A stretch of DNA of 64,000 bases, taken from assembly GCA_028282845.1 (NCBI GenBank), contig JANQGY010000018.1, positions 101,252-165,251 of the forward strand. The letters run 5' to 3'. The position numbers and the translations under genes are program-made. Of this stretch, positions 1 through 64,000 are shown piece after piece (position 1 is the stretch's first letter; each line of letters opens with the position of its first letter). The stretch comes from a bacterium (lineage in GTDB: Bacteria; Fidelibacterota; Marinisomatia; Marinisomatales; JAHJCW01). The notes under the pieces were generated by a model. It ran no database searches. It was not told the origin of the DNA and was given only the letters and a program-made list of their open reading frames with translations.

Positions 1-680
1 ATACTTTCATGAGTACCGGACCAATCACCCAAGGTATATTTCCATTCAACTGCTACCGGTGCATCAGCCACTGCTGCACCACGCCAATGATAATTATAAT
101 AACTTGAAGTTCCCTCACGATTCATTACAATTGAATGTGACCAGCCTTCAAGTGAACCGGCCATATGTACTTGTTGAGTCTCAGGATTAAAATCAGTGTT
201 GGTAGCCATATTTACTCTGAAATATACATCAAGTGAGTCAGCATCATCAGTGAAAGGACCTGTTTCCGAATTAACATATTCGACATCTAAAACAGTGTCT
301 GCTGCCGGAACAGTAAGTATTCTATTTGGAGTCCCTTCCCAATTTGAAGTTACCGTTCCATCTTGATTCAAGATGTTATAACCGAATTTGTACTGTTTAT
401 CAGTACCTACAGTTGCTGCGGGAAAGGTTACCGTTAATTCCCAATAATCACCGCCTACGCTTGTCATCGGATCGGCTGCGGGAGTCCAAACTGCACCTGA
501 AGTGTATTCCTGCACTTCACCGCGTAAATCAACACCGGTTAAACCGGGACCGCCGGCTGTAACATCTGAAGAATCGGTTACACCTTGTACTGTTGAAGTA
601 TTAGCACGAAAAGTAACGTTCACCTGTGAGAAAGCAACTGTTACCGTTAGTGCTAATAAAACTAGTAACGTTTTTTTCAT
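1..680 (-). CDS. Secreted protein with tandem starch-binding-like (CBM20-type) beta-sandwich modules; partial, runs off the left edge
   Basis: Absent from the supplied ORF track because it has no stop in the window. A reverse-strand ATG at 678-680 opens a frame that stays open to position 1 (226 codons). Translation: MKKTLLVLLALTVTVAFSQVNVTFRANTSTVQGV...KQYKFGYNILNQDGTVTSNWEGTPNRILTVP...DVYFRVNMATN...VEWKYTLGDWSGTHES. It has a signal peptide and two ~100-aa modules with the aromatic / WE..NR pattern I associate with starch-binding CBMs. The + strand ORFs 326-562 and 502-687 are antisense shadows of it. Confidence 0.6.
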   Translation of the reverse strand, partial: MKKTLLVLLALTVTVAFSQVNVTFRANTSTVQGVTDSSDVTAGGPGLTGVDLRGEVQEYTSGAVWTPAADPMTSVGGDYWELTVTFPAATVGTDKQYKFGYNILNQDGTVTSNWEGTPNRILTVPAADTVLDVEYVNSETGPFTDDADSLDVYFRVNMATNTDFNPETQQVHMAGSLEGWSHSIVMNREGTSSYYNYHWRGAAVADAPVAVEWKYTLGDWSGTHES

Positions 681-711
681 TAATTAATACTCCTCTATTT
701 GTTAAATCTGA

Positions 712-737
712 TTAGTAACTCATAACAGAGATACTAA
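712..737. promoter_or_regulatory. Candidate operator, copy 1: TTAGTAACTC-ataaca-GAGATACTAA (9/10 bp inverted repeat, 6-nt spacer)
   Basis: Read directly from the sequence. It lies 32 nt upstream of the start of the CBM gene (680, minus strand). The same 10-mer and the same spacing recur at 8602-8627 and 10599-10624. Confidence 0.5.
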
Positions 738-789
738 GTTGTGTAAGTTAAGTTTTTTTATCATTTTTACAAAGAGAAATCACACAATA

Positions 790-1791
790 CTATTTCAATA
801 ATACTGATAGTCCCCAATGCGGTATATAGCCGAACTTCCCAAAATCCTGAACCGTGTAATCAACTACCATTCCAAAACCACCGACATACACTTTTGCGCC
901 GATACCCATAGTCAAGCCTTCTTCGCTTGCCGAATCGCCAATCGCTTTATAGCCGGCTCGTAGAAATACCCGGTCAAGGAAGCCGGCTTCTATGCCGAAA
1001 TTCATAGATTCTACATCATCACTCGGCATAAAGAAATCACTTGCTAAAGTTAATCTGATTACATCACTATTGATAATGTCAGATGAAATGCCCACTCTAA
1101 AGAATAGAGGTAGGGGCCAGGCATCCGTTTTTAATTTGGCAACAATGGTTTCATTATGACCGCTATTATCAGGGTCAAGATCTATTGTTTTCAATAGATC
1201 CTTGCCATCCAAAGTCATATCTGTTCCAAAGTTGGAAATGCTCATCCCGATTCTAAAGTCCTCGTTCAACGATTGATATAACAGTCCGACATCTAAAGCC
1301 ACCGCTGAGGCACTTTCGTTATAGATTTTTTGAGTGATATATTTTAATGATCCGCCAATCGAAAAGCGGTTGGTCAAGTTTCGTGAATAGGATAGTCCCG
1401 TAACTAAATCGGATGCTTTCCAATATAGATTAGTCCCCGACTGATTGTACAAATCGGTAATTTCTTCTTCACCATAATCCAATTGAGTGAAGAATATCCC
1501 AATCGCGTTGGAACTGTTAAGTTTTAAGACTGCGGCTAATAAGTTGATATTTGTATCAACCAACCAATTAGTGTTTGAGAACATTGTTTGGCTGCTCCCA
1601 AGTCTTGAAATTGCGCCCGGATTCCAGTACATAGTTGAAGCGTCATCGGCAATTGAAGTAAAGGCGCCGCCCATTGCTACCGATTTCGGACCGACGCCGA
1701 TACCGAGAAATTGAGCAGCCGAAGTTCCGACTTTTGATTGAGCTGATATTATCGCGAATGCAATAAAAAATGTAATTGTAATTTTCTTCAT
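790..1791 (-). CDS. PorV/PorQ-family outer-membrane beta-barrel protein (T9SS-associated)
   Basis: Signal peptide MKKITITFFIAFAIISAQS, followed by the family-typical N-terminus GTSAAQFLGIGVGPKSVAMGGAFTSIADDASTMYWNPGAISRL. The rest shows an alternating beta-strand pattern. Its ATG overlaps the stop of the upstream 1305-aa gene (ATGA at 1788-1791). Confidence 0.7.
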   Translation of the reverse strand: MKKITITFFIAFAIISAQSKVGTSAAQFLGIGVGPKSVAMGGAFTSIADDASTMYWNPGAISRLGSSQTMFSNTNWLVDTNINLLAAVLKLNSSNAIGIFFTQLDYGEEEITDLYNQSGTNLYWKASDLVTGLSYSRNLTNRFSIGGSLKYITQKIYNESASAVALDVGLLYQSLNEDFRIGMSISNFGTDMTLDGKDLLKTIDLDPDNSGHNETIVAKLKTDAWPLPLFFRVGISSDIINSDVIRLTLASDFFMPSDDVESMNFGIEAGFLDRVFLRAGYKAIGDSASEEGLTMGIGAKVYVGGFGMVVDYTVQDFGKFGYIPHWGLSVLLK

Positions 1792-4700
1792 TTTATCACC
1801 GCTAATTTACCTGAATGTTTGCCCCCGGTTGGGGAATCTACGATGTAAAAATACACACCATAGGCGATATCCAAATTCTCTTTAGTCTTTAAATCCCATG
1901 TTACAGTTCCCGAGAAAATATCTCCGGTATGTTCAAGGGTTCGAAGATGCTGTCCGCGTGAGGTAAAGATATAAATTTTAGCATCGCTTGGGACGTTTTG
2001 GAAATACACTTTGCGCTCCCCGCGACCGCTTGTAATGCCCGGCGGCAGAGCGGATTCAAATTCCGTAGCGGCTACATACGGATTAGGGACCACACGAATT
2101 TCCGACATGTCAGTTTTAGTTAGTTTATCTTTCACAGCTGCTACCGGTGTTGTGAACTCATATACATCGCCTCGCCTAAACGGTTTGGTCATTGAAATAA
2201 ACAATGTATCACCTTCTCCAAAATTCAATCCATCGGCTTGCGAAGTATCACGCTCGGTAAAGATCATGGACCAAGTATAGCGATATTCATCCTCGTCATC
2301 TTTCTCATAAAAATAGATTAGATCAATCGGATCAATTACTCCCGGTCTGCCAAGCGCACTTTCAGCAAAGATGTAAGGTACTTCAACATTATTGGTTCGA
2401 TCCATAATTTTAAAATTGGTGTCGCTGCCCGGTGTTGCTGCGGGAAAAGTAAACGGATTTAAAGATTGACCAAATCCAATATCGTCACCGAATATTATCA
2501 TATAGTCACTAGGAATTTTAAGCGGAATGTACAATTTACCGCCAACCGATAAGTTTTGAGCGCCGATGCTAATTCCATAAGTGTTCTGAGCATCGTCTTT
2601 TGTCCAATTAGTGCCGTTTTCCGTAGTCCACCAGTAAGTTAAGGAGTCAATCGGGGCAACAATCCAATAATTGTTTTCTCCTGAAATCTGATCTAACAGT
2701 GGGCTGTTTTCAAATAATAAACGGATACCATCAAATGATTTTGTATCATTAGTTTCCGGTACGTAAGGATTTTCATCAGGATCATCCCAAATAGATTCCT
2801 GTATATAGGGATCTTTGTAAATCGGATAATATTCAAATGCAATGGTATGTTCATCAACACCGAGTGCATCGTGATAAGAGGCTTTAATTTTACCGCTGTT
2901 GTAAAGCAATACATATTTGTCGGTAGGGATGGTATTACCGAGACTATTGGTCAATTGCACTGTTTCCGGAATAATATTTTCATAAGGTAATTGTACAGTC
3001 AGTGTGTCTTCCGGAATGAATGTATATTTGACACCGGTTATATCCCGTACTGAGTAATATGTAGTCATCGGAGCATACTCTTCAAAATCTTTAATATCAA
3101 CATTTTGATCACCCGTATCCGAGATGCCATTATTGTTCGTGTCGTCAGCTATAGACCAATCATTGTCATTATCTATATCATCATTTGACGTATCAAAGAA
3201 TTCGACTCTGTAGCTATGTCCCGTTAAAGCTGTTTCATCAATTATTTCAATTCCTACACCACCGGTTGCAATTCCTGCTTCATGAGTTACCTCAATTGCT
3301 GAATCTAAAGTATAGCCGGCGGCTTTGGCTGTCGGTGTAATTGCTGTCGTATTTATATCGGTAACAACCTCTCCGGTGGATAAGATAGAAATAAATTTGG
3401 AGTTTTCAGCGGGGAAAATATTTTTGTCGGCATCGCCATGATCGTAGGCAACTAAAGCATAATAATAAGTTCTGCCGTTAACTACATCTTCATCAACATA
3501 ACTATGCACTAAACCGCTGTCATCGCCAAGGTAATAACTGTATCCTTTGGTTTGTTGAAATAATTCATTTGACGGATAAAAATAACCGTTGATCTCATCA
3601 TCTTTATCCCATTGCATGATTGGCATGTATCCTTCTACCAATCCATGAGCGTTAGTAACATTTCTAACATCATTGAAATTTGAATCGGTAGCTCGATACA
3701 ATTTGTATCCTTGGAAGTCTTCCTGCTTTGTAATTGGATCAGGATGTTCCTCGGCGGTTCTATTCCAGTATAAAGTTATTTTTCCATCACTGGCGACAGC
3801 TGTGAGCGTCGGTTTTTGGGGCGGTGGCGGGAACCGATAATTATTATTATAAATGTTCTGTACGGTTCGCTTATTCTCTATGAGATCGTCTAAATCTTCA
3901 CCATACACAAGTGCTAATGATAATCTTTCGGTTTGTCCGGCTAAGAGCGGAAAATAACCCGAGCCGTAAATAAAATCACCGTCACTGCCGCCCACCGGCT
4001 CACCATTTGAAATATTGTCGGGTGTGTCAAAAAATCCCGGCCGGAGTTTATTCCACAGCGCTTCGTCATCTTTCCAGGGATATTCCTGCGCAGGTTGGAA
4101 GTAATCGAAACTCGTCAGACCGATTTGATCAGACTCATCTACATCAGTTTGATCAAAATTCGGTTCACCGGCTGTCGGCAAGCCGTCCCCCTCACCATAA
4201 TCATAGGTATCTGAAATGCCATCGGCACCGACATCGTCAAAATCAATATCCCAATCATTGTCGTTGTCAATACCGTCATCGCGCCTTTCATCAATCATTG
4301 TATTATCAATGTTGGGATTATTGATATAATCAATATAAGCCCTTGGGTTCACTATATCGAATAGAACCTTGCCATTTTGATCAACGCGGCGTTGCCGATA
4401 ATGCAAATAATAGTTTTCGTCAATTAATCCGTCAAGGTCATTATCAATACCGTCAAAAGCATTCGGATTAACGATTTCGTCATCTTGCGAGTTAAGAATT
4501 ACATTCCCTTCAACAAGTTTGGTTGTGCCGGGTGTAATAGTAAAAGTTTTGCCGCGCGTTGTAATTTCGACCGTACCTTGATTTGGTATGGTAAACTCGG
4601 TTCTATTGTAATCATTATCAATCAGGATTACTTTATTTCCGACATTAATTAGAGTGGAATCAAAATCCTCTTCTTCGAAGGTAGGCACAAAAGTCGCTCC

Positions 4701-5705
4701 TTCGTAATCAAGATAATCACCGTCATTATCAATACCGTCGAAGGGATTTCCCGGACTTTCTAAGAAGGCATAACCGACCATTCCAACATCACCAACCCAG
4801 TTAGGATTGCGTGAAACGTCATTGTCATAATCCCCCGTGTAGGTGATGTCATCATTAACGTCAAAAAATGACCAGTCATCATCCGATTCACCGACATGCT
4901 TATCTCCGGTCACGCCTACGTAAGTACCGACAAGCATTCCAAAGGTTGCTTTGGTATAATCGGTCGTGCCCGTGTTGGTTACTTCATAAAGCCAGAATAA
5001 ACAATCCTGAGCGAGGAATTGTTGCCATTGCATGCCGCGAACTTTCATTTCTAATCCTAATCCATTTCGTGCCAGATTATTAGCATCGGGTTTAAATTCA
5101 ACGCCCCACATATTGTTATCGGCAAAGTTGAATTCCTCATCATGGTTATCATCCATTACATAATAGCTTTCCTGCTGAATATTTTGCAGGTCTTTACCAA
5201 AATATCCATTCCAGGAACCTCTCCAACCCGGATCATCTATGTCGTCAAATTTATCGGGCCAATAACTTGGCCAAGTGGAGGGGTCGGTACTCATCGCTAC
5301 ACGTTCATTAGATTCATTAAAATACCCGCTAACCGGTTCAAAACCCCAACGTTTCCCGCCAAGCGCTTCTTCCGGACCGGTTGATGACGGTCGGTCAATT
5401 GGGCAGGTCGTTACCGAGTGAAATGTTTGCAGTTGATTGATATTATTTTCAGATGTGATTTCCACCCCGAACAAAGGGCTTACGTCGCCAATATATCCAT
5501 TATTATCGTGGAGCCAAGCTCCTCTTGGATTTGCCTCAGCCGGCTGACCGACTACGCCCCAATTTCCAAAGACCGTACGAACTAAATTACCATTGTGGAT
5601 TGCCGTTCTGCGAAACTCCTTTCCGGATGGTAATTGCTGCGCCGATAGAGTGCAGCATAATCCCAAAATGATTAGTGAGGATAAAATAATCTTTTTAAAA
5701 GTCAT
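1788..5705 (-). CDS. Giant secreted Ca-binding-repeat protein with Fn3-like module and C-terminal beta-sandwich (T9SS/FlgD-Ig-like) domain; function unknown
   Basis: 1305 aa with signal peptide MTFKKIILSSLIILGLCCTLSA|QQ. Acidic DGIDNDxD repeats (thrombospondin-type-3-like) occur at aa 322-530 (nt 4116-4742) and as DDIDNDNDWSIADD at aa 841-870 (nt 3096-3185). An Fn3-like stretch PPPPQKPTLTAVASDGKITLYWN...FQGYKLYRA lies at nt ~3426-3830. The C-terminal 103 aa are VVPNPYVAAT...KIYIFTSRGQHLRTL...GVYFYIVDS...GKLAVIK (nt 1791-2099). The gene overlaps the TonB receptor gene by 11 nt. Confidence 0.6.
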   Translation of the reverse strand: MTFKKIILSSLIILGLCCTLSAQQLPSGKEFRRTAIHNGNLVRTVFGNWGVVGQPAEANPRGAWLHDNNGYIGDVSPLFGVEITSENNINQLQTFHSVTTCPIDRPSSTGPEEALGGKRWGFEPVSGYFNESNERVAMSTDPSTWPSYWPDKFDDIDDPGWRGSWNGYFGKDLQNIQQESYYVMDDNHDEEFNFADNNMWGVEFKPDANNLARNGLGLEMKVRGMQWQQFLAQDCLFWLYEVTNTGTTDYTKATFGMLVGTYVGVTGDKHVGESDDDWSFFDVNDDITYTGDYDNDVSRNPNWVGDVGMVGYAFLESPGNPFDGIDNDGDYLDYEGATFVPTFEEEDFDSTLINVGNKVILIDNDYNRTEFTIPNQGTVEITTRGKTFTITPGTTKLVEGNVILNSQDDEIVNPNAFDGIDNDLDGLIDENYYLHYRQRRVDQNGKVLFDIVNPRAYIDYINNPNIDNTMIDERRDDGIDNDNDWDIDFDDVGADGISDTYDYGEGDGLPTAGEPNFDQTDVDESDQIGLTSFDYFQPAQEYPWKDDEALWNKLRPGFFDTPDNISNGEPVGGSDGDFIYGSGYFPLLAGQTERLSLALVYGEDLDDLIENKRTVQNIYNNNYRFPPPPQKPTLTAVASDGKITLYWNRTAEEHPDPITKQEDFQGYKLYRATDSNFNDVRNVTNAHGLVEGYMPIMQWDKDDEINGYFYPSNELFQQTKGYSYYLGDDSGLVHSYVDEDVVNGRTYYYALVAYDHGDADKNIFPAENSKFISILSTGEVVTDINTTAITPTAKAAGYTLDSAIEVTHEAGIATGGVGIEIIDETALTGHSYRVEFFDTSNDDIDNDNDWSIADDTNNNGISDTGDQNVDIKDFEEYAPMTTYYSVRDITGVKYTFIPEDTLTVQLPYENIIPETVQLTNSLGNTIPTDKYVLLYNSGKIKASYHDALGVDEHTIAFEYYPIYKDPYIQESIWDDPDENPYVPETNDTKSFDGIRLLFENSPLLDQISGENNYWIVAPIDSLTYWWTTENGTNWTKDDAQNTYGISIGAQNLSVGGKLYIPLKIPSDYMIIFGDDIGFGQSLNPFTFPAATPGSDTNFKIMDRTNNVEVPYIFAESALGRPGVIDPIDLIYFYEKDDEDEYRYTWSMIFTERDTSQADGLNFGEGDTLFISMTKPFRRGDVYEFTTPVAAVKDKLTKTDMSEIRVVPNPYVAATEFESALPPGITSGRGERKVYFQNVPSDAKIYIFTSRGQHLRTLEHTGDIFSGTVTWDLKTKENLDIAYGVYFYIVDSPTGGKHSGKLAVIK

Positions 5706-8598
5706 AAGTAACTCCGATTTCTACTCTGCGGGGTTTGGAATAGTAAGTTGCATTGGTAAACCATTCATCAATAGTATTTATAAATTCAATCGTATTTTGG
5801 TCTTTAGCGATTTGAATGTCTTTTGTTTTATCAGCCACACCCGAATCATCGTAAACATTGGTTTGATTTAAATGATCAAATAGATTTTCTATTCTTAGGA
5901 AGAACGTCAACTTATGTGATCTGAATGTTAAGTTATAATAGCTTCGTAAATCAACATTCCAGGAAGCCGGTTTGCGTGCCGAGTTATTAACTAAAGCTGA
6001 AATGTCTTCCAAGGATTCAGGTGTATATGGCAAACCTGATCCATATTGGGCTATGGCGCTACCGCCCCAATTTCTACTGTTGTAGGAAACCGATGCATTT
6101 AAAGTATGGGACTGATCCCAGTCCAAGGGAACTAATTGAATTTCGGGCAGTTCTCCGCCGGCTAAAGCCTCTTGTGCTGCCTTTGGATCCGATGCGCTCC
6201 CTTTTGATATTTGATAAGTATAGTCAATTGCACCGGACCACCCGGACGATTCACGCATGGTCAATGCTAACACAAGTCCTCTGACATAAGCAAAATCGGA
6301 ATTGGCCAATTTGCTATAAGTGGCTGAACCGCCAAAAACAGAAATCTCCTCAGCTCTCGTACCGGCGAGATCACGTATGTCACGAAAATAACCTGTTACT
6401 TCAAGTGCTAAATTAGGCGCTAGCTGCTGTTGAATCCCGAGCTCACCGCTAACGGTTTTTTCAGGTTTTAAATCGGCATTGCCGACAACACCAACATTGC
6501 CGGTTCCCTGATCAAGATCAAAATCGGGATTCTCGTATAAATATTCAAACCTCGGAATCTGGAAAAAATGACCATAAGAGAAATGGACAACCCCCCGTTC
6601 GGTTATCGGGAAAGAGACACCCAAGCGCGGACTGATCTTCCATTTGGGTGAAGTATCTTTATACCAATATTCCTCCCGTTCCGCGAATGTTACAATTGGT
6701 TCCCCTTCATCCTGTACGCCATTATCATTTAGATCCTGATAGCGGTTTTCCGGTTTGATCGGATTATAGATGCTCGGATCAGTCGGGTCTGCTAATATTT
6801 TGCCCTTGGGATCAAAATAGTCAAATCTCACACCGGCATTGACGATCAGTTCATCAAATTCGATTTTATCCTGAATATATGCGCTGACCTCATACGGTTC
6901 AACATTATAACGACTGGTATGAATAGTTGAATCCGGCATTATAACAGGATTCTCCAAATAGGGACTATCATAGATTAAATCAACGGTGGTCTTTTCGGGC
7001 GGCGGTTGCAGATTAGCATCGAAATATTTAAGATTATGCATGCGATACTCGGCGCCGATTTTCATAAGGTGCCTTTGTGTAATTTGGCTGGTGAGATCAG
7101 CTTTAACTGTTGTCGTTATCGTGCTTCGTTCAAAGATATTATTCTGCGTTCCACCGGTTTTAAAACTGTAAGTATTTTGAATACCGTTTATATCATGTAT
7201 GTAAAGATTTTCATTTTTTTCGGAATAGGTCCGATGATTATAATTTTTGTCGAATCTGGTCAATCCGATTGAGTAATAAGTTTTTGCTCCGAAACTTTGA
7301 TTGAACTGTAATAATTGAGTTAGTCCTGAGCGATTCCTTGTCAATATTCCATCAGGATTATATTTATAATTTCTTGCTGCTGCCAAGTCTGCCGCGTAAT
7401 CCTGATATTCAACATTATCGCTAATAGCGGTATATCTAACTTTAATAAATGGAGAAATTTTCCAAATCAGTTTTAACTGTCCATACAATTTACGATTCCA
7501 TTCCATTGGAACATATTTACCATCTCCAACGGCATTGGTATGGTTTTCCTTTAGCAGGTTATACAACGAATCTATTTCAGCTTCGGTGGTCGCGCCGTAT
7601 TGAGGAGCAAAAAATTCATTCACTATTCTGTCAAATTCCGCATCTGAACCAAGAATATAGGTATCCGGTTCATCATCTTCATTAAAATAGGTTAATGCCA
7701 CTGAGTTCGGTTTATACAAACGCTTTCCTTCGTATTGACCTTGATAATAAATTGAACGTCCGTTCGCATAAAAATACAGTTTATCCCGAATTATTGATCC
7801 TTCAAGATGTCCTTCAATATTTTTTGTTGTTACTGGATTGAAATCATCAATGTTAAGGAATATGTCATCATGCGATGAAAAGAAGTCCCCACTATATAAT
7901 GATAAGCCACCATGCAGCTCATTTGTACCGTCTTTGGTAACAATATTGACAATTCCGCTCATGGCTTGTCCGTATTCAGCATTGAACGCACCCGAGATAA
8001 CCTGCATTTCTTCAACCGCATTTTTGTTTACGTCAACAACTGTGCCTCCGTCGTAAACATCGGTAACCGGTACACCATCAATCCAATAGGCTACTTCGCC
8101 TGAGCGACCGCCACGCAGGTGACCGTCCACGAATCCTGCCTGAAGTTCAAGCACATCGGATATTTCGGTAATCGGTAATGCTTCCATATCGGATGAATTG
8201 ACAATTGCAGTTGAAGCGGTTAGGTCTTTAGTGATCAGCGCTCTTTCGGCAACCACAACAACTTCCTCACCTTCAATAGCTTCGGTAGGTAAAGAAAAGT
8301 CAGCAGTTGTTGTTAGATCAATGCTGACTTCAATGTTTGTCATTCTGACTACCGAATAGCCTATCATACTTGCTCTAAGAGCATAATTGCCGGGCGGCAC
8401 ATTCAGAATATAATAATTGCCTTCCCAATCGGTTGCCGCTCCGAGGTCGGTTCCTTCAATCCAAACATTACAACCAATGAGTGGTTCGCCGCTTGATTGG
8501 TCAATTACATTTCCAGCAATTTTACCGGTTGTGCCTGAAAATACGAAAATGGGGAATACAATAAGAATGGTTAGAATTATTAAATATTTTATCTTCAT
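5695..8598 (-). CDS. TonB-dependent outer-membrane receptor with N-terminal CarboxypepD_reg-like domain (SusC-like architecture, no SusD partner)
   Basis: 967 aa with a signal peptide. The CarboxypepD_reg-like segment is GKIAGNVIDQSSGEPLIGCNVWIEGTDLGAATDWEGNYYILNVPPGNYALRASMIGYS. A plug-like region (EEVVVVAERAL...) follows, then a long beta-barrel ending in the terminal aromatic ...EIGVTYDF. Confidence 0.85.
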   Translation of the reverse strand: MKIKYLIILTILIVFPIFVFSGTTGKIAGNVIDQSSGEPLIGCNVWIEGTDLGAATDWEGNYYILNVPPGNYALRASMIGYSVVRMTNIEVSIDLTTTADFSLPTEAIEGEEVVVVAERALITKDLTASTAIVNSSDMEALPITEISDVLELQAGFVDGHLRGGRSGEVAYWIDGVPVTDVYDGGTVVDVNKNAVEEMQVISGAFNAEYGQAMSGIVNIVTKDGTNELHGGLSLYSGDFFSSHDDIFLNIDDFNPVTTKNIEGHLEGSIIRDKLYFYANGRSIYYQGQYEGKRLYKPNSVALTYFNEDDEPDTYILGSDAEFDRIVNEFFAPQYGATTEAEIDSLYNLLKENHTNAVGDGKYVPMEWNRKLYGQLKLIWKISPFIKVRYTAISDNVEYQDYAADLAAARNYKYNPDGILTRNRSGLTQLLQFNQSFGAKTYYSIGLTRFDKNYNHRTYSEKNENLYIHDINGIQNTYSFKTGGTQNNIFERSTITTTVKADLTSQITQRHLMKIGAEYRMHNLKYFDANLQPPPEKTTVDLIYDSPYLENPVIMPDSTIHTSRYNVEPYEVSAYIQDKIEFDELIVNAGVRFDYFDPKGKILADPTDPSIYNPIKPENRYQDLNDNGVQDEGEPIVTFAEREEYWYKDTSPKWKISPRLGVSFPITERGVVHFSYGHFFQIPRFEYLYENPDFDLDQGTGNVGVVGNADLKPEKTVSGELGIQQQLAPNLALEVTGYFRDIRDLAGTRAEEISVFGGSATYSKLANSDFAYVRGLVLALTMRESSGWSGAIDYTYQISKGSASDPKAAQEALAGGELPEIQLVPLDWDQSHTLNASVSYNSRNWGGSAIAQYGSGLPYTPESLEDISALVNNSARKPASWNVDLRSYYNLTFRSHKLTFFLRIENLFDHLNQTNVYDDSGVADKTKDIQIAKDQNTIEFINTIDEWFTNATYYSKPRRVEIGVTYDF

Positions 8599-8601
8599 AA
8601 T

Positions 8602-8627
8602 TTAGTAACTCACTTTAGAGTGTCGTT
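8602..8627. promoter_or_regulatory. Candidate operator, copy 2: TTAGTAACTC-acttta-GAGTGTCGTT (left half perfect, right half 5/10)
   Basis: Read directly from the sequence. It begins 4 nt upstream of the TonB-receptor start codon (8598, minus strand). The 10-mer and 6-nt spacer match the copies at 712 and 10599. Confidence 0.4.
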
Positions 8628-8729
8628 ATAGAATAGCTGAATTTAAAAATCAAATACTATTATTTCTAATATATTTATAACAAGAAACTAATATTATAAA
8701 TTTATCTAACTGGGGTATTTTAGATAGTT

Positions 8730-10586
8730 TTAATCATGAATAAATATCGCAAAGGAGTTTGCTTTGAGTTCTTTCTTATCTGAGCAACCACCTATTAATT
8801 TCCACTTATTTTTACCGCCCGGCAAGAAATCTGCCGGCAGATTATAATTGCTACCTGTAGAATTGAATACGACAATCAGCTTTTGCGAATTATAACTCCT
8901 TGTAAAAGCAAATATTCCATGATCGTCATCAACAAAGTGATTAGCATAGGATCCTCTATTAAGGATCGGATACTCTTTTCTCAAGGCGATCATTTGTTTA
9001 TAGAAATCAAACAGATTGCTGTCAACCTGAACCACATCATTATGTGCACGGTAATCACAATCCGGTGAATAATCGCAGGGATGCGCCTGTTCGTTTTCAT
9101 ATATAAGATCGGGCCAGAGCATTGGCTTTCTGCAGTCAGGATCATCGGCGCCCCACATGCCGACTTCATCACCATAATATATATATGGAGCACCGATAAA
9201 ACTGAATTGGAAGGCAATGATATTTTTTTGAATTTGTCGCTCAAATTCATTTGGTTTGCGGGTAACAAATTCCGGATTCCAACCGAGATTATTAGCATGA
9301 TCAATCCATCTGTCGGGGTTGACAATCGCCGAGGCAAACCGTTCCATATCATGGCTGCCGAGCAGATTTTGTATGGTCATTGCTCTTGCAATGCCATAAT
9401 CATTAATGATTGATTCTAATGATTGTTGCAATTCTGACGGGCTGATCTTCATTTCTTGATCAATAAAGAATCGGAACATGGCATCGGCAAACCGATAATT
9501 CATAACGCCGTCAAACCGTCCGTCTGCTAACCAGGGAGCGGCATTGAATTGCTTATTATTCCAGTAATCTTCCCACCAAACCTCACCGGTTATGTACGCA
9601 TTGGGATTAATCTCCTTGACCCATTTGCCAAATAAATCCCAAAATTTTATTTGAACTCTTTCGGCTACATCAAGCCGCCATCCGTCAATTCCATCGCTTG
9701 GATCGCCGTCTCCATTGGGGTCCATCCATCTTTTTACGACTTCATATAGATGATTTCTAACCGGTTCCACGGGTCCGTATTCGTCCTGTCTGAATGCCGG
9801 AAGATCTTCGACATATCCGGTATATTGAAAAGGTATTTGTTCTTCAGCTATAAATGGTTTTGGCAATTCAACAAACGCATTCAAATGCGATGCATCCGGT
9901 AATCCATTGCCCTTTATGTTGAACCACTCAAAATATTTGCTTTGGTCACGATTCTCAATTACATCCTCAAATGCCCAAAAGGTTAATCCGACATGATTGA
10001 ATACGCCGTCAATGATTATGTGCATTTCTCGATTATGTACTTCTCCAATAAGCTGTAGAAAAAGTTTATCGGCAGAAGTCCACTTCCATGTAGTAGGATC
10101 ACTGGGATCTTCACTTTCAATTATTTTTGTGTCTCCAACCGGATCAGGTCCAAAATGGTGATCAATATGGTGGTACATAGCGGCGCCATATTTATGACTT
10201 GAAGGGGAATCAAATACGGGATTTAAATAAATTGCATTGATTCCTAAATCCTGTAGATAATCAAGTTTATCAATAATACCCTGAATATCTCCGCCGTAAC
10301 GCCGAATTTGGAATTGGTAGCGATATTCATTGCCGTTGGCAATTTCCCAGGGCTGCAATTTGTACCAATCCGACGTCCATGGCGAAATATACCACTGCTT
10401 CTGTAGTTCCCAGGGCCAAACGCCCCACATACTTTCAATAGTCGGATCATTACTTTGATCGCCATTATAAAATCTATCAGGAAATATTTGATACCAAATG
10501 GCATCGGCAGCCCATTCAGGGTTACCGGCAATTAGTCCTGAAAATAAAATTAAAATGATCAAAATTATTTTTTTATTCTTTTTCAT
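8730..10586 (-). CDS. Secreted GH13 alpha-amylase family enzyme (neopullulanase/cyclomaltodextrinase-like)
   Basis: 618 aa with a signal peptide. GH13 motifs seen: WYQIFPDRFYNGD, GGDIQGIIDKLDYLQDLGINAIYLNPVF, DGVFNHVG (region I), DGWRLDVAE (region II, nucleophile Asp), TGEVWW (region III) and LLGSHDMERF (region IV). Confidence 0.85.
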   Translation of the reverse strand: MKKNKKIILIILILFSGLIAGNPEWAADAIWYQIFPDRFYNGDQSNDPTIESMWGVWPWELQKQWYISPWTSDWYKLQPWEIANGNEYRYQFQIRRYGGDIQGIIDKLDYLQDLGINAIYLNPVFDSPSSHKYGAAMYHHIDHHFGPDPVGDTKIIESEDPSDPTTWKWTSADKLFLQLIGEVHNREMHIIIDGVFNHVGLTFWAFEDVIENRDQSKYFEWFNIKGNGLPDASHLNAFVELPKPFIAEEQIPFQYTGYVEDLPAFRQDEYGPVEPVRNHLYEVVKRWMDPNGDGDPSDGIDGWRLDVAERVQIKFWDLFGKWVKEINPNAYITGEVWWEDYWNNKQFNAAPWLADGRFDGVMNYRFADAMFRFFIDQEMKISPSELQQSLESIINDYGIARAMTIQNLLGSHDMERFASAIVNPDRWIDHANNLGWNPEFVTRKPNEFERQIQKNIIAFQFSFIGAPYIYYGDEVGMWGADDPDCRKPMLWPDLIYENEQAHPCDYSPDCDYRAHNDVVQVDSNLFDFYKQMIALRKEYPILNRGSYANHFVDDDHGIFAFTRSYNSQKLIVVFNSTGSNYNLPADFLPGGKNKWKLIGGCSDKKELKANSFAIFIHD

Positions 10587-10598
10587 ATCGGTGCTAAC

Positions 10599-10624
10599 TT
10601 AGTAACTCTTTTATGAGTTAATGA
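10599..10624. promoter_or_regulatory. Candidate operator, copy 3: TTAGTAACTC-ttttat-GAGTTAATGA (8/10 bp inverted repeat, 6-nt spacer) in the amylase/trmB divergent region
   Basis: Read directly from the sequence. It lies 13 nt upstream of the amylase start (10586, minus strand) and 43 nt upstream of the trmB-like start (10668, plus strand). Confidence 0.5.
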
Positions 10625-10667
10625 TTTTTTAATTGAGGTATAATTTACCTACTTTCTAAAAAATTTT

Positions 10668-11486
10668 ATGAATATTAATACAACTGAAAAAGAAATAATT
10701 GATTTACTGAATGAATTTGGTTTGCCTCCCAATTTAGGCAAAACTTATGTTGCTCTATTAAGCAATAATCCGGCAACCGGTTATGAGATTTGTACGCAAT
10801 CAGGGGTTCCGCGTTCAGCAATCTATTCAGTGCTCAATAAATTGGAAGCGCTCGGTATTGTAAATTCAATCGGACAATCGCCAAAACGTTATGTGCCGAT
10901 TCCGCCTTCGGGATTATTAGAGCATTTTAGCCAGCTTCACTCGGATCGAATTAGCTTGTTAACTGAAGCTATGGAAAATTTAGACACGAATGATACAACC
11001 TTTGACTTTTGGCATATTCACGGCTATCGCAATTTGATTTTAAAATTGCGCGAATCAATCAGTAAGGCTAAAGAAAAAATCTTCTTGAGTATTTGGGCTA
11101 AAGAACTTATCCAATTGGAAAAAGAGTTAGAGAGTGCTGAAAAGCGCTCTGTAGCTATTTCAATTTTTTCTTTTACAAAACTAAACAAAGAATTTGGTAA
11201 TACAATATCATATAATTTGGATGAAGACAAATTAACTCAAGTATGGAATCCGAAAGTTATTATGGTGCGGGATCATGAAATAACTATTATGGGTAGTGCA
11301 TCAAGCAAGACGGGTAATCGGGCAATCTGGACCAACAACGAAGCAATTACCGAAATCGCTACAAATCACATAATTTTGGACGTAACACTTGCCGGACAAA
11401 GAATGCAGTTTGATCCTAATCCGTTAGTTCAGCCAATGATGAAAAGACCGGACCTTAATTTAGATGATATGTTACCAAAAGTATAA
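10668..11486 (+). CDS. TrmB-family sugar-responsive transcriptional regulator
   Basis: 272 aa. The N-terminal winged HTH LGKTYVALLSNNPATGYEICTQSGVPRSAIYSVLNKLEALGIV is typical of TrmB. It sits directly upstream of the GH57 / phosphorylase genes. Confidence 0.7.
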   Translation: MNINTTEKEIIDLLNEFGLPPNLGKTYVALLSNNPATGYEICTQSGVPRSAIYSVLNKLEALGIVNSIGQSPKRYVPIPPSGLLEHFSQLHSDRISLLTEAMENLDTNDTTFDFWHIHGYRNLILKLRESISKAKEKIFLSIWAKELIQLEKELESAEKRSVAISIFSFTKLNKEFGNTISYNLDEDKLTQVWNPKVIMVRDHEITIMGSASSKTGNRAIWTNNEAITEIATNHIILDVTLAGQRMQFDPNPLVQPMMKRPDLNLDDMLPKV

Positions 11487-11501
11487 ATAATCGAGATATA
11501 A

Positions 11502-13583
11502 TTGAAAAAAATACAGTTCATTTTTGGTATTCATTTGCATCAACCGGTCGGTAATTTTGATTGGGTTTTTGAAGATGCTTACCAAAAGAGTTATAAACCC
11601 TTCATTGATGTCTTAAAAAAATATCCTTCAATTGCCTTAGTTATTCATATTAGCGGACCGTTGCTTGATTGGTTAGAAGAGCATCATCCTGAATTTCTCG
11701 ATGAAATTGCGGGATTGGTTCAATCGCGTGATATTGAAGTTTTAAGTGCCGGATATTACGAACCTATCTTGGCGGTCATTCCTGACCATGATAAGGTCGG
11801 TCAGATCAAAAAACTGAATAAATATATTTATAAACGTTTTAATTATGATGCGAAAGGTATTTGGTTAACCGAGCGGGTTTGGGAACCGCATTTAGCCAAA
11901 CAGATCAGCAAAGCTAATATAAAATATATTGCAGTAGATGATTTCCATTTTCTTGCTGCCGGCAAAATGAATGATGAATTGAACGGTTATTACACCACCG
12001 ATGAGCAGGACGCGCGCCTTGCGGTTTTTCCAATTAGTCAGGAATTAAGATATTTAATACCATTCCAAGAGCCTGACGACACGATCAAATATCTTGAATC
12101 AATTGCTTCTGAAAAGGATAATAAAGTAATTGTAATGGCAGACGATGCGGAAAAATTTGGTGTTTGGCCCGGAACGTATGAGAACTGTTTTGGCAGAAAT
12201 GATTGGTTGAATCGTTTCTTCAAGGCTTTGGATGACAATAAAGATTGGTTAATAACTACAACATTTGAGAAATTCTATCTGTCAAATAAACCGCTTGGCA
12301 GAATCTATTTGCCGACGGTCAGTTATTTTGAGATGAACGAATGGACCTTGCCTGCTGAGAGAGGTGAACAGTTTTCTGATTTAGTCCATGATTTCGAAAA
12401 ATCGGCAAAGATTGACAAATACAAACAGTTCCTGCGGGGCGGAATGTGGCGCAATTTCCAAAACCTATATGATGAATCAAACTGGATGCAGAAGCGGGTC
12501 TCGGATTTATCATTTATTTATGAAACCTACAAAAAGAAGTTAAGCAAGAAAGACCATAAACTTACTCAGGATCATATTTGGAAAGCACAATGCAATTGCG
12601 CTTATTGGCATGGCGTATTCGGCGGATTGTATCTTCCGCATCTTCGACATGGAATATATGAAAATTTGATCGCCGCCGATAAAATAATCAGCAAAGTGTT
12701 ACCGCCATTCTCCGGCACATTCGATCTTGATAATGATGGATATGATGAAGTTGATTTGCTTTCCAATCAAATAAAGATTATCACAAGCACCAAAGGCGGA
12801 TGCATCCGTGAATTTGATATTCTCTCAAAGAATTTCAATATTCTTAATACGATGCATCAGGTTACTGAAAGCTATCATCGTAACTTAGCCTCCGCCTCTA
12901 CCGGTAAGGTCACAAGCGGTTCAATCCACGATAACATTGTAATGAAAGAGAAAAATCTCGATAAAATTCTCAATGTTGATAAATTCCCGCGCTATATGTT
13001 GGCAGACCATTTTTACCCGAAGAATGTATCGTTCAAAGCAGTACAGGCAGGATCACATGAAAGGGGAGATTTTGCGAATCGGGAATTTGATGTAGTTAGA
13101 GATACCAATATCAATTTTAAGGCGCTTGGAAGTGCCTTTGAAACTGATCTACAAATTCATAAAAAGATCAGTGTCAGTGCCAATAAACTAACTGTCAATC
13201 TTACCTTGCAAAATAAAGGTGCGAATTTGATCAAAGGAATATATGGGTCCGAATTGAATTTCGCCCTTTTAGGCGGACATACTGAAGATCGTTACTATCG
13301 TGTTAATGGTAAAAAGCCGGCGAATTACTACCTTGACTCCAAAAAAATTGAAAATGAAGTTAAGTCCATTGAATTAGTCAATGAATATGATAAATTTTTG
13401 GTTCAAATTCTTTTTAATGATTCGACCAAAGTATGGCGCTTTCCGGTTTTTACAGTTTCAGGTAGTGAAGCCGGTTTGGAGAAAGTTTATCAGAGTTCAG
13501 TACTAATCCCTAATTGGAAATTAGAATTGAAACCAAAAGATAAATTGAAGATAAGATTTAAAATTATAATCAAGGAACTATGA
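11502..13583 (+). CDS. GH57 4-alpha-glucanotransferase (Thermococcus-type)
   Basis: 693 aa with a TTG start. From memory it is nearly colinear with the Thermococcus litoralis GH57 4-alpha-glucanotransferase. Shared segments: FIFGIHLHQPVGNFDWVFEDAY, GIWLTERVWEP (catalytic Glu), MADDAEKFGVWPGTYE (catalytic Asp) and KAQCNCAYWHGVFGGLYLPHLR. The stop overlaps the next ATG (ATGA at 13580-13583). Confidence 0.85.
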   Translation: MKKIQFIFGIHLHQPVGNFDWVFEDAYQKSYKPFIDVLKKYPSIALVIHISGPLLDWLEEHHPEFLDEIAGLVQSRDIEVLSAGYYEPILAVIPDHDKVGQIKKLNKYIYKRFNYDAKGIWLTERVWEPHLAKQISKANIKYIAVDDFHFLAAGKMNDELNGYYTTDEQDARLAVFPISQELRYLIPFQEPDDTIKYLESIASEKDNKVIVMADDAEKFGVWPGTYENCFGRNDWLNRFFKALDDNKDWLITTTFEKFYLSNKPLGRIYLPTVSYFEMNEWTLPAERGEQFSDLVHDFEKSAKIDKYKQFLRGGMWRNFQNLYDESNWMQKRVSDLSFIYETYKKKLSKKDHKLTQDHIWKAQCNCAYWHGVFGGLYLPHLRHGIYENLIAADKIISKVLPPFSGTFDLDNDGYDEVDLLSNQIKIITSTKGGCIREFDILSKNFNILNTMHQVTESYHRNLASASTGKVTSGSIHDNIVMKEKNLDKILNVDKFPRYMLADHFYPKNVSFKAVQAGSHERGDFANREFDVVRDTNINFKALGSAFETDLQIHKKISVSANKLTVNLTLQNKGANLIKGIYGSELNFALLGGHTEDRYYRVNGKKPANYYLDSKKIENEVKSIELVNEYDKFLVQILFNDSTKVWRFPVFTVSGSEAGLEKVYQSSVLIPNWKLELKPKDKLKIRFKIIIKEL

Positions 13584-15226
13584 TGGAAACGCAGACGAAG
13601 ATTGCATATTTCAGTGCCGAGATCGGAATATCGGCAAAATTGCCGACCTACAGCGGTGGATTGGGAGTTTTAGCGGGCGATCATATTAAAGCCGCCGCCG
13701 ATGCCGAACTGCCGATGTGTGCTGTTACCCTGCTCTATAAGGAAGGCTATTTTAAACAAAGGATTGATGATGACGGTCGTCAATCGGAAGCATATCCCCA
13801 ATTTGATCCCAATCCTTTGTTAAAAAAAATACCAATTAAATTCACTTTGCCTTTAAGGAAAAGAGCGGTGATGATCCAGGTTTACGAGTATCGTTATAAG
13901 GGTCTGACCGGACACGAAATACCAATCTATTTTCTTGACACTAATTTAGAAGAAAATTTTTACGACGATCAGGTAATCACTTTGCGCCTGTACAGCGGCG
14001 ATAAGGATCACCGTATTTTGCAGGAAGCACTTTTAGGATTCGGTGGTATAAAATTACTTGAAGAATTAAAATACAAGAATATCGAAACTTACCACATGAA
14101 TGAGGGACACGCTTCCTTCATAATAATGCAGCTATTGCGCAAATTCGACGGCAATCATGATGAAGTTCGCAAAAGATGCCATTTTACCACCCATACCCCG
14201 GTTCCGGCCGGCCACGACGAATTTGCGATTGATCGCTGTGAAAGATTATTGGACGGGCTGCTGTGGAAAGAATTGAGTGAAATTTCATCAATTCAAAACG
14301 GACGATTACACATGACCGAGCTCGGATTGCATTTTAGCCGTTCCGCCAATGGTGTATCGCAATTGCATGGGAAAGTTGCTCAAGATCAATTCCCACAATA
14401 TAAAATTGGTCATATAACCAATGGAGTTTATCATCCTTATTGGGCCGGTAAGGATTTCCGTGAGGTGTTCGATAATCGGCTTCCCGGATGGCGTGAAGAT
14501 CCCACCCGACTATTGAATGTTGACGCTATTTTACCCAAGGAAATTGTCAAAGCCCATCAGAGCCATAAAGATTTTTTACTTGGATATGCCAATTCACAAA
14601 CTCAAATGGCATTATCAAATGATATTTTAACCATCGGATTTGCGCGGCGTGCCGCCGCTTATAAGCGGGCAGGATTAATATTCAGCAATATGGAAAGACT
14701 TGCTCAAATCGGACAGGGCAAAATTCAGATTATATTTGCCGGTAAAGCGCATCCGGCTGATGAAAACGGTAAAGAAATAATCCATCAAGTTGTGCAGAAC
14801 GCCAAAAAATTATTCGGTACGATTAAAATAGTTTATTTAGAGAATTATAATCTTTGGTTGGGCAGGATCATTACTTCCGGTGTAGATGTTTGGTTAAATA
14901 CACCACGCCGACCGAATGAGGCATCGGGCACAAGTGGAATGAAAGCAGCCCTCAACGGCATACCGAACCTTTCAATTTTGGATGGTTGGTGGGCTGAAGC
15001 CTGTCAACATGGTGAAAACGGTTGGGCAATCGGGAATCCTGAAATCATTGATGATGTTGCCGATGCCGAACACTTATATTCGGTGTTGGAGCAGGAATTA
15101 ATCCCGACATTTTATAATGAACCTGAGAAATGGGCTGATTTGATGATTAATTCCATTGCTACCGGCGTACAGTTTTCAGCCTACCGCATGATAAACGACT
15201 ATAAAGATAAGTACTACAAATTATAA
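13580..15226 (+). CDS. Alpha-glucan (maltodextrin/glycogen) phosphorylase, short GT35 form
   Basis: 548 aa. Motifs seen: IAYFSAEIGISAKLPTYSGGLGVLAGDHIKAAADAELPMCAVTLLYKEGYF and EASGTSGMKAALNG, which carries the PLP-binding Lys. Confidence 0.85.
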   Translation: MMETQTKIAYFSAEIGISAKLPTYSGGLGVLAGDHIKAAADAELPMCAVTLLYKEGYFKQRIDDDGRQSEAYPQFDPNPLLKKIPIKFTLPLRKRAVMIQVYEYRYKGLTGHEIPIYFLDTNLEENFYDDQVITLRLYSGDKDHRILQEALLGFGGIKLLEELKYKNIETYHMNEGHASFIIMQLLRKFDGNHDEVRKRCHFTTHTPVPAGHDEFAIDRCERLLDGLLWKELSEISSIQNGRLHMTELGLHFSRSANGVSQLHGKVAQDQFPQYKIGHITNGVYHPYWAGKDFREVFDNRLPGWREDPTRLLNVDAILPKEIVKAHQSHKDFLLGYANSQTQMALSNDILTIGFARRAAAYKRAGLIFSNMERLAQIGQGKIQIIFAGKAHPADENGKEIIHQVVQNAKKLFGTIKIVYLENYNLWLGRIITSGVDVWLNTPRRPNEASGTSGMKAALNGIPNLSILDGWWAEACQHGENGWAIGNPEIIDDVADAEHLYSVLEQELIPTFYNEPEKWADLMINSIATGVQFSAYRMINDYKDKYYKL

Positions 15227-15240
15227 TTGGAGCCCGCCAA

Positions 15241-18200
15241 ATGACAATCGAAAATAGCGAAACTAATTACGCTATTCGTCATTTTCACATTTCCCGAAAG
15301 ATCCGTGAAAAATATGATCTGAAAGAGTCATTGTTCAAGCTTTCAGGGGCAACAGTCCTCTTAGATTTTAAGTCTGTCAGGGAGCTGACTGATAAATTGA
15401 ACGAAGAAACTGAGGAGCCATTATTCGCAAGCGATTTGAATGCTTTAGGATTGATCCATGAGTGTTTGCATTATATTATATCGGTCTATCTTGAAAAAGT
15501 AAAATCCGATGCATTAAATAATCTTGTTAAAACATTAGACAGCGCTTTGCAGCAAAGTGAATTTGAGAATACGCTAACTGAGTTTATTGCCGAATTTCCA
15601 CCTAACTCAGTATTCAATAAAGAAGAAACAATCCAACAATATATAAATGGGGAAACAGAGGGCGTATCGAATCGGGAATTAATATTGGAAGAACTCCTGC
15701 TACTTTGGCTGGAAAATCAAAATCCCGCTTTTAAACCATTTTCAATTTTATTTGATGATACGCAACTGCTAAAGAATTCAAAATATGCGGCTGTAATTGA
15801 ACAGTCAAAGAACTATTTTGTTGATCTACCATTTTTCGGACCTGATAATCAAGATTTGATTTCCATGCTGCGCATGCCTGCTATTGTAGCACCGGATTCG
15901 CTGCAAAAACAATTGGAATATATTCGTGATAAATGGGGTTATTTACTTGGTGATTTGCTCAAAAATATTCTTCAAGCTTTGGACTTTATTTCCGAAGAAA
16001 AGAAACAACGAGGGTTTGGTCCCGGCGAAATTGCTGTGCCGGAATATGATGGTGAAGAGGATTATGAGCGTTTTAGCCATGATCGGGAATGGATGCCCAA
16101 AGTAGTGATGATCGCCAAAAATGCCTATGTCTGGATGGATCAATTATCAAAACAATATCAATGTAATATTGATACCTTAGATAAAATACCGGATGAGGAA
16201 TTAGATAGATTGGCAGGTTATGGTTTTACTGCACTATGGCTGATCGGATTATGGGAAAGGAGTAAAGCTTCAAAAAGGATTAAACAACTGCGCGGAAATC
16301 CCGAAGCGGAAGCCTCGGCTTATTCTTTGATGAATTACGAAATAGCGGCTGACCTTGGTGGTTGGGAAGCGTTGCATAATTTACGCCGGCGCAGTTGGCA
16401 ACGGGGGATAAGATTAGCGAGCGATATGGTTCCAAACCACACCGGAATTGACTCAAATTGGGTAATCGAACATCCCGATTGGTTTCTTGCTTTGGATCAT
16501 TCACCATATCCGTCTTATTCATTCAACGGTGAAAATCTTTCTCAGGATGATAGAGTAGGCATCTACATTGAAGATAAATATTTTTCACAATCCGATGCTG
16601 CGGTGGTTTTTAAACGGATTGATTTTTGGACGGGCAATGAGAAATTTATTTATCACGGTAACGATGGAACGGCAATGCCTTGGAATGACACGGCGCAATT
16701 GAATTATCTTAATCCTAAAGTTCGTGAAGCTGTGATCCAAACAATATTACATGTGGCGCGGAGTTTTCCGATTATCCGTTTTGATGCAGCGATGACGCTT
16801 GCCAAAAAACATCTGCAGCGATTATGGTTTCCGGAACCCGGCTCGGGCAGCGATATTCCATCACGGGCTGAGTTTGGTATGACGAAAAAAGAATTTGACA
16901 AACTTATCCCAACCGAGTTTTGGCGCACTGTGGTTGATCGAATAGCAGAAGAGGTGCCTGATACTTTGTTGTTAGCCGAAGCATTTTGGATGATGGAAAG
17001 TTATTTTGTCCGTACGCTTGGCATGCATCGCGTTTACAACAGCGCTTTTATGAATATGCTCAAAATGGAGCGCAATGCCGATTATCGCGCTACCATTAAA
17101 AAAACATTGGAGTTTGATTCTGAGATATTGAAACGCTTTGTCAATTTCTTGAATAATCCCGATGAAGAAACTGCCGTCAAACAATTTGGCAAAAGCGATA
17201 AGTATTTTGGGATAACATTGATGATGGTTACAATGCCCGGCTTGCCGATGTTTGGGCATGGTCAAATCGAGGGATGGGAAGAAAAATATGGCATGGAATA
17301 TCGTAAATCGTATTGGGATGAGGAGATTGATTGGGATTTTGTCGAAAGGCATAAATGGGACATATTCCCATTAATTCATAAAAGGTATATTTTCTCGGGT
17401 GTAACAAATTTTTATTTATATGATTTTTTCACTGATGACGGAAAGGTCAATGAAAATGTGTTTGCCTATTCTAATCAACAAGGGGATGAAAGAGCATTAA
17501 TTATTTATAATAATTCATTTCAGCGTACAGCCGGTTGGGTGAAAACATCAACAGCAATCAGGAATAAAGCCACCGGTAAATTATATCAAAAAAATATTGG
17601 TGTGGGGCTCGGTTTGACCAATACAGCCAATAATTATTTAATATTCAGAGAACACAAATCTAATCTCGAATTTATCCGCAAGGTTTCTGAAATATTTGAA
17701 AAAGGAATATACTCGGAGCTGAATGGTTATCAATATCAAGTATTTTTGGATATCCGTCAGGTGCAGGATAATGAATTTGGTCATTATAACAAATTATGTG
17801 GACGGCTTGGCGGTAGAGGGGTAGCGAGCATTGCCGAGGAACTGAACCTGTTCAAAAAGCAGGAACATGATGTTTTGTTTATCAGTGCCGAAGTATCCCC
17901 GTTTTCAAAAGCGGGCGGCTTAGCCGATGTAGCGCGCTCCCTGCCAATCGAGATAGCAAAATCCGAGAGGAAAACTGCTATCATTTCGCCCTTTTATCGT
18001 TCAGTTGGCGAATATGAAAATGTTAAAGATTTTAATTTGTCAGGCTCGATTTTTTTAGATGGTGAAGAGTTCCACTATGAATTGCAACATGCCAAGCATG
18101 AATCGGGCACCGATCTTTTCTTCGTAAAAAATGATTATTTTTTCAACCGCAAGGGTGTTTATACGGATGCCAAAGGGGAAGGTTATTCTGACAACAATAA

Positions 18201-19290
18201 AAGATATATTTTCTTCCAAAAAGTTATCATTGATTTATTAAATCGAGGATTGTTTGAAGCTGAATTGATTCATTGCAATGATCATCATACCGCGTTGATC
18301 CCCTGGATGATCGCTAATCGAAACTGGCAGATACCAACTTTGCTGACCATCCATAATGCCGAGTATCAGGGTTGGTTCAATAATGATGAAGCTCTTTTCC
18401 TTGATGAGATTGATTATAATAAACGGGATAAACGGCGCAAAAAATTTAATGCTTTAGAGATTGGAATTAAACACAGTACGGCAGTCAATACGGTAAGTCC
18501 CAGTTATGCCAAAGAATTGTTAAAATCCGAAAAATCATCATTTGGATTGAAAAAAGTCTTTATCGCAAATAAAGCTAAATTCAGCGGAATAATAAATGGT
18601 GCTGACTACAATGTGTGGGATCCTGAAACCGATAGTTTACTAAAGTATCATTTCTCAAAATCAGATTTATCGGGAAAGCAAAAGAATAAACGCGAATTAT
18701 TAAAAAAATGCGGATGGAAATATTCAACTAAGCCATTGATAGGTATGGTATCAAGATTAGTTACTTCCAAAGGATTTACTCTCCTAAATAGAGCTATTAA
18801 CGGCATTTTAGAAACAGAAGCCAAATTAGTTGTATTAGGAACAGGCAACACAAAGATCGTCAATGCTTTAAAAAGATTAGCTAAAAGACATCCTGATCGG
18901 ATCAGTTTCTACAATTATTTTGATGAAGAGGTAGCGCATTTGATCGAAGCCGGCTCGGATATATTTTTAATGCCTTCCCGTTTTGAGCCTTGCGGATTAA
19001 ATCAGATTTATTCACTGCGTTACGGAACAATTCCGATTGTTTACAAAACCGGCGGATTAGCCGATACGATACAAGATTGGGACGGCGTCAATGGGAATGG
19101 ATTTTTCTTCACCAAATACACAGCATTTGAGTTGATCAAGGTAATAAGCAAGGCTATTAGATTGTATTCCGATAAAAAGATTTGGAAACAGATCATTAAA
19201 AATGCGATGGACAGCAATTATTCGTGGTCAAATTCTGCTCAAAAATATCTTAACTTATACGATAAGATTTTAAAAGGAAATCAGCAATGA
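15241..19290 (+). CDS. glgA: Fusion protein: N-terminal GH13-like (GlgE-like motif pattern) alpha-glucan transferase/hydrolase domain + C-terminal GT5 glycogen synthase (GlgA)
   Basis: A single uninterrupted 1349-codon frame. N-terminal part: region I SDMVPNHTG (Asp395, nt 16423) followed by WVIEHPDWF; region II IIRFDAAMTL (Asp515, nt 16783); region III LLLAEAFW (Glu580, nt 16978); region IV FLNNPDEE (Asp641, nt 17161; His replaced by Pro). C-terminal part from ~aa 878 (nt 17872): VLFISAEVSPFSKAGGLADV (the KxGGL motif of GlgA, Lys890), then ...PSRFEPCGLNQIYSLRYGTIPIV. The symbol applies only to the C-terminal domain. Confidence 0.75.
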   Translation: MTIENSETNYAIRHFHISRKIREKYDLKESLFKLSGATVLLDFKSVRELTDKLNEETEEPLFASDLNALGLIHECLHYIISVYLEKVKSDALNNLVKTLDSALQQSEFENTLTEFIAEFPPNSVFNKEETIQQYINGETEGVSNRELILEELLLLWLENQNPAFKPFSILFDDTQLLKNSKYAAVIEQSKNYFVDLPFFGPDNQDLISMLRMPAIVAPDSLQKQLEYIRDKWGYLLGDLLKNILQALDFISEEKKQRGFGPGEIAVPEYDGEEDYERFSHDREWMPKVVMIAKNAYVWMDQLSKQYQCNIDTLDKIPDEELDRLAGYGFTALWLIGLWERSKASKRIKQLRGNPEAEASAYSLMNYEIAADLGGWEALHNLRRRSWQRGIRLASDMVPNHTGIDSNWVIEHPDWFLALDHSPYPSYSFNGENLSQDDRVGIYIEDKYFSQSDAAVVFKRIDFWTGNEKFIYHGNDGTAMPWNDTAQLNYLNPKVREAVIQTILHVARSFPIIRFDAAMTLAKKHLQRLWFPEPGSGSDIPSRAEFGMTKKEFDKLIPTEFWRTVVDRIAEEVPDTLLLAEAFWMMESYFVRTLGMHRVYNSAFMNMLKMERNADYRATIKKTLEFDSEILKRFVNFLNNPDEETAVKQFGKSDKYFGITLMMVTMPGLPMFGHGQIEGWEEKYGMEYRKSYWDEEIDWDFVERHKWDIFPLIHKRYIFSGVTNFYLYDFFTDDGKVNENVFAYSNQQGDERALIIYNNSFQRTAGWVKTSTAIRNKATGKLYQKNIGVGLGLTNTANNYLIFREHKSNLEFIRKVSEIFEKGIYSELNGYQYQVFLDIRQVQDNEFGHYNKLCGRLGGRGVASIAEELNLFKKQEHDVLFISAEVSPFSKAGGLADVARSLPIEIAKSERKTAIISPFYRSVGEYENVKDFNLSGSIFLDGEEFHYELQHAKHESGTDLFFVKNDYFFNRKGVYTDAKGEGYSDNNKRYIFFQKVIIDLLNRGLFEAELIHCNDHHTALIPWMIANRNWQIPTLLTIHNAEYQGWFNNDEALFLDEIDYNKRDKRRKKFNALEIGIKHSTAVNTVSPSYAKELLKSEKSSFGLKKVFIANKAKFSGIINGADYNVWDPETDSLLKYHFSKSDLSGKQKNKRELLKKCGWKYSTKPLIGMVSRLVTSKGFTLLNRAINGILETEAKLVVLGTGNTKIVNALKRLAKRHPDRISFYNYFDEEVAHLIEAGSDIFLMPSRFEPCGLNQIYSLRYGTIPIVYKTGGLADTIQDWDGVNGNGFFFTKYTAFELIKVISKAIRLYSDKKIWKQIIKNAMDSNYSWSNSAQKYLNLYDKILKGNQQ

Positions 19291-20531
19291 ATGTCACCAG
19301 AAATCTATCAGCGATAATTATGGGAGGTGGAAAAGGTGAACGACTATGGCCCCTGACACAGTATCGCGCTAAACCTGCTGTGTCAATAGGTGGTAAATAT
19401 CGTTTAATTGATATACCTCTAAGTAATTGTATCCATTCCGGTATAAAAAATATCTATATTTTGACTCAGGTAAACACAGCCTCTTTGCATCGGCACGTTT
19501 TCCAAACCTACAATTTTGATATGTTCACAGCCGGTAATATTGAAATTTTGGCAGCTCAGCAAACATTGGAAAAATCCGATTGGTTTCAGGGAACAGCCGA
19601 CGCTGTCAGATCTTACTGGCACCGTTTCAGTAAGATGCCGGCTCAAGATTTTTTGATTTTAGCCGGTGATCATTTGTATAATATGGATTATAAAAAATTC
19701 TATGAATTTCACTTGAAAAATGATGCCGATCTTACACTGGCAACTATTCCTGTCCCTATTAAGGAGGCTTATCGCTATGGCATCATGGTAGCGGACGGCT
19801 CAGACAGAATTACAAACTTTATTGAAAAGCCGAGTAGTACTGAAATAAAACCATATATCAAGAAGTCTGAACTGGGAGAATATGTTTTGGCATCAATGGG
19901 GATCTATATTTTCAGCAAAAATATATTGAGTGAAGCGTTGAAATTCGATGGAAATGATTTTGGGAAGAATATAATTCCGGGGACAATGAAAAATTTCAAT
20001 ACCTATACTTATAAATTCGATGGCACTTGGGAGGATATTGGCACCATAGACTCCTATTACGAAGCGAATATTGCCTTAACAGATCATGTACCGGAATTCA
20101 ATTTTTACGATACTCATCATCGGTTGTTCACACATCCGCGCTTCCTTGCCGGCAGCAAAATTGAAGGTGCCAATATTACGCTTTCAATAATCAATGAAGG
20201 GAGTCGCATCGGTAACGCAAAAATAAATCGCTCTATTGTCGGTATCAGAAGTATTATTGGTAACGGGGTTGAATTGGATCACGTTGTCCATAACGGTGCC
20301 GATTTTTATACCAACGACGGGTCAGGTTCTCAAGCACCCGGAGGAATCGGTAAAAATACGATAATTAAAAAAGCCATCATTGATAAAAACGTAACGATTG
20401 GGAAAAATGTTCGGCTGGTCAATGATAAAAATGTTGATAAGGCTGATTGTGATTATTGCTTCATAAGAAACAGCATTATTGTTGTACCGACTAGAACACA
20501 AATTCCGGATGGTTACAAAATAAAATATTAG
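19287..20531 (+). CDS. glgC: Glucose-1-phosphate adenylyltransferase
   Basis: 414 aa. Motif seen: IIMGGGKGERLWPLTQYRAKPAVSIGGKYRLIDIPLSNCIHSGIKNIYILTQ. A C-terminal left-handed beta-helix-like repeat region follows. The ATG overlaps the stop of the fusion gene (ATGA at 19287-19290). Confidence 0.9.
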   Translation: MNVTRNLSAIIMGGGKGERLWPLTQYRAKPAVSIGGKYRLIDIPLSNCIHSGIKNIYILTQVNTASLHRHVFQTYNFDMFTAGNIEILAAQQTLEKSDWFQGTADAVRSYWHRFSKMPAQDFLILAGDHLYNMDYKKFYEFHLKNDADLTLATIPVPIKEAYRYGIMVADGSDRITNFIEKPSSTEIKPYIKKSELGEYVLASMGIYIFSKNILSEALKFDGNDFGKNIIPGTMKNFNTYTYKFDGTWEDIGTIDSYYEANIALTDHVPEFNFYDTHHRLFTHPRFLAGSKIEGANITLSIINEGSRIGNAKINRSIVGIRSIIGNGVELDHVVHNGADFYTNDGSGSQAPGGIGKNTIIKKAIIDKNVTIGKNVRLVNDKNVDKADCDYCFIRNSIIVVPTRTQIPDGYKIKY

Positions 20532-20598
20532 CCGCAAATATAGCGGAGCATGCAAAATTTTGATAAACGTCTTTACGGTTAAGCAAAAGGAGTAAATC

Positions 20599-22401
20599 AT
20601 GCATGGAGTTGACTATGCCATAGTTACAGTTTATTTAACCACTATTGTGCTGATCGGGTTGTATTTGCAGCGTAAAGCGGCGCGTGGGATTGAGTCATAC
20701 TTTTTAGGGAATAGAAATATGCCTTGGTGGGCGTTAGCTTCGTCCGGCATGTCATCCAATTTGGACATCAGCGGTACAATGATCATTGCGGCATTGATCT
20801 ATGCTTTGGGTGTAAAAGGTTTCTATATTGAGATTCGTGGCGGTGTAACTCTAATAATGGCTTTTTTGATGATCTATATGGGAAAATGGAATCGCCGCTC
20901 GGGAGCGATGACCCTTGCCGAATGGATGGAGCTGCGATTCGGTAAAGGCACTCAAGGTCAGGTTGCGCGTTTGATTGCTGCAATTGCTTCCATTGTAATG
21001 ACGATTGCCATGGTTACTTACTTTGCGCTCGGTGGTGGAAAATTCCTAGATTCTTTTCTCGGTTTGCAGAATTATTTTGGATTACCTTCGGAGTTTTGGG
21101 CCGCAGCAATTCTTATCGCTGTAGCGATGATATATACCGTGGCTTCCGGTTTATACGGTGTGGTATGGACAGATGTGTTTCAAGGATTTTTAATATTCGG
21201 TGCTATACTTTATATGGCTTCCAAAGCTTTTGCCATAACGCTGCCGGAGGAGTTTAGCATTTCACTGCCGCTATTTGACGGTGGCTTTGAACGTTATACC
21301 ACAACTCTAAAAGAATGGACAAGCGTGTTGCCTTCCACTAAGTTGGATATTGATGCCTTATCACAATATTCAATTTATAATCTATTTGGAATAGCTGTGA
21401 TGTTCTACATCTTAAAGGTAGTTTTGGAAGGTGCCGGCGGAACCGGTAATTACATGTTGCAGCGTTATTTCGCTGCCAAGAACGATCGGGAAGCGGGCTT
21501 GTTAAGTGCTTTTTGGGTATTTTTATTGTCTTTCCGTTGGATTTTCATCGGAGCGATTGCCGTTATTGGTGTATCGCTTGGAACCAAAGTGAGCGACCCT
21601 GAACTTGTTTTGCCGGCAGTTGTGGAAACATTACCGATTGGCATCAAAGGCTTTTTAGTTGCCGGCTTGATGGCGGCAGGGATGTCAACTTTTGATTCTA
21701 CCGTAAATGCCGGGGCGGCCTATTGGGTCAAGGATATTTATCAACTATATATCAATCCCAAAGCATCGCCGAAGAGATTGATGTTGCATAGTTATATGGC
21801 TTCGATCTTGATAGTTATAATTGGACTTGGACTCATGTTAGTATTTAAAAATATCAATGCCGTATGGGGATGGATCACGATGAGCATAGGTTCCGGAATG
21901 CTGATCCCGATGTTATTAAGATGGTATTGGTCGCGCATGAACGGTTGGGGCTTTGCTATAGGAATTTTCTCAGGGATGATAGCTGCAATTATTTTTAAAG
22001 CATTGGCTCCGGAAGGTACAACTGAATATGCCATGTTTGCTGTTGCGACCTTATCGAGTTTAGCGGGAACTATATTAGGCACCATTTTTACAAGTCCGGT
22101 TGATGACAAAACACTTACCGTATTTTATAATAAAACAAGACCATTCGGAACCTGGAGCAAATTCAAGAATCAATTATCCCAAAAAGACGCTATGGCAATT
22201 GACAGTGAAAATAAACGCGATATTTTCTCAACATTTGTAGCCGTGCCGTGGCAGGTAATTTTCTTCCTGTTTATGATAAGTGTGATGTTTAAAAATTGGC
22301 TGAGCGTTATTGTATTGGGAATATTATTAATAATTTTGACGACAATCCTTTATTTCAGTTGGTTCAAACACCTTTCAACCGAAGTTAAAGTCAAGGAATA
22401 A
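20599..22401 (+). CDS. Sodium:solute symporter (SSF) family transporter
   Basis: 600 aa and polytopic (about 13-14 hydrophobic segments). SSF-like N-terminus DYAIVTVYLTTIVLIGLYLQRK. A Shine-Dalgarno AAGGAG sits 8 nt upstream of the start. The gene is embedded between glgC and a secreted GH13 gene. Confidence 0.75.
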   Translation: MHGVDYAIVTVYLTTIVLIGLYLQRKAARGIESYFLGNRNMPWWALASSGMSSNLDISGTMIIAALIYALGVKGFYIEIRGGVTLIMAFLMIYMGKWNRRSGAMTLAEWMELRFGKGTQGQVARLIAAIASIVMTIAMVTYFALGGGKFLDSFLGLQNYFGLPSEFWAAAILIAVAMIYTVASGLYGVVWTDVFQGFLIFGAILYMASKAFAITLPEEFSISLPLFDGGFERYTTTLKEWTSVLPSTKLDIDALSQYSIYNLFGIAVMFYILKVVLEGAGGTGNYMLQRYFAAKNDREAGLLSAFWVFLLSFRWIFIGAIAVIGVSLGTKVSDPELVLPAVVETLPIGIKGFLVAGLMAAGMSTFDSTVNAGAAYWVKDIYQLYINPKASPKRLMLHSYMASILIVIIGLGLMLVFKNINAVWGWITMSIGSGMLIPMLLRWYWSRMNGWGFAIGIFSGMIAAIIFKALAPEGTTEYAMFAVATLSSLAGTILGTIFTSPVDDKTLTVFYNKTRPFGTWSKFKNQLSQKDAMAIDSENKRDIFSTFVAVPWQVIFFLFMISVMFKNWLSVIVLGILLIILTTILYFSWFKHLSTEVKVKE

Positions 22402-22410
22402 AGGACGAAT

Positions 22411-25206
22411 ATGCGCATTTGCGCTGTAGTATTATTAAATATTTTAGGGCTTCTTTCAGCTTATGATGGAATTGATTGGGAACCACAATATCCTGTAAAT
22501 GGTGGAAAGGTAGTTATTTATTACGATTTAAATACTAGAAATATCCTTCCACCTGAGACTAATCCTGTTTATCTACATTTAGGTTTTGATAATTGGAATA
22601 ATACTGCCGATTATACAATGTCAAAAAATGATTCCGATATTTGGGAATATGAACTTGATATACCTGAAAATATATTAGTTATTGACTTCGCATTTACTAA
22701 TAATATTGATGATTACGAGGAGGGAGAATGGGATAATAATGGTGGAATTGGAATAGATTTTCATATTGATGTCTATGCTGAAGGATTATCCATTGTTGTA
22801 CTATCGCCTGAAGTTGACAATCCATATAATAATATTTACAGAACTCCCGAAATAATTGCCCATGACGCAGTATTGCCAATTAGATTTACAACTGTTACAA
22901 CCGGTGCGCCATTTGATTCGTTATATTTAAATATAAATGGATCAGGGATATTCTCAACACATTTGGATACACTGAACTATTATTTTTCTCCGACTAATTG
23001 GGCGACCGATCGTTTTGAGATTGACTGCATTGGTAAAGATGTTAATGGAATAAAAGATACTACTACGTTTGCAATAATTGTCCAACCGGACCAAAGTAAT
23101 GAAAAACCTCCTGCTGAAATTACACCCGGAGTGGACAGATTTGGAGATAAAGGAATTTCATTCATGTTATTTGCTCCTGAAAAGGAACATGTTTATTTGA
23201 TCGGTGATATTAATAATTGGGAAGTAAATAATGATTATTTGCTGAATCAATATGAAGTTTCGGCTGACAGTATTTTATGGTGGCTCAGTATTCCCAACAA
23301 CTTTAGTAATTTGAAATTTCAATATTTGGTTGACGGCGAAATACGAATTGCCGATCCTTTCTCTGAATTGGTTCTTGATCCTTGGAATGACTCCCATATT
23401 ACCTCAAGTACATATCCAAATCTGCCTGAATATCCCGCAGGTAAAACAAGTTATCCCGTGTCTTATCTTGATTTGGAATTAGAGCTGTACAATTGGCAAA
23501 ATACTGATTATTCTGTGCCTGAAACAGAAGAATTGGTGATATATGAGATGCTAATACGTGATTTCATCGAAAACCGCGATTACAAAACATTGATTGATAC
23601 ATTGGATTATCTTGAAAATTTGGGAATAAATGCAATTGAGTTTATGCCGATCAATGAATTTGAAGGCAATTCAAGTTGGGGTTATAATCCATCCTTCTAT
23701 TTTGCACTCGACAAATATTATGGGCCACAAAATGATTTAAAAGCATTTATTGATGAATGTCATCGCCGCGGAATTGCGGTAATTCAGGATATTGTCCTAA
23801 ACCATTCTTATGGTCAATCACCGTTGGTTAGATTATACTGGGATGAGGTTGACAATCGCCCTGCGGCTAATAATCCGTGGTACAATACAAAGTCGCCTAA
23901 TCCGGTTTTCTCGTGGGGATATGACTTCAACCATGAAAGCGAGCACACGCGTTATTTCTCAGATCGCGTCTTGCGCTATTGGATCGAAGAATACAAGATT
24001 GATGGATTTCGTTTAGATTTCACTAAAGGAATGACAAATCGCGGCGGGGATGGCTCGGCTTATGATGCATCGCGCATTGCGATATTGAAGCGCATCGCAA
24101 ACGAAGTTTGGAGTTATGCTCCATCCACTTATTTAATATTGGAACATTTTGCCGATAATATTGAAGAAAAGGAATTGGCAAACTACAAGCAGGGATTCCT
24201 TCTTTGGGGCAAAGCTACTAATGAGTATAATCAAGCTTCAATGGGTTATTCTAGTGGATCTGATTTTTCTAATGGATTTTATACAAAGCGTGGTTGGTCA
24301 AAACCTCACTTAGTTACTTATATGGAAAGTCATGATGAAGAACGGATGATGTTTAAGAACCTGCAATTTGGCAATTTCTCCGGTAATTATAATGTTAAAG
24401 ATTTTGATACTGCTATAGATCGACAAAAACTCGCCGCAGTTTTTTTCTTTACGCTTCCGGGCCCAAAAATGATTTGGCAGTTCGGTGAATTGGGTTATGA
24501 CTATTCTATAAATTATCCCTCCAATACAGATGGGGATAGACTTACACCAAAACCTATTCGTTGGGATTATTTTGCCGAGCCAAAACGTAGAGAGCTATAC
24601 GACCTGTATTCACAGTTGATCAATATGCGATTGGATAATGATGTATTTACAAGTCCCTACACAAGTGTAGATATGTCATTAAATAATTCAAATGGACTGA
24701 AGAGGATAAGACTATCGGGCTCTACTAATGTAATTGTTATCGGCAATTTTGGAGTAATAACACAGTCAATTGATCCGCATTTTTTCTATAGCGGTAAATG
24801 GTATTATAATTTTAATGCGGATTCGGTTGATATTATTGACACAAATGCACTAATTGAGCTTGAACCGGGAGAATTCCGAATATACACAAGCAAGTATTTA
24901 TTTCTTGATACAGAAGATTATAATGATTTAGGTGCGGCTCCATCGACATTCTCATTGTCGCAGAATTTTCCTAATCCGTTCAATCCAGTAACAACTATTG
25001 AGTATAGCTTGCCAAGTGAAAGTCCCGTTCAATTGACAATATATAATATTAATGGACAAGCAGTTGAGCACTTAGTTGATGATATTTTACCGGCGGGTAT
25101 TCACAACATTAATTGGAATGCTAGTCAGCTGACGAGCGGAATTTATTTCTATAGACTTACAACTGAGGAATTTGCCGAAACCAAAAAAATGTTGTTGATT
25201 AAATGA
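22411..25206 (+). CDS. Secreted multidomain GH13 alpha-glucan hydrolase (pullulanase/branching-enzyme-like core) with T9SS type-A C-terminal sorting domain
   Basis: 931 aa with a signal peptide. GH13 core: LVIYEMLIRDF, LDYLENLGINAIEFMPINEF, SWGYNPSFYFALDKYYG, AVIQDIVLNHS, DGFRLDFTKG, LILEHF and YMESHDEER. The T9SS CTD at nt 24949-25203 reads FSLSQNFPNPFNPVTTIEYSLPSESPVQLTIYNINGQAVEHL...SGIYFYRLTTEEFAETKKMLLIK. Confidence 0.85.
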   Translation: MRICAVVLLNILGLLSAYDGIDWEPQYPVNGGKVVIYYDLNTRNILPPETNPVYLHLGFDNWNNTADYTMSKNDSDIWEYELDIPENILVIDFAFTNNIDDYEEGEWDNNGGIGIDFHIDVYAEGLSIVVLSPEVDNPYNNIYRTPEIIAHDAVLPIRFTTVTTGAPFDSLYLNINGSGIFSTHLDTLNYYFSPTNWATDRFEIDCIGKDVNGIKDTTTFAIIVQPDQSNEKPPAEITPGVDRFGDKGISFMLFAPEKEHVYLIGDINNWEVNNDYLLNQYEVSADSILWWLSIPNNFSNLKFQYLVDGEIRIADPFSELVLDPWNDSHITSSTYPNLPEYPAGKTSYPVSYLDLELELYNWQNTDYSVPETEELVIYEMLIRDFIENRDYKTLIDTLDYLENLGINAIEFMPINEFEGNSSWGYNPSFYFALDKYYGPQNDLKAFIDECHRRGIAVIQDIVLNHSYGQSPLVRLYWDEVDNRPAANNPWYNTKSPNPVFSWGYDFNHESEHTRYFSDRVLRYWIEEYKIDGFRLDFTKGMTNRGGDGSAYDASRIAILKRIANEVWSYAPSTYLILEHFADNIEEKELANYKQGFLLWGKATNEYNQASMGYSSGSDFSNGFYTKRGWSKPHLVTYMESHDEERMMFKNLQFGNFSGNYNVKDFDTAIDRQKLAAVFFFTLPGPKMIWQFGELGYDYSINYPSNTDGDRLTPKPIRWDYFAEPKRRELYDLYSQLINMRLDNDVFTSPYTSVDMSLNNSNGLKRIRLSGSTNVIVIGNFGVITQSIDPHFFYSGKWYYNFNADSVDIIDTNALIELEPGEFRIYTSKYLFLDTEDYNDLGAAPSTFSLSQNFPNPFNPVTTIEYSLPSESPVQLTIYNINGQAVEHLVDDILPAGIHNINWNASQLTSGIYFYRLTTEEFAETKKMLLIK

Positions 25207-25243
25207 TAAATATTTATAATGGGAAGTATGGAGAAAAAATGTC

Positions 25244-25423
25244 TTAACAATTATAAGATTTATATCCTTTAATTATTTTCTCCTTGGCCTTTTTGCTCTT
25301 TTTTGTGGTATATAAACCCCTATCATCACTGTTAGGTTGTGTTGAATCATTAAATTCTTTTTCTAGTGCCCTAACCTCTTCAATTGAAGATACTGCGTTT
25401 TTTTGTTTATTTTTGATTCTCAT
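25244..25423 (-). CDS. Possible small Lys-rich ORF (59 aa), below the ORF-track cutoff
   Basis: ATG at 25421-25423, TAA at 25244-25246. Translation: MRIKNKQKNAVSSIEEVRALEKEFNDSTQPNSDDRGLYTTKKSKKAKEKIIKGYKSYNC. It overlaps the 3' end of the Ntn-hydrolase-like gene by 17 nt. I recognise no motif, and it could be a chance ORF in AT-rich DNA. Confidence 0.2.
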   Translation of the reverse strand: MRIKNKQKNAVSSIEEVRALEKEFNDSTQPNSDDRGLYTTKKSKKAKEKIIKGYKSYNC

Positions 25424-26432
25424 ATTTTTTTATGCCAAATCCTTTATGATTAAACTCTTCCCTCGAAATCCACTTGAAACCTTCAGATTTCCTTAATAAT
25501 GCAATATGAATATTTCCACCAACAGTTGGCAATCTATTACTAAACTGCTGGGATTTTATCATTATTTCGACTAAAAAATCAACAAAATCTATTGCTGCTT
25601 GTTCTGAAAAATCTGAAATATCTGCTGATATTCCGTCAATCCAGTCCAATTCATTTAAGCCTAATTTATCAAATAATTTTTCGTTTGGTTCTCCGATTTT
25701 TATATTCTTATAATCCTTTGTTTGTTCCCTAATTATGATATAGTAATTCCGGATTATTTGTTTCACTTTTTTAAGATAATTTAAATAATTATTGAAATCA
25801 AGTCCGTTAACAACTCTCTGGATAACATCGTATTGTCCTCCAAATACAATTTTGTGGTCACCCCTTTTTGCCTCAGCTTCTAGTTTATGAGAACCTTGAT
25901 TGTTGTAGTTTAGTCTATAAATTTCTGGAAAAGGATGTATCTTCGAATAACCTGAGATTAATATATCGATACTTGGTTTTACAGGTGCATTAACATATGA
26001 GTTGTTATATATTTTCGTTAAATATCCTTGAAATCTGTTTGCTATTCCATAAATAGTATATTGGCCCTTAAGATATTTATTAATGTTAGTATCTGCAAGA
26101 AATTCATCTATTATATTTTTAATTGACTTACCACCGATTACAGCAGCACCTGCAAACAAGAAACCTGCATTTGCCGGCTCAATTTCAAAAATTTTAGTAA
26201 CACTTGGTAATTGGTTATAGGGAACCTGTTCAAATATATCAATAAAATCTCCAAATGTTTTAAGGATTGTTGTGCCATTTTCATCTATTCTTAGTTTTAA
26301 ATCATCATCTTCATGGTCAATGAAACGTTTAAATATTTCAAAAGGATCAATCATTGGTTTTATTGATGTGGCCAGACTGTCACATCCCAAAACAAGGCAA
26401 TCTCTAGTTGCGTAACTAATTGTTGTAGTCAT
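25407..26432 (-). CDS. Divergent proteasome-beta/HslV-like Ntn hydrolase with two large insertions (orphan; no partner ATPase or alpha subunit nearby)
   Basis: 341 aa. The N-terminus MTTTISYATRDCLVLGCDS places Thr directly after the initiator Met, as in HslV. Asp is at mature position 17 (codon at 26379-26381). TKIFEIEPANAGFLFAGAAVIGG resembles the proteasome Lys33 segment (Lys codon at 26193-26195) but is displaced by a ~46-aa insert. IDILISGYSKIHPFPEIYRLNYNNQGS, KIVFGGQYDV and LPTVGGNIHIALLRKSEGFKWIS match later conserved beta-subunit blocks. My manual counts on three 60-nt lines give ~18-28 % G+C. Confidence 0.55.
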   Translation of the reverse strand: MTTTISYATRDCLVLGCDSLATSIKPMIDPFEIFKRFIDHEDDDLKLRIDENGTTILKTFGDFIDIFEQVPYNQLPSVTKIFEIEPANAGFLFAGAAVIGGKSIKNIIDEFLADTNINKYLKGQYTIYGIANRFQGYLTKIYNNSYVNAPVKPSIDILISGYSKIHPFPEIYRLNYNNQGSHKLEAEAKRGDHKIVFGGQYDVIQRVVNGLDFNNYLNYLKKVKQIIRNYYIIIREQTKDYKNIKIGEPNEKLFDKLGLNELDWIDGISADISDFSEQAAIDFVDFLVEIMIKSQQFSNRLPTVGGNIHIALLRKSEGFKWISREEFNHKGFGIKKYENQK

Positions 26433-26499
26433 TTATATGTGATAATATTGAAAATAGATACTATAATTTACAGAAAACTTTGTTTAAATGCATAGTATA

Positions 26500-26985
26500 T
26501 TACTTCTTCCAATATTTTGACGGATCCTCCTCATCAGTAATATATGGTACTTTATCATCAATTTTGAATATCTCACGTGTTCTGCGGATATTAACTTTAC
26601 CGGAATCAGGATAATAGGCTATGTCTGATTTATCCAAATTTGAAATTGCAATGAATTTAAAATCTTCATCGGTATGATTATAAAATTGATGAGAATATTC
26701 TTCCCCTAATCCAAAGAATATTAAATCACCTTTAGATATTTTTCGATAATTATTATTTTGCCTTAAAGTTGCTTCACCTTCCAATACAAAAAATAATTCC
26801 TCTTCCAACTCATGGTAGTGATATGGACAAGAATATTTCTTGGGTGATAATATCTCGATGTGAAAGCCAAGTTTGGTTGTCCCGATTTGACGTGCAATTT
26901 CAGCAGTTTTACCTGCATATTCATCGTTCAATGACCAATCTTCATATTCAACATCGTTCACATTATAGATATTTTCAAATTTCAT
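26500..26985 (-). CDS. Cupin-domain protein
   Basis: 161 aa. Cupin motif region: YSCPYHYHELEEELFFVLEGEATLRQNN...GDLIFFGLGEEYSHQF. The start abuts the pullulanase stop (26985/26986), so the two are probably co-transcribed. Confidence 0.7.
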   Translation of the reverse strand: MKFENIYNVNDVEYEDWSLNDEYAGKTAEIARQIGTTKLGFHIEILSPKKYSCPYHYHELEEELFFVLEGEATLRQNNNYRKISKGDLIFFGLGEEYSHQFYNHTDEDFKFIAISNLDKSDIAYYPDSGKVNIRRTREIFKIDDKVPYITDEEDPSKYWKK

Positions 26986-28965
26986 TTAATTGTTCCTTTT
27001 CAAAATAATTCCACTTGTAGGAGAAATTGTAAGTGATTTACTAATTATTAAATCATTTTCGACTAGATTTGTTGATTCTATTAATTCCCAATTTCCTTTG
27101 GGTAATTCTACTGTCAATTCTTTATCAATTTCTCCATTCATAGTTACTATAAATTTATCCTGTAATAAATATGCTAACGCTACCTGACCACCAACATCAA
27201 AGAAGTCAAAATCATCGGGATTTGAATGCCGAAATTCAGGATTATCCTTTCTGAGCTTTATCATGCGTTTATAAAAATCCACTAACTCGGAATTCATTTC
27301 TTTTTCTTCCCAATTGAGCCAATTGGTCTCATCATCCTTATTATAGGAATTATGGTCAATTTGTCCAATCTTGGCATCGGGGACATCAGTCTCGGCAATC
27401 ACCTTACTGCGTGCCCACTCCTGACCCTGGTGCATAAATGTTATACCTTGGCTTGTCAATAGAAACATAGCGCCCAATTTATTCATTGCTAATTGCAATC
27501 CGTTCACTTGCGCATTTGCAATGCGATCCTGAATGACAGAATGTTCACCAACCTGCTCACTGCCAATACGGACAAAATCGCCAAAAGTATGATCGTCATG
27601 CGATTCCAAGTAGTTCACGCTGTGAGCAACATTAGAGTACTGACCACCAAATTTTCTGAGCGACCCCATCGCAAACTTTTGCAATGTTTCCTGATTATTA
27701 TTATCAGACCATTCTCCAAAGATAAATCCCAAATTGTCACTAGGATTTTGACCCTTTACGCCATTACGAATTTTGTCATTAAACGATGCCCACCCAATAT
27801 CGGAAAATCCATCCGGATCATAGCCGCCGCCCCACGGTTCTGCTAAAATAATAACATTCGGATTAATTTCTTTTAAATCGGCTAATGTTTGTTTGCGCGT
27901 CTCTTCATCAATCAGATAGCCAAGATCAAAACGGAATCCGTCAATATGATATTCCTGCATCCAGTATTTAACACTCTCTAAAATTAATTTACGCGTCGCC
28001 GGATCTTCGGATTTCGTATCATTACCGCAGCCGCTTTGCGCAATATAATCACCACTATCATCAAGACGGAAATAGGTTTCTCTATCAATATATTTTAAAG
28101 GATGATAATCATAATTGGAAACATGGTTATAAACTACATCCATAATTACGGCAATGCCTTCACTATGTAAAGATTTAACCATTTGTTTTAATTCGTTAAT
28201 AGCTTTTCCATCTTTACCAATCCAATTATTCGGGGTCATATTGCCATCGCTCGCATAATAAGATTCGGGGGCAAAGAAAAAGGTGGTCATATAGCCCCAA
28301 TGATTACGAGCATATTGATTCCAATCGTTGTATAAATAAATAGTTGAATCCTGATAGGGAATTTCTACATTGGCAAAATCCTGTAAAGGTAAAATTTGAA
28401 CGGCGTTGACACCCATTTCTTTCAAATGGTTGATTCCCCCTTTTTGATTTGGTTCAACTAATCCTAAATATGTCCCCGGCGCATTTGAACCGGATGTCGG
28501 ATGCACCGTCATATCGCGTAGATGCATTTCATAAATTATCAGATCCCGTGGATCAATTTCTTTCCATGTATCATTTCCCCAATCGAAATCGGTATTTACC
28601 ACAAGAGACTTGGCCACATATCGCCAACTATTTTGAGTTACAGCGGCTTTAGAATAAGGATCGGCAATAATGATATTCGGATCATTCGCAGGACCTTCCA
28701 AACGATAACCGTAAAGTGTGCCGTATCCGACATCTTTTAGAAAATATTCCCAATCACCATTGGAAAGCTTTGACATCGGAAATTCTTTTCCGTCATTATC
28801 TTCAGGTTTATCAAATATCACTAATTTGACGGCATCCGATTTTGGAGCATGGAGTTTAAATTCAATACCATCGCTTTTTACAAAAGCGCCATAAGAAAGT
28901 ATGTTATTGTTCATATTCCCACACCCCATGAGTAGGAGGATAAAAAGCATTATTATTCTTTTCAT
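26986..28965 (-). CDS. Type I pullulanase-like GH13 debranching enzyme, lipoprotein
   Basis: 659 aa with lipobox LLLMGC. An N-terminal CBM48-like segment (FVKSDGIEFKLHAPKSDAVKLVIF...WEYFL) precedes the GH13 core. Core motifs: LIIYEMHLRDMT, GINHLKEMGVNAVQILPLQDF, HWGYMTTFFFAPESYYA, AVIMDVVYNHV, DGFRFDLGYL, ILAEPWG and YLESHDDHT. Confidence 0.85.
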   Translation of the reverse strand: MKRIIMLFILLLMGCGNMNNNILSYGAFVKSDGIEFKLHAPKSDAVKLVIFDKPEDNDGKEFPMSKLSNGDWEYFLKDVGYGTLYGYRLEGPANDPNIIIADPYSKAAVTQNSWRYVAKSLVVNTDFDWGNDTWKEIDPRDLIIYEMHLRDMTVHPTSGSNAPGTYLGLVEPNQKGGINHLKEMGVNAVQILPLQDFANVEIPYQDSTIYLYNDWNQYARNHWGYMTTFFFAPESYYASDGNMTPNNWIGKDGKAINELKQMVKSLHSEGIAVIMDVVYNHVSNYDYHPLKYIDRETYFRLDDSGDYIAQSGCGNDTKSEDPATRKLILESVKYWMQEYHIDGFRFDLGYLIDEETRKQTLADLKEINPNVIILAEPWGGGYDPDGFSDIGWASFNDKIRNGVKGQNPSDNLGFIFGEWSDNNNQETLQKFAMGSLRKFGGQYSNVAHSVNYLESHDDHTFGDFVRIGSEQVGEHSVIQDRIANAQVNGLQLAMNKLGAMFLLTSQGITFMHQGQEWARSKVIAETDVPDAKIGQIDHNSYNKDDETNWLNWEEKEMNSELVDFYKRMIKLRKDNPEFRHSNPDDFDFFDVGGQVALAYLLQDKFIVTMNGEIDKELTVELPKGNWELIESTNLVENDLIISKSLTISPTSGIILKRNN

Positions 28966-29037
28966 AATAGACCATTTTATTTTGTCTGAAAGTAAAAAAA
29001 TAGGTTGTAAAATTATTGCTTAATTTGGAAAAGGAAT

Positions 29038-31383
29038 ATGAGAAAAACAGTATTTATTATCTATTTATTGCTACTTTGCAACTGTGGTCAGAAACCGGGG
29101 TTGGTGATAGAAAATTTCCCGACAATTGTACTCCAAACCGGAGTCGAAAAAGAACTTGATGTAACAAAATATGTTGTCGGATTTAAAAATATTTCGATTG
29201 GAAAAACAACCGGTGTGGAAGTTGATTATGATCCGGTCAAGCAGGTTATCAGATTATTAGCTGACGGTTCTAAAGTATTGATTCTGCTGCCATTAGACAT
29301 AGACAATAATGAAATTCATTTATTACTACGCATAAATCCCATGGTTGAACACACTTTCTCATTTAAGTCCGAAGAGGCTGCTGCCAGCATTGTAGTTATG
29401 GGACAATTCAACGATTGGTCGCGCACTGCTTTATCTCTATCCGATAATAATGGTGACGGTGTGTATGAACGTACTGTTTATCTAAAACCGCAACGCCATG
29501 AATATAAATTTGTAGTTGACGGGGAAGAGATGATTGATCCGGCGAATCCGGTTTTTGTTTCAAATAATATTGGCGGGTGGAATTCGGTGCTTGACCTTTC
29601 GGAATTTAAAGCGGAACCGTCCGGAAAGATTGTTAAGGAAGACTGGGAAAAGGAGTTCTTAACATTTAGATACAAACCGCAGGATGATTCAATAGTATCG
29701 AATTTAATTGTTATGCATAATAACTCAATTGTTGATGAAGAATTATATCATATTGATAACAACAATTTGATTAGTATTAAATATACCAAATTGGATGATG
29801 GTGTTTTAAGATTAGCTGCTATTGATGATCAAAATAGACTTACCAATGAAAATATTACGATTATTAAAAATGGAAAAGTACTCAATCCTTCCGATCATCC
29901 GGATGACTGGCATTTTACGGTTCTCTATAACTTAATGGTTGACAGATTTTTGGATGGAGACACAGCCAATACTCAAAAAGTCCAAACCGGTAATTTATAT
30001 GACTTGGCTAACTGGCAAGGCGGAGATTTGGCAGGCATAATTCAAAAATTAGAAGACGGATATTTCACTGAATTAGGTATCAATACAATTTGGATATCAC
30101 CATTAAACCGGCAACCGGACAGTGCATTTGTAGAATGGATTCCACCGAACAATAAATTTACCGGTTATCACGGCTATTGGCCGGTCGCGGCGCGCGCGAT
30201 TGACCCGCGTTATGGCACCGAAGAGGAGTTCAAAAAATTAGTTAAGCTTGCGCATTCCAAGAACATGAAGGTACTGCTTGATTTTGTATCGAATCATGTT
30301 CATCAGGAGCACCCTTATTTTGAGGAATATCGTGATTGGTTCGGAAGCGTAGAATTGCCAAATGGCGAAATGAATATACGAAATTGGAGCGAAGAAACCC
30401 GTCTGACTACGTGGTTTGATGAGTTTATTCCATCGTTTGATTATCCATCCGCTCCGGAAGCGATTGACCAAGTTGTGGAAGATGCGGTTTGGTGGATGGA
30501 AACATTTGATCTTGACGGATTTCGTCAGGATGCAGTCAAACATGTACCACATGCATTTTGGAAGCAGTTGACCTTGGCTTTGTGCTCAAAATTTCCGGAT
30601 AAGGACTTTTATCAGATCGGCGAAACTTTTGGCTCGGATGATCTGATTTTGGATTATGTAAATCCCAATGAACTTGATGCTCAATTTAATTTTGATATTT
30701 ACTTTAATGCTCGCGGACAGTTCGCATCCGCTAACACCGATTTTGCCGAAATTGCCAAAGTTTTAGAGAGAAATGTAGCTAATTACCGTCCGGTAAATTT
30801 GATGGGGAATATTACCTCTAGTCATGATCAAATGCGTTTCATCGGAGTTGCCGACGGCCAAGTTGCTTGGGGCGATGATTGCTATGAAAGGTCATTTTTC
30901 AGTCCACCGGGCGAGGTTCAAAATTCAACGAGCTATTCAAAGTTAGCAAATTTTCATGCCTTTAATATTTCCATACCGGGAATTCCTGTTGTCTATTACG
31001 GTGAGGAAATTGGTTTAATGGGTTCTTGTGATCCAGGGAACCGAAGGGTTATGCGCTTTGGTCATAAGATTACTAATACTGAGAATGAACTTCTATCAAA
31101 GATCAGCAGTCTCAATAATTTACGACGAAAATATCCGGCGTTAGCTTTAGGCGATTTGGAAATAATTTCTGCTAAAGGTTCATTATTAATAATGCAAAAA
31201 TCATATCTGAATGAAAAATTAATCGTTGTTATCAACAATGGCTCAACTGAAAGATCAATCGCTCCGCAGATACCCCATGGGAAATTGAAAGACCTATTAT
31301 CGGTAAATATTGTACTCATCAACGATAATAAATTTGAATTAATCATAGAGCCCTATTCGTACCGATTTTTCGAAGTCATTTAG
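29038..31383 (+). CDS. Exported GH13 alpha-amylase family enzyme with CBM48/AMPK-beta-like glycogen-binding module
   Basis: 781 aa with a signal sequence containing Cys residues (LLLLCNCGQ; possibly a lipoprotein). CBM48-like segment: VVMGQFNDWSRTALSLSDNNGDGVYERTVYLKPQRHEYKFVVDGEEMIDPANP. GH13 motifs: VLYNLMVDRFLDGD, GGDLAGIIQKL, LDFVSNHV, DGFRQDAVKHV, QIGETFG and ITSSHDQMRF. Confidence 0.85.
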   Translation: MRKTVFIIYLLLLCNCGQKPGLVIENFPTIVLQTGVEKELDVTKYVVGFKNISIGKTTGVEVDYDPVKQVIRLLADGSKVLILLPLDIDNNEIHLLLRINPMVEHTFSFKSEEAAASIVVMGQFNDWSRTALSLSDNNGDGVYERTVYLKPQRHEYKFVVDGEEMIDPANPVFVSNNIGGWNSVLDLSEFKAEPSGKIVKEDWEKEFLTFRYKPQDDSIVSNLIVMHNNSIVDEELYHIDNNNLISIKYTKLDDGVLRLAAIDDQNRLTNENITIIKNGKVLNPSDHPDDWHFTVLYNLMVDRFLDGDTANTQKVQTGNLYDLANWQGGDLAGIIQKLEDGYFTELGINTIWISPLNRQPDSAFVEWIPPNNKFTGYHGYWPVAARAIDPRYGTEEEFKKLVKLAHSKNMKVLLDFVSNHVHQEHPYFEEYRDWFGSVELPNGEMNIRNWSEETRLTTWFDEFIPSFDYPSAPEAIDQVVEDAVWWMETFDLDGFRQDAVKHVPHAFWKQLTLALCSKFPDKDFYQIGETFGSDDLILDYVNPNELDAQFNFDIYFNARGQFASANTDFAEIAKVLERNVANYRPVNLMGNITSSHDQMRFIGVADGQVAWGDDCYERSFFSPPGEVQNSTSYSKLANFHAFNISIPGIPVVYYGEEIGLMGSCDPGNRRVMRFGHKITNTENELLSKISSLNNLRRKYPALALGDLEIISAKGSLLIMQKSYLNEKLIVVINNGSTERSIAPQIPHGKLKDLLSVNIVLINDNKFELIIEPYSYRFFEVI

Positions 31384-31482
31384 ACTATTTTGCTTATTTC
31401 CTAATCAAAATCTAAATTTTAATTAGTTGTATTTGGCAGTAAATTAAAGCTTGGTTTTTAATATATAATTCAATGGTTAATT

Positions 31483-32499
31483 ATGAAAAATAAAATAAGA
31501 ATAGGTATAATGGGATTTGGTCGTATCGGTCGGAACTTGTTCCGATTAGGGTACGATAATCCTTTGTTTGATTTTGTAGCGATCAGCGATCTTGGTGAAC
31601 CGGAGGCAATGCATTATCTATTGATGCGTGACTCGGTTTACGGTGAGATGGCGGAAAACGTTGTATTTGAAAATAATCATTTAAAAGTACGCCACCAAAA
31701 TACACGATTGTTAGAAGGTGGTAAACCGGGCAGCATTCCGTGGGATGCTTTTGATGTTGATTTTGTGATTGATGCTACGGGAGCATATCGGCATGTTGCC
31801 GATTTGCAGCCGCATATTGATGAAGGCGCTAGGCGTGTGATCGTAGCGATACCGCCTTTAGAGCCGATTGACCGAATTGTAATTGCCGGACTGAATGAAG
31901 ATGACATAGAAGCTCATGATAAGTTGATTTCGGTTACCTCGTCAACGACACAGGTTCTGGCGTTGATGGTGAAGATGTTGGATGAAAAATTCGGTGTTGA
32001 ACGGGCGATGATGACCTCAATCCATGCTTATACATCCGATCAACCTTTAGCTGACGCTGTACGCTCTGATTTACGCCGGAGTCGTTCAGCGGCAGAGAAC
32101 ATAATTCCAAATGATAATCATTCCCCGCAAATTGTTGAGCAATTGATTCCGAAGTTTAAAGGCAAATTGGATGGTATGGCGCTCAATGTTCCGGTACCGG
32201 ACGGATCATGTGTTGATCTTTCCACAGAGCTACGGAACATGCCTTCAGTTGAAAAACTTAATAAAGCCATTAAAGAATATGCCGATGGTTCACTCAAAGG
32301 TATTGTTGGTTACACTGATGATCCGATTGTTTCTTCTGATGTTGTCGGAACGGGCGAAACAATGATATTTGATGGTAAAGCTACCATGATTACTCAAGAT
32401 AAATTGCTCAAAACATTGTGTTGGTACGATAGCGGCTGGGGCTTTTCCAAGCGGATACTTGAACTTGTCGAAGCTTACTCAAAATTGGAGGTGAAATAA
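31483..32499 (+). CDS. GAPDH-like paralogue lacking the catalytic cysteine (probable non-GAPDH activity or pseudoenzyme)
   Basis: 338 aa. The NAD-binding GIMGFGRIGRNLFR and the HAYT motif are retained. The canonical SNASCTTNCLAP reads SVTSSTTQVLAL, with Cys->Ser at codon TCA 31942-31944. IIPTSTGAAKAV reads IIPNDNHSPQIV. The RVP arginine is Asn (AAT at 32185-32187). Confidence 0.8.
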   Translation: MKNKIRIGIMGFGRIGRNLFRLGYDNPLFDFVAISDLGEPEAMHYLLMRDSVYGEMAENVVFENNHLKVRHQNTRLLEGGKPGSIPWDAFDVDFVIDATGAYRHVADLQPHIDEGARRVIVAIPPLEPIDRIVIAGLNEDDIEAHDKLISVTSSTTQVLALMVKMLDEKFGVERAMMTSIHAYTSDQPLADAVRSDLRRSRSAAENIIPNDNHSPQIVEQLIPKFKGKLDGMALNVPVPDGSCVDLSTELRNMPSVEKLNKAIKEYADGSLKGIVGYTDDPIVSSDVVGTGETMIFDGKATMITQDKLLKTLCWYDSGWGFSKRILELVEAYSKLEVK

Positions 32500-33494
32500 T
32501 GAAAATTGCAATTAACGGTTTTGGGCGAATTGGAAGATCAGTATTTCGTATATTGAATGAAAGGGATGATTTTGACGTTCTGGCTATCAATGATATTTCA
32601 CCATCCGATTCTTTGGTTTATTTATTGAAATATGATACGGTGATGGGACGTTTCCCGGATAAGGTTGAATTAAAAGGTGATATTCTGGAAACAAGCAAAA
32701 ATAAAGTCAAGATGTTGGAAGAACGCAATCCCGAAGCACTGCCTTGGAAAGAACTCGGCATTGATGTTGTAATTGAAGCCACTGGTATTTTCCGCCATCG
32801 TGCAAAATTGGAACCGCATTTAAAAGCCGGTGCTAAAAGGGTTTTACTGACTGTTCCGGCTAAGGATGAAATTGATTATACTGTTGTTATTGGCGTCAAT
32901 GACGATGGCTTAAAGAAGGAACATCGCATTATTTCGAATGCGAGCTGTACCACCAATTGTTTGGCACCAATGGCAAAAGTATTGAATGACGCTTTTGGGA
33001 TTGAGTACGGAGTGATCAACACTATCCATGCCTACACCAATGACCAAAGATTAGCCGACGTGCCGCACAGCGATTGGCGCCGCGGTCGGACTGCAGCCGA
33101 GAATGTAATTCCAACTACAACCGGCGCAGCCCGTGCTGTAGGAGTTGTGTTGCCGGAGTTGAAAGGTAAGCTCGATGGCATTGCAACGCGTGTTCCGGTG
33201 CCCGACGGTTCAGTAGTTGATTTGGTTGTTCGCTTAAAGCAGGAAGTAACCGCTGATCAAATCCATGGTGCGGTCAAGGCGGCGGCATCAACCAAACGAT
33301 TAAAGAATGTATTGGAATATTCAACTTTACCGGTCGTCTCGAGTGATATTATTGGTAATCCGCATTCATCAATTTATGATGCACCATTCACAAGAGTTAT
33401 CGAAGGTAACTTTGTGAAAACACTGAACTGGTACGATAATGAATGGGGTTATTCCAACCGCGTTGTTGATTTAATTGATTTAGTCCGCGATTAA
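32499..33494 (+). CDS. gap: Glyceraldehyde-3-phosphate dehydrogenase, type I (canonical)
   Basis: 331 aa. Motifs seen: INGFGRIGRSVFR, ISNASCTTNCLAPMAKVL, TIHAYTNDQRLAD, IPTTTGAARAV, ATRVPVPDGSVVDL and WYDNEWGYS. The ATG shares one base with the TAA of the upstream paralogue (TAATG at 32497-32501). Confidence 0.9.
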   Translation: MKIAINGFGRIGRSVFRILNERDDFDVLAINDISPSDSLVYLLKYDTVMGRFPDKVELKGDILETSKNKVKMLEERNPEALPWKELGIDVVIEATGIFRHRAKLEPHLKAGAKRVLLTVPAKDEIDYTVVIGVNDDGLKKEHRIISNASCTTNCLAPMAKVLNDAFGIEYGVINTIHAYTNDQRLADVPHSDWRRGRTAAENVIPTTTGAARAVGVVLPELKGKLDGIATRVPVPDGSVVDLVVRLKQEVTADQIHGAVKAAASTKRLKNVLEYSTLPVVSSDIIGNPHSSIYDAPFTRVIEGNFVKTLNWYDNEWGYSNRVVDLIDLVRD

Positions 33495-33501
33495 TTATAA
33501 A

Positions 33502-33624
33502 ATGTCATTCTGAGTGGAACGAAGAATCACTAATTAATTCACCCCACTATCCTTCGGATATCTCCCCTCAAGGGGAGATAGAGGGGAGTGAATTGTGGAT
33601 TCTTCACTTCCTTCAGAATGACAT
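33502..33624. repeat. Nested imperfect palindrome built from REP-like units
   Basis: The outer arms are atgtcattctgagtggaacgaagaatcac (33502-33530) and gtggattcttcacttccttcagaatgacat (33595-33624). They enclose a perfect hairpin tatctcccc-tcaa-ggggagata (33559-33580) followed by gaggggagtg. It lies immediately downstream of gap, so it probably also acts as a terminator. Confidence 0.75.
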
Positions 33625-33631
33625 TCATTTT

Positions 33632-33655
33632 GTCATTCCCGCGTGGGCAGGAATC
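33632..33655. repeat. REP-like hairpin unit gtcattcccgcgtgggcaggaatc
   Basis: Read directly from the sequence. The hairpin pairs attcccgc with gcaggaat (7/8). It belongs to the widespread gtcattcc...ggaatc class of intergenic hairpins. Confidence 0.6.
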
Positions 33656-33883
33656 TATACTGTTCCTATTTAATAATGGATAGAAGTCGCTCTTTCAGAA
33701 TGGCATAGCTTTTAACACGTCCCTCAAATAGGTTGGAGTCCCCCATCAAAGCCAGATAAGTGAAGAATCTATAGCATTTATATTCGTACCCCCTCATTGA
33801 TTCTCCCCCTAAAAAAAGAGAGAGCCTGAACTTCCGGAATAGTAAACAGTTTAATATTTTTTTCTTGCAATTAATAATATATC

Positions 33884-33904
33884 TGTTATATATTAACTAT
33901 AACA
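33884..33904. promoter_or_regulatory. Candidate GntR operator: TGTTATA-tattaac-TATAACA
   Basis: A perfect 7-bp inverted repeat 16 nt upstream of the GntR-family gene start (33920). It is preceded by TTGCAA (33865-33870), a possible -35 element. Confidence 0.35.
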
Positions 33905-33919
33905 AATAGAGCAAGTATT

Positions 33920-34309
33920 ATGTTATTAAAGATTAATTTTTCTATTGATAAGCCAATCTATCAACAAGTAAAAGAGCAAATAATTGAAGGTATAGCCAGT
34001 GGTAAGCTTGAAAATGGTGAATCACTTCCTTCTATCAGACAGCTCGCAACAGATATTGGGATAAATATGCACACAGTTAATAAAGTATATGCTCAATTAA
34101 AAAATGAAGGATATATATCTATTCATAAACGGAGCGGTGTTATGGTCAATACGGTGAACCTGCAGTCCGGCAAAAAATATGTTGAAGAATTAGAAGAAAA
34201 GATAAAACCGATCATTGCTGAATCAATTTGCCATGGATTGACAAAAGAAAGGTTCAAAGAAATAACATCAGCGCTATTCCAACATCTTCATCCAGAATTA
34301 GCATCATGA
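33920..34309 (+). CDS. GntR-family (YtrA-like, short) transcriptional regulator
   Basis: 129 aa. Motif seen: PIYQQVKEQIIEGIASGKLENGESLPSIRQLATDIGINMHTVNKVYAQLKNEGYISIHKRSGVMV. Confidence 0.85.
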   Translation: MLLKINFSIDKPIYQQVKEQIIEGIASGKLENGESLPSIRQLATDIGINMHTVNKVYAQLKNEGYISIHKRSGVMVNTVNLQSGKKYVEELEEKIKPIIAESICHGLTKERFKEITSALFQHLHPELAS

Positions 34310-35403
34310 ATTCAATTTCGATTTTCGCAATTTTTTTACCAGTATTTTTGCTAATTGCCGCAATAGGATTTATTTTACCAAATTATTTTCGGAAAGATTT
34401 ATTATTCGGAATTAAAATAAACGAGGAAACTATTGATCAGCTTGCTATCAAAAATAATTTTAAGTATTCACATATTTTCATCACTATAATATTCTTAACA
34501 CTGGTAACATTATTATTATATCAATTCCCAACTGAAAAAGTCGGGACGTATTTGATATTTATCCAAATAATTCTATTGTATATACTATTGGTAGCTTATA
34601 ATAGAAAAGTACTGACGTTGAAATTAAAAGCACGTTTGACTAAAGAACATTCTCAGGATAATGTGTTAGAAGTTGATATAGAAAAACGAGCAATTATGTC
34701 AAGGTCAATACTTCTAAGTGTAATTCCATCAATGATATTAGTGGTAGTTCATTTTATCATTTTCAAGATCTGTTTTGACAAAATCCCGGAAAAAATACCA
34801 TCTTCTTTTGACCTCTCAGGTAATATAATCAATTATACAACTAAAAATTGGAATACGGTAATGTGGTTTCCATTTATCTCACTTTTTGTTTTAATTGTAT
34901 TTATAATTTTATTTGTTATCATAAAGATTTCCAAGCAAGAGCTGATTTCCCAAGATGCGAAAACTTCAAGAATACAACAAAAGGAATTTAGAAAACGGTG
35001 GAATGGTTTCTTTATGATATTATTACCCCTACTAATAATTCATAATATTCTTATATCACTGAGATATATGTTATTAATAGAATTAGATAAAATAGCTTTT
35101 ATTGTAATTACTCTTATATTTCCATTATTGATTGTTGTGGCTGCCTTAGTGTTGGCTTTAAAAACGGGACAAACTGGGCATAAAATAGCAATACAAAGAA
35201 CCGGTCGAAGAAAACATTTGTATTATAATGATGACAAATATTGGAAACTGGGACTAATCTATTATAATCCAAATGATCCCACGATTTTTGTTGAAAAAAG
35301 GATGGGAATCGGTTGGACAATCAATATGGCTAATCCTATTGCGGTTAGTGGTTTCATATTATTTATTGTGCTAACGTTTATACTCATAAGATATTTTAGA
35401 TAG
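34306..35403 (+). CDS. Polytopic membrane protein (DUF1648/DUF5808-like), partner of the YtrA-type regulator
   Basis: I moved the start to the in-frame ATG at 34306, which overlaps the GntR stop (ATGA). The track start at 34228 would lie inside the GntR gene. There are multiple TM segments. The C-terminal segment YYNPNDPTIFVEKRMGIGWTINMANP resembles the DUF5808 signature as I remember it. Confidence 0.55.
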   Translation: MNSISIFAIFLPVFLLIAAIGFILPNYFRKDLLFGIKINEETIDQLAIKNNFKYSHIFITIIFLTLVTLLLYQFPTEKVGTYLIFIQIILLYILLVAYNRKVLTLKLKARLTKEHSQDNVLEVDIEKRAIMSRSILLSVIPSMILVVVHFIIFKICFDKIPEKIPSSFDLSGNIINYTTKNWNTVMWFPFISLFVLIVFIILFVIIKISKQELISQDAKTSRIQQKEFRKRWNGFFMILLPLLIIHNILISLRYMLLIELDKIAFIVITLIFPLLIVVAALVLALKTGQTGHKIAIQRTGRRKHLYYNDDKYWKLGLIYYNPNDPTIFVEKRMGIGWTINMANPIAVSGFILFIVLTFILIRYFR

Positions 35404-35422
35404 GAATCAATGGAGAATATCA

Positions 35423-36399
35423 ATGATTACTAGAAGAAATATAATTATATACATTCTAATGATGACTTCGCTATTCTTTGATGGATGTATCAATTCTAAA
35501 AATGTTCTCAATGTCGATCCTAGATTCGTAGAAACGGAAATTAGTTTAGATAACGAAACTTGTGAAACTTTTGGTTCATTATTAATTCCTATTAAAAAAC
35601 CTGTGCTGGTTGCTTTAATAATTTCAGGTTCAGGTCTTACCGATAGGAATGGAAATAATCCACAAATGCAAAATAATTCATTGAAAATGTTAGCTGAGGA
35701 ATTAGCAGAAAATAATATTGCTTCACTTCGGTATGATAAACGTGGCATTGGTGAAAGCATAATTGCTGATTTTGATGAAAGTAAGTTGAGACTGAAGATT
35801 ATGTTGAAGATGCTACAGATTGGATATCTTTTTTGAAAAATGATAAAAGGTTTTCAAAAGTAATAGTAGTTGGACATAGCGAAGGTTCACTAATTGGGAT
35901 GATAGCAGCAAATCAGAGTGGTGCCGATGTCTTTGTTTCTATAGCCGGTGCAGGAAAAGAGGCAGATAGTATCATCAGAGAACAATTAGTTAACCAACCA
36001 CAACAAGTAGCTGATGTTGCGTTTCCTATTTTGGATAGTTTAGCAAATGGTAAAATAGTCAAAGATATACCACCATTTCTATTTTCATTATTCAGACCAA
36101 GTGTTCAACCATATATGATTTCTTGGATGAAATATGACCCTATAATCGAAATAAATAAACTCTCCATTCCTATCTTAGTTTTGCATGGTGCTACTGATAT
36201 TCAAGTTTCAATAGTAGATGCTGAATTATTAGCTGATGCCAACAAACACGCAGAGCTAAAAATCATTGAGAATATGAATCATATTTTAAAAGAATCAGAA
36301 AAAGATATGGAATCAAACATAGCAACTTATAATAATCCTGAAATACCTGTAATGGGAGAATTAGTCGATTCAATTGTAACATTTGTTAATAGGAATTAA
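35423..36399 (+). pseudogene. Alpha/beta-hydrolase (lipoprotein-type signal) interrupted by a frameshift near 35785-35791
   Basis: ORF 35423-35836 (...RYDKRGIGESIIADFDESKL) and ORF 35833-36399 (KNDKRFSKVIVVGHSEGS..., nucleophile elbow GHSEG) are two halves of one enzyme. The second frame is already open from 35785 and reads (V)ETEDYVEDATDWISFLKNDKRF, continuing the first half. The arrangement is consistent with a 2-nt insertion or 1-nt deletion in ttgAGactgaag. Confidence 0.7.
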
Positions 36400-36415
36400 A
36401 ATATTTGTATTTAAC

Positions 36416-36448
36416 AAACCGTCAAGGTATGGTATACCTTGACGGTTT
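36416..36448. terminator. Bidirectional stem-loop terminator between convergent genes
   Basis: aaaccgtcaaggtat-ggt-ataccttgacggttt forms a perfect 15-bp stem with a 3-nt loop, flanked by A- and T-rich runs. It sits between the hydrolase (+) and the acetoacetyl-CoA synthetase (-) genes. Confidence 0.75.
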
Positions 36449-38412
36449 TAACTTTCTAATTCCTTTAAATCTTTATAATAAACCAAACTTTCCGGATTAG
36501 ACAAAGCATCTCGATTGCTAACATCCTTTCCACTGATAATCTTTTTAACGGCAATCTCAACTTTTTTACCGTTTATGGTATATGGAATATCAGGCGTTGT
36601 TAAAACTATAGCAGGAACATGGCGTGGTGAACAATTTGACTTAATAGATTTTTTGACCTTGGTAATTAGATCATCATTTAGCTGAACGCCTTCAACTAAT
36701 TTTACAAATAAAATTACTCTTTCATCATTATTCCATTCCTGGCCGATGACTAAACTATCATCAATTTCAGGTAAATTCTCTACTACTCGATAGATTTCGG
36801 ATGTGCCGATTCGTACTCCGCCGGGATTCAGTGTTGCATCGCTGCGTCCGTGCATCGTAACTCCACCATGTTCAGAGATTGAAATATAATCACCATGGTG
36901 CCAAACATTGGGAAATTCTTCAAAATACGCCTTTCGGTATTTTACTCCGTTCTCATCATTCCAAAAGTAGATTGGCATAGAGGGGAAGGGTTTCACGCAG
37001 ACTAATTCTCCCTGCCCATTTACAAGTGATTCACCATCAGGCGAATAAGCATGTACATTCATTCCTAATCCCTTGCACTGAATCTCACCACGGTAAACGG
37101 GTAAGTTAGGATTACCGAGTACAAAACATGAAATGATATCGGTGCCGCCGGCAATTGAAGATAACATCATATCTTTCTTAACATTTTTATAAACATAATC
37201 AAAACTTTCCGGGGCGAGCGGTGAACCGGTTGATAATATCGCCCTGAGCGAAGTTAGATCATTCTTTTCCTTTGGTTTAATTCCGGCTGCATCACAACTG
37301 GCAATATATTTGGCGCTCGTACCAAAAACTGTAATATCAATTTCGCCGGCAAAACTCCAAAGCGCATAACCATCAGGATAAAATGGAGAACCGTCATATA
37401 GAACCACTGTTGCTCCAACAGCTAAAGAAGAAACTAACCAATTCCACATCATCCAACCGCAGGTTGTGAAATAAAAAATATTGTCTTCTCGCTTAAGATT
37501 GGTGTGTAATTTTAATTCCTTGAGATGTTGAATCAATGTTCCGCCGGCACTATGAACGATTGCCTTGGGTTTTCCGGTTGTTCCCGATGAATACATAATA
37601 TAAAGCGGGTGATCAAAAGGTAATGTCTCAAAACTTAATTTTTCACCATTGGCAAATTTTAGGAAATCAGAATAGCTGATTCCATTGTGAATACCTTCAA
37701 CTTTTGCCGAATGCGAAAGATATGGATTCACAACTACATATTTTAATGTCGGTAACTGCTCGGCGATTTGTTGAACTCTGTCTAAATAATTAAATTTTTT
37801 ACCACCGTAATTATATCCATCAACAGTGAACAGTAATTTGGGCTTAATTTGTTGGAACCGATCTAAGACTCCCTTTATTCCAAAGTCAGGTGAGCAGGAA
37901 CTCCATACTGCTCCAATTGAAGTAGCAGCTAACATCGCAATTATTGCGATGGGCATATTGGGTAGATAACCGGCAATTCTATCGCCCGGTTTAATACCGA
38001 TTTGTTTTAAACTTCCGGCTAATTTTTCAATTTGATTGTATAATTGATTATAAGTTAAATAATGTGGTTTTCTTCCTTCACCCTTATAAATTATTGCCGT
38101 TCTATCATCGCGGTAACGCAACAGATTCTCAGCAAAATTCATACGAATTCCACTGAACCACTTGGCGCCGGGCATTTTGGTCGGATCATTAACGATTATC
38201 TCTATTTTCCCTGTATGGATTATATCTGAATATTTCCAAAATGAGTGCCAGAAATCAGCAATATTTTGTACCGACCAAGTATGTAATTCTTCGTAATTTT
38301 GAATAGATAATTGATAGGTTCCATTCACATAATCTGTGAAGTCAGTCATTTGGGATTCTTTAATTTGGTTTTTTGTGGGTTTCCAGAGTATCTTTTTGGC
38401 AGAATTATCCAT
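36448..38412 (-). CDS. Acetoacetate--CoA ligase (acetoacetyl-CoA synthetase)
   Basis: 654 aa. The N-terminus KILWKPTKNQIKESQMTDFTDYVN is AACS-type. The AMP-binding motif is YIMYSSGTTGKPKAIVHS. Length and overall pattern match AACS rather than acetyl-CoA synthetase. Confidence 0.8.
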   Translation of the reverse strand: MDNSAKKILWKPTKNQIKESQMTDFTDYVNGTYQLSIQNYEELHTWSVQNIADFWHSFWKYSDIIHTGKIEIIVNDPTKMPGAKWFSGIRMNFAENLLRYRDDRTAIIYKGEGRKPHYLTYNQLYNQIEKLAGSLKQIGIKPGDRIAGYLPNMPIAIIAMLAATSIGAVWSSCSPDFGIKGVLDRFQQIKPKLLFTVDGYNYGGKKFNYLDRVQQIAEQLPTLKYVVVNPYLSHSAKVEGIHNGISYSDFLKFANGEKLSFETLPFDHPLYIMYSSGTTGKPKAIVHSAGGTLIQHLKELKLHTNLKREDNIFYFTTCGWMMWNWLVSSLAVGATVVLYDGSPFYPDGYALWSFAGEIDITVFGTSAKYIASCDAAGIKPKEKNDLTSLRAILSTGSPLAPESFDYVYKNVKKDMMLSSIAGGTDIISCFVLGNPNLPVYRGEIQCKGLGMNVHAYSPDGESLVNGQGELVCVKPFPSMPIYFWNDENGVKYRKAYFEEFPNVWHHGDYISISEHGGVTMHGRSDATLNPGGVRIGTSEIYRVVENLPEIDDSLVIGQEWNNDERVILFVKLVEGVQLNDDLITKVKKSIKSNCSPRHVPAIVLTTPDIPYTINGKKVEIAVKKIISGKDVSNRDALSNPESLVYYKDLKELES

Positions 38413-38474
38413 ACAAAAAAATACAAGTACTGAATTTGATTATCATCAAAATTTTTTAACAAAACGAGCATAAT

Positions 38475-39665
38475 ATGAAAATTGCATTTTTAACAGCGGG
38501 CGGAATTGCACCATGTTTATCGGCTTCGATCGGTGCGCTGATTGATGAGTATAACAAACTTGCCCCGGAGGCTGAATTAATTGGTTATTTAAATGGTTAT
38601 CGCGGTTTGTTACTTGGTAAAAGCATTGTCATACCTGATTCTGTTAAGCAAAACGCACAGATCCTATCGGAATTCGGCGGCAGCCCGATTGGTAATAGTC
38701 GCGTCAAACTAACCAATATTGATGACTGTGTAAAAAACGGCTATGTGAAGAAAGGAGAAGACCCGCTTGAAGTCGCTGCCAAGCAATTGATAAAAGATAA
38801 GGTTGACATATTACATGCGATCGGTGGTGATGACACCAACACAATGGCAGCAGAGCTCTCTAAATATCTAAAAGAAAATGACTATGAGCTTACCGTTGTA
38901 GGCATACCCAAAACCGTTGATAATGATGTAAAACCGATTACACAGACGCTCGGAGCGTTAACTGCCGCTGAACAAGGTGCCATTTTTTTTGAAAATATAG
39001 TCAATGAAAATACAACTTCCACACGGCAGTTGATCATCCATGAGGTCATGGGGCGTCATTGCGGGTGGCTGACCGCTGCAACAGCCGTTGCCTATCGCCA
39101 TCGTTTAAACGAGCGTAATTTTTTACCGGAGATTCAATTGTCCAAAGAGCGCTGGGACATTGATGCGATTTATATACCCGAATTGAACTTCGATATGAAA
39201 GCCGAAATGCAACGGCTCAAGAAATTAATGGATGAAAAAGATTGTGTAAATATATTTCTAAGCGAGGGAGCAGGAAAAGACGAAATAGTAGCTGAGATGG
39301 AAGCTAACAGTGAAGAAGTGCCGAAAGATGCCTTCGGGCACGTAAAATTGGATTTGATCAATCCGGGGAAATGGTTTGCAAAAAAATTCTCCAAGGAATT
39401 GGAAGCCGATAAAACCTTAGTACAAAAAAGTGGCTATTTCGCTCGGTCAGCAGCGCCGAATGCAAGAGACTTGGCTTTAATAGAAGCAACTGCAATGCTT
39501 GCCACCGAAGCAGCCCTTGCCGGAGAAAATGGTGTAGTTGGCATGGATGAAGATTCCAACGATGATATGCAGTTGATCGACTTCGCAAGAATCGAAGGCG
39601 GGAAAAAATTTAATACCGAATTAGGGTGGTTTCAGACCCTAATTAAATCAATTGGACAAATTTAA
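38475..39665 (+). CDS. pfp: Pyrophosphate-dependent 6-phosphofructokinase
   Basis: 396 aa. Motifs seen: MKIAFLTAGGIAPCLSASIG, HAIGGDDTNT (Asp where ATP-PFKs have GGDGS) and GIPKTVDNDV (Lys where ATP-PFKs have Gly). These are the residues classically used to separate PPi-PFKs from ATP-PFKs. Confidence 0.8.
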   Translation: MKIAFLTAGGIAPCLSASIGALIDEYNKLAPEAELIGYLNGYRGLLLGKSIVIPDSVKQNAQILSEFGGSPIGNSRVKLTNIDDCVKNGYVKKGEDPLEVAAKQLIKDKVDILHAIGGDDTNTMAAELSKYLKENDYELTVVGIPKTVDNDVKPITQTLGALTAAEQGAIFFENIVNENTTSTRQLIIHEVMGRHCGWLTAATAVAYRHRLNERNFLPEIQLSKERWDIDAIYIPELNFDMKAEMQRLKKLMDEKDCVNIFLSEGAGKDEIVAEMEANSEEVPKDAFGHVKLDLINPGKWFAKKFSKELEADKTLVQKSGYFARSAAPNARDLALIEATAMLATEAALAGENGVVGMDEDSNDDMQLIDFARIEGGKKFNTELGWFQTLIKSIGQI

Positions 39666-39681
39666 AATTTTGGAGTAATCA

Positions 39682-40842
39682 ATGAGTAAAATACCACCAA
39701 AACTAAATACAGATAGAAAATTCCCTACAAATATGACAACCGCACATGCTTTATGTTTGAAAGCCAAAAATGGTGAAAAAGGTAACAAAAAAACTAAGCG
39801 CTATGCCGTGCCTGCTTTCAATATAACTCATTTTCAGGGCGTGAATGCAGCATTTCAGGCGTTCGATTTACTTGGTTCGTCGGGCTTATTGGCACTCTCT
39901 AATTCTGCCTTGAAACATTTTGGCGAGGGTGATCCGATTTTCGGATTAGAAGTGGCAAGCGAGTACATCGCTAAGAAAGCGGCAAGATCATCAGTTAAAA
40001 TTGCCACTCATCTTGATCACGGTGACTATATTTCGGAATCCGGACGAAAAGTGGTGCAAGCCTCAGTGCAACATTTAACAAGTGTTATGGCTGATAATTC
40101 GACCGATAAAAAAGCCAAGAAAGCCATGCCATTAGAAGATAACATTGAGCTAACCCGTGAGGTTGTTGACATGGCTCATCCATTGGGATTATCTGTGGAG
40201 GGTGAATTGGGTGTGTTGGCCGGCGAAGAAGATGAAGACACAAAATCAGAGTTCTCAACCTATACCAACCCTGATGAATTGGATCAATTCTTGCAACAAA
40301 CCGGAGTTCTGATGCTAGCGCCTACGATCGGCACTATGCACGGGCCGAATAAAGGAAAACCCGGTTCAAAAGTAAAATTGAATATTGAGTTAGCACATGA
40401 ACTATTAAAAATTGCCGATGTCATTAATCCTGAAATAACATTTGTTGCTCATGGAGCTTCAACTTTGTATCCGCAGGTGGCCAAATTTGCGGTTGAGCAA
40501 TTGGAGAAAATGAGTGATCCGACTGATTCAAAACAGAAATGGTTGGATTTTGTCGGAACTGATTGGGATCAGATTGAAGGATTGATCGAAGCCGGATTCT
40601 GCAAAATAAATACCGATACGGAAAACCGACAAACTTTTTTATCGGCTTTGCTAGGAGCCATCAATGAAACCGCATCAAAAATTGATATTCGTTGGTATGA
40701 TAAGCAGACCACCGAAGCGCTTACTAAATCATATATTCAAAAATTGATCATGGCGGGCAATTATGGTGTGTGGCATGAGCCGAAGATTGATGTTAAAAAA
40801 TATAGATTTGATCTAACGCGACCTTTGTCTGAATTGGTTTAG
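39682..40842 (+). CDS. fba: Class II fructose-bisphosphate aldolase (long form)
   Basis: 386 aa. Motifs seen: AVPAFNITHFQGVNAAFQA, IATHLDHGD (metal-binding His) and FVAHGASTL. It lies adjacent to the PPi-PFK gene. Confidence 0.7.
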   Translation: MSKIPPKLNTDRKFPTNMTTAHALCLKAKNGEKGNKKTKRYAVPAFNITHFQGVNAAFQAFDLLGSSGLLALSNSALKHFGEGDPIFGLEVASEYIAKKAARSSVKIATHLDHGDYISESGRKVVQASVQHLTSVMADNSTDKKAKKAMPLEDNIELTREVVDMAHPLGLSVEGELGVLAGEEDEDTKSEFSTYTNPDELDQFLQQTGVLMLAPTIGTMHGPNKGKPGSKVKLNIELAHELLKIADVINPEITFVAHGASTLYPQVAKFAVEQLEKMSDPTDSKQKWLDFVGTDWDQIEGLIEAGFCKINTDTENRQTFLSALLGAINETASKIDIRWYDKQTTEALTKSYIQKLIMAGNYGVWHEPKIDVKKYRFDLTRPLSELV

Positions 40843-40867
40843 AAAATTTTACCCCCTCTGTCTTACA

Positions 40868-40908
40868 GACATCTCACCCTTTAGGGGGGAGATGATAAGA
40901 GGGGATAT
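40868..40908. repeat. Dispersed hairpin element (family tctcccc..ggggaga + aagagggg), copy 2; probable bidirectional terminator
   Basis: The sequence is catctcaccct-tta-ggggggagatg followed by ataagaggggatat, between convergent genes (ends at 40842 + and 40911 -). It matches the copies at 33559-33590 and 51324-51363. Confidence 0.65.
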
Positions 40909-40910
40909 TT

Positions 40911-41321
40911 TTAATCAAATATTTCTGATTTTTCAATTCCTTTTATTGAATAATGTCTCATAATTAAATAAACTACAACACCTATTGTTGCCCATATAAT
41001 CATTGTAATATTTAAGACCCCGAGACTTTCAGATGGAGCGGGATTTCCAAATAGCATCCATACATAGGAAATTATTCCAAATACAATAAAAGTTCCGCCG
41101 TTCCATCTTAGGAATAAATTGTATATTACCGATTCAATTGAATCTCTTTTTCCGAAATATACCCCAATTACGAACATCAAGATTCCGTAAGCTACAGCAG
41201 CTACCCAAACCATTATATATGATTCATTATTCAATAATGCACTTAACGAAGCTCGGAAAATTATTGTAAAAATTGCTGCAAATATTATAAATGATGTAAA
41301 ACTCTTTGTAAAAATCTTCAT
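40911..41321 (-). CDS. Small 4-TM membrane protein, partner of PadR regulator
   Basis: 136 aa with four hydrophobic segments. The start overlaps the PadR stop by 4 nt. Confidence 0.5.
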   Translation of the reverse strand: MKIFTKSFTSFIIFAAIFTIIFRASLSALLNNESYIMVWVAAVAYGILMFVIGVYFGKRDSIESVIYNLFLRWNGGTFIVFGIISYVWMLFGNPAPSESLGVLNITMIIWATIGVVVYLIMRHYSIKGIEKSEIFD

Positions 41322-41692
41322 GATTTCTCCTTTTTTAATAGCTTAACAATTTCAGGATTCTGAAACAATAAGATGTTTCTTTCAACAAACTTATCAAAGA
41401 ACTCAGTACCAAATTCGGTGAGGAAATAATACTTTCTATCCGGTCCTTTGTTGCCCGGCTGCGACTCAAAATCCACGATTCCAAGGTGTTTGAATTTCCG
41501 CAAATTGCGGTATAAACTCTGCAGCTCAAAGGTCATTGAATTATTGGTGTTTTCCTCTATGAATGTTTTTATATCGTCAACATATTTTTTACTATGCCGA
41601 AGTGATAAGAATATCCAAAAGGATAGGAGTCCTTTCTTAAAAGTTTCTTCAAAAACCTTTAATAAATCATTAAATAATTTGTTATTATTCAT
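41318..41692 (-). CDS. PadR-family transcriptional regulator
   Basis: 124 aa. Motif seen: LLSFWIFLSLRHSKKYVDDIKTFIEE...LQSLYRNLRKFKHLGIVDFESQPGNKGPDRKYYFLTEFG, a winged-HTH pattern of the PadR family. Confidence 0.7.
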   Translation of the reverse strand: MNNNKLFNDLLKVFEETFKKGLLSFWIFLSLRHSKKYVDDIKTFIEENTNNSMTFELQSLYRNLRKFKHLGIVDFESQPGNKGPDRKYYFLTEFGTEFFDKFVERNILLFQNPEIVKLLKKEKS

Positions 41693-41699
41693 AAGTATT

Positions 41700-41719
41700 A
41701 TACTATTAGTATAGTACTA
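41700..41719. promoter_or_regulatory. Overlapping perfect palindromes ATACTA-T-TAGTAT and TAGTA-TAG-TACTA upstream of PadR
   Basis: Read directly from the sequence, 8-27 nt upstream of the PadR start (41692, minus strand). The region is AT-rich, so chance palindromes are more likely here. Confidence 0.3.
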
Positions 41720-41754
41720 ATATAAAAATACTTATTCTTATAGCGCAAGTATTT

Positions 41755-42066
41755 TTATCCAATCCCCAAATGATTATTTTCTTTATTGGATAATTCCAAA
41801 GTTCGTAATTCATAAGAACTATATCCTTTGGATATAAATGGATCTGAATCTGCAATCTGTTTTGCTGCATCAAGAGAATCAGTCTTAATGATTATTATCC
41901 CTCCGTTATAATCAGTAAAAGGTCCGGCTAATACTAAGATTCCGGATGTTTCCAATTCCTTTAAGTGTTCCACATGCTCTTTGATTATTTCAGGATTATA
42001 ATCCTTAATTCTATTTATTAATATGACATATCTTGTATAAGTGTCGCTCATCTTTAATTTCCCCAT
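41755..42066 (-). CDS. YciI-family protein
   Basis: 103 aa. Pattern seen: YVILINRIKDYNPEIIKEHVEHLKELETSGILVLAGPFTDYNGGIIIIKTDSLDAAKQIADSDPF, typical of YciI-like domains. Confidence 0.65.
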   Translation of the reverse strand: MGKLKMSDTYTRYVILINRIKDYNPEIIKEHVEHLKELETSGILVLAGPFTDYNGGIIIIKTDSLDAAKQIADSDPFISKGYSSYELRTLELSNKENNHLGIG

Positions 42067-42076
42067 TGAACAAAAT

Positions 42077-42967
42077 TTATTTAATTTTTAATTGAACCAT
42101 GATTGCGCCAACAGCGGCAATCAACATGCCGATGCCGTTCATGAGCGTAATTGATTCTCCTAAAAATATCCACGCCAAAACGGCGATTTGAATCAGCATC
42201 GTTCCATTAATAATACTTGATTCCATCGCACTAAGCGAGCGTAGAGTATGATTCCATAAAGTGAAGGCTAATGCGGTGTTGATCACCGCTAACCAAATAA
42301 TGAATAGCCAATTTTTGTAGCTGATATGTGGGATCCCGGACTGACTAATTCCAATTAGTAGTAACAAAATAGCACCAATTCCCATGCTGATAAATGTTAT
42401 TACTAACGGGCTTATACTTTTACTGCGATTGATATTCCGGCCCAAAATTGCCGCTAGCGCATTAGCGATAACACCGACGGTCATTACTATTAATCCGGTT
42501 AATTGACCTTGGATTGATGACAATGGTGAGAAATAGGTGAATATTCCAATAATGAAAAGCATCCCACCAAACCACTGCGATACAGAGGGTTTTTCATTAA
42601 TCATAAAAATTCCCAAAATTGCCACGAGTAACGGTGTGAAATTGAGCATGAGACTAACGGTAACAGATGGCAAGAGCGATAGCCCTAAAAATTGGGTGCC
42701 CTGAGTAAAAGTATAAAAAATTATTCCTAATAAGACCAATTGTAGCCATTGCTTGTTAGTCAGATTTTTTATCTCAGTAAAATATTTTTTCCTTAATACT
42801 AATGGTATAAAACAAATAAAGGCCAAGGAATATCTTAAACCGGCAAAGGTGATTGGCGGGATTTCAATTAATCCCCATTTTATAATTATAAATGAAGTTG
42901 ACCATAAAAAGGTAACTAATAAGGCTTGCAAGATTGCGATTATGTGCGGTTGATTACTCTTACTCAT
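42077..42967 (-). CDS. EamA/DMT-family transporter
   Basis: 296 aa and 10 TM segments, with a duplicated EamA-like pattern (LLVTFLWSTSFIIIKWGL... / ...ALAFTLWNHTLRSLSAMESS). Confidence 0.75.
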   Translation of the reverse strand: MSKSNQPHIIAILQALLVTFLWSTSFIIIKWGLIEIPPITFAGLRYSLAFICFIPLVLRKKYFTEIKNLTNKQWLQLVLLGIIFYTFTQGTQFLGLSLLPSVTVSLMLNFTPLLVAILGIFMINEKPSVSQWFGGMLFIIGIFTYFSPLSSIQGQLTGLIVMTVGVIANALAAILGRNINRSKSISPLVITFISMGIGAILLLLIGISQSGIPHISYKNWLFIIWLAVINTALAFTLWNHTLRSLSAMESSIINGTMLIQIAVLAWIFLGESITLMNGIGMLIAAVGAIMVQLKIK

Positions 42968-44361
42968 TTAGATATTGATTCACCTTTTTGATAGTTTCGA
43001 ATTAGAATTATTGTTGTTATTAATATTGAAGTTAGTATTCCGGGATAGAAAGGCTCTAAATTGAAGATGGAAGATTGAAAATTGAAGATTGAAATAATGA
43101 ACCAGAACAGAGAAATGATAACAGGAACTATCAATAATGTTAAACCCTGTTTATTGGTCAATTGAATCTTTGTGAATGTTAGCAGAAACGGTATTAATAA
43201 ACCCGGCACGAATAGCGATCCGGTTAGATACCATAGATTGACTACAGAGGGGAAAGCATAAGCCAAGATCACAGCGATTGATGCCATAACAATAAGTCCA
43301 AGCTTAGTCAATTGAACAGAATTTGATTTATCAGTTAGCTTGCCGATTATATCTCTTCCAAAGGTAAACGCACTAATGAAACCGAGCGAATCAATAGTTG
43401 ACATAATTGTTGCTAATAACCCGGTCAGGAATAAGCCATAGAATAAAGGCGGGAGTAACATATCTCCAAGTGCCGGAAAGGCAAATAATCCATGGTCGGA
43501 GGTAATTGCAATTTTGGCATATAGTCCGGCAGTCAGGGTCAATGAATCAAAGATAAACCAAAAAATTACTGATATTAATATTCCTCTTTGTGCTGTTTTC
43601 GGAGATTTAGCTGCCGCACATCTTTGATAAAATCCGGGATCAATGAAAGTCCATAACGCGATGAAAAACCATACGATTATATAGGAAACGGATTTCCCTC
43701 CGGTAATTGATAAATGTTCCTTGGGCAATAAACTAAATACTTCCCAAGGAGAACCAATTTTCTGCCAAGCAAATACAACTAGCAGAATAAATCCGCCAAA
43801 CATTAATATAAATTGTATGATATCGGTTCTGACAATGGCGCCAAAACCTCCCCGCCATAGATAAATCAAACTCAGAATAGTGGCGAAGAGTAATGACCAT
43901 ATAAATGGTAACCCGGTTATATATTCTAACAATATTCCGATGCTTAAAATGTATGGAGCCGGACTAGCCAAGAATAAAATGAATATCCCGCTTGTGATCC
44001 CTGAAATGCGACCGTATTTATTATGAAAATGATCAGGAATGGAAACTAACTGCTTGCTTCTAATCCGTGGAGCGATTAGCATCGCAAATAAAATTGCGAA
44101 AAAATAATAGGGTAAGGCAAAAATAAACCATGTTTGAATACCATAATTAAAGGTGTTCTCACCAATCCCTAAAATTCCTCCGTACCAGGTTGTTACTAAG
44201 GTGGCGATGAATCCGGGCAGGCTGAGCTTACGTCCGACTAAAATATAATTTCCGGTATCTTTAGCGGATTTTTTACTTCTTATTAAACCAATGGAAACTA
44301 CAGCAATGAAATATAAAATAATTACCGATAGGTCAACAAAATGCATATCACTTGTGACCAC
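42964..44361 (-). CDS. Sodium:solute symporter family transporter
   Basis: 465 aa, polytopic. The track start at 44361 is GTG. An ATG at 44344-44346 (MHFVDLSVIILYF...) is an equally good start. It overlaps the EamA gene by 4 nt. Confidence 0.7.
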   Translation of the reverse strand: MVTSDMHFVDLSVIILYFIAVVSIGLIRSKKSAKDTGNYILVGRKLSLPGFIATLVTTWYGGILGIGENTFNYGIQTWFIFALPYYFFAILFAMLIAPRIRSKQLVSIPDHFHNKYGRISGITSGIFILFLASPAPYILSIGILLEYITGLPFIWSLLFATILSLIYLWRGGFGAIVRTDIIQFILMFGGFILLVVFAWQKIGSPWEVFSLLPKEHLSITGGKSVSYIIVWFFIALWTFIDPGFYQRCAAAKSPKTAQRGILISVIFWFIFDSLTLTAGLYAKIAITSDHGLFAFPALGDMLLPPLFYGLFLTGLLATIMSTIDSLGFISAFTFGRDIIGKLTDKSNSVQLTKLGLIVMASIAVILAYAFPSVVNLWYLTGSLFVPGLLIPFLLTFTKIQLTNKQGLTLLIVPVIISLFWFIISIFNFQSSIFNLEPFYPGILTSILITTIILIRNYQKGESISK

Positions 44362-44977
44362 GGAAAATCAGCAATTTGTTGGAAGCTTTTACACTGAATT
44401 TTTTACTCCTTGAAACATTACTTACTCCGTACCCCGATGGTGATAAAGCCTGTCTTGTTAAGGGATATTGCAGACCTTTGGTGGTAACTGATTTAACACG
44501 ATACACTGCGATCAATGACACAATTTGACCATCAAAAGAATTAAAAGTGCGTTTCCCCTTGAGGCATTCTATTGAATAGTTATCGGTAATCATCGTGATT
44601 TTCAATGGTTCATAGTATTTTAACAATAATAGCATATTGGCTAAGGCGAGGTCGTCCCGGATACCGGTGGCACCAATTAGAGTAACTTCTTTGATCGCCG
44701 AATCAACGCAGAAATTAAATACTTTTTCTAGATCAGTATTGTCCTGCCTTGGTATATGCAGGAATTCAGAATCGCTAAAGTCAGTAAAATTCTTTATGGA
44801 ATCCATGTCACCGATTATGAATGTAGGACTATAGCCGTGTTTTTTGAGTTTGTTTGCCGAGCCATCCGTACAAATAATTGTCTTGGCTTGTTTGATCTGT
44901 TCTAACGGATAGGGATGCGAGGGATATTTTCCGTTAGCGACAATAACAACCGGTTTAATCAATTTTTTATTTAGCAT
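44348..44977 (-). CDS. thiN: Thiamine pyrophosphokinase
   Basis: 209 aa. Motif seen: VVIVANGKYPSHPYPLEQIKQAKTIICTDGSANKLKKHGYSPTFIIGDMDSI, plus a C-terminal thiamine-binding-like domain. Confidence 0.75.
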   Translation of the reverse strand: MLNKKLIKPVVIVANGKYPSHPYPLEQIKQAKTIICTDGSANKLKKHGYSPTFIIGDMDSIKNFTDFSDSEFLHIPRQDNTDLEKVFNFCVDSAIKEVTLIGATGIRDDLALANMLLLLKYYEPLKITMITDNYSIECLKGKRTFNSFDGQIVSLIAVYRVKSVTTKGLQYPLTRQALSPSGYGVSNVSRSKKFSVKASNKLLIFRGHK

Positions 44978-45894
44978 TTAATTGCTTCCCAATTTGAATT
45001 AAATCTTTTTTTGTAACCTTTATTAATCTTAAGACGTGTCAATTTTTCAGTCTCGTTTACCACATCGTTATAAATTTTTGCGCCAAAATATTCTTTAGCG
45101 GATCTTGATGCCGGTAAAACCATTGGAGCCGGCTTCCAAATAAATATATTGTTAGTATTCCGATTAATAAGCTGCCCTTCACTGCAAGCCCATGAAAGTT
45201 GAGTTAGATTGGTTGTGGTGCTTAACATCTTGTCCATTACCCTCAGAGCCCCCTGTTTTTTAGGATTAACGAATATGAATCTACGACCATATAATATTCC
45301 GGTATGTAAATAATTTGGAACTAAGACAACGCCATCGGCTTGCAGGCGTTTTGCGAACCAATAAAATATTTCAAAGATAGTGCTTGTAAAACCAAGTCCC
45401 GGGTAATCCTGTCCCGGCAGTTGCGGTCTTCGGTGTGAAAATCTTTTTAAGGGGTTTTGCAACAGAAACCATTCGACAACAAGTAGATCAGCCGGTGGGT
45501 ATTTTTTGTCATCTAACGAAGGAGTTTTAAAGGTGCTGCGACGCATCACTAATTCTCCTGATAAGAGAGTATCATTTCTTATTTTGTGGGATATTTGGAT
45601 TTTATGCTTAAATGAATCCTTAGTATCTAATTCAACGATCGGATTAACCAAGCCCTTGTTCTCGAGATGGTCAAAAAAGCCGAATTTAGTTAAAACAGAT
45701 TCGATGCTCTTTTTGCTAAGTGCGCCCAAAAAGCGTGCTGTTCCTCTACTCGTCGTCAGATCATTAAACAACTCTTCTGTAGTAAGGTCAGTTGAGTCAC
45801 CTTCGCTAAAAGCCAAATCGCGTTGGATATGTTTTACCAAATTGCGATATTTTTTTGGTCGTGGTTTCAACAAAGTATTTATATCCGGCAACAT
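44971..45894 (-). CDS. Hypothetical protein, first gene of the thiN-SSS-EamA operon
   Basis: 307 aa starting at an ATG, with no signal peptide. I cannot place the conserved-looking core VVEWFLLQNPLKRFSHRRPQLPGQDYPGLGFTSTIFEIFYWFAKRLQADGVVLVPNYLHTGILY in a known family. It overlaps thiN by 7 nt. Confidence 0.5.
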   Translation of the reverse strand: MLPDINTLLKPRPKKYRNLVKHIQRDLAFSEGDSTDLTTEELFNDLTTSRGTARFLGALSKKSIESVLTKFGFFDHLENKGLVNPIVELDTKDSFKHKIQISHKIRNDTLLSGELVMRRSTFKTPSLDDKKYPPADLLVVEWFLLQNPLKRFSHRRPQLPGQDYPGLGFTSTIFEIFYWFAKRLQADGVVLVPNYLHTGILYGRRFIFVNPKKQGALRVMDKMLSTTTNLTQLSWACSEGQLINRNTNNIFIWKPAPMVLPASRSAKEYFGAKIYNDVVNETEKLTRLKINKGYKKRFNSNWEAIKC

Positions 45895-46002
45895 CTTTTA
45901 ATTTACAAGATTCTGAAATAAATGGCGGTATGTTTGACAGAAAAAATTATTTCCTTTTTGTTGATTTAAATACTTGCTTTCAATCAAATTAAATTTATAA
46001 TA

Positions 46003-46034
46003 TTGGAAACGAAATATACTAAAATCGTTTCCAA
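46003..46034. promoter_or_regulatory. Candidate TetR operator: TTGGAAACGA-N12-TCGTTTCCAA (perfect 10-bp inverted repeat), just downstream of a sigma70-like promoter
   Basis: Read directly from the sequence. The right arm ends on the A of the TetR ATG (46034). TTGCTT (45974-45979), a 16-nt spacer and TATAAT (45996-46001) lie immediately upstream. Confidence 0.55.
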
Positions 46035-46633
46035 TGGATAAAATTGATAAATATAAAGAGATCATTCTTGAGCAGGCATTTGTGTCGTTCACGCAGAAAG
46101 GTCCTAAGAATTTTACTGTTGATGCTTTAGCGGTTGAATTGGGCATGAGCAAAAAAACCATTTATGGAATTTTCCCCACTAAAGAAATCTTAATTGAAAA
46201 TATCTTTGAACACTTAACTGATTCAATTAGAAAAGAATTTGAGGATATTGCCAATTCGGAAGAAAATCCGATAGTTAGATTTAATACGATAATAGATTCC
46301 CTATCGAAAAAAATCGTGCGGATTCCTTTAGCAAGTCTTATGGAACTAAAAGTACGTTACCCGCTTATTTGGCAACGTGTTACTAATTTTAGAAAAGAAA
46401 TGAGCAAAAACTTTGCGCTATTTTTTAAAGAAGCTCAAAAACAGGGCTTGGCAAAATCAGATATTGATATGGAAAAGGCTGCTTCAATTTTCTTATATAT
46501 TATTAACAATACGCTTCAACCTGAATTTTTTATAGCAAACGATTTAGCGCCGAGTGATGGGATAAAGTTATTCGTTCGGATGATCACCGAGGGTCTTTTG
46601 ACTGAAGAAGGTATAGCCTTACAAAATAAATGA
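46034..46633 (+). CDS. TetR/AcrR-family transcriptional regulator
   Basis: 199 aa. N-terminal HTH: ILEQAFVSFTQKGPKNFTVDALAVELGMSKKTIYGIFPTKEILI. Confidence 0.85.
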   Translation: MDKIDKYKEIILEQAFVSFTQKGPKNFTVDALAVELGMSKKTIYGIFPTKEILIENIFEHLTDSIRKEFEDIANSEENPIVRFNTIIDSLSKKIVRIPLASLMELKVRYPLIWQRVTNFRKEMSKNFALFFKEAQKQGLAKSDIDMEKAASIFLYIINNTLQPEFFIANDLAPSDGIKLFVRMITEGLLTEEGIALQNK

Positions 46634-46645
46634 TAGGGGAATATT

Positions 46646-48949
46646 ATGTCGAGTAAATTAAAAAATTGGTCAATCAGGCAATCATTGGATCATCCTGTAA
46701 GAACCATATTATTAAGTATCATCTTCACGGCAATATTTGCATTTGGGATCAAATGGTTAGTTATTGAAGATGACATGATGAAAATCCTGCCGCAGGATAT
46801 GGAAACTGTACAAACTTGGAATACCATCAAAGATGAGTTCGGTTCCACCGATATCATGTTCATCGCATTCGGTAAACCGGGTGAATCGGTTTATAATGAA
46901 AATATTTTCCGTACTCTTTGGGATGTGAGCAATGCGATCGAATTACTTCCAAATGTTTATGAGGTCATGTCAATTACTACTGTAAATAGAATAGATGGTG
47001 ATGATGGATTCATGGAAGTAAGCAATCTCCAACCGAATAGAGAATTAAGTGCAGAGGAAATTGCGTCAATCAGAAAATATATTGAGGAAAATGAAAATAT
47101 TGCCAGTCGTTTTGTGAGCGAAAACGGCGATTTTTTCAATATAGTTGTAAAACCTATTCCTAATGCTAAAACTGATGTATTCAGTGAACAGGTACTGGGA
47201 ATAACAGAAGAACTTTTATCTGATTATACCGTACATTATGGTGGTCAAATATATTTAATGGGAACAATGCCGGCGATCTTAACCGGAGATGTTGCCAGAC
47301 TAATGCGTGTTGGTGTTATAGTAATGGCAATAATTTTGTTGCTGAGTTTGCGTAGTGTCCCGGCCGTCCTGATGAATTTCACAGTAATAATATTGTCATT
47401 ACTGACAATGGCAGGATCAATGGGATGGTTGTTCAAACTTACCGGATCAGACAAGTTTTTATTCTCATTAATGAATACCTCAATGCCAATGGTACTGTTA
47501 ACAATTGCAAACTCTGATGGCGTTCATGTAATCACCAAATTCTTTAAAAAAGTCAGGATTACTAAAGATGCACGTGAAGCAGCAAAAATAACGATGGAAT
47601 CTTTGTTACTACCAATATTCTTAACAAGTATTACAACAATTTCAGCATTTCTGACTATGATATTTTCGCCACTACAGCAATTAGTCGGATATGGAATATC
47701 AATCGCAATCGGCATAGCTTGGGCATGGATACTATCTTCGCTCATGTTACCGGCGATGTTATCATTAAGGAAATGGAAAATGGATTCCAAAGCGATTAAA
47801 AAAGCGGGTGTATTTGAAAGATTTATTGATGCTGTCGGAAGTAGGATTATGCGATACCACAAGATAGTTTTAGCCTCAGCTTTAATAGTGGTTGGAATAG
47901 TTGCCTTTGGCATCAAGAAATTGAATATAGAAGTAAATATAATGACCTTTTTCCAAAAAGGATCGGAAATAAGAAATAGTTTAGAATTTCTTGATGAAGA
48001 AATGTCCGGAACAATGGATATGCAATTTAGAATTGAAGGTGATATAAAAGATCCGGAAACTTTAAAACAAATGGAAATAATTCAGGAATTTTTAGAAAGT
48101 CACGAAAAAGTTGCCGCATCAATATCAATAGCAGATATTATTAAAATGATGCACAAGGCTGTAGAAAATAATGATCCAAATTATGAGTTCATTCCTGAAA
48201 CACGGGGAAAGGTAAATAATTTATTTACATTGTATTCTATGTCAGGCGACCCCGAAGATTTTGAATCTTTAGTGGATTATGACTATGAAACAGGACTTGT
48301 TACCACTTTAATGAGTACAATATCAACTACGGAAATTGCGCATTTTGTGAATGAGACCGAGGATTTTATTGATAAGAATATTGATGAAGATCTAAGCATC
48401 TCCACAACCGGAATTCTTGTTGTATTTAGGGACTTAACTGATAAGATAGTAGAATCTTCATTCATTAGCATATTTTCCTCAATAATTGTTATATGCATAA
48501 TAGCTTCAATATTCTTTAAAAGAATAAGATGGGGGCTAATTGCAATTACTCCGCTAATTTCCTCTGTGTTATTGACTTTTGGATTAATGGGCTGGACTGG
48601 CATTGATTTTAGTCATATAACGGCTATTTTATCGTCAGTAATTATTGGTGTGGGCGTTGATTTTGCCATCCACTATATTTCACAATTTAAAAGAATATCG
48701 AATCGCTCAAATGATCATACCAATCTAACGAATGAAGTGATTGATGATGTCGGTTATCCGATAATACTTAATTCGGGTTCCAATATGGCATTTGGCGCAT
48801 TGTTAGCATCCACATTTATACCGATCCAGCAAATCGGCGGATTAATGGTATTCGCCATGCTTTCGACCTCTTTGGGAACGCTCACGCTAATGGCTTCCAT
48901 AGTAGAAATATTTAAGAACAAATTAGTTGAAAAAAATAAGGAAAATTAA
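46646..48949 (+). CDS. MMPL/RND-superfamily exporter
   Basis: 767 aa. It has two blocks of about 6 TM segments, each preceded by a large soluble loop. The N-terminus WSIRQSLDHPVRTILLSIIFTAIFAFGIKWL and the segments SLLLPIFLTSITTISAFLTMIF / GVGVDFAIHYI are typical of MMPL / HpnN-like RND proteins. Confidence 0.8.
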   Translation: MSSKLKNWSIRQSLDHPVRTILLSIIFTAIFAFGIKWLVIEDDMMKILPQDMETVQTWNTIKDEFGSTDIMFIAFGKPGESVYNENIFRTLWDVSNAIELLPNVYEVMSITTVNRIDGDDGFMEVSNLQPNRELSAEEIASIRKYIEENENIASRFVSENGDFFNIVVKPIPNAKTDVFSEQVLGITEELLSDYTVHYGGQIYLMGTMPAILTGDVARLMRVGVIVMAIILLLSLRSVPAVLMNFTVIILSLLTMAGSMGWLFKLTGSDKFLFSLMNTSMPMVLLTIANSDGVHVITKFFKKVRITKDAREAAKITMESLLLPIFLTSITTISAFLTMIFSPLQQLVGYGISIAIGIAWAWILSSLMLPAMLSLRKWKMDSKAIKKAGVFERFIDAVGSRIMRYHKIVLASALIVVGIVAFGIKKLNIEVNIMTFFQKGSEIRNSLEFLDEEMSGTMDMQFRIEGDIKDPETLKQMEIIQEFLESHEKVAASISIADIIKMMHKAVENNDPNYEFIPETRGKVNNLFTLYSMSGDPEDFESLVDYDYETGLVTTLMSTISTTEIAHFVNETEDFIDKNIDEDLSISTTGILVVFRDLTDKIVESSFISIFSSIIVICIIASIFFKRIRWGLIAITPLISSVLLTFGLMGWTGIDFSHITAILSSVIIGVGVDFAIHYISQFKRISNRSNDHTNLTNEVIDDVGYPIILNSGSNMAFGALLASTFIPIQQIGGLMVFAMLSTSLGTLTLMASIVEIFKNKLVEKNKEN

Positions 48950-48950
48950 A

Positions 48951-49700
48951 ATGAGTAAATATTTAATAATTATCGTTATGCTGTTTAGCTACACGTTTGG
49001 ACAAAGCGGCTATGAAATTGCAAAGAGCGCCGATGAAAGAGAAACGCCAAAAGATATGACTACTGATCTTAGTATGATTTTAACAAATAAGAAGGGAAGA
49101 ACAAGGACTTCAACTTTGCATTCGGTTTCAAAAGATAATGCAGAGAAACAGATAATTTGGTTTTTAGCACCGGCTGACGATAAAGGCGTTGCCTTCCTGA
49201 AGATTGAGCATGCAGGAGCCGATGACGAAATGCGATTATGGCTTCCCGCATTTAATAAAGTACGTAGAATTTCATCTAATCAAAAATCGGATTCATTTAT
49301 GGGCTCCGACATGAGTTATGAAGATATGACCTCCCGTACTCTGGATGAATATTCATACGAATTATTAGGCGAAGAATTGTTGGATGATGTATTATGCTTC
49401 AAATTAGAGATCACACCAAAACCGGAAGCAGAATCGAATTATTCGAAATTCATTACCTGGATTTCCAAAGACGAATATCTCACTCTGCAAGAGGAGTATT
49501 ATGACAAGAGTGGAAGACTCGAAAAAGTACGTACAATAAAATATGCCGAGCAAAAAGGATACATCGTACCTACGGAAATATTTGTTAAGAATGTGCAAAC
49601 AAAGCATTCTACATTGTTGACATTCGATGAATTAAAATTAGATACCGGAATCGAGGATAATTTGTTTCAGGAAAAGAATTTAAAAAGGTTACCGAGGTAA
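48951..49700 (+). CDS. LolA-like outer-membrane lipoprotein-sorting protein family
   Basis: I moved the start to the ATG at 48951 (MSKYLIIIVMLFSYTFGQ), 2 nt after the MMPL stop. The track start at 48927 is a TTG inside the MMPL gene. Pattern seen: MILTNKKGRTRTSTLHSVSKD...IIWFLAPADDKGVAFLK...LWLPAFNKVRRISSNQKSDSFMGSDMSYEDM. Confidence 0.7.
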   Translation: MSKYLIIIVMLFSYTFGQSGYEIAKSADERETPKDMTTDLSMILTNKKGRTRTSTLHSVSKDNAEKQIIWFLAPADDKGVAFLKIEHAGADDEMRLWLPAFNKVRRISSNQKSDSFMGSDMSYEDMTSRTLDEYSYELLGEELLDDVLCFKLEITPKPEAESNYSKFITWISKDEYLTLQEEYYDKSGRLEKVRTIKYAEQKGYIVPTEIFVKNVQTKHSTLLTFDELKLDTGIEDNLFQEKNLKRLPR

Positions 49701-49704
49701 TAAT

Positions 49705-50016
49705 ATGAAAACAGAAGTGTTGAAGATCAATGGATTAATTGAATATCAAAGCGATGCAGTGGTAAGCAAAACGCTGATCAAAAAAGATAAAGGGACTTTT
49801 ACGGCGTTTGCTTTTGATAAAGGACAAAGTTTAAGTGAACATACTGCACCTTTCGATGCAATGGTTCAAATCATTGACGGCAAAGCCGATGTAATAATTG
49901 ACGGAAAATCTCACATTGTAAGCGCGGGTGAATTGATCATAATGCCGGCAAATGTGCCGCACGCTCTTAAAGCGATTGAGCAATTCAAAATGTTATTGAC
50001 TATGATTAAGGAATAA
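49705..50016 (+). CDS. Cupin-domain protein
   Basis: 103 aa. Motif seen: HTAPFDAMVQIIDGKADVIIDGKSHIVSAGELIIMPANVPHAL. Confidence 0.7.
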   Translation: MKTEVLKINGLIEYQSDAVVSKTLIKKDKGTFTAFAFDKGQSLSEHTAPFDAMVQIIDGKADVIIDGKSHIVSAGELIIMPANVPHALKAIEQFKMLLTMIKE

Positions 50017-50018
50017 TA

Positions 50019-51287
50019 ATGAAAATTGTTACAATCATTTTACTTCCCATATTGTTATTTAGTCAGATATACTATTCAGGAAAGATTTCACCTAAATATT
50101 TATTAAGAATATCTGACGGTACGGAAATATCGCTGCCGTTCCGAGTTGCCGAATTGCAATTAGGATATTCAATCGGCGATTTTGAATTAAAGACCAACAC
50201 TGCAGTGGAATCTCGTTGGCAAGGCATGGAAGCCGATCTGGAACTTCGTGAAGCTTATTTACAATGGTATCCTCAATTCGGTGAAGTAAAAGCGGGTAAA
50301 ATAATTCATACTTGGGGTGCTGCTGATGGAAATAATCCAACCGATAATATCAATCCCTATGACTTTTATTATATGTTTATTCCCGGAGCAGATAGAAAAA
50401 TAGGAATTTTATCAGGTTCAGTGAAAGCTTATTGGAATATTTTCAGTTTAGAAGGAATATTTATTCCTGAATATAAAGGTAACAGACTTCCTTTCAATGA
50501 GGATGACTTTCCAATTCAATTTCCGTATGAACCGGAAGACTATTTAGAAACTGATAGAAAATATGAATATGGTGCACGATTACAAACTGCTTTCAATTTT
50601 GGAGATATTTCCATATCCTATTTTGATGGTTTTGATGATTCATTTAGTATATTAGATCTAACATTTACGGGTCAGCCATTAAACCCTTTCATCCCAACAT
50701 TTGGATTTCGGGAAACTAAAATGATGGGAACGGATTTAGTAATATTTTTTGGAAATTTTACTTACAGAGGTGAAGTTGGTTATTTTATTACTGATTATTT
50801 TGATCACGATGCCAAATCATATGAATCGGTTGCTCCGATTGAAGTGGACGCAAAATATTTACAATATGTATTACAAATCGAATATAGCGGTTTTAGTGAT
50901 ATTAATATTGGTGCTCAATTATTGGGAACAGACGTTGTAAGCGCAAGTGGAATGAATGTTACTTCTAAAGGTACAGAGTTATTAACTACTGATAATTTTA
51001 GGCCCAGCATGGGAACTCCCTTTGCCATGATTGCTGAAAAAGCCATTATTGTAAATGGCTCTACGAGTTTATTTGATAGACAGTTAGAACTTGAAGCAAT
51101 GAGTCTAATTAACTTAGATGAGACCGGGTATTTAGTTGGAATTAATGTAGATTATTCTCCATTTGAAAATTGGAAATTTAACTTAGGAGTGAATAAGTTT
51201 ATTGGTGATGATGAAGACCCTGATAACCGGTTTAACCAAATGGAAGATTTCTCTCATGTTTCTCTTGGGTTGGAATATAATTTCTAA
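50019..51287 (+). CDS. Outer-membrane beta-barrel protein (unknown family, DUF1302-like context)
   Basis: 422 aa with a signal peptide. It shows alternating beta-strand periodicity and a C-terminal ...HVSLGLEYNF with the terminal Phe typical of OMPs. Confidence 0.55.
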   Translation: MKIVTIILLPILLFSQIYYSGKISPKYLLRISDGTEISLPFRVAELQLGYSIGDFELKTNTAVESRWQGMEADLELREAYLQWYPQFGEVKAGKIIHTWGAADGNNPTDNINPYDFYYMFIPGADRKIGILSGSVKAYWNIFSLEGIFIPEYKGNRLPFNEDDFPIQFPYEPEDYLETDRKYEYGARLQTAFNFGDISISYFDGFDDSFSILDLTFTGQPLNPFIPTFGFRETKMMGTDLVIFFGNFTYRGEVGYFITDYFDHDAKSYESVAPIEVDAKYLQYVLQIEYSGFSDINIGAQLLGTDVVSASGMNVTSKGTELLTTDNFRPSMGTPFAMIAEKAIIVNGSTSLFDRQLELEAMSLINLDETGYLVGINVDYSPFENWKFNLGVNKFIGDDEDPDNRFNQMEDFSHVSLGLEYNF

Positions 51288-51290
51288 GTA

Positions 51291-51318
51291 GAGACATTGC
51301 ATGCAACGTCTCTACCAT
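51291..51318. terminator. Palindromic hairpin gtagagacattgca/tgcaacgtctctac
   Basis: A 28-nt near-perfect palindrome (one mismatch) 4 nt after the stop of the barrel gene. It lies between convergent genes. Confidence 0.65.
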
Positions 51319-51323
51319 AAAAA

Positions 51324-51363
51324 AATCTCCCCCTAACTTAGGGGGAGATTTAAGAGGGGGTAT
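51324..51363. repeat. Dispersed hairpin element (family tctcccc..ggggaga + aagagggg), copy 3
   Basis: The sequence is aatctccccc-taactta-gggggagatt (a perfect 10-bp stem) followed by taagagggggtat. It has the same architecture as the copies at 33559-33590 and 40868-40908. Confidence 0.7.
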
Positions 51364-51376
51364 TCAATATATTGTA

Positions 51377-52648
51377 CTAAGTAGTTTTGGGTGGTTTAAC
51401 CATTGAGATAACACCTACAGCAACTAAGCATAAAATACCACATATTGTGAATGCTAATGGGAAATTACCCGCATCACCAAGTTTACCACCAAGGATTGGT
51501 CCAAATATTCCACCAATTGCATATGCTAGGAATACCCAACCGTAATTTTGACCGATATATTTAGTACCGAAGGTATCCGCTGTAATTGTCGGAAATAAAG
51601 CAAAATTTCCGCCAAAATTAAATCCGATTAATATTGCAAAAAGATATAGAGTAAATTCATTACCTGCCATCCATTGGAATAAGATTACGAATATTCCTTG
51701 TGTAGCCATCATTAGCATAATAGAACTTTTTCTTCCCAGTCTATCACTTATTGCCCCCCATACTATGCGTCCAAATCCGTTAGCAAGGGCGAAGAATACG
51801 GCCATTGCTAACGTAGTTATCGGACCAGCTTTCTCAATAGATATACCATTATTTACTAGCGCCTCCATTGGGAACAATTTCATAAGACCAATGCTCATTA
51901 ATCCGGCACTTGCACCAAAAGCAAATGTTAATAGTATCATATAGAACTGAGCAGTCTTTAGCATTTCTGAACTTGACAATTCAACAACTTTGGATTGTGA
52001 TTTATCATTCGAGTTTGTAGTAGACTCTTTCCATCCATCAGGTTTCCAACCCTCAGGGGGGAATACCATCCAGATACTACCAATTAAAACTAAAATTGTA
52101 TACGCTATTCCGAGTGTAATGAATGTTTTCGATAATCCAATTGTAGCTATTAATTCCGCTCCGCCTAAATTTCCTAATTTGCCCGAAAGAGTCATCCATA
52201 AAGTAGCTCCAAATCCGAATCCGGCGACAGCAAGTCCGGTGATCAATCCTTTTTTATCGGGGAACCAACGCATTCCAACTGCAATTGGAACCACATAGCC
52301 TAGTCCTATACCGGAACCTCCCATAATTCCAACAAAAATGAAAGTTGACCAAAAGTTTTCAGCACCTAACAATCCTGCAATAATGTATCCCAATCCCAAA
52401 ACGATACCTCCTGCAATAGCTAGTTTTCTTGGTCCTACTTTGGGCAATAATCTACCTGCAATAACCATTACAATTGCAAATAATGCTAATCCTGCGGAAA
52501 ACACAAGTTGAGTTTCAGTTTTTGTCCAACCACTATTTTCTAAGGTCTTGGTGAAAACCGACCAGGCATAAATAGCCCCTAAACACAATTGAATCAAGAT
52601 TGCACCGATCACAACAAACCAACGGTTCTTGATATTACCATTACTCAT
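51377..52648 (-). CDS. MFS transporter, oxalate/formate antiporter (OFA)-like family
   Basis: 423 aa with 12 TM segments. Segments seen: NRWFVVIGAILIQLCLGAIYAWSVF and GRKSSIMLMMATQGIF, as in OFA / L-lactate-type MFS proteins. Confidence 0.7.
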   Translation of the reverse strand: MSNGNIKNRWFVVIGAILIQLCLGAIYAWSVFTKTLENSGWTKTETQLVFSAGLALFAIVMVIAGRLLPKVGPRKLAIAGGIVLGLGYIIAGLLGAENFWSTFIFVGIMGGSGIGLGYVVPIAVGMRWFPDKKGLITGLAVAGFGFGATLWMTLSGKLGNLGGAELIATIGLSKTFITLGIAYTILVLIGSIWMVFPPEGWKPDGWKESTTNSNDKSQSKVVELSSSEMLKTAQFYMILLTFAFGASAGLMSIGLMKLFPMEALVNNGISIEKAGPITTLAMAVFFALANGFGRIVWGAISDRLGRKSSIMLMMATQGIFVILFQWMAGNEFTLYLFAILIGFNFGGNFALFPTITADTFGTKYIGQNYGWVFLAYAIGGIFGPILGGKLGDAGNFPLAFTICGILCLVAVGVISMVKPPKTT

Positions 52649-52747
52649 TTTAATTCCTCATTTGATTTGATATTTTATAATAAATATTTATTAGGATAAG
52701 ATAGTCCTAATTTAGCTTTTTTTAAGATAAACTAAAAGATGCACATG

Positions 52748-52787
52748 AAAAAAATACCCGCCCATAATTGATAAGCGGGTATTTTTT
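52748..52787. terminator. Rho-independent-type terminator downstream of the beta-oxidation operon
   Basis: aaaaaa-atacccgc-ccataattgataa-gcgggtat-ttttt forms an 8-bp GC-rich stem flanked by A and T runs, so it is usable on either strand. Confidence 0.7.
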
Positions 52788-52811
52788 ACTAGGAGAGGCA
52801 AGCTTATTATA

Positions 52812-55160
52812 TTAATTGCGAAGTGGCTTACCTTTTTTCAACATAAATCGCATTCTATCTTGTGTCAGTGGTTCGGCAGACAACGACATAAATGCTTCAC
52901 GTTCAATATCTAAAAGATATTGTTCATCCACACTTTTTGTAAGGCCTGCTTTATCACCGCCGGTTAGAACGTAAGCCAATTTGTTACCGATTAATTCGTC
53001 ATGGTCACTGAGTTTGCCCTGTGCCTTAAATCCTTTGATCGCCATCTTCATCGCAGTGCGACCGCCAACGCCAGGCAATTTTAGATCGTCTCGATATTCA
53101 GGCGGGGTATATCCGTCAATCAATTCAAGGGCTTTTTGTTTGGCTGCCCAAACACGATGATCATTGTTAAGGATAACAGTGTCGGTCTTGAGTAAATAGC
53201 CCACAAACTTGGCTTCATCGGCGCTTGTAGCAACTTTGGCAAAACCGATTGTTTCAAATGCTTTCTGAGCGATTTGGAAAGCGTTCATCCGGCCCTTGGC
53301 ACCTGAATTTTCCATTAGATTAAGTATGAGTCTAAGGTTTCCGCCAGCACCGGGGATTACTCCGATGCCAACCTCAACCGCCCCAATATATAATTCGGCA
53401 GCTGCAACGCGATGCGCCGCCGGTGCGATAAATTCAAATCCGCCGCCTAATGCCAAATGAAATGGTGCTGCCACCACAGGAGCCTTGGAGAATCGAATTT
53501 GTTGCGTTATATCTTGGAAAAGTTTGACTGTCGCTTCAAGTGTTTTCCAGTCTTTGGCTTCACAAAATTTTAGTATTCCGGCAATATTCGCGCCGGCACA
53601 GAAATTCTGTCCCTGATGACCAAGCACCATTGCTTTATATTTTTCGCTGTCAAGCAGATCAAGTGCTTTTTGGATAGTTTGAATCATGGAGCCGTCAATC
53701 GGATTGAGTAAGGGCTGTAAAACTGAATGATATTCAACATTTAATATGCCATCACCGAGATCAATCAAACTTGCACTCCAATCCCGTTCGATCAAATTAC
53801 CTTTAGATTTTTCAATCCTCAAATTTAACGATTTTTCACTAAGCTCGATCTCCAATGGAGATTTCTTAACCGGACTATAATGTTTGAACTCTCCTTTATC
53901 TAATGAATAGAAAGTAGCACGACCGGAAGCCAACATTTCATCAACCCATTTTGGAACCTTTTTGCCTTCATCTTTCATCCTGACAACTGATCGCTCAATC
54001 CCGATCGCATCCCAAGTTTCAAAAGGTCCAAGTTCCCAACCGTAACCCCACTTCATTGCATTGTCAACATTTACTACATCATCGCTGATCTCCGGAACTC
54101 GATTGGCTGCGTATATCAGAGTCCGCGATAGAACTTCCCAGAAGAATTTCCCCGCTTTATCTTCGCTAAAAGCGAGTGAAGCAATTTTTTCTCCGGTATA
54201 TTGGCGATCTTTAGCAATTCTGAAACCATCAAATAATACCTTCTTCTGAGGTCCATATTCACCGGTTTTCAGATCAACAGACAGAATTGTCTTACCATCT
54301 TTTTTGTAAAATCCGGCTTTGGTTTTAGCGCCCAAGCGACCATCGTCAATCAATGTTTTTAGAATATCAGGGATTTGAAATATGGCGCGTTCTTCATCAC
54401 CTTCACCGCGTTCATAACTACCATTTGCAACATGAGCAAGTGTATCTAGACCAACAACGTCTGCAGTCCGGAAAGTTGCGCTTTTCATTCGACCGACGAT
54501 TGTGCCGGTAAGTTTGTCCACTTCTTCCACGGTAAAGCCCATTTCCTGAGCGATCTTGATAGTAACCATCATTCCATAAATACCGATGCGATTGCCAATA
54601 AAATTGGGCGTATCTTTGGCATGCACAATTCCTTTTCCAAGCACATCTTCACCGAATTTTGCCATTACTTCATACACTTCGGAGGAAGTGTCTTCACCTT
54701 TCACCAATTCAAGCAAACGCATGTAGCGTGGCGGATTAAAAAAGTGGGTGATCATAAACCGTTTTTTAACATCATCGGGGAATACCGATGTTAGATCCGT
54801 TAGCGGAATACCCGATGTGTTGGAAGTGATAATTGCATTCTTTTTAAGATGCGGTAAGAGGTTTTTGTAGACTGCGTGTTTAATATCAAGTCTTTCGGCG
54901 ACTGCTTCAATTATCCAATCTACTTCTTTAATCCTTTCAATATGCTCATCATAATTGCAAGCCTCGATCATTTTGGCATTCTTGGGTTTATAAAGAGGTG
55001 CCGGCTTTAGTTTTGACAATGTTTCAACACCTTTATCAGCTAAGTCCTGATTGATGTCGAATAGGAGGGAGGGAATACCCGCATTAGCAAGATGCCCTGC
55101 TAATTGCGCTCCCATAACTCCTGCGCCTAATACGGCGACTTTTTCAATTTTATATTCCAT
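52812..55160 (-). CDS. Bifunctional 3-hydroxyacyl-CoA dehydrogenase / enoyl-CoA hydratase (FadN-type domain order)
   Basis: 782 aa. The N-terminal Rossmann segment is KVAVLGAGVMGAQLAGHLANAGIPSLLFD. The C-terminal crotonase-fold region contains GQNFCAGANI. The dehydrogenase-first order matches Bacillus FadN rather than E. coli FadB. Confidence 0.85.
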   Translation of the reverse strand: MEYKIEKVAVLGAGVMGAQLAGHLANAGIPSLLFDINQDLADKGVETLSKLKPAPLYKPKNAKMIEACNYDEHIERIKEVDWIIEAVAERLDIKHAVYKNLLPHLKKNAIITSNTSGIPLTDLTSVFPDDVKKRFMITHFFNPPRYMRLLELVKGEDTSSEVYEVMAKFGEDVLGKGIVHAKDTPNFIGNRIGIYGMMVTIKIAQEMGFTVEEVDKLTGTIVGRMKSATFRTADVVGLDTLAHVANGSYERGEGDEERAIFQIPDILKTLIDDGRLGAKTKAGFYKKDGKTILSVDLKTGEYGPQKKVLFDGFRIAKDRQYTGEKIASLAFSEDKAGKFFWEVLSRTLIYAANRVPEISDDVVNVDNAMKWGYGWELGPFETWDAIGIERSVVRMKDEGKKVPKWVDEMLASGRATFYSLDKGEFKHYSPVKKSPLEIELSEKSLNLRIEKSKGNLIERDWSASLIDLGDGILNVEYHSVLQPLLNPIDGSMIQTIQKALDLLDSEKYKAMVLGHQGQNFCAGANIAGILKFCEAKDWKTLEATVKLFQDITQQIRFSKAPVVAAPFHLALGGGFEFIAPAAHRVAAAELYIGAVEVGIGVIPGAGGNLRLILNLMENSGAKGRMNAFQIAQKAFETIGFAKVATSADEAKFVGYLLKTDTVILNNDHRVWAAKQKALELIDGYTPPEYRDDLKLPGVGGRTAMKMAIKGFKAQGKLSDHDELIGNKLAYVLTGGDKAGLTKSVDEQYLLDIEREAFMSLSAEPLTQDRMRFMLKKGKPLRN

Positions 55161-55170
55161 TTTTACCTCT

Positions 55171-56307
55171 TTATGTAGGTCTCTTAATTATTGTAGCAAT
55201 TCCCTGACCGCTACCAATACACATGGTCGCTAATCCAAGTTTGGTGTTCTGTTGTTCCATGACATTGATCAATGTTGTGATAATACGTGCACCGGAACAT
55301 CCAAGTGGGTGGCCTAAAGCAATTGCACCACCATTTAGATTGATCTTTGTAGTATCAAATCCACCTTCATTGATAACAAAAAGCGATTGCGCGGCAAATG
55401 CTTCATTGAGCTCGATAGTGTCAATATCAGCTAATTTTAGATTAGCTTTCTTAAGCGCTTTTTCGGTAGCGGGAATCGGGCCCGTGCCCATGTGTGTCCA
55501 ATGAACACCTGCAACTGCTCTACTCACAATTTCTGCTCTGATTTGCAGTTTATTTTTCTTGGCGAACTCTTCACTAGTAACAATAATTGCCGAGGCGCCA
55601 ATTGAAATTGGACTGCTTGTTGCCGCTGTTACTGTACCATCAGTTGAGAATGCCGGTTTTAGTGATTTAATTTTTTCGACATCCGGTTCACGCGGACCTT
55701 CATCTTTTTCAACAGTAACTTCGCCATATATATCAATCGGAATTAGTTCATTATCGAATTTTCCATCGGCATAGGCTTTTAATGCTTTTTTATGTGAATC
55801 AATTGCAAATGCTTCTTGATCCTCTCTAGCTATCTTACCGTCATTTGCTAAATTTTCGGCTGTTTCACCCATTCCAATATAGAATTCCTGCTCGGCTAAT
55901 TCGGGATGGAAGTCGGGGGCAAAACCGCCCATCGGGACCGAGAACATGTCCTCTACACCTACGGCAATGCCTGCATCAATATCGCCACTTTCAACGGCGG
56001 TACTCAACTGATGCACGGCATCCATTGAAGAGCCGCAAAACCGATTAACAACCTTGCCGCCGGTCTCGATCGGAAGTCCGGCAAGGATTGCCACCGATCG
56101 TCCCATTATCATACCTTGCGGACCTTCCGGGAATGCACAACCAAGTACCACATCCTCAACCATTTCAGGTTTAAGGTTGGGATTCCTTTTTAGTAAACCT
56201 TTAACGACTTGGGCTGACAAATCATCAGCTCTTATCCCAACTAAATTACCGTTTTTGATTCCAATCGGTGATCTAACACCATCAACTATTACAGATTTTG
56301 TACTCAT
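55171..56307 (-). CDS. Acetyl-CoA C-acyltransferase (thiolase)
   Basis: 378 aa. Motifs seen: VNRFCGSSMDAV (active-site Cys), NLNGGAIALGHPLGCSGARI and GLATMCIGSGQGIA. Confidence 0.9.
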   Translation of the reverse strand: MSTKSVIVDGVRSPIGIKNGNLVGIRADDLSAQVVKGLLKRNPNLKPEMVEDVVLGCAFPEGPQGMIMGRSVAILAGLPIETGGKVVNRFCGSSMDAVHQLSTAVESGDIDAGIAVGVEDMFSVPMGGFAPDFHPELAEQEFYIGMGETAENLANDGKIAREDQEAFAIDSHKKALKAYADGKFDNELIPIDIYGEVTVEKDEGPREPDVEKIKSLKPAFSTDGTVTAATSSPISIGASAIIVTSEEFAKKNKLQIRAEIVSRAVAGVHWTHMGTGPIPATEKALKKANLKLADIDTIELNEAFAAQSLFVINEGGFDTTKINLNGGAIALGHPLGCSGARIITTLINVMEQQNTKLGLATMCIGSGQGIATIIKRPT

Positions 56308-56317
56308 AATTTTTCTC

Positions 56318-58111
56318 CTAAAATGGGTATGCTTGTTTTGAATAAATGTGGTCAGCTATCACGCGTTTCATTGCGATAATGTCAATTTTTGGCAACATTC
56401 TTACTTGGAAATTCTTGAGTTTTTCAATAATCGAAACTTTTAAATTACCCTTATGAATTCCATTCATACCGGTCAAAGCCATGTTTAACAATCTTAATGA
56501 AGCTTCCGCAGCAAATACTTTAGCGATATATAGCGGGATTCTATCCGAATTGCCAGTTTCAATATTGTGTTGAACGCGGGCAATAGTGCTTTCGGCAGTA
56601 TATATGTCGGTAAAAATGTTAGCAAGAATTTCGGTCAATTGTTGTTCATGTTTTAAATCCTGTCCGTATTCACAAAGCGCTTCATGGAAAAGGTAAAGCG
56701 CTAATTTTTTACCGGCTTCCAACATTTGTACTTCGTGATCTAATTCGCGTTCACCACCGTTTTTGCCGTTTGGATCAGTCGCTAAATATTTATCAATTTC
56801 CTGTATTGCTTCACGAATTGGTAATTCTTCCATGAGAGCTTTTTTCATCATGTATCCCGAGATGATCATTCGGTTTATTTCATTTGATCCTTCCCAAATT
56901 CTGTCAATACGCGTATCTCGGTAAGCACCGGCGAATGGATATTCTTCTATAAATCCATAGCCGCCTAATATCTGTACGGCATGATCAGTTACCTTGCCAT
57001 ACGTTTCACTGCAATAAACTTTGGCCATTGATGCTTCAATTGCAAAACGTTCCATAGCTTCGCCAACTTTGATGTAATATTTGTCATCATCTTTGTCAAG
57101 TTTATCAATCTCTTCTTGAATCATTCCGATTGTCCTGTAAACCATGCTGTCACCAGAATACGCACCAATTATCATATCAGCGAATTTTCCTTTTATAGCA
57201 TCGAAATGGGCAATAGGTTGACCAAATTGTCGGCGTTCCAAGGCGTATTTGGCTGCTTCGGTTGTAATCATTTTACAGCCACCTAAAACAGATGCCGCTA
57301 ATTTATAGCGACCAAGATTTAGAGCATTGAAAGCAATGGTAGCCCCTTTGCCGACTTCATAAAGTAGATTTTCAACAGGAATTTTGGCATCATTAAATAT
57401 CAGTGAGGTTGTTGATGACCCTTTCATTCCCATTTTATGTTCTTCGGGTCCAATCTCAAATCCAGGTGTACCCTTTTCAACAATAAAAGCACTGAATTTA
57501 TCTCCTCCAACTTTGGCAAATACGGTGAATACATCAGCCCAGCCGCCATTGGTGATAAATATTTTTTCACCGTTTAGTATGTAATGTTTGCCATCTTCGG
57601 TGAGCATAGCAGTTGTGCGTCCGGCAAGAGCATCGGAACCGGCTTCCGGTTCGGTTAAACCATAGGCGCCAACTAATTCGCCGGTAACGATTCTTGGCAA
57701 GTATTTTTCCTTCTGCTCAGGTGTTCCGAACCACACAATCGGCAAACCGCCAATTCCGGTTTGAACCGACCAAATTGCAGTAAAGGACGGACAGAATCCG
57801 GCCGATAGTGATTCAGCCGCGATAGCAGTGGTTATTTTGTCCATTTCCATACCACCGTATTTTTCAGGGACATCAATTCCCAAGATACCCAATTCGCCCA
57901 TTTCCTTAAGAATATCAAGGCTTAGATCTTTGTTAAATTTGCTGATTTCATCGGCATTTTCTCTTATGCGGTCATGCGCAAATTCACGGATCATTTGTTC
58001 TATTTCTTGGTGCTCTTCAGAAAATTGTTCGCGTGTAAAAACAGGGCTTGTTCCGATCGGCTCAACTAAAAACCGACCTCCGGTTTTAGGTTGAGTATTG
58101 TTTTCAATCAT
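56318..58111 (-). CDS. Acyl-CoA dehydrogenase (long form with C-terminal extension)
   Basis: 597 aa. Motifs seen: GAYGLTEPEAGSDA, NGEKIFITNGGWADVF, ILGGYGFIEEYPFAGAYRDTRIDRIWEGSNEI. Confidence 0.88.
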   Translation of the reverse strand: MIENNTQPKTGGRFLVEPIGTSPVFTREQFSEEHQEIEQMIREFAHDRIRENADEISKFNKDLSLDILKEMGELGILGIDVPEKYGGMEMDKITTAIAAESLSAGFCPSFTAIWSVQTGIGGLPIVWFGTPEQKEKYLPRIVTGELVGAYGLTEPEAGSDALAGRTTAMLTEDGKHYILNGEKIFITNGGWADVFTVFAKVGGDKFSAFIVEKGTPGFEIGPEEHKMGMKGSSTTSLIFNDAKIPVENLLYEVGKGATIAFNALNLGRYKLAASVLGGCKMITTEAAKYALERRQFGQPIAHFDAIKGKFADMIIGAYSGDSMVYRTIGMIQEEIDKLDKDDDKYYIKVGEAMERFAIEASMAKVYCSETYGKVTDHAVQILGGYGFIEEYPFAGAYRDTRIDRIWEGSNEINRMIISGYMMKKALMEELPIREAIQEIDKYLATDPNGKNGGERELDHEVQMLEAGKKLALYLFHEALCEYGQDLKHEQQLTEILANIFTDIYTAESTIARVQHNIETGNSDRIPLYIAKVFAAEASLRLLNMALTGMNGIHKGNLKVSIIEKLKNFQVRMLPKIDIIAMKRVIADHIYSKQAYPF

Positions 58112-58130
58112 AATTCGTTTTCCTCCAAAT

Positions 58131-58721
58131 TTATTTTTTTAAACCGGCCAATATGAATTCTGCTATTGTTTCCATATACTCAGTGGGTGTGATGCCATGG
58201 TTTTCAAAGAGCGTAAACCAAATTGCACTCTCGATGTTTACCATAATTGAGACAGCGGCGATTTTAGTATCAACATTCTTAAACTCTTGATCTTTAATTC
58301 CCTTGACAATGATTTTTTCGATCAACAATAAGAATTCGGAATACACTTTATCAAATTTGCCTTTGAATTCGGTGTCGCGCCCGGCAAGGGACCAAAATTC
58401 AGCTAACGCTTTAAATACAGTAGGATTCTTTTCATATTGCTGGATAAAATAATTAAACAGTTCTTTTAATTGCACTGCCGCTGGTTGCTTATATTCGACA
58501 ATATGATTAAGTGTGGCACTATAATGGAAAACCCAGTGATTAACTAACGAAAGATATACTTCTTTTTTGGAGCTGTAATACCAGTAGATTGCGCCTTTGC
58601 TCAGTTTAGATTTTTCTACAATATCGGACATGCTGCTTCCTTCATAACCTTTATTAACGATTATTTCTAAAGCAGCATCAAGGATTTGTTGTTTTCTTTT
58701 GTCTTGTTTACTTTGATTCAT
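58131..58721 (-). CDS. TetR-family regulator heading the beta-oxidation operon
   Basis: 196 aa. HTH: ILDAALEIIVNKGYEGSSMSDIVEKSKLSKGAIYWYYSSKKEVY. Confidence 0.85.
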   Translation of the reverse strand: MNQSKQDKRKQQILDAALEIIVNKGYEGSSMSDIVEKSKLSKGAIYWYYSSKKEVYLSLVNHWVFHYSATLNHIVEYKQPAAVQLKELFNYFIQQYEKNPTVFKALAEFWSLAGRDTEFKGKFDKVYSEFLLLIEKIIVKGIKDQEFKNVDTKIAAVSIMVNIESAIWFTLFENHGITPTEYMETIAEFILAGLKK

Positions 58722-58728
58722 AAAATAA

Positions 58729-58742
58729 ACCGACCGGTCGGT
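58729..58742. promoter_or_regulatory. Perfect 14-bp palindrome ACCGACCGGTCGGT upstream of the fad-operon TetR
   Basis: Read directly from the sequence. It is a GC-rich island in AT-rich spacer, 8 nt upstream of the TetR ATG (58721, minus strand). On the minus strand it is followed by TTTATTTTATG, so it could alternatively be a small terminator hairpin for tag. Confidence 0.4.
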
Positions 58743-58797
58743 CTATTTTATATATAAATATAAACCATAATCAAGAACTATTTTGCCAAAAAAGGAA

Positions 58798-59373
58798 TTA
58801 AGCTGCGGTCAATTCTTTATAACGGAAACATGAAACGAGATGATCATTTACAATTCCGGCTCCTTGCATAAAAGCGTAACAAATCGTAGTTCCGACGAAT
58901 TTGAAACCGCGGGCGATCAATTCTTTGCTTAGCCGATCCGAATCAGGAGTGCTTGCCGGTATCTCGCTTGTGCCTTTCCATTCATTTACTATTGGTTGAT
59001 TATCAAATAATTGCCAAATGAACTTGTCAAAAGTACCGTACTCCTCCTGAATTTTTAGAAAAGCTCGGGCATTTGTAATAGTCGCTTTAATCTTTGCCCG
59101 ATTGCGGATTATACCGGCGTCTTGCGTTAATTCGGTATATTTCGTTTCATCATATTTGGCAATCGTTTCCGGTTCGAAATTTTCAAATGCAGCTCGAAAG
59201 TTTTCTCGTTTTTTTAAAACGATTGACCAACTTAATCCCGCTTGGAAGGCGTCAAGTGTAATATACTCGAACCATTTCCGGTCATCATGTACCGGCGTGC
59301 CCCATTCTTCGTCATGATATTTAAGCATTAATTCATCGGCACCGGGCCAATCACAGCGTTTTATGTTTTTCAT
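58798..59373 (-). CDS. tag: DNA-3-methyladenine glycosylase I
   Basis: Motifs seen: KRCDWPGADELMLKYHDEEWGTPVHDDRKWFEYITLDAFQAGLSWSIVLKKRENFRAAF. I prefer the ATG at 59371-59373 (TAATG overlap with the fpr stop) over the track's TTG at 59379. Confidence 0.85.
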   Translation of the reverse strand: MKNIKRCDWPGADELMLKYHDEEWGTPVHDDRKWFEYITLDAFQAGLSWSIVLKKRENFRAAFENFEPETIAKYDETKYTELTQDAGIIRNRAKIKATITNARAFLKIQEEYGTFDKFIWQLFDNQPIVNEWKGTSEIPASTPDSDRLSKELIARGFKFVGTTICYAFMQGAGIVNDHLVSCFRYKELTAA

Positions 59374-60191
59374 TACCAATACCTCTCAAAATGAATATTA
59401 CCGGGGGATCGCTTAGAATGTTCCTTATAGCCTTGTTCTGTCAAAATTACCAACATGTCATCTATCATAGCCGGATTGCCGCATAAAAATATATGAGTAT
59501 TCTGAGGATCAACTGCAAATGGTAGCAATTCTTCCCTTTGTTTCCAAATATCTTGAATGTGCCCGGTTGTTCCGCTCCAGTGCAATAATTCATCTTTAGG
59601 GCGGCTGATGATTGGTATATAGTGTAGATTATTAAAAATAGAACGTAAGGTCATTAATTCTGAACGATAACCTAAATCCCAGGAATGTCGCGCTCCATGC
59701 GCGATTGCAATTTGGCGACTCACGTTTGGTTCCAAAACAGTTCTGATCATGCTCATATAAGGTGCCAAACCTGTGCCGGTAGATAGCATAATCAAATTTG
59801 ATTGCTGATCAACCATATCCAAAGTGAACATTCCAGTGAATTTAGGACCGAGAAAAACATCATCGCCCGGATTTAAAGCAAATAATCTTGGAGTTAAAGC
59901 GCCGGAGCGGACTAAAGTAATATAAAATTCGATATATTCCTTATTTTCCGAGGAAGATGCAATTGAATAAGCCCGTTTAATAAGTTTATCCGGTTTGGGC
60001 AGATTATCTTCAGGATCTGAATATTTGGTTCTTTCCGCTTTGCCGGGTAACCCTAAGACTGCAAATTGCCCCGGTTTAAAATCAGGTAAAGCCCACCCGT
60101 CCGGTACAATACGCAATATTATTAATTCAGGTGTTAATTCAACTTTCTGAGCAACTTTACTATTTAATTTCATTTTATATATTTTTATCAA
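59373..60191 (-). CDS. fpr: Ferredoxin--NADP+ reductase (Fpr type)
   Basis: 272 aa. Motifs seen: FAVLGL, KRAYSIASS (the RxYS FAD motif) and LMLSTGTGLAPYMSM (NADP-binding motif). Confidence 0.8.
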   Translation of the reverse strand: MIKIYKMKLNSKVAQKVELTPELIILRIVPDGWALPDFKPGQFAVLGLPGKAERTKYSDPEDNLPKPDKLIKRAYSIASSSENKEYIEFYITLVRSGALTPRLFALNPGDDVFLGPKFTGMFTLDMVDQQSNLIMLSTGTGLAPYMSMIRTVLEPNVSRQIAIAHGARHSWDLGYRSELMTLRSIFNNLHYIPIISRPKDELLHWSGTTGHIQDIWKQREELLPFAVDPQNTHIFLCGNPAMIDDMLVILTEQGYKEHSKRSPGNIHFERYW

Positions 60192-60314
60192 CTATTCTTT
60201 ATGGTAATTGTCTTCAAATTGGCTAATTTGAAGAGCGTAATATACTTTAAAAAATAAATACTTCTTACATTTACGCATTAACTAATTGCAAATTTATTAA
60301 AAATTTATTCTGAT

Positions 60315-60968
60315 ATGACAAAAATTGCCCCGTCTATTTTATCGGCCGATTTTTCCAATTTGGAAAAGGCCATAGCGCTATGCCAAAGCTCCGGTGCCGA
60401 TTATCTTCACATTGATGTCATGGACGGGCATTTTGTTCCCAATTTGACGATTGGACCGGTTGTACTAAAGTCACTGAGACCAAAGACGGATCTATTCTTG
60501 GATGTACATTTAATGGTTGCAAATCCAGGCGATTTAGTTGAACCGTTTGTTAAAGCCGGAGCCGATAGTATAACTTTTCATATTGAAGCGGTAACAAATC
60601 CTGAAAAGTTAATTGAATATATAAAATCATTTGATAAACAAGTTGGTATATCCGTCAAACCGAAAACAGATTTAGCCTTACTTGAACCATTTTATGGAAG
60701 TATTGATCTGATTTTAGTGATGTCGGTGGAACCGGGATTTGGCGGACAAAAATATATTCCCGAATCAACCAATCGCATTAAGCAAATTGATTCGCATTTA
60801 AAAGAATTAGGTTTGCGTAAACAGGTCTTGATCGAGGTTGATGGCGGAATAAAATTGACTAATGCTAAAATGGTGAAGGATGCCGGCGCAGATATTTTGG
60901 TTGCCGGTTCGGCAATTTTTAACGCTGCCGACCCCTACGCAGTAATTGAACAATTTAAAAATGTATAG
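60315..60968 (+). CDS. rpe: Ribulose-phosphate 3-epimerase
   Basis: 217 aa. Motifs seen: IAPSILSADFSNLEKAI, LHIDVMDGHFVPNLTIGP, VMSVEPGFGGQKYI and EVDGGI. Confidence 0.92.
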   Translation: MTKIAPSILSADFSNLEKAIALCQSSGADYLHIDVMDGHFVPNLTIGPVVLKSLRPKTDLFLDVHLMVANPGDLVEPFVKAGADSITFHIEAVTNPEKLIEYIKSFDKQVGISVKPKTDLALLEPFYGSIDLILVMSVEPGFGGQKYIPESTNRIKQIDSHLKELGLRKQVLIEVDGGIKLTNAKMVKDAGADILVAGSAIFNAADPYAVIEQFKNV

Positions 60969-60971
60969 GAA

Positions 60972-62999
60972 ATGAGGACTTACAAGGAATTAGAGATTTT
61001 TGATGACTGGTCGAATGAAGACAAAGATCAATTTGCGGTAAACATTATTAAAGGCTTGGTGATGGACGGTGTGCATAAAGCAAATTCCGGTCATACCGGC
61101 GGTGCGTTTTCATCTGCGAACTTTGCTCATATTTTGTTCTCAGAAATTTTGAATTTCAATCCGTCTGACCATCAATATTTTAATCGGGATCGGTTTGTTC
61201 TTTCAGCCGGGCATGAATCAATGTTGTTATATTCAATCTTACATCTGATTGGATGGTTGAATCGCAAAGAATTAAAACAGTTTCGTCAGTTAGATAGCAA
61301 AACACCGGGGCATCCGGAAAGGGAATTACCCGGCGTCGAAGCTACAACAGGCCCTTTAGGACAAGGTGTGGGTATGGCTGTCGGCATGGCTCTGGCTGAA
61401 ACATATTTGGCACAATACTTTGATAATATCTCAAAAAATGCAGATGGCATTATAGATCATTATACCTATGTATTGGCGGGGGACGGTGATCTGCAGGAGC
61501 CGATTAGTTTGGGTGCCGCGGCTTTGGCAGGCCATTGGAAACTCACCAAATTGATAATGTATTACGATGCCAATTCGGCTCAGATTTCCGGTCATACCAG
61601 CCGATCCGACTCGACCAACGTTGCTATGCTATTCGAAGGATTCAATTGGCATGTTCAGGAAATTAACGGTGGTGATCTCAATGAAGTTCGGGATGCCATT
61701 CAGACTGCAAAAGTAATTGAAAGACCAAGCATAATTATCGGCAATAATGCAATTGCCGAAGGGTGCGCAACTATGGAAGGTGATCATAATACGCATGGTG
61801 TTCCACTGCCTCCTGAAGAAATAGCCGCAACCAAGGAAAAACTCGGTTTGCCTAATAAGCCGTTTTATGTGCCTGAACAAATTATCCGGTATTTTCGAAA
61901 AAGATTTGATATACTGCAAAAAGAATGTACTGACTGGAATTCCCGTCTGCGGCAATTGAGTCGTGGAAAACGTTTCAAGGCCGATTGGGACCTGATCGTT
62001 GAAAATAATTTGCCGGATTTGGATTTACCGGAATTTAAAGATGGTGAGCAATTAGCGACGCGCAAAGCTTTCGGCCAAACGCTTGAAAAATTTGCTGAAC
62101 AACTTCCTCATTTGATTGGTGGGTCAGCCGATCTGGAGCCATCAAATTATACCGGTGGATTTGCACGAAAATATAATGATTTCACGGTTGATGACCGTGC
62201 CGGACGTAATCTTGCTTTTGGTGTCCGGGAGTTCCCGATGGCAGCAATCATGAATGGTGCAGCGCTGCATGGTGGTACCATCCCCTTTGGCGGAACATTT
62301 TTGGTATTCTCCGATTATTCACGACCGGCTTTGAGAATGGCCGCTATACAAGGTATTAGAGTTATTCATGAATTTTCGCACGATTCTTTTTATGTGGGCG
62401 AAGACGGCCCAACTCATCAACCGGTGGAACATATTATGACTCTTAGGAATATTCCCGATTTTAATGTGTTCCGTCCTGCCGATCCAAAAGAAACAGCCGT
62501 TTGTTTTAAAATAGCGATTAAATCTGAAACTACTCCAAGTGCTTTATTATTGACCCGTCAAAGTGTACCGGTTTTAGAGCATTCATATAAACAAATTGAG
62601 GCCGGCGTTCGAAGAGGAGCATATATAGTAAAGGATTGTGATGTTATTCCTGAAATTATATTGATCGCATCCGGTTCTGAGGTCAGCTTGGCACTTGAAG
62701 TAGCAGAAAAACTCGTTGGTAAGGCAAGTCGTATTATAAGTATGCCGTCTTGGGAGTTGTTTGAACAACAATCGAAAGAATATCAAAAAAGTATCATTCC
62801 TGAAAGAGGCTGCTTGAAAGTATCGCTTGAGGCGGGCATCACCACCGGTTGGGAAAAATATGTCGGTTCAAGCGGATTAATGATCGGAATTAATCATTAC
62901 GGTAAATCTGCGCCTTATAAGGATTTAGCTGTGCAATTCGGGTTTACTGCCGATCAAGTAGTCAAAAAAATTAAAAAACATCTAGAAAACCTATTATAA
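60972..62999 (+). CDS. tkt: Transketolase
   Basis: 675 aa. Motifs seen: SGHTGGAFSSANF, RDRFVLSAGHESMLLYS, GPLGQGVGMAVGMA, AGDGDLQEPIS (ThDP motif) and EDGPTHQPVEH. Confidence 0.92.
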   Translation: MRTYKELEIFDDWSNEDKDQFAVNIIKGLVMDGVHKANSGHTGGAFSSANFAHILFSEILNFNPSDHQYFNRDRFVLSAGHESMLLYSILHLIGWLNRKELKQFRQLDSKTPGHPERELPGVEATTGPLGQGVGMAVGMALAETYLAQYFDNISKNADGIIDHYTYVLAGDGDLQEPISLGAAALAGHWKLTKLIMYYDANSAQISGHTSRSDSTNVAMLFEGFNWHVQEINGGDLNEVRDAIQTAKVIERPSIIIGNNAIAEGCATMEGDHNTHGVPLPPEEIAATKEKLGLPNKPFYVPEQIIRYFRKRFDILQKECTDWNSRLRQLSRGKRFKADWDLIVENNLPDLDLPEFKDGEQLATRKAFGQTLEKFAEQLPHLIGGSADLEPSNYTGGFARKYNDFTVDDRAGRNLAFGVREFPMAAIMNGAALHGGTIPFGGTFLVFSDYSRPALRMAAIQGIRVIHEFSHDSFYVGEDGPTHQPVEHIMTLRNIPDFNVFRPADPKETAVCFKIAIKSETTPSALLLTRQSVPVLEHSYKQIEAGVRRGAYIVKDCDVIPEIILIASGSEVSLALEVAEKLVGKASRIISMPSWELFEQQSKEYQKSIIPERGCLKVSLEAGITTGWEKYVGSSGLMIGINHYGKSAPYKDLAVQFGFTADQVVKKIKKHLENLL

Positions 63000-63000
63000 T

Positions 63001-63438
63001 ATGAAAATTGTTTTAGCCACTGACCACGCCGGATTTGATTTAAAAAATCACGTTAAGGATTTTCTAATTCAAGCCGGATATCAAGTTGAAGATTTTGGAG
63101 CTTACGAATATGATGCTGATGATGATTACCCTGATTTTATCATGCCGGCGGCGCGGGTAGTGGGTAGTTCTAAAAATACCTTTGGAATCATATTTGGTGG
63201 ATCCGGGCAAGGTGAAGCTATGGCAGCCAACCGTATCAAAGGGGTGCGCGCAATGGTTTATTATGATGGACCAAAAAAGATCGTGGAATTGTCAAGACAG
63301 CATAACGATGCTAATGTGCTTTCGTTCGGTGCCAGATTCATTTCCAAAGAAAAAGCGCTTGAAGTAATCAAATTGTGGTTGAAAACTCCTTTTGAAGGGG
63401 AGAGGCATCTTAAGCGGATTCAGAAATTAGATAAATAA
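63001..63438 (+). CDS. rpiB: Ribose-5-phosphate isomerase B
   Basis: 145 aa. Motifs seen: MKIVLATDHAGFDLKNHVKDFL, GIIFGGSGQGEAMAANR and NVLSFGARF. Confidence 0.88.
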   Translation: MKIVLATDHAGFDLKNHVKDFLIQAGYQVEDFGAYEYDADDDYPDFIMPAARVVGSSKNTFGIIFGGSGQGEAMAANRIKGVRAMVYYDGPKKIVELSRQHNDANVLSFGARFISKEKALEVIKLWLKTPFEGERHLKRIQKLDK

Positions 63439-64000
63439 TTATTTTTCAGCAGTATGAACGGCGATTATTCCGTTTAGCTTATTTATATAATCACAATTCT
63501 TGAAACCGGTTTTTTCCATTAATTCAATGATTTCAGATTGTGAAGGGTGCTGCGCGACAGATTCAGCTAAATATTTGTATTCCCCGGTATCTCCGGCAAA
63601 TATTTTAGCAAAGAGCGGAACCAAATATTTTAAATATAAGGAATTTAGAAATCTGATAATAAAATTGGTTGGGTGGCTGAAATCAATTACAATCAATTTA
63701 CCGGTTGGTTTCAATACTCTCTTAATCTCATGCAATGCCTGTTCTTTATCAGTGAAATTTCGCAATCCAAATCCGATTGAAACATTGTCAAATGTATTGT
63801 CTTTAAATGGCAGTTGTTCGGCATAAGCCGTAACATATTCGATATTATCAAAAATATACTTTTTTGCCAAACGCAGCTTGGCATAGTTCAACATTTCCGA
63901 ATTTGGTTCAACCAAAGTTATTGAGTTATCTGAGCCAAATTGTCTTCTGAAATAGATTGCAAGATCGCCGGTTCCGGTGGCAAGGTCTAATAAATTTCCT
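63439..64000 (-). CDS. ubiE: Demethylmenaquinone/ubiquinone C-methyltransferase (UbiE/MenG), partial - 5' end beyond the right edge
   Basis: The reverse frame stays open to position 64000. Upstream of the track's internal Met it reads GNLLDLATGTGDLAIYFRR (SAM-binding motif). Later comes FDNVSIGFGLRNFTDKEQALHEIKRVLKPTGKLIVIDFSHP. Confidence 0.8.
   Translation of the reverse strand, partial: GNLLDLATGTGDLAIYFRRQFGSDNSITLVEPNSEMLNYAKLRLAKKYIFDNIEYVTAYAEQLPFKDNTFDNVSIGFGLRNFTDKEQALHEIKRVLKPTGKLIVIDFSHPTNFIIRFLNSLYLKYLVPLFAKIFAGDTGEYKYLAESVAQHPSQSEIIELMEKTGFKNCDYINKLNGIIAVHTAEK

Follow-up and report, generated by a model that had tools for sequence, protein, structure and literature searches.

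To our knowledge, what has been learned of the TrmB family of regulators is almost wholly archaeal. TrmB of Pyrococcus and Thermococcus represses a maltose/maltodextrin uptake system through the operator TACT-N3-AGTA at malE. Tyr50 of the P. furiosus protein is the DNA-recognition tyrosine, and the residues that contact the sugar (Asn305, Gly320, Met321, Val324, Ile325 and Glu326) lie in a C-terminal subdomain (PMC4158304). TrmBL1/Tgr, whose gene stands beside a maltodextrin cluster, acts at the Thermococcales glycolytic motif TATCAC-N5-GTGATA and represses where its site lies just past the core promoter, over the start site (PMC4158304). TrmB of Halobacterium salinarum (VNG1451C) has the motif TACT-N7-8-GAGTA, the position of the site setting its mode of action, and the archaeal chromatin protein TrmBL2 (TK0471/PF0496) has no defined motif and occupies coding as well as intergenic DNA (PMC4158304). 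A bacterial counterpart on the side of the target genes is the Bacteroides Sus system, a TonB-dependent starch uptake locus of the FCB group with surface starch-binding proteins, GH13 enzymes and one local regulator. That regulator, SusR, is a membrane-spanning activator from a family other than TrmB.

The locus described here belongs to the Marinimicrobia (SAR406), a group abundant in the dark ocean and in oxygen-minimum zones; as far as we know, hardly any of its members have been cultured and its gene regulation is essentially undescribed. In the window, the 64-kb stretch of DNA that was analysed, the exact 10-mer TTAGTAACTC occurs three times, as a first-pass annotation had reported: at 712, 8602 and 10599, always on the plus strand, and nowhere else on either strand; dinucleotide shuffles contain 0.05 copies on average and none of 100 reaches three. 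All three copies are intergenic and each stands 5' of a minus-strand alpha-glucan gene, for a CBM20 protein, a TonB-dependent receptor and a GH13 enzyme, at 31, 3 and 12 nt from their respective start codons (the second distance had been given as 4 nt). Since these three genes run on the minus strand, their coding strand shows the motif as GAGTTACTAA. Each copy opens a pair of 10-nt arms separated by 6 nt, for which the complementarity first counted (9/10, 5/10 and 8/10) is correct on reading the sequence; a search for such palindromes with at most three mismatches returns only 712-737 (one mismatch) and 10599-10624 (two), where none is expected. Chance or a dispersed repeat as the source of the copies is ruled out by the shuffle counts and by the site locations. 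Pfam likewise upholds the identities proposed for the CBM, receptor, amylase and TrmB genes (Table 1).

Table 1. Features of the alpha-glucan locus, in window coordinates; site scores are those of a weight matrix built from other genomes.
Feature	Position	Strand	Sequence, context or basis
Operator site 1 (predicted)	712..737	.	TTAGTAACTC-ATAACA-GAGATACTAA; between PorV/PorQ-family stop (790) and CBM20 start (680); 31.0 bits
Operator site 2 (predicted)	8602..8627	.	TTAGTAACTC-ACTTTA-GAGTGTCGTT; ends 3 nt before TonB-receptor ATG (8598); 22.2 bits
Operator site 3 (predicted)	10599..10624	.	TTAGTAACTC-TTTTAT-GAGTTAATGA; 81-nt divergent gap, GH13 ATG 10586 / trmB ATG 10668; 26.0 bits
CBM20 starch-binding protein, truncated by window edge, target of site 1 (predicted)	1..680	-	Pfam
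Three-gene unit, target of site 2 (predicted)	790..8598	-	Pfam, NCBIfam; gene boundaries overlap or abut
TonB-dependent receptor, CarboxypepD_reg and Plug domains	5695-8598	-	PF00593, PF07715, PF13715
1305-aa protein, second in receptor unit	1788-5705	-	no Pfam or NCBIfam match
PorV/PorQ-family outer-membrane protein	790-1791	-	Pfam, NCBIfam
GH13 alpha-amylase, target of site 3 (predicted)	8730..10586	-	Pfam
trmB-like regulator gene, 272 aa: winged HTH, linker helix, PLD-like domain	10668..11486	+	PF01978, PF11495
Tightly spaced gene string behind trmB	11502..25206	+	ORF spacing, Pfam, NCBIfam
Candidate promoter of receptor unit: -35 TAGAAA (8668-8663), 17 nt, -10 TAAATT (8645-8640)	8640..8668	-	consensus match

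The string behind trmB codes for a GH57 enzyme, an alpha-glucan phosphorylase, a GH13-starch-synthase fusion, GlgC, an SSF symporter and a secreted GH13/CBM48 protein. From the spacing of its reading frames it is probably co-transcribed with trmB, in which case it would also come under site 3; in other lineages the GH57 or GH77 gene behind trmB carries a site of its own. The CBM20 protein has homologs in other loci that combine CBM20, CBM48 or CBM53 with a T9SS sorting tail.

When 53 Marinimicrobia/Fidelibacterota loci are compared, the motif sharpens to tTA-GTAACTCA-N4-TGAGTTAC-TAa (spelled out, tTAGTAACTCA-N4-TGAGTTACTAa). A weight matrix trained exclusively on sites from other genomes, with those of the window excluded, places the three window sites at the top of the whole 64 kb. 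The next-best score, 9.2 bits at 27125, falls inside an ORF, and the matrix returns no degenerate sites 5' of the other GH13 genes at 25-31 kb. A candidate fourth site at 5705 (TAAGTAACTC) lies in the last codons of the receptor gene and has no partner arm; its absence from the 15 highest matrix scores puts it below -4.6 bits, and we take it as chance. In 912 kb of related loci the core, with up to two mismatches, has 87 matches against 2-6 in shuffles; 86 of these are intergenic, and nearly all adjoin alpha-glucan genes or trmB. The most frequent neighbor is trmB itself (49 cases, partly by design since loci L001-L053 were collected around that gene), and the most frequent other one is GH13 (33), followed by the TonB-dependent receptor (14), starch-binding CBM20/48 proteins (9), GH77 (7) and GH57 (3), and, once each, by a pullulanase-like GH13 and an MFS transporter. 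The position of site 1, between a PorV-like gene for about 335 residues and the CBM gene, is occupied in eight other loci, and in one more a site stands beside the PorV-like gene at the contig end.

Upstream of trmB the palindrome (15 or more of the 20 specified bases) is found within 200 nt in 48 of 51 orthologous loci, mostly 36-116 nt from the start codon, and it is kept in the orthologous gaps even where the regulators share no more than about 50% identity. A motif-anchored scan of metagenomes, in which the reading frames of GC-rich matches were called from codon-position GC, further recovered all 20 specified bases directly 5' of trmB homologs with 33-35% identity, on contigs of 54-62% GC (L055/L063, L056 and L071). 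Among four Myxococcota trmB loci fetched by protein, two have a perfect core upstream, in DNA of 72-73% GC, and the other two have no site nearby. The same site–regulator pair is thus, judged by sequence, also present in Myxococcota. Further GC-rich matches lie 5' of genes for an alpha-glucan phosphorylase (L059) and a CBM20 protein (L076) and of one of two tandem GH13 genes (L060), while some exact matches adjoin genes unrelated to sugars (DUF2169, AIR-synthase-like) and one sits in a convergent gap (L054). In the related loci the motif is almost confined to intergenic DNA 5' of alpha-glucan genes, and it is linked with one regulator subfamily across two phyla. The first-pass annotation had proposed a repressor operator and a small sugar regulon tied to the trmB-like gene, and the evidence of density (three sites in the window, 86 of 87 matches intergenic), of phylogenetic conservation and of promoter position agrees in supporting it.

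The regulator matches the TrmB winged helix-turn-helix profile PF01978 over residues 14-80 (E = 3.2e-17, 62.6 bits against a cut-off of 25.6) and the PLD-like subdomain PF11495 over profile positions 2-119 of 233 (31.4 bits against 22.2). The profile aligns to residues 6-164 of 3QPH, the P. furiosus TrmB, and the sequence matches in the PDB are 3QPH and TrmBL2. Its Y53, invariant in 25 homologs, aligns with Y50 of 3QPH, and the recognition helix SGVPRSAIY is identical in all regulators at cross-phylum sites. In an AF2 model (pLDDT 84), Foldseek finds the closest structural match in TrmBL2, over the full length; 2F5T is matched over 133 columns only, in the first subdomain (rmsd 3.1), and PLD-fold nucleases also match. 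The C-terminal sugar-binding subdomain is absent: sequence matches to TrmB stop at about residue 165 and the protein ends at 272. By NCBIfam it is not an equivalog of TrmB, TrmBL1, TrmBL2 or haloarchaeal TrmB: the cut-offs are 500-650 bits, and the four scores are 57, 55, 38 and 22, the highest being for TrmBL1 (57 against 650) and the lowest for haloarchaeal TrmB (22 against 500). On profile matches and predicted fold, then, it is a member of the TrmB family with the short, TrmBL2-like build that dispenses with the C-terminal sugar-binding subdomain. Two features of the protein count against the operator reading: its closest structural match is a non-specific chromatin protein, and the part with which Thermococcus/Pyrococcus TrmB binds sugar (PMC4158304) is missing from it.

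Set beside the described systems, the locus resembles TrmBL1/Tgr in joining a TrmB-family regulator, here with predicted binding, to an inverted repeat 5' of amylase, sugar-transport and sugar-metabolism genes, in the placement of the site just past the promoter, and in the position of the regulator gene beside the genes in question. It departs from TrmBL1/Tgr in the half-site sequence, in an even rather than odd spacer (8-N4-8 or 7-N6-7), in its bacterial sigma70-type setting as opposed to TATA/BRE, and in the length of the protein (272 against 341 residues, without the C-terminal sugar-binding subdomain). With Pyrococcus/Thermococcus TrmB it shares the Pfam family, the DNA-contacting tyrosine and a regulator gene placed inside the cluster it is predicted to control, and repression would be a further shared trait; the part of that protein holding the six sugar-contacting residues (Asn305 to Glu326) is, however, missing. 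The likeness to TACT-N3-AGTA suggested by the AGTA and TACT tetramers turns out to be superficial, for here their order is reversed and they stand 18 nt apart at the outer ends, and neither of the published consensuses (TACT-N3-AGTA, TATCAC-N5-GTGATA) is matched. By eye, as a comparison of consensus strings only, the inner ACTC-N6-GAGT resembles the TACT(C)-N6-7-GAGTA of H. salinarum, with one extra A/T base per half-site (TAACTC for TACTC); both would be sugar regulons, the sugar response here being predicted, but the haloarchaeal protein has 360 residues and a full effector domain. TrmBL2 has the same two-domain build of about 264 residues and lacks the same 70 residues, whereas the present protein is linked to a 20-bp palindrome that is sharply defined and all but confined to promoter regions. 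The overall likeness to Sus, in an FCB-group bacterium, extends to the TonB-dependent receptor, the surface starch-binding proteins, GH13 and the single local regulator, but not to an adjacent SusC-like/SusD-like pair: Pfam and NCBIfam detect no SusD-like lipoprotein beside the receptor, the next gene being the 1305-aa one.

The sites had also been said to lie between promoter and start codon. This stands in many lineages, where they follow just past a sigma70-like -10 box, and is weak in the window's own lineage. Of 35 GH13 sites, 17 have a top-scoring sigma70-like promoter (score of at least 6) that ends 6-9 nt before the core, mostly as TTGGGG/TTGATG-17-TAATAT with a 7-nt gap, and four lower-scoring ones end at the same distance; GH77 and GH57 sites have TTGACT-17/18-nAAnwT with a gap of 4-5 nt in 5 of 10 cases. 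In many lineages some 7 nt separate the end of the -35/-10 pair from the core, so that the site would cover the predicted transcription start, which is a repressor geometry. The window's amylase boxes are weak (GTAGGT..AAAAAT), several AT-rich candidates occur in the three gaps, and the promoter scan of the CBM gap gave no convincing boxes. None of the calls in these gaps is compelling except the conserved TAGAAA-17-TAAATT before site 2, whose -10 ends 15 nt before the core and which recurs at 14-15 nt in L002, L004 and L052. With the boxes this weak or ambiguous, the repressor geometry of the window sites is borrowed from the relatives. A scan for intrinsic terminators at the sites gave none, and the stems are not followed by a T-run.

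Taken together, we consider, with a probability of about 0.8, that the palindromes are operators at which the TrmB-family regulator from the gene beside site 3 binds as a dimer. The recognition helix of each subunit (SGVPRSAIYSVLN) would read one GTAACTCA half-site, the two being 4 nt apart. The sites would fall at the points where transcription of the amylase gene, the receptor unit and the CBM20 gene begins, or just past them, as well as beside the trmB promoter, and from this placement we propose that the bound protein blocks RNA polymerase. An alpha-glucan-derived signal could then release it from DNA and switch on the genes for uptake, degradation and glycogen, trmB included. Binding is suggested by the comparative linkage of motif and genes, and we infer repression from the geometry in related lineages and the analogy with archaeal TrmBL1/Tgr; that the inducer derives from alpha-glucans is likewise our inference. 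The same protein could occupy the sites and activate instead, in the manner of SusR or of TrmBL1/Tgr at gluconeogenic promoters. TrmB-family members are capable of both modes (PMC4158304), and the weak promoter calls in the window's lineage mean that a site could precede an unrecognized promoter. Yet at 3-31 nt from the start codons there is no space for a downstream promoter at the receptor and amylase genes, the -10 box of relatives lies just upstream of the site, and in the archaeal family a site placed past the core promoter brings repression (PMC4158304), all of which makes activation very unlikely.

Two other readings dispense with the TrmB-like protein as the ligand. The first-pass annotation had offered an RNA hairpin in the 5' leaders; it would serve mRNA stability, processing or translation, in place of a protein-binding DNA site. 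Sites 1 and 3 do fold as stems of 6-9 bp, whose energies of -5 to -8.5 kcal/mol lie some 3 sd below those of shuffles, site 2 directly adjoins the start codon of the receptor gene, and the position of the sites between likely promoters and start codons means that each is probably transcribed at least in part; where the -10 box is clear, however, transcription would begin at or inside the first arm. Pair counting over 69 distinct sites gives the hairpin no support: the seven core pairs hold one compensatory cell only, departures break pairing (23 unpaired cells at pair 6/21), and covariation does not exceed shuffles, of which 355/500 reach the observed both-side changes and 497/500 the further pair types, with marginal values only for cells paired (24/500) and the covariation score (48/500). 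Nor do folding or Rfam favor it, site 2 being kept despite a poor fold (-4.3 kcal/mol) and Rfam having no match over the sites at gathering score or at E<=1. The arms are near-invariant as sequence and the spacer is free, while hairpins do not need sequence conservation, and the motif accompanies a single regulator gene in phyla that range over 38-73% GC. With the arm sequence kept, the spacer varying, compensatory covariation lacking and Rfam empty, we regard the hairpin as very unlikely. Only slightly less so is a genuine operator of another transcription factor encoded elsewhere, near which trmB would lie merely through the shared starch locus. Some exact matches have no trmB in the sequenced fragment, and half-sites of the GT..AC type also occur in operators of other families, such as the GntR type. 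Against this, trmB is the gene that most often adjoins the motif, the site lies directly at trmB in Myxococcota-type contigs of otherwise unrelated gene context (L055/L063, L056, L071, L077 and L079), and no other regulator gene recurs beside the annotated sites.

Hence, the TrmB operator reading gives a well-supported regulator–operator pair in Marinimicrobia, with predicted binding, and the regulator very probably switches a starch/glycogen gene set in these uncultured marine bacteria through the palindrome. A literature search, incomplete in coverage and weak as evidence of novelty, returned no paper linking TrmB to Marinimicrobia, describing a bacterial TrmB regulon or giving the motif. 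The motif offers a testable regulon for alpha-glucan uptake and glycogen metabolism in this group and a handle for interpreting metatranscriptomes, and the compact operator/repressor pair could be tried as a genetic part. If true, the reading would give the TrmB family a bacterial branch whose operator is defined and whose sensor domain is truncated, and it prompts one to ask how a protein built in this way detects sugar. More tentatively, and we would not yet bet on it, the recognition helix and the 20-bp operator (GTAACTCA-N4-TGAGTTAC) of this branch may each have stayed the same in Marinimicrobia/Fidelibacterota and Myxococcota at least, the protein sensing alpha-glucan through the PLD-like domain alone, with the cross-phylum conserved aromatics W115, Y120, W143, F167-S-F169, Y182 and W193 as candidate pocket; in many lineages one dimer, bound where two divergent promoters that face each other start transcription, might shut both.

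A minor observation concerns the imperfect arm of site 2, whose left half is perfect and whose right half is the variant GACAC on the other strand. The 26-mer is identical in L002, L004 and L052, and the distant L035 keeps it bar two substitutions, in flank and spacer (ATAG..CATTTTA for TTAG..CACTTTA). The GACACTC half-site recurs elsewhere, 5' of GH13 genes in L028 and L031, 5' of the CBM gene in L044, and at L014:20104.

The three palindromes of the window, site 1, site 2 and site 3, most probably serve the neighbouring TrmB-like regulator as operators and, as read from the sequence, would define an alpha-glucan regulon comprising surface binding, outer-membrane uptake, GH13, GH57 and GH77 enzymes and the regulator itself. 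The 10-mer TTAGTAACTC begins each of them (at 712, 8602 and 10599) and has no further copy in the 64-kb window, whichever strand is read, against an expected mean of 0.05; none of 100 dinucleotide shuffles reaches three copies. When three mismatches are allowed, the entire 10-N6-10 palindrome is confined to sites 1 and 3, with none expected. At site 2 the left arm is perfect and the right arm poor (GAGTGTCGTT), as the first-pass annotation had remarked of this copy. A weight matrix trained solely on sites of other genomes scores the three at 31.0, 26.0 and 22.2 bits, within the training range of 19-35, and the next-best position in the window (9.2 bits) lies inside an ORF. The kind of system to which such a site and a TrmB-family regulator belong is already known; what is new here is the sequence of the operator, a host that is bacterial and uncultured, and the shortness of the sensor domain.

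Homologues of the regulator are annotated as Marinimicrobia, Neomarinimicrobiota or Fidelibacterota, and via an alignment of 25 of them we fetched 53 loci from species-representative genomes, with 45-84% protein identity. The palindrome (at least 15 of 20 specified bases matching) lies within 200 nt upstream of trmB in 48 of the 51 loci having upstream sequence, mostly 36-116 nt from the start. Two of the three failing loci show a recognizable site in a scan for the core, the inner 7-N6-7 part of the palindrome, and in the third, L031, an inserted gene is flanked by sites on either side. A further contig from the MAG of L004, L050, carries at 2989 the same palindrome in a near-identical trmB upstream region. 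Its trmB frame is interrupted, with no long ORF and 45% identity by tblastn, making this copy either a pseudogene or an assembly error. The core GTAACTC-N6-GAGTTAC, with up to two mismatches, is found 87 times in 912 kb as against 2-6 times in shuffled sequence. Of these 87 matches, sites 1 to 3 are the only ones in the window, and 86 are intergenic, the lone exception being a two-mismatch match deep within an ORF. The first-pass annotation had held that a motif spread regardless of gene function would speak against a regulon; no such spread is seen in the 64 kb of the window and 850 kb of relatives.

The frequency table of 81 distinct sites reads tTA-GTAACTCA-nnnn-TGAGTTAC-kA, with the four central bases free and a flanking T at -1 also conserved, though that position played no part in site selection. 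The positions of the individual sites are kept as well. The gap between the PorV-like and CBM genes, where site 1 lies, has a site in L004, L052, L013, L014, L033, L037, L042 and L044, and L072 has one beside the PorV-like gene at the contig end. The receptor leader, where site 2 lies, has one in L002, L004, L052 and L035, and in the rearranged loci L014, L021, L023, L033, L037, L038, L042 and L044. Where the receptor instead of the amylase diverges from trmB, the gap between them has two palindromes about 140 bp apart, one beside each gene (table). The site 2 26-mer is identical in L002, L004 and L052 and differs in L035, whose regulator is 51% identical, by two substitutions in flank and spacer; its GACACTC half-site has independent counterparts upstream of GH13 genes (L028, L031) and of a CBM gene (L044), as well as at L014:20104. 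Decay of the right arm was thus rejected, and we take GACACTC, from this recurrence, to be a variant half-site that is tolerated. A symmetrical double change of the core is seen only at L049:7587 (TTAGTAACTA-CTTTTA-TAGTTACTAA), where one arm has A for C and the other T for G.

The motif was also sought independently of trmB, by scanning a metagenome collection for TAGTAACTCA-N4-TGAGTTACTA (20 specified bases). This gave 23 contigs, two of them (L068, L072) of Marinimicrobia type. In four others (L055/L063, L056 and L071; 54-62% GC) the site lies right at the start of a trmB homologue 33-35% identical to that of the window. The neighbours in more GC-rich contigs are tabulated; those of L057 and L058 hint that the regulon in other phyla extends to central sugar metabolism, like that of archaeal TrmBL1/Tgr. 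Five of the contigs, of 42-44% GC and almost devoid of ORFs, have one palindrome in common, GTAGTAACTCACGTGTGAGTTACTAC, with a second copy about 320 nt away in two of them; it looks like a repeat of a low-coding-density genome unrelated to the site. Distant trmB homologues are named Myxococcales or Polyangiaceae; retrieval from protein to DNA placed a perfect core upstream of trmB or its two-gene operon in two of four such loci (72-73% GC), and the other two have no core upstream within three mismatches. The recognition helix, SGVPRSAIY, is identical in all these homologues. The motif thus accompanies this regulator subfamily in two phyla, over base compositions that differ twofold, which is the strongest argument that this protein, rather than another, reads the site.

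The regulator combines PF01978 with the first half of PF11495. Its AlphaFold model (pLDDT 84) consists of a winged helix-turn-helix, a linker helix and a single alpha/beta domain ending at residue 272. The family profile matches the Pyrococcus furiosus TrmB (3QPH) over residues 6-164 only, as well as TrmBL2, and Foldseek matches TrmBL2 chains along their full length, PLD-fold nucleases too, and the TrmB sugar-binding domain (2F5T) over just 133 of 233 residues. The protein therefore has no counterpart of the subdomain in which TrmB carries six of its seven sugar-contacting residues, and in this it resembles TrmBL2. The DNA-contacting tyrosine is conserved, and the protein scores far below the NCBIfam cut-offs of all four named archaeal types; by these comparisons it is a TrmB-family protein orthologous to no characterized member, and homology does not reveal what it senses. 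Aromatic residues of the second domain are invariant within the phylum in the 25-homologue alignment and can be seen to persist in the Myxococcota proteins of 33% identity, and our guess is that a ligand pocket lies among them.

A palindrome in a leader might also act as an RNA hairpin. Of the whole-structure measures, the number of paired cells (24/500) and the covariation score (48/500) are only marginally above column shuffles. Pairs changed on both sides (355/500) and further pair types (497/500) do not exceed them, and 69 distinct 26-mers yield one compensatory cell in total over the seven core pairs. Where a site departs from the consensus it does so on one side and pairing is lost, with 23 unpaired cells and 6 G-U at pair 6/21. 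Such symmetrical variation as exists affects only the three outermost pairs and the innermost one, and is equally expected for a palindrome bound by a dimer. The hairpins of the window are modest (-4.3 to -8.5 kcal/mol), Rfam has nothing over the sites at the gathering score or at E<=1, and a terminator scan of the window lists nothing at them. Conserved arms, a free spacer and independently drifting halves are instead the signature of a protein-binding palindrome, and we regard the hairpin as very improbable.

For DNA operators, the placement relative to promoters is suggestive of repression. In the amylase direction, many lineages share TTGGGG (or TTGATG, TTGCCG), 17 nt, TAATAT and 6-9 nt before the core G. 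At 17 of 35 GH13 sites (promoter score at least 6), a sigma70 scan by a simple scoring scheme puts the best -10 box 6-9 nt, mostly 7 nt, ahead of the core, and four lower-scoring GH13-site promoters fall in the same range. Behind trmB, five of the ten sites at GH77 and GH57 genes have as best match TTGACT/TTGATT/TTGACA, 17-18 nt, nAAnwT and then 4-5 nt. Transcription usually starts about 7 nt past the -10 box, and the operator predicted from these boxes would cover about +1 to +20, a position from which TrmBL1/Tgr of archaea and the haloarchaeal TrmB repress (PMC4158304). On the trmB strand of many loci (L007-L009, L015-L019, L026, L029, L030, L047 and L051), TAAATT lies two bases before the core, corresponding to a conserved AATTTAA box past the palindrome in the amylase leader. 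It is a possible -10 box of trmB, and divergent promoters may face each other across one single operator; we offer this as a lead only, because the corresponding -35 boxes, besides being weak, overlap the start codon of the amylase. In the lineage of the window itself the picture is weaker: the promoter of the amylase appears to be GTAGGT..AAAAAT (GTGGGT..TAATAT in L052), the receptor unit has TAGAAA-17-TAAATT (8668-8640), conserved in L002, L004 and L052 and ending 14-15 nt before the core, and no promoter could be settled on in the gap upstream of the CBM gene. The short distances of sites 2 and 3 from their start codons (table) leave no room for a promoter downstream, which speaks against activation from upstream. 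We infer that the regulator binds these sites, represses the genes behind them together with its own, and is released by a sugar-derived inducer.

Genes with starts facing a site were clustered and labelled by Pfam: trmB (49 cases, inflated since the loci were gathered around it), GH13 amylases (33), TonB-dependent receptors (14), starch-binding proteins with CBM20/CBM48/CBM53 and a type IX secretion tail (9), GH77 4-alpha-glucanotransferases (7), GH57 (3), and one case each of a pullulanase-like GH13 and an MFS transporter. This sampling bias is partly offset by the motif-anchored scan and by 53 kb of site-free window. The reading proposed in the first-pass annotation, of an operator and a small regulon, is essentially right. 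Closely behind trmB, the string of genes it heads mixes breakdown (GH57, alpha-glucan phosphorylase, a secreted GH13/CBM48 protein) with glycogen synthesis (the GH13-starch-synthase, GlgA-like fusion and GlgC) and a sodium:solute symporter (SSF); the glycogen genes, too, probably belong to the regulon.

Features of the window and of the loci and contigs compared with it
Feature	Position	Strand	Remarks
Site 1	712-737		palindrome with 1 mismatch; 10-mer 31 nt from minus-strand start codon
Site 2	8602-8627		10-mer 3 nt from minus-strand start codon
Site 3	10599-10624		palindrome with 2 mismatches; 10-mer 12 nt from minus-strand start codon
CBM20 protein	ATG at 680	-	runs off window edge
PorV/PorQ-family outer-membrane protein	790-1791	-	NF033709, 188 bits
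1305-aa protein	1788-5705	-	no Pfam or NCBIfam match
TonB-dependent receptor	5695-8598	-	
GH13 amylase	8730-10586	-	diverges from trmB
trmB, TrmB-family gene	10668-11486	+	272 aa
String headed by trmB	10668-25206	+	seven tightly spaced genes
1349-aa fusion	15241-19290	+	GH13 alpha-amylase-type domain, residues 319-681; GT5 starch-synthase plus GT1 domain, residues 878-1317
Further GH13/CBM48 genes	26986-31383		no site
Alpha-glucan phosphorylase	L059		66-71% GC
GH13 gene	L060		66-71% GC; gap of tandem GH13 pair
CBM20 protein	L076		66-71% GC
DeoC/LacD-family aldolase	L057:1747		66-71% GC; position is that of the exact site before the gene
Edd/IlvD-type dehydratase	L058:64		66-71% GC; position is that of the exact site, about 350 nt before the gene
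DUF2169	L062		GC-rich; no evident sugar link
AIR-synthase-like gene	L069		GC-rich; no evident sugar link
Perfect 24-base match	L054:1538		71% GC; no evident sugar link; convergent gap between GST-like and Ser/Thr-kinase/AAA/TPR genes, no gene start facing it
GTAGTAACTCACGTGTGAGTTACTAC copies	L064:522; L066:876, 1199; L067:1276; L074:2406; L075:1107, 1430		
Paired palindromes	L014:9805 + 9944; L021:7497 + 7636; L023:515 + 655		

On the minus strand, the gene after the receptor in its unit (790-8598) is not SusD-like and encodes the 1305-aa protein. The trio of receptor, 1305-aa protein and PorV-like protein is kept in L072 at 64-66% identity, and a PorV-like gene of about 335 aa takes the corresponding position ahead of the CBM gene in L013, L014, L033, L037, L042 and L044.
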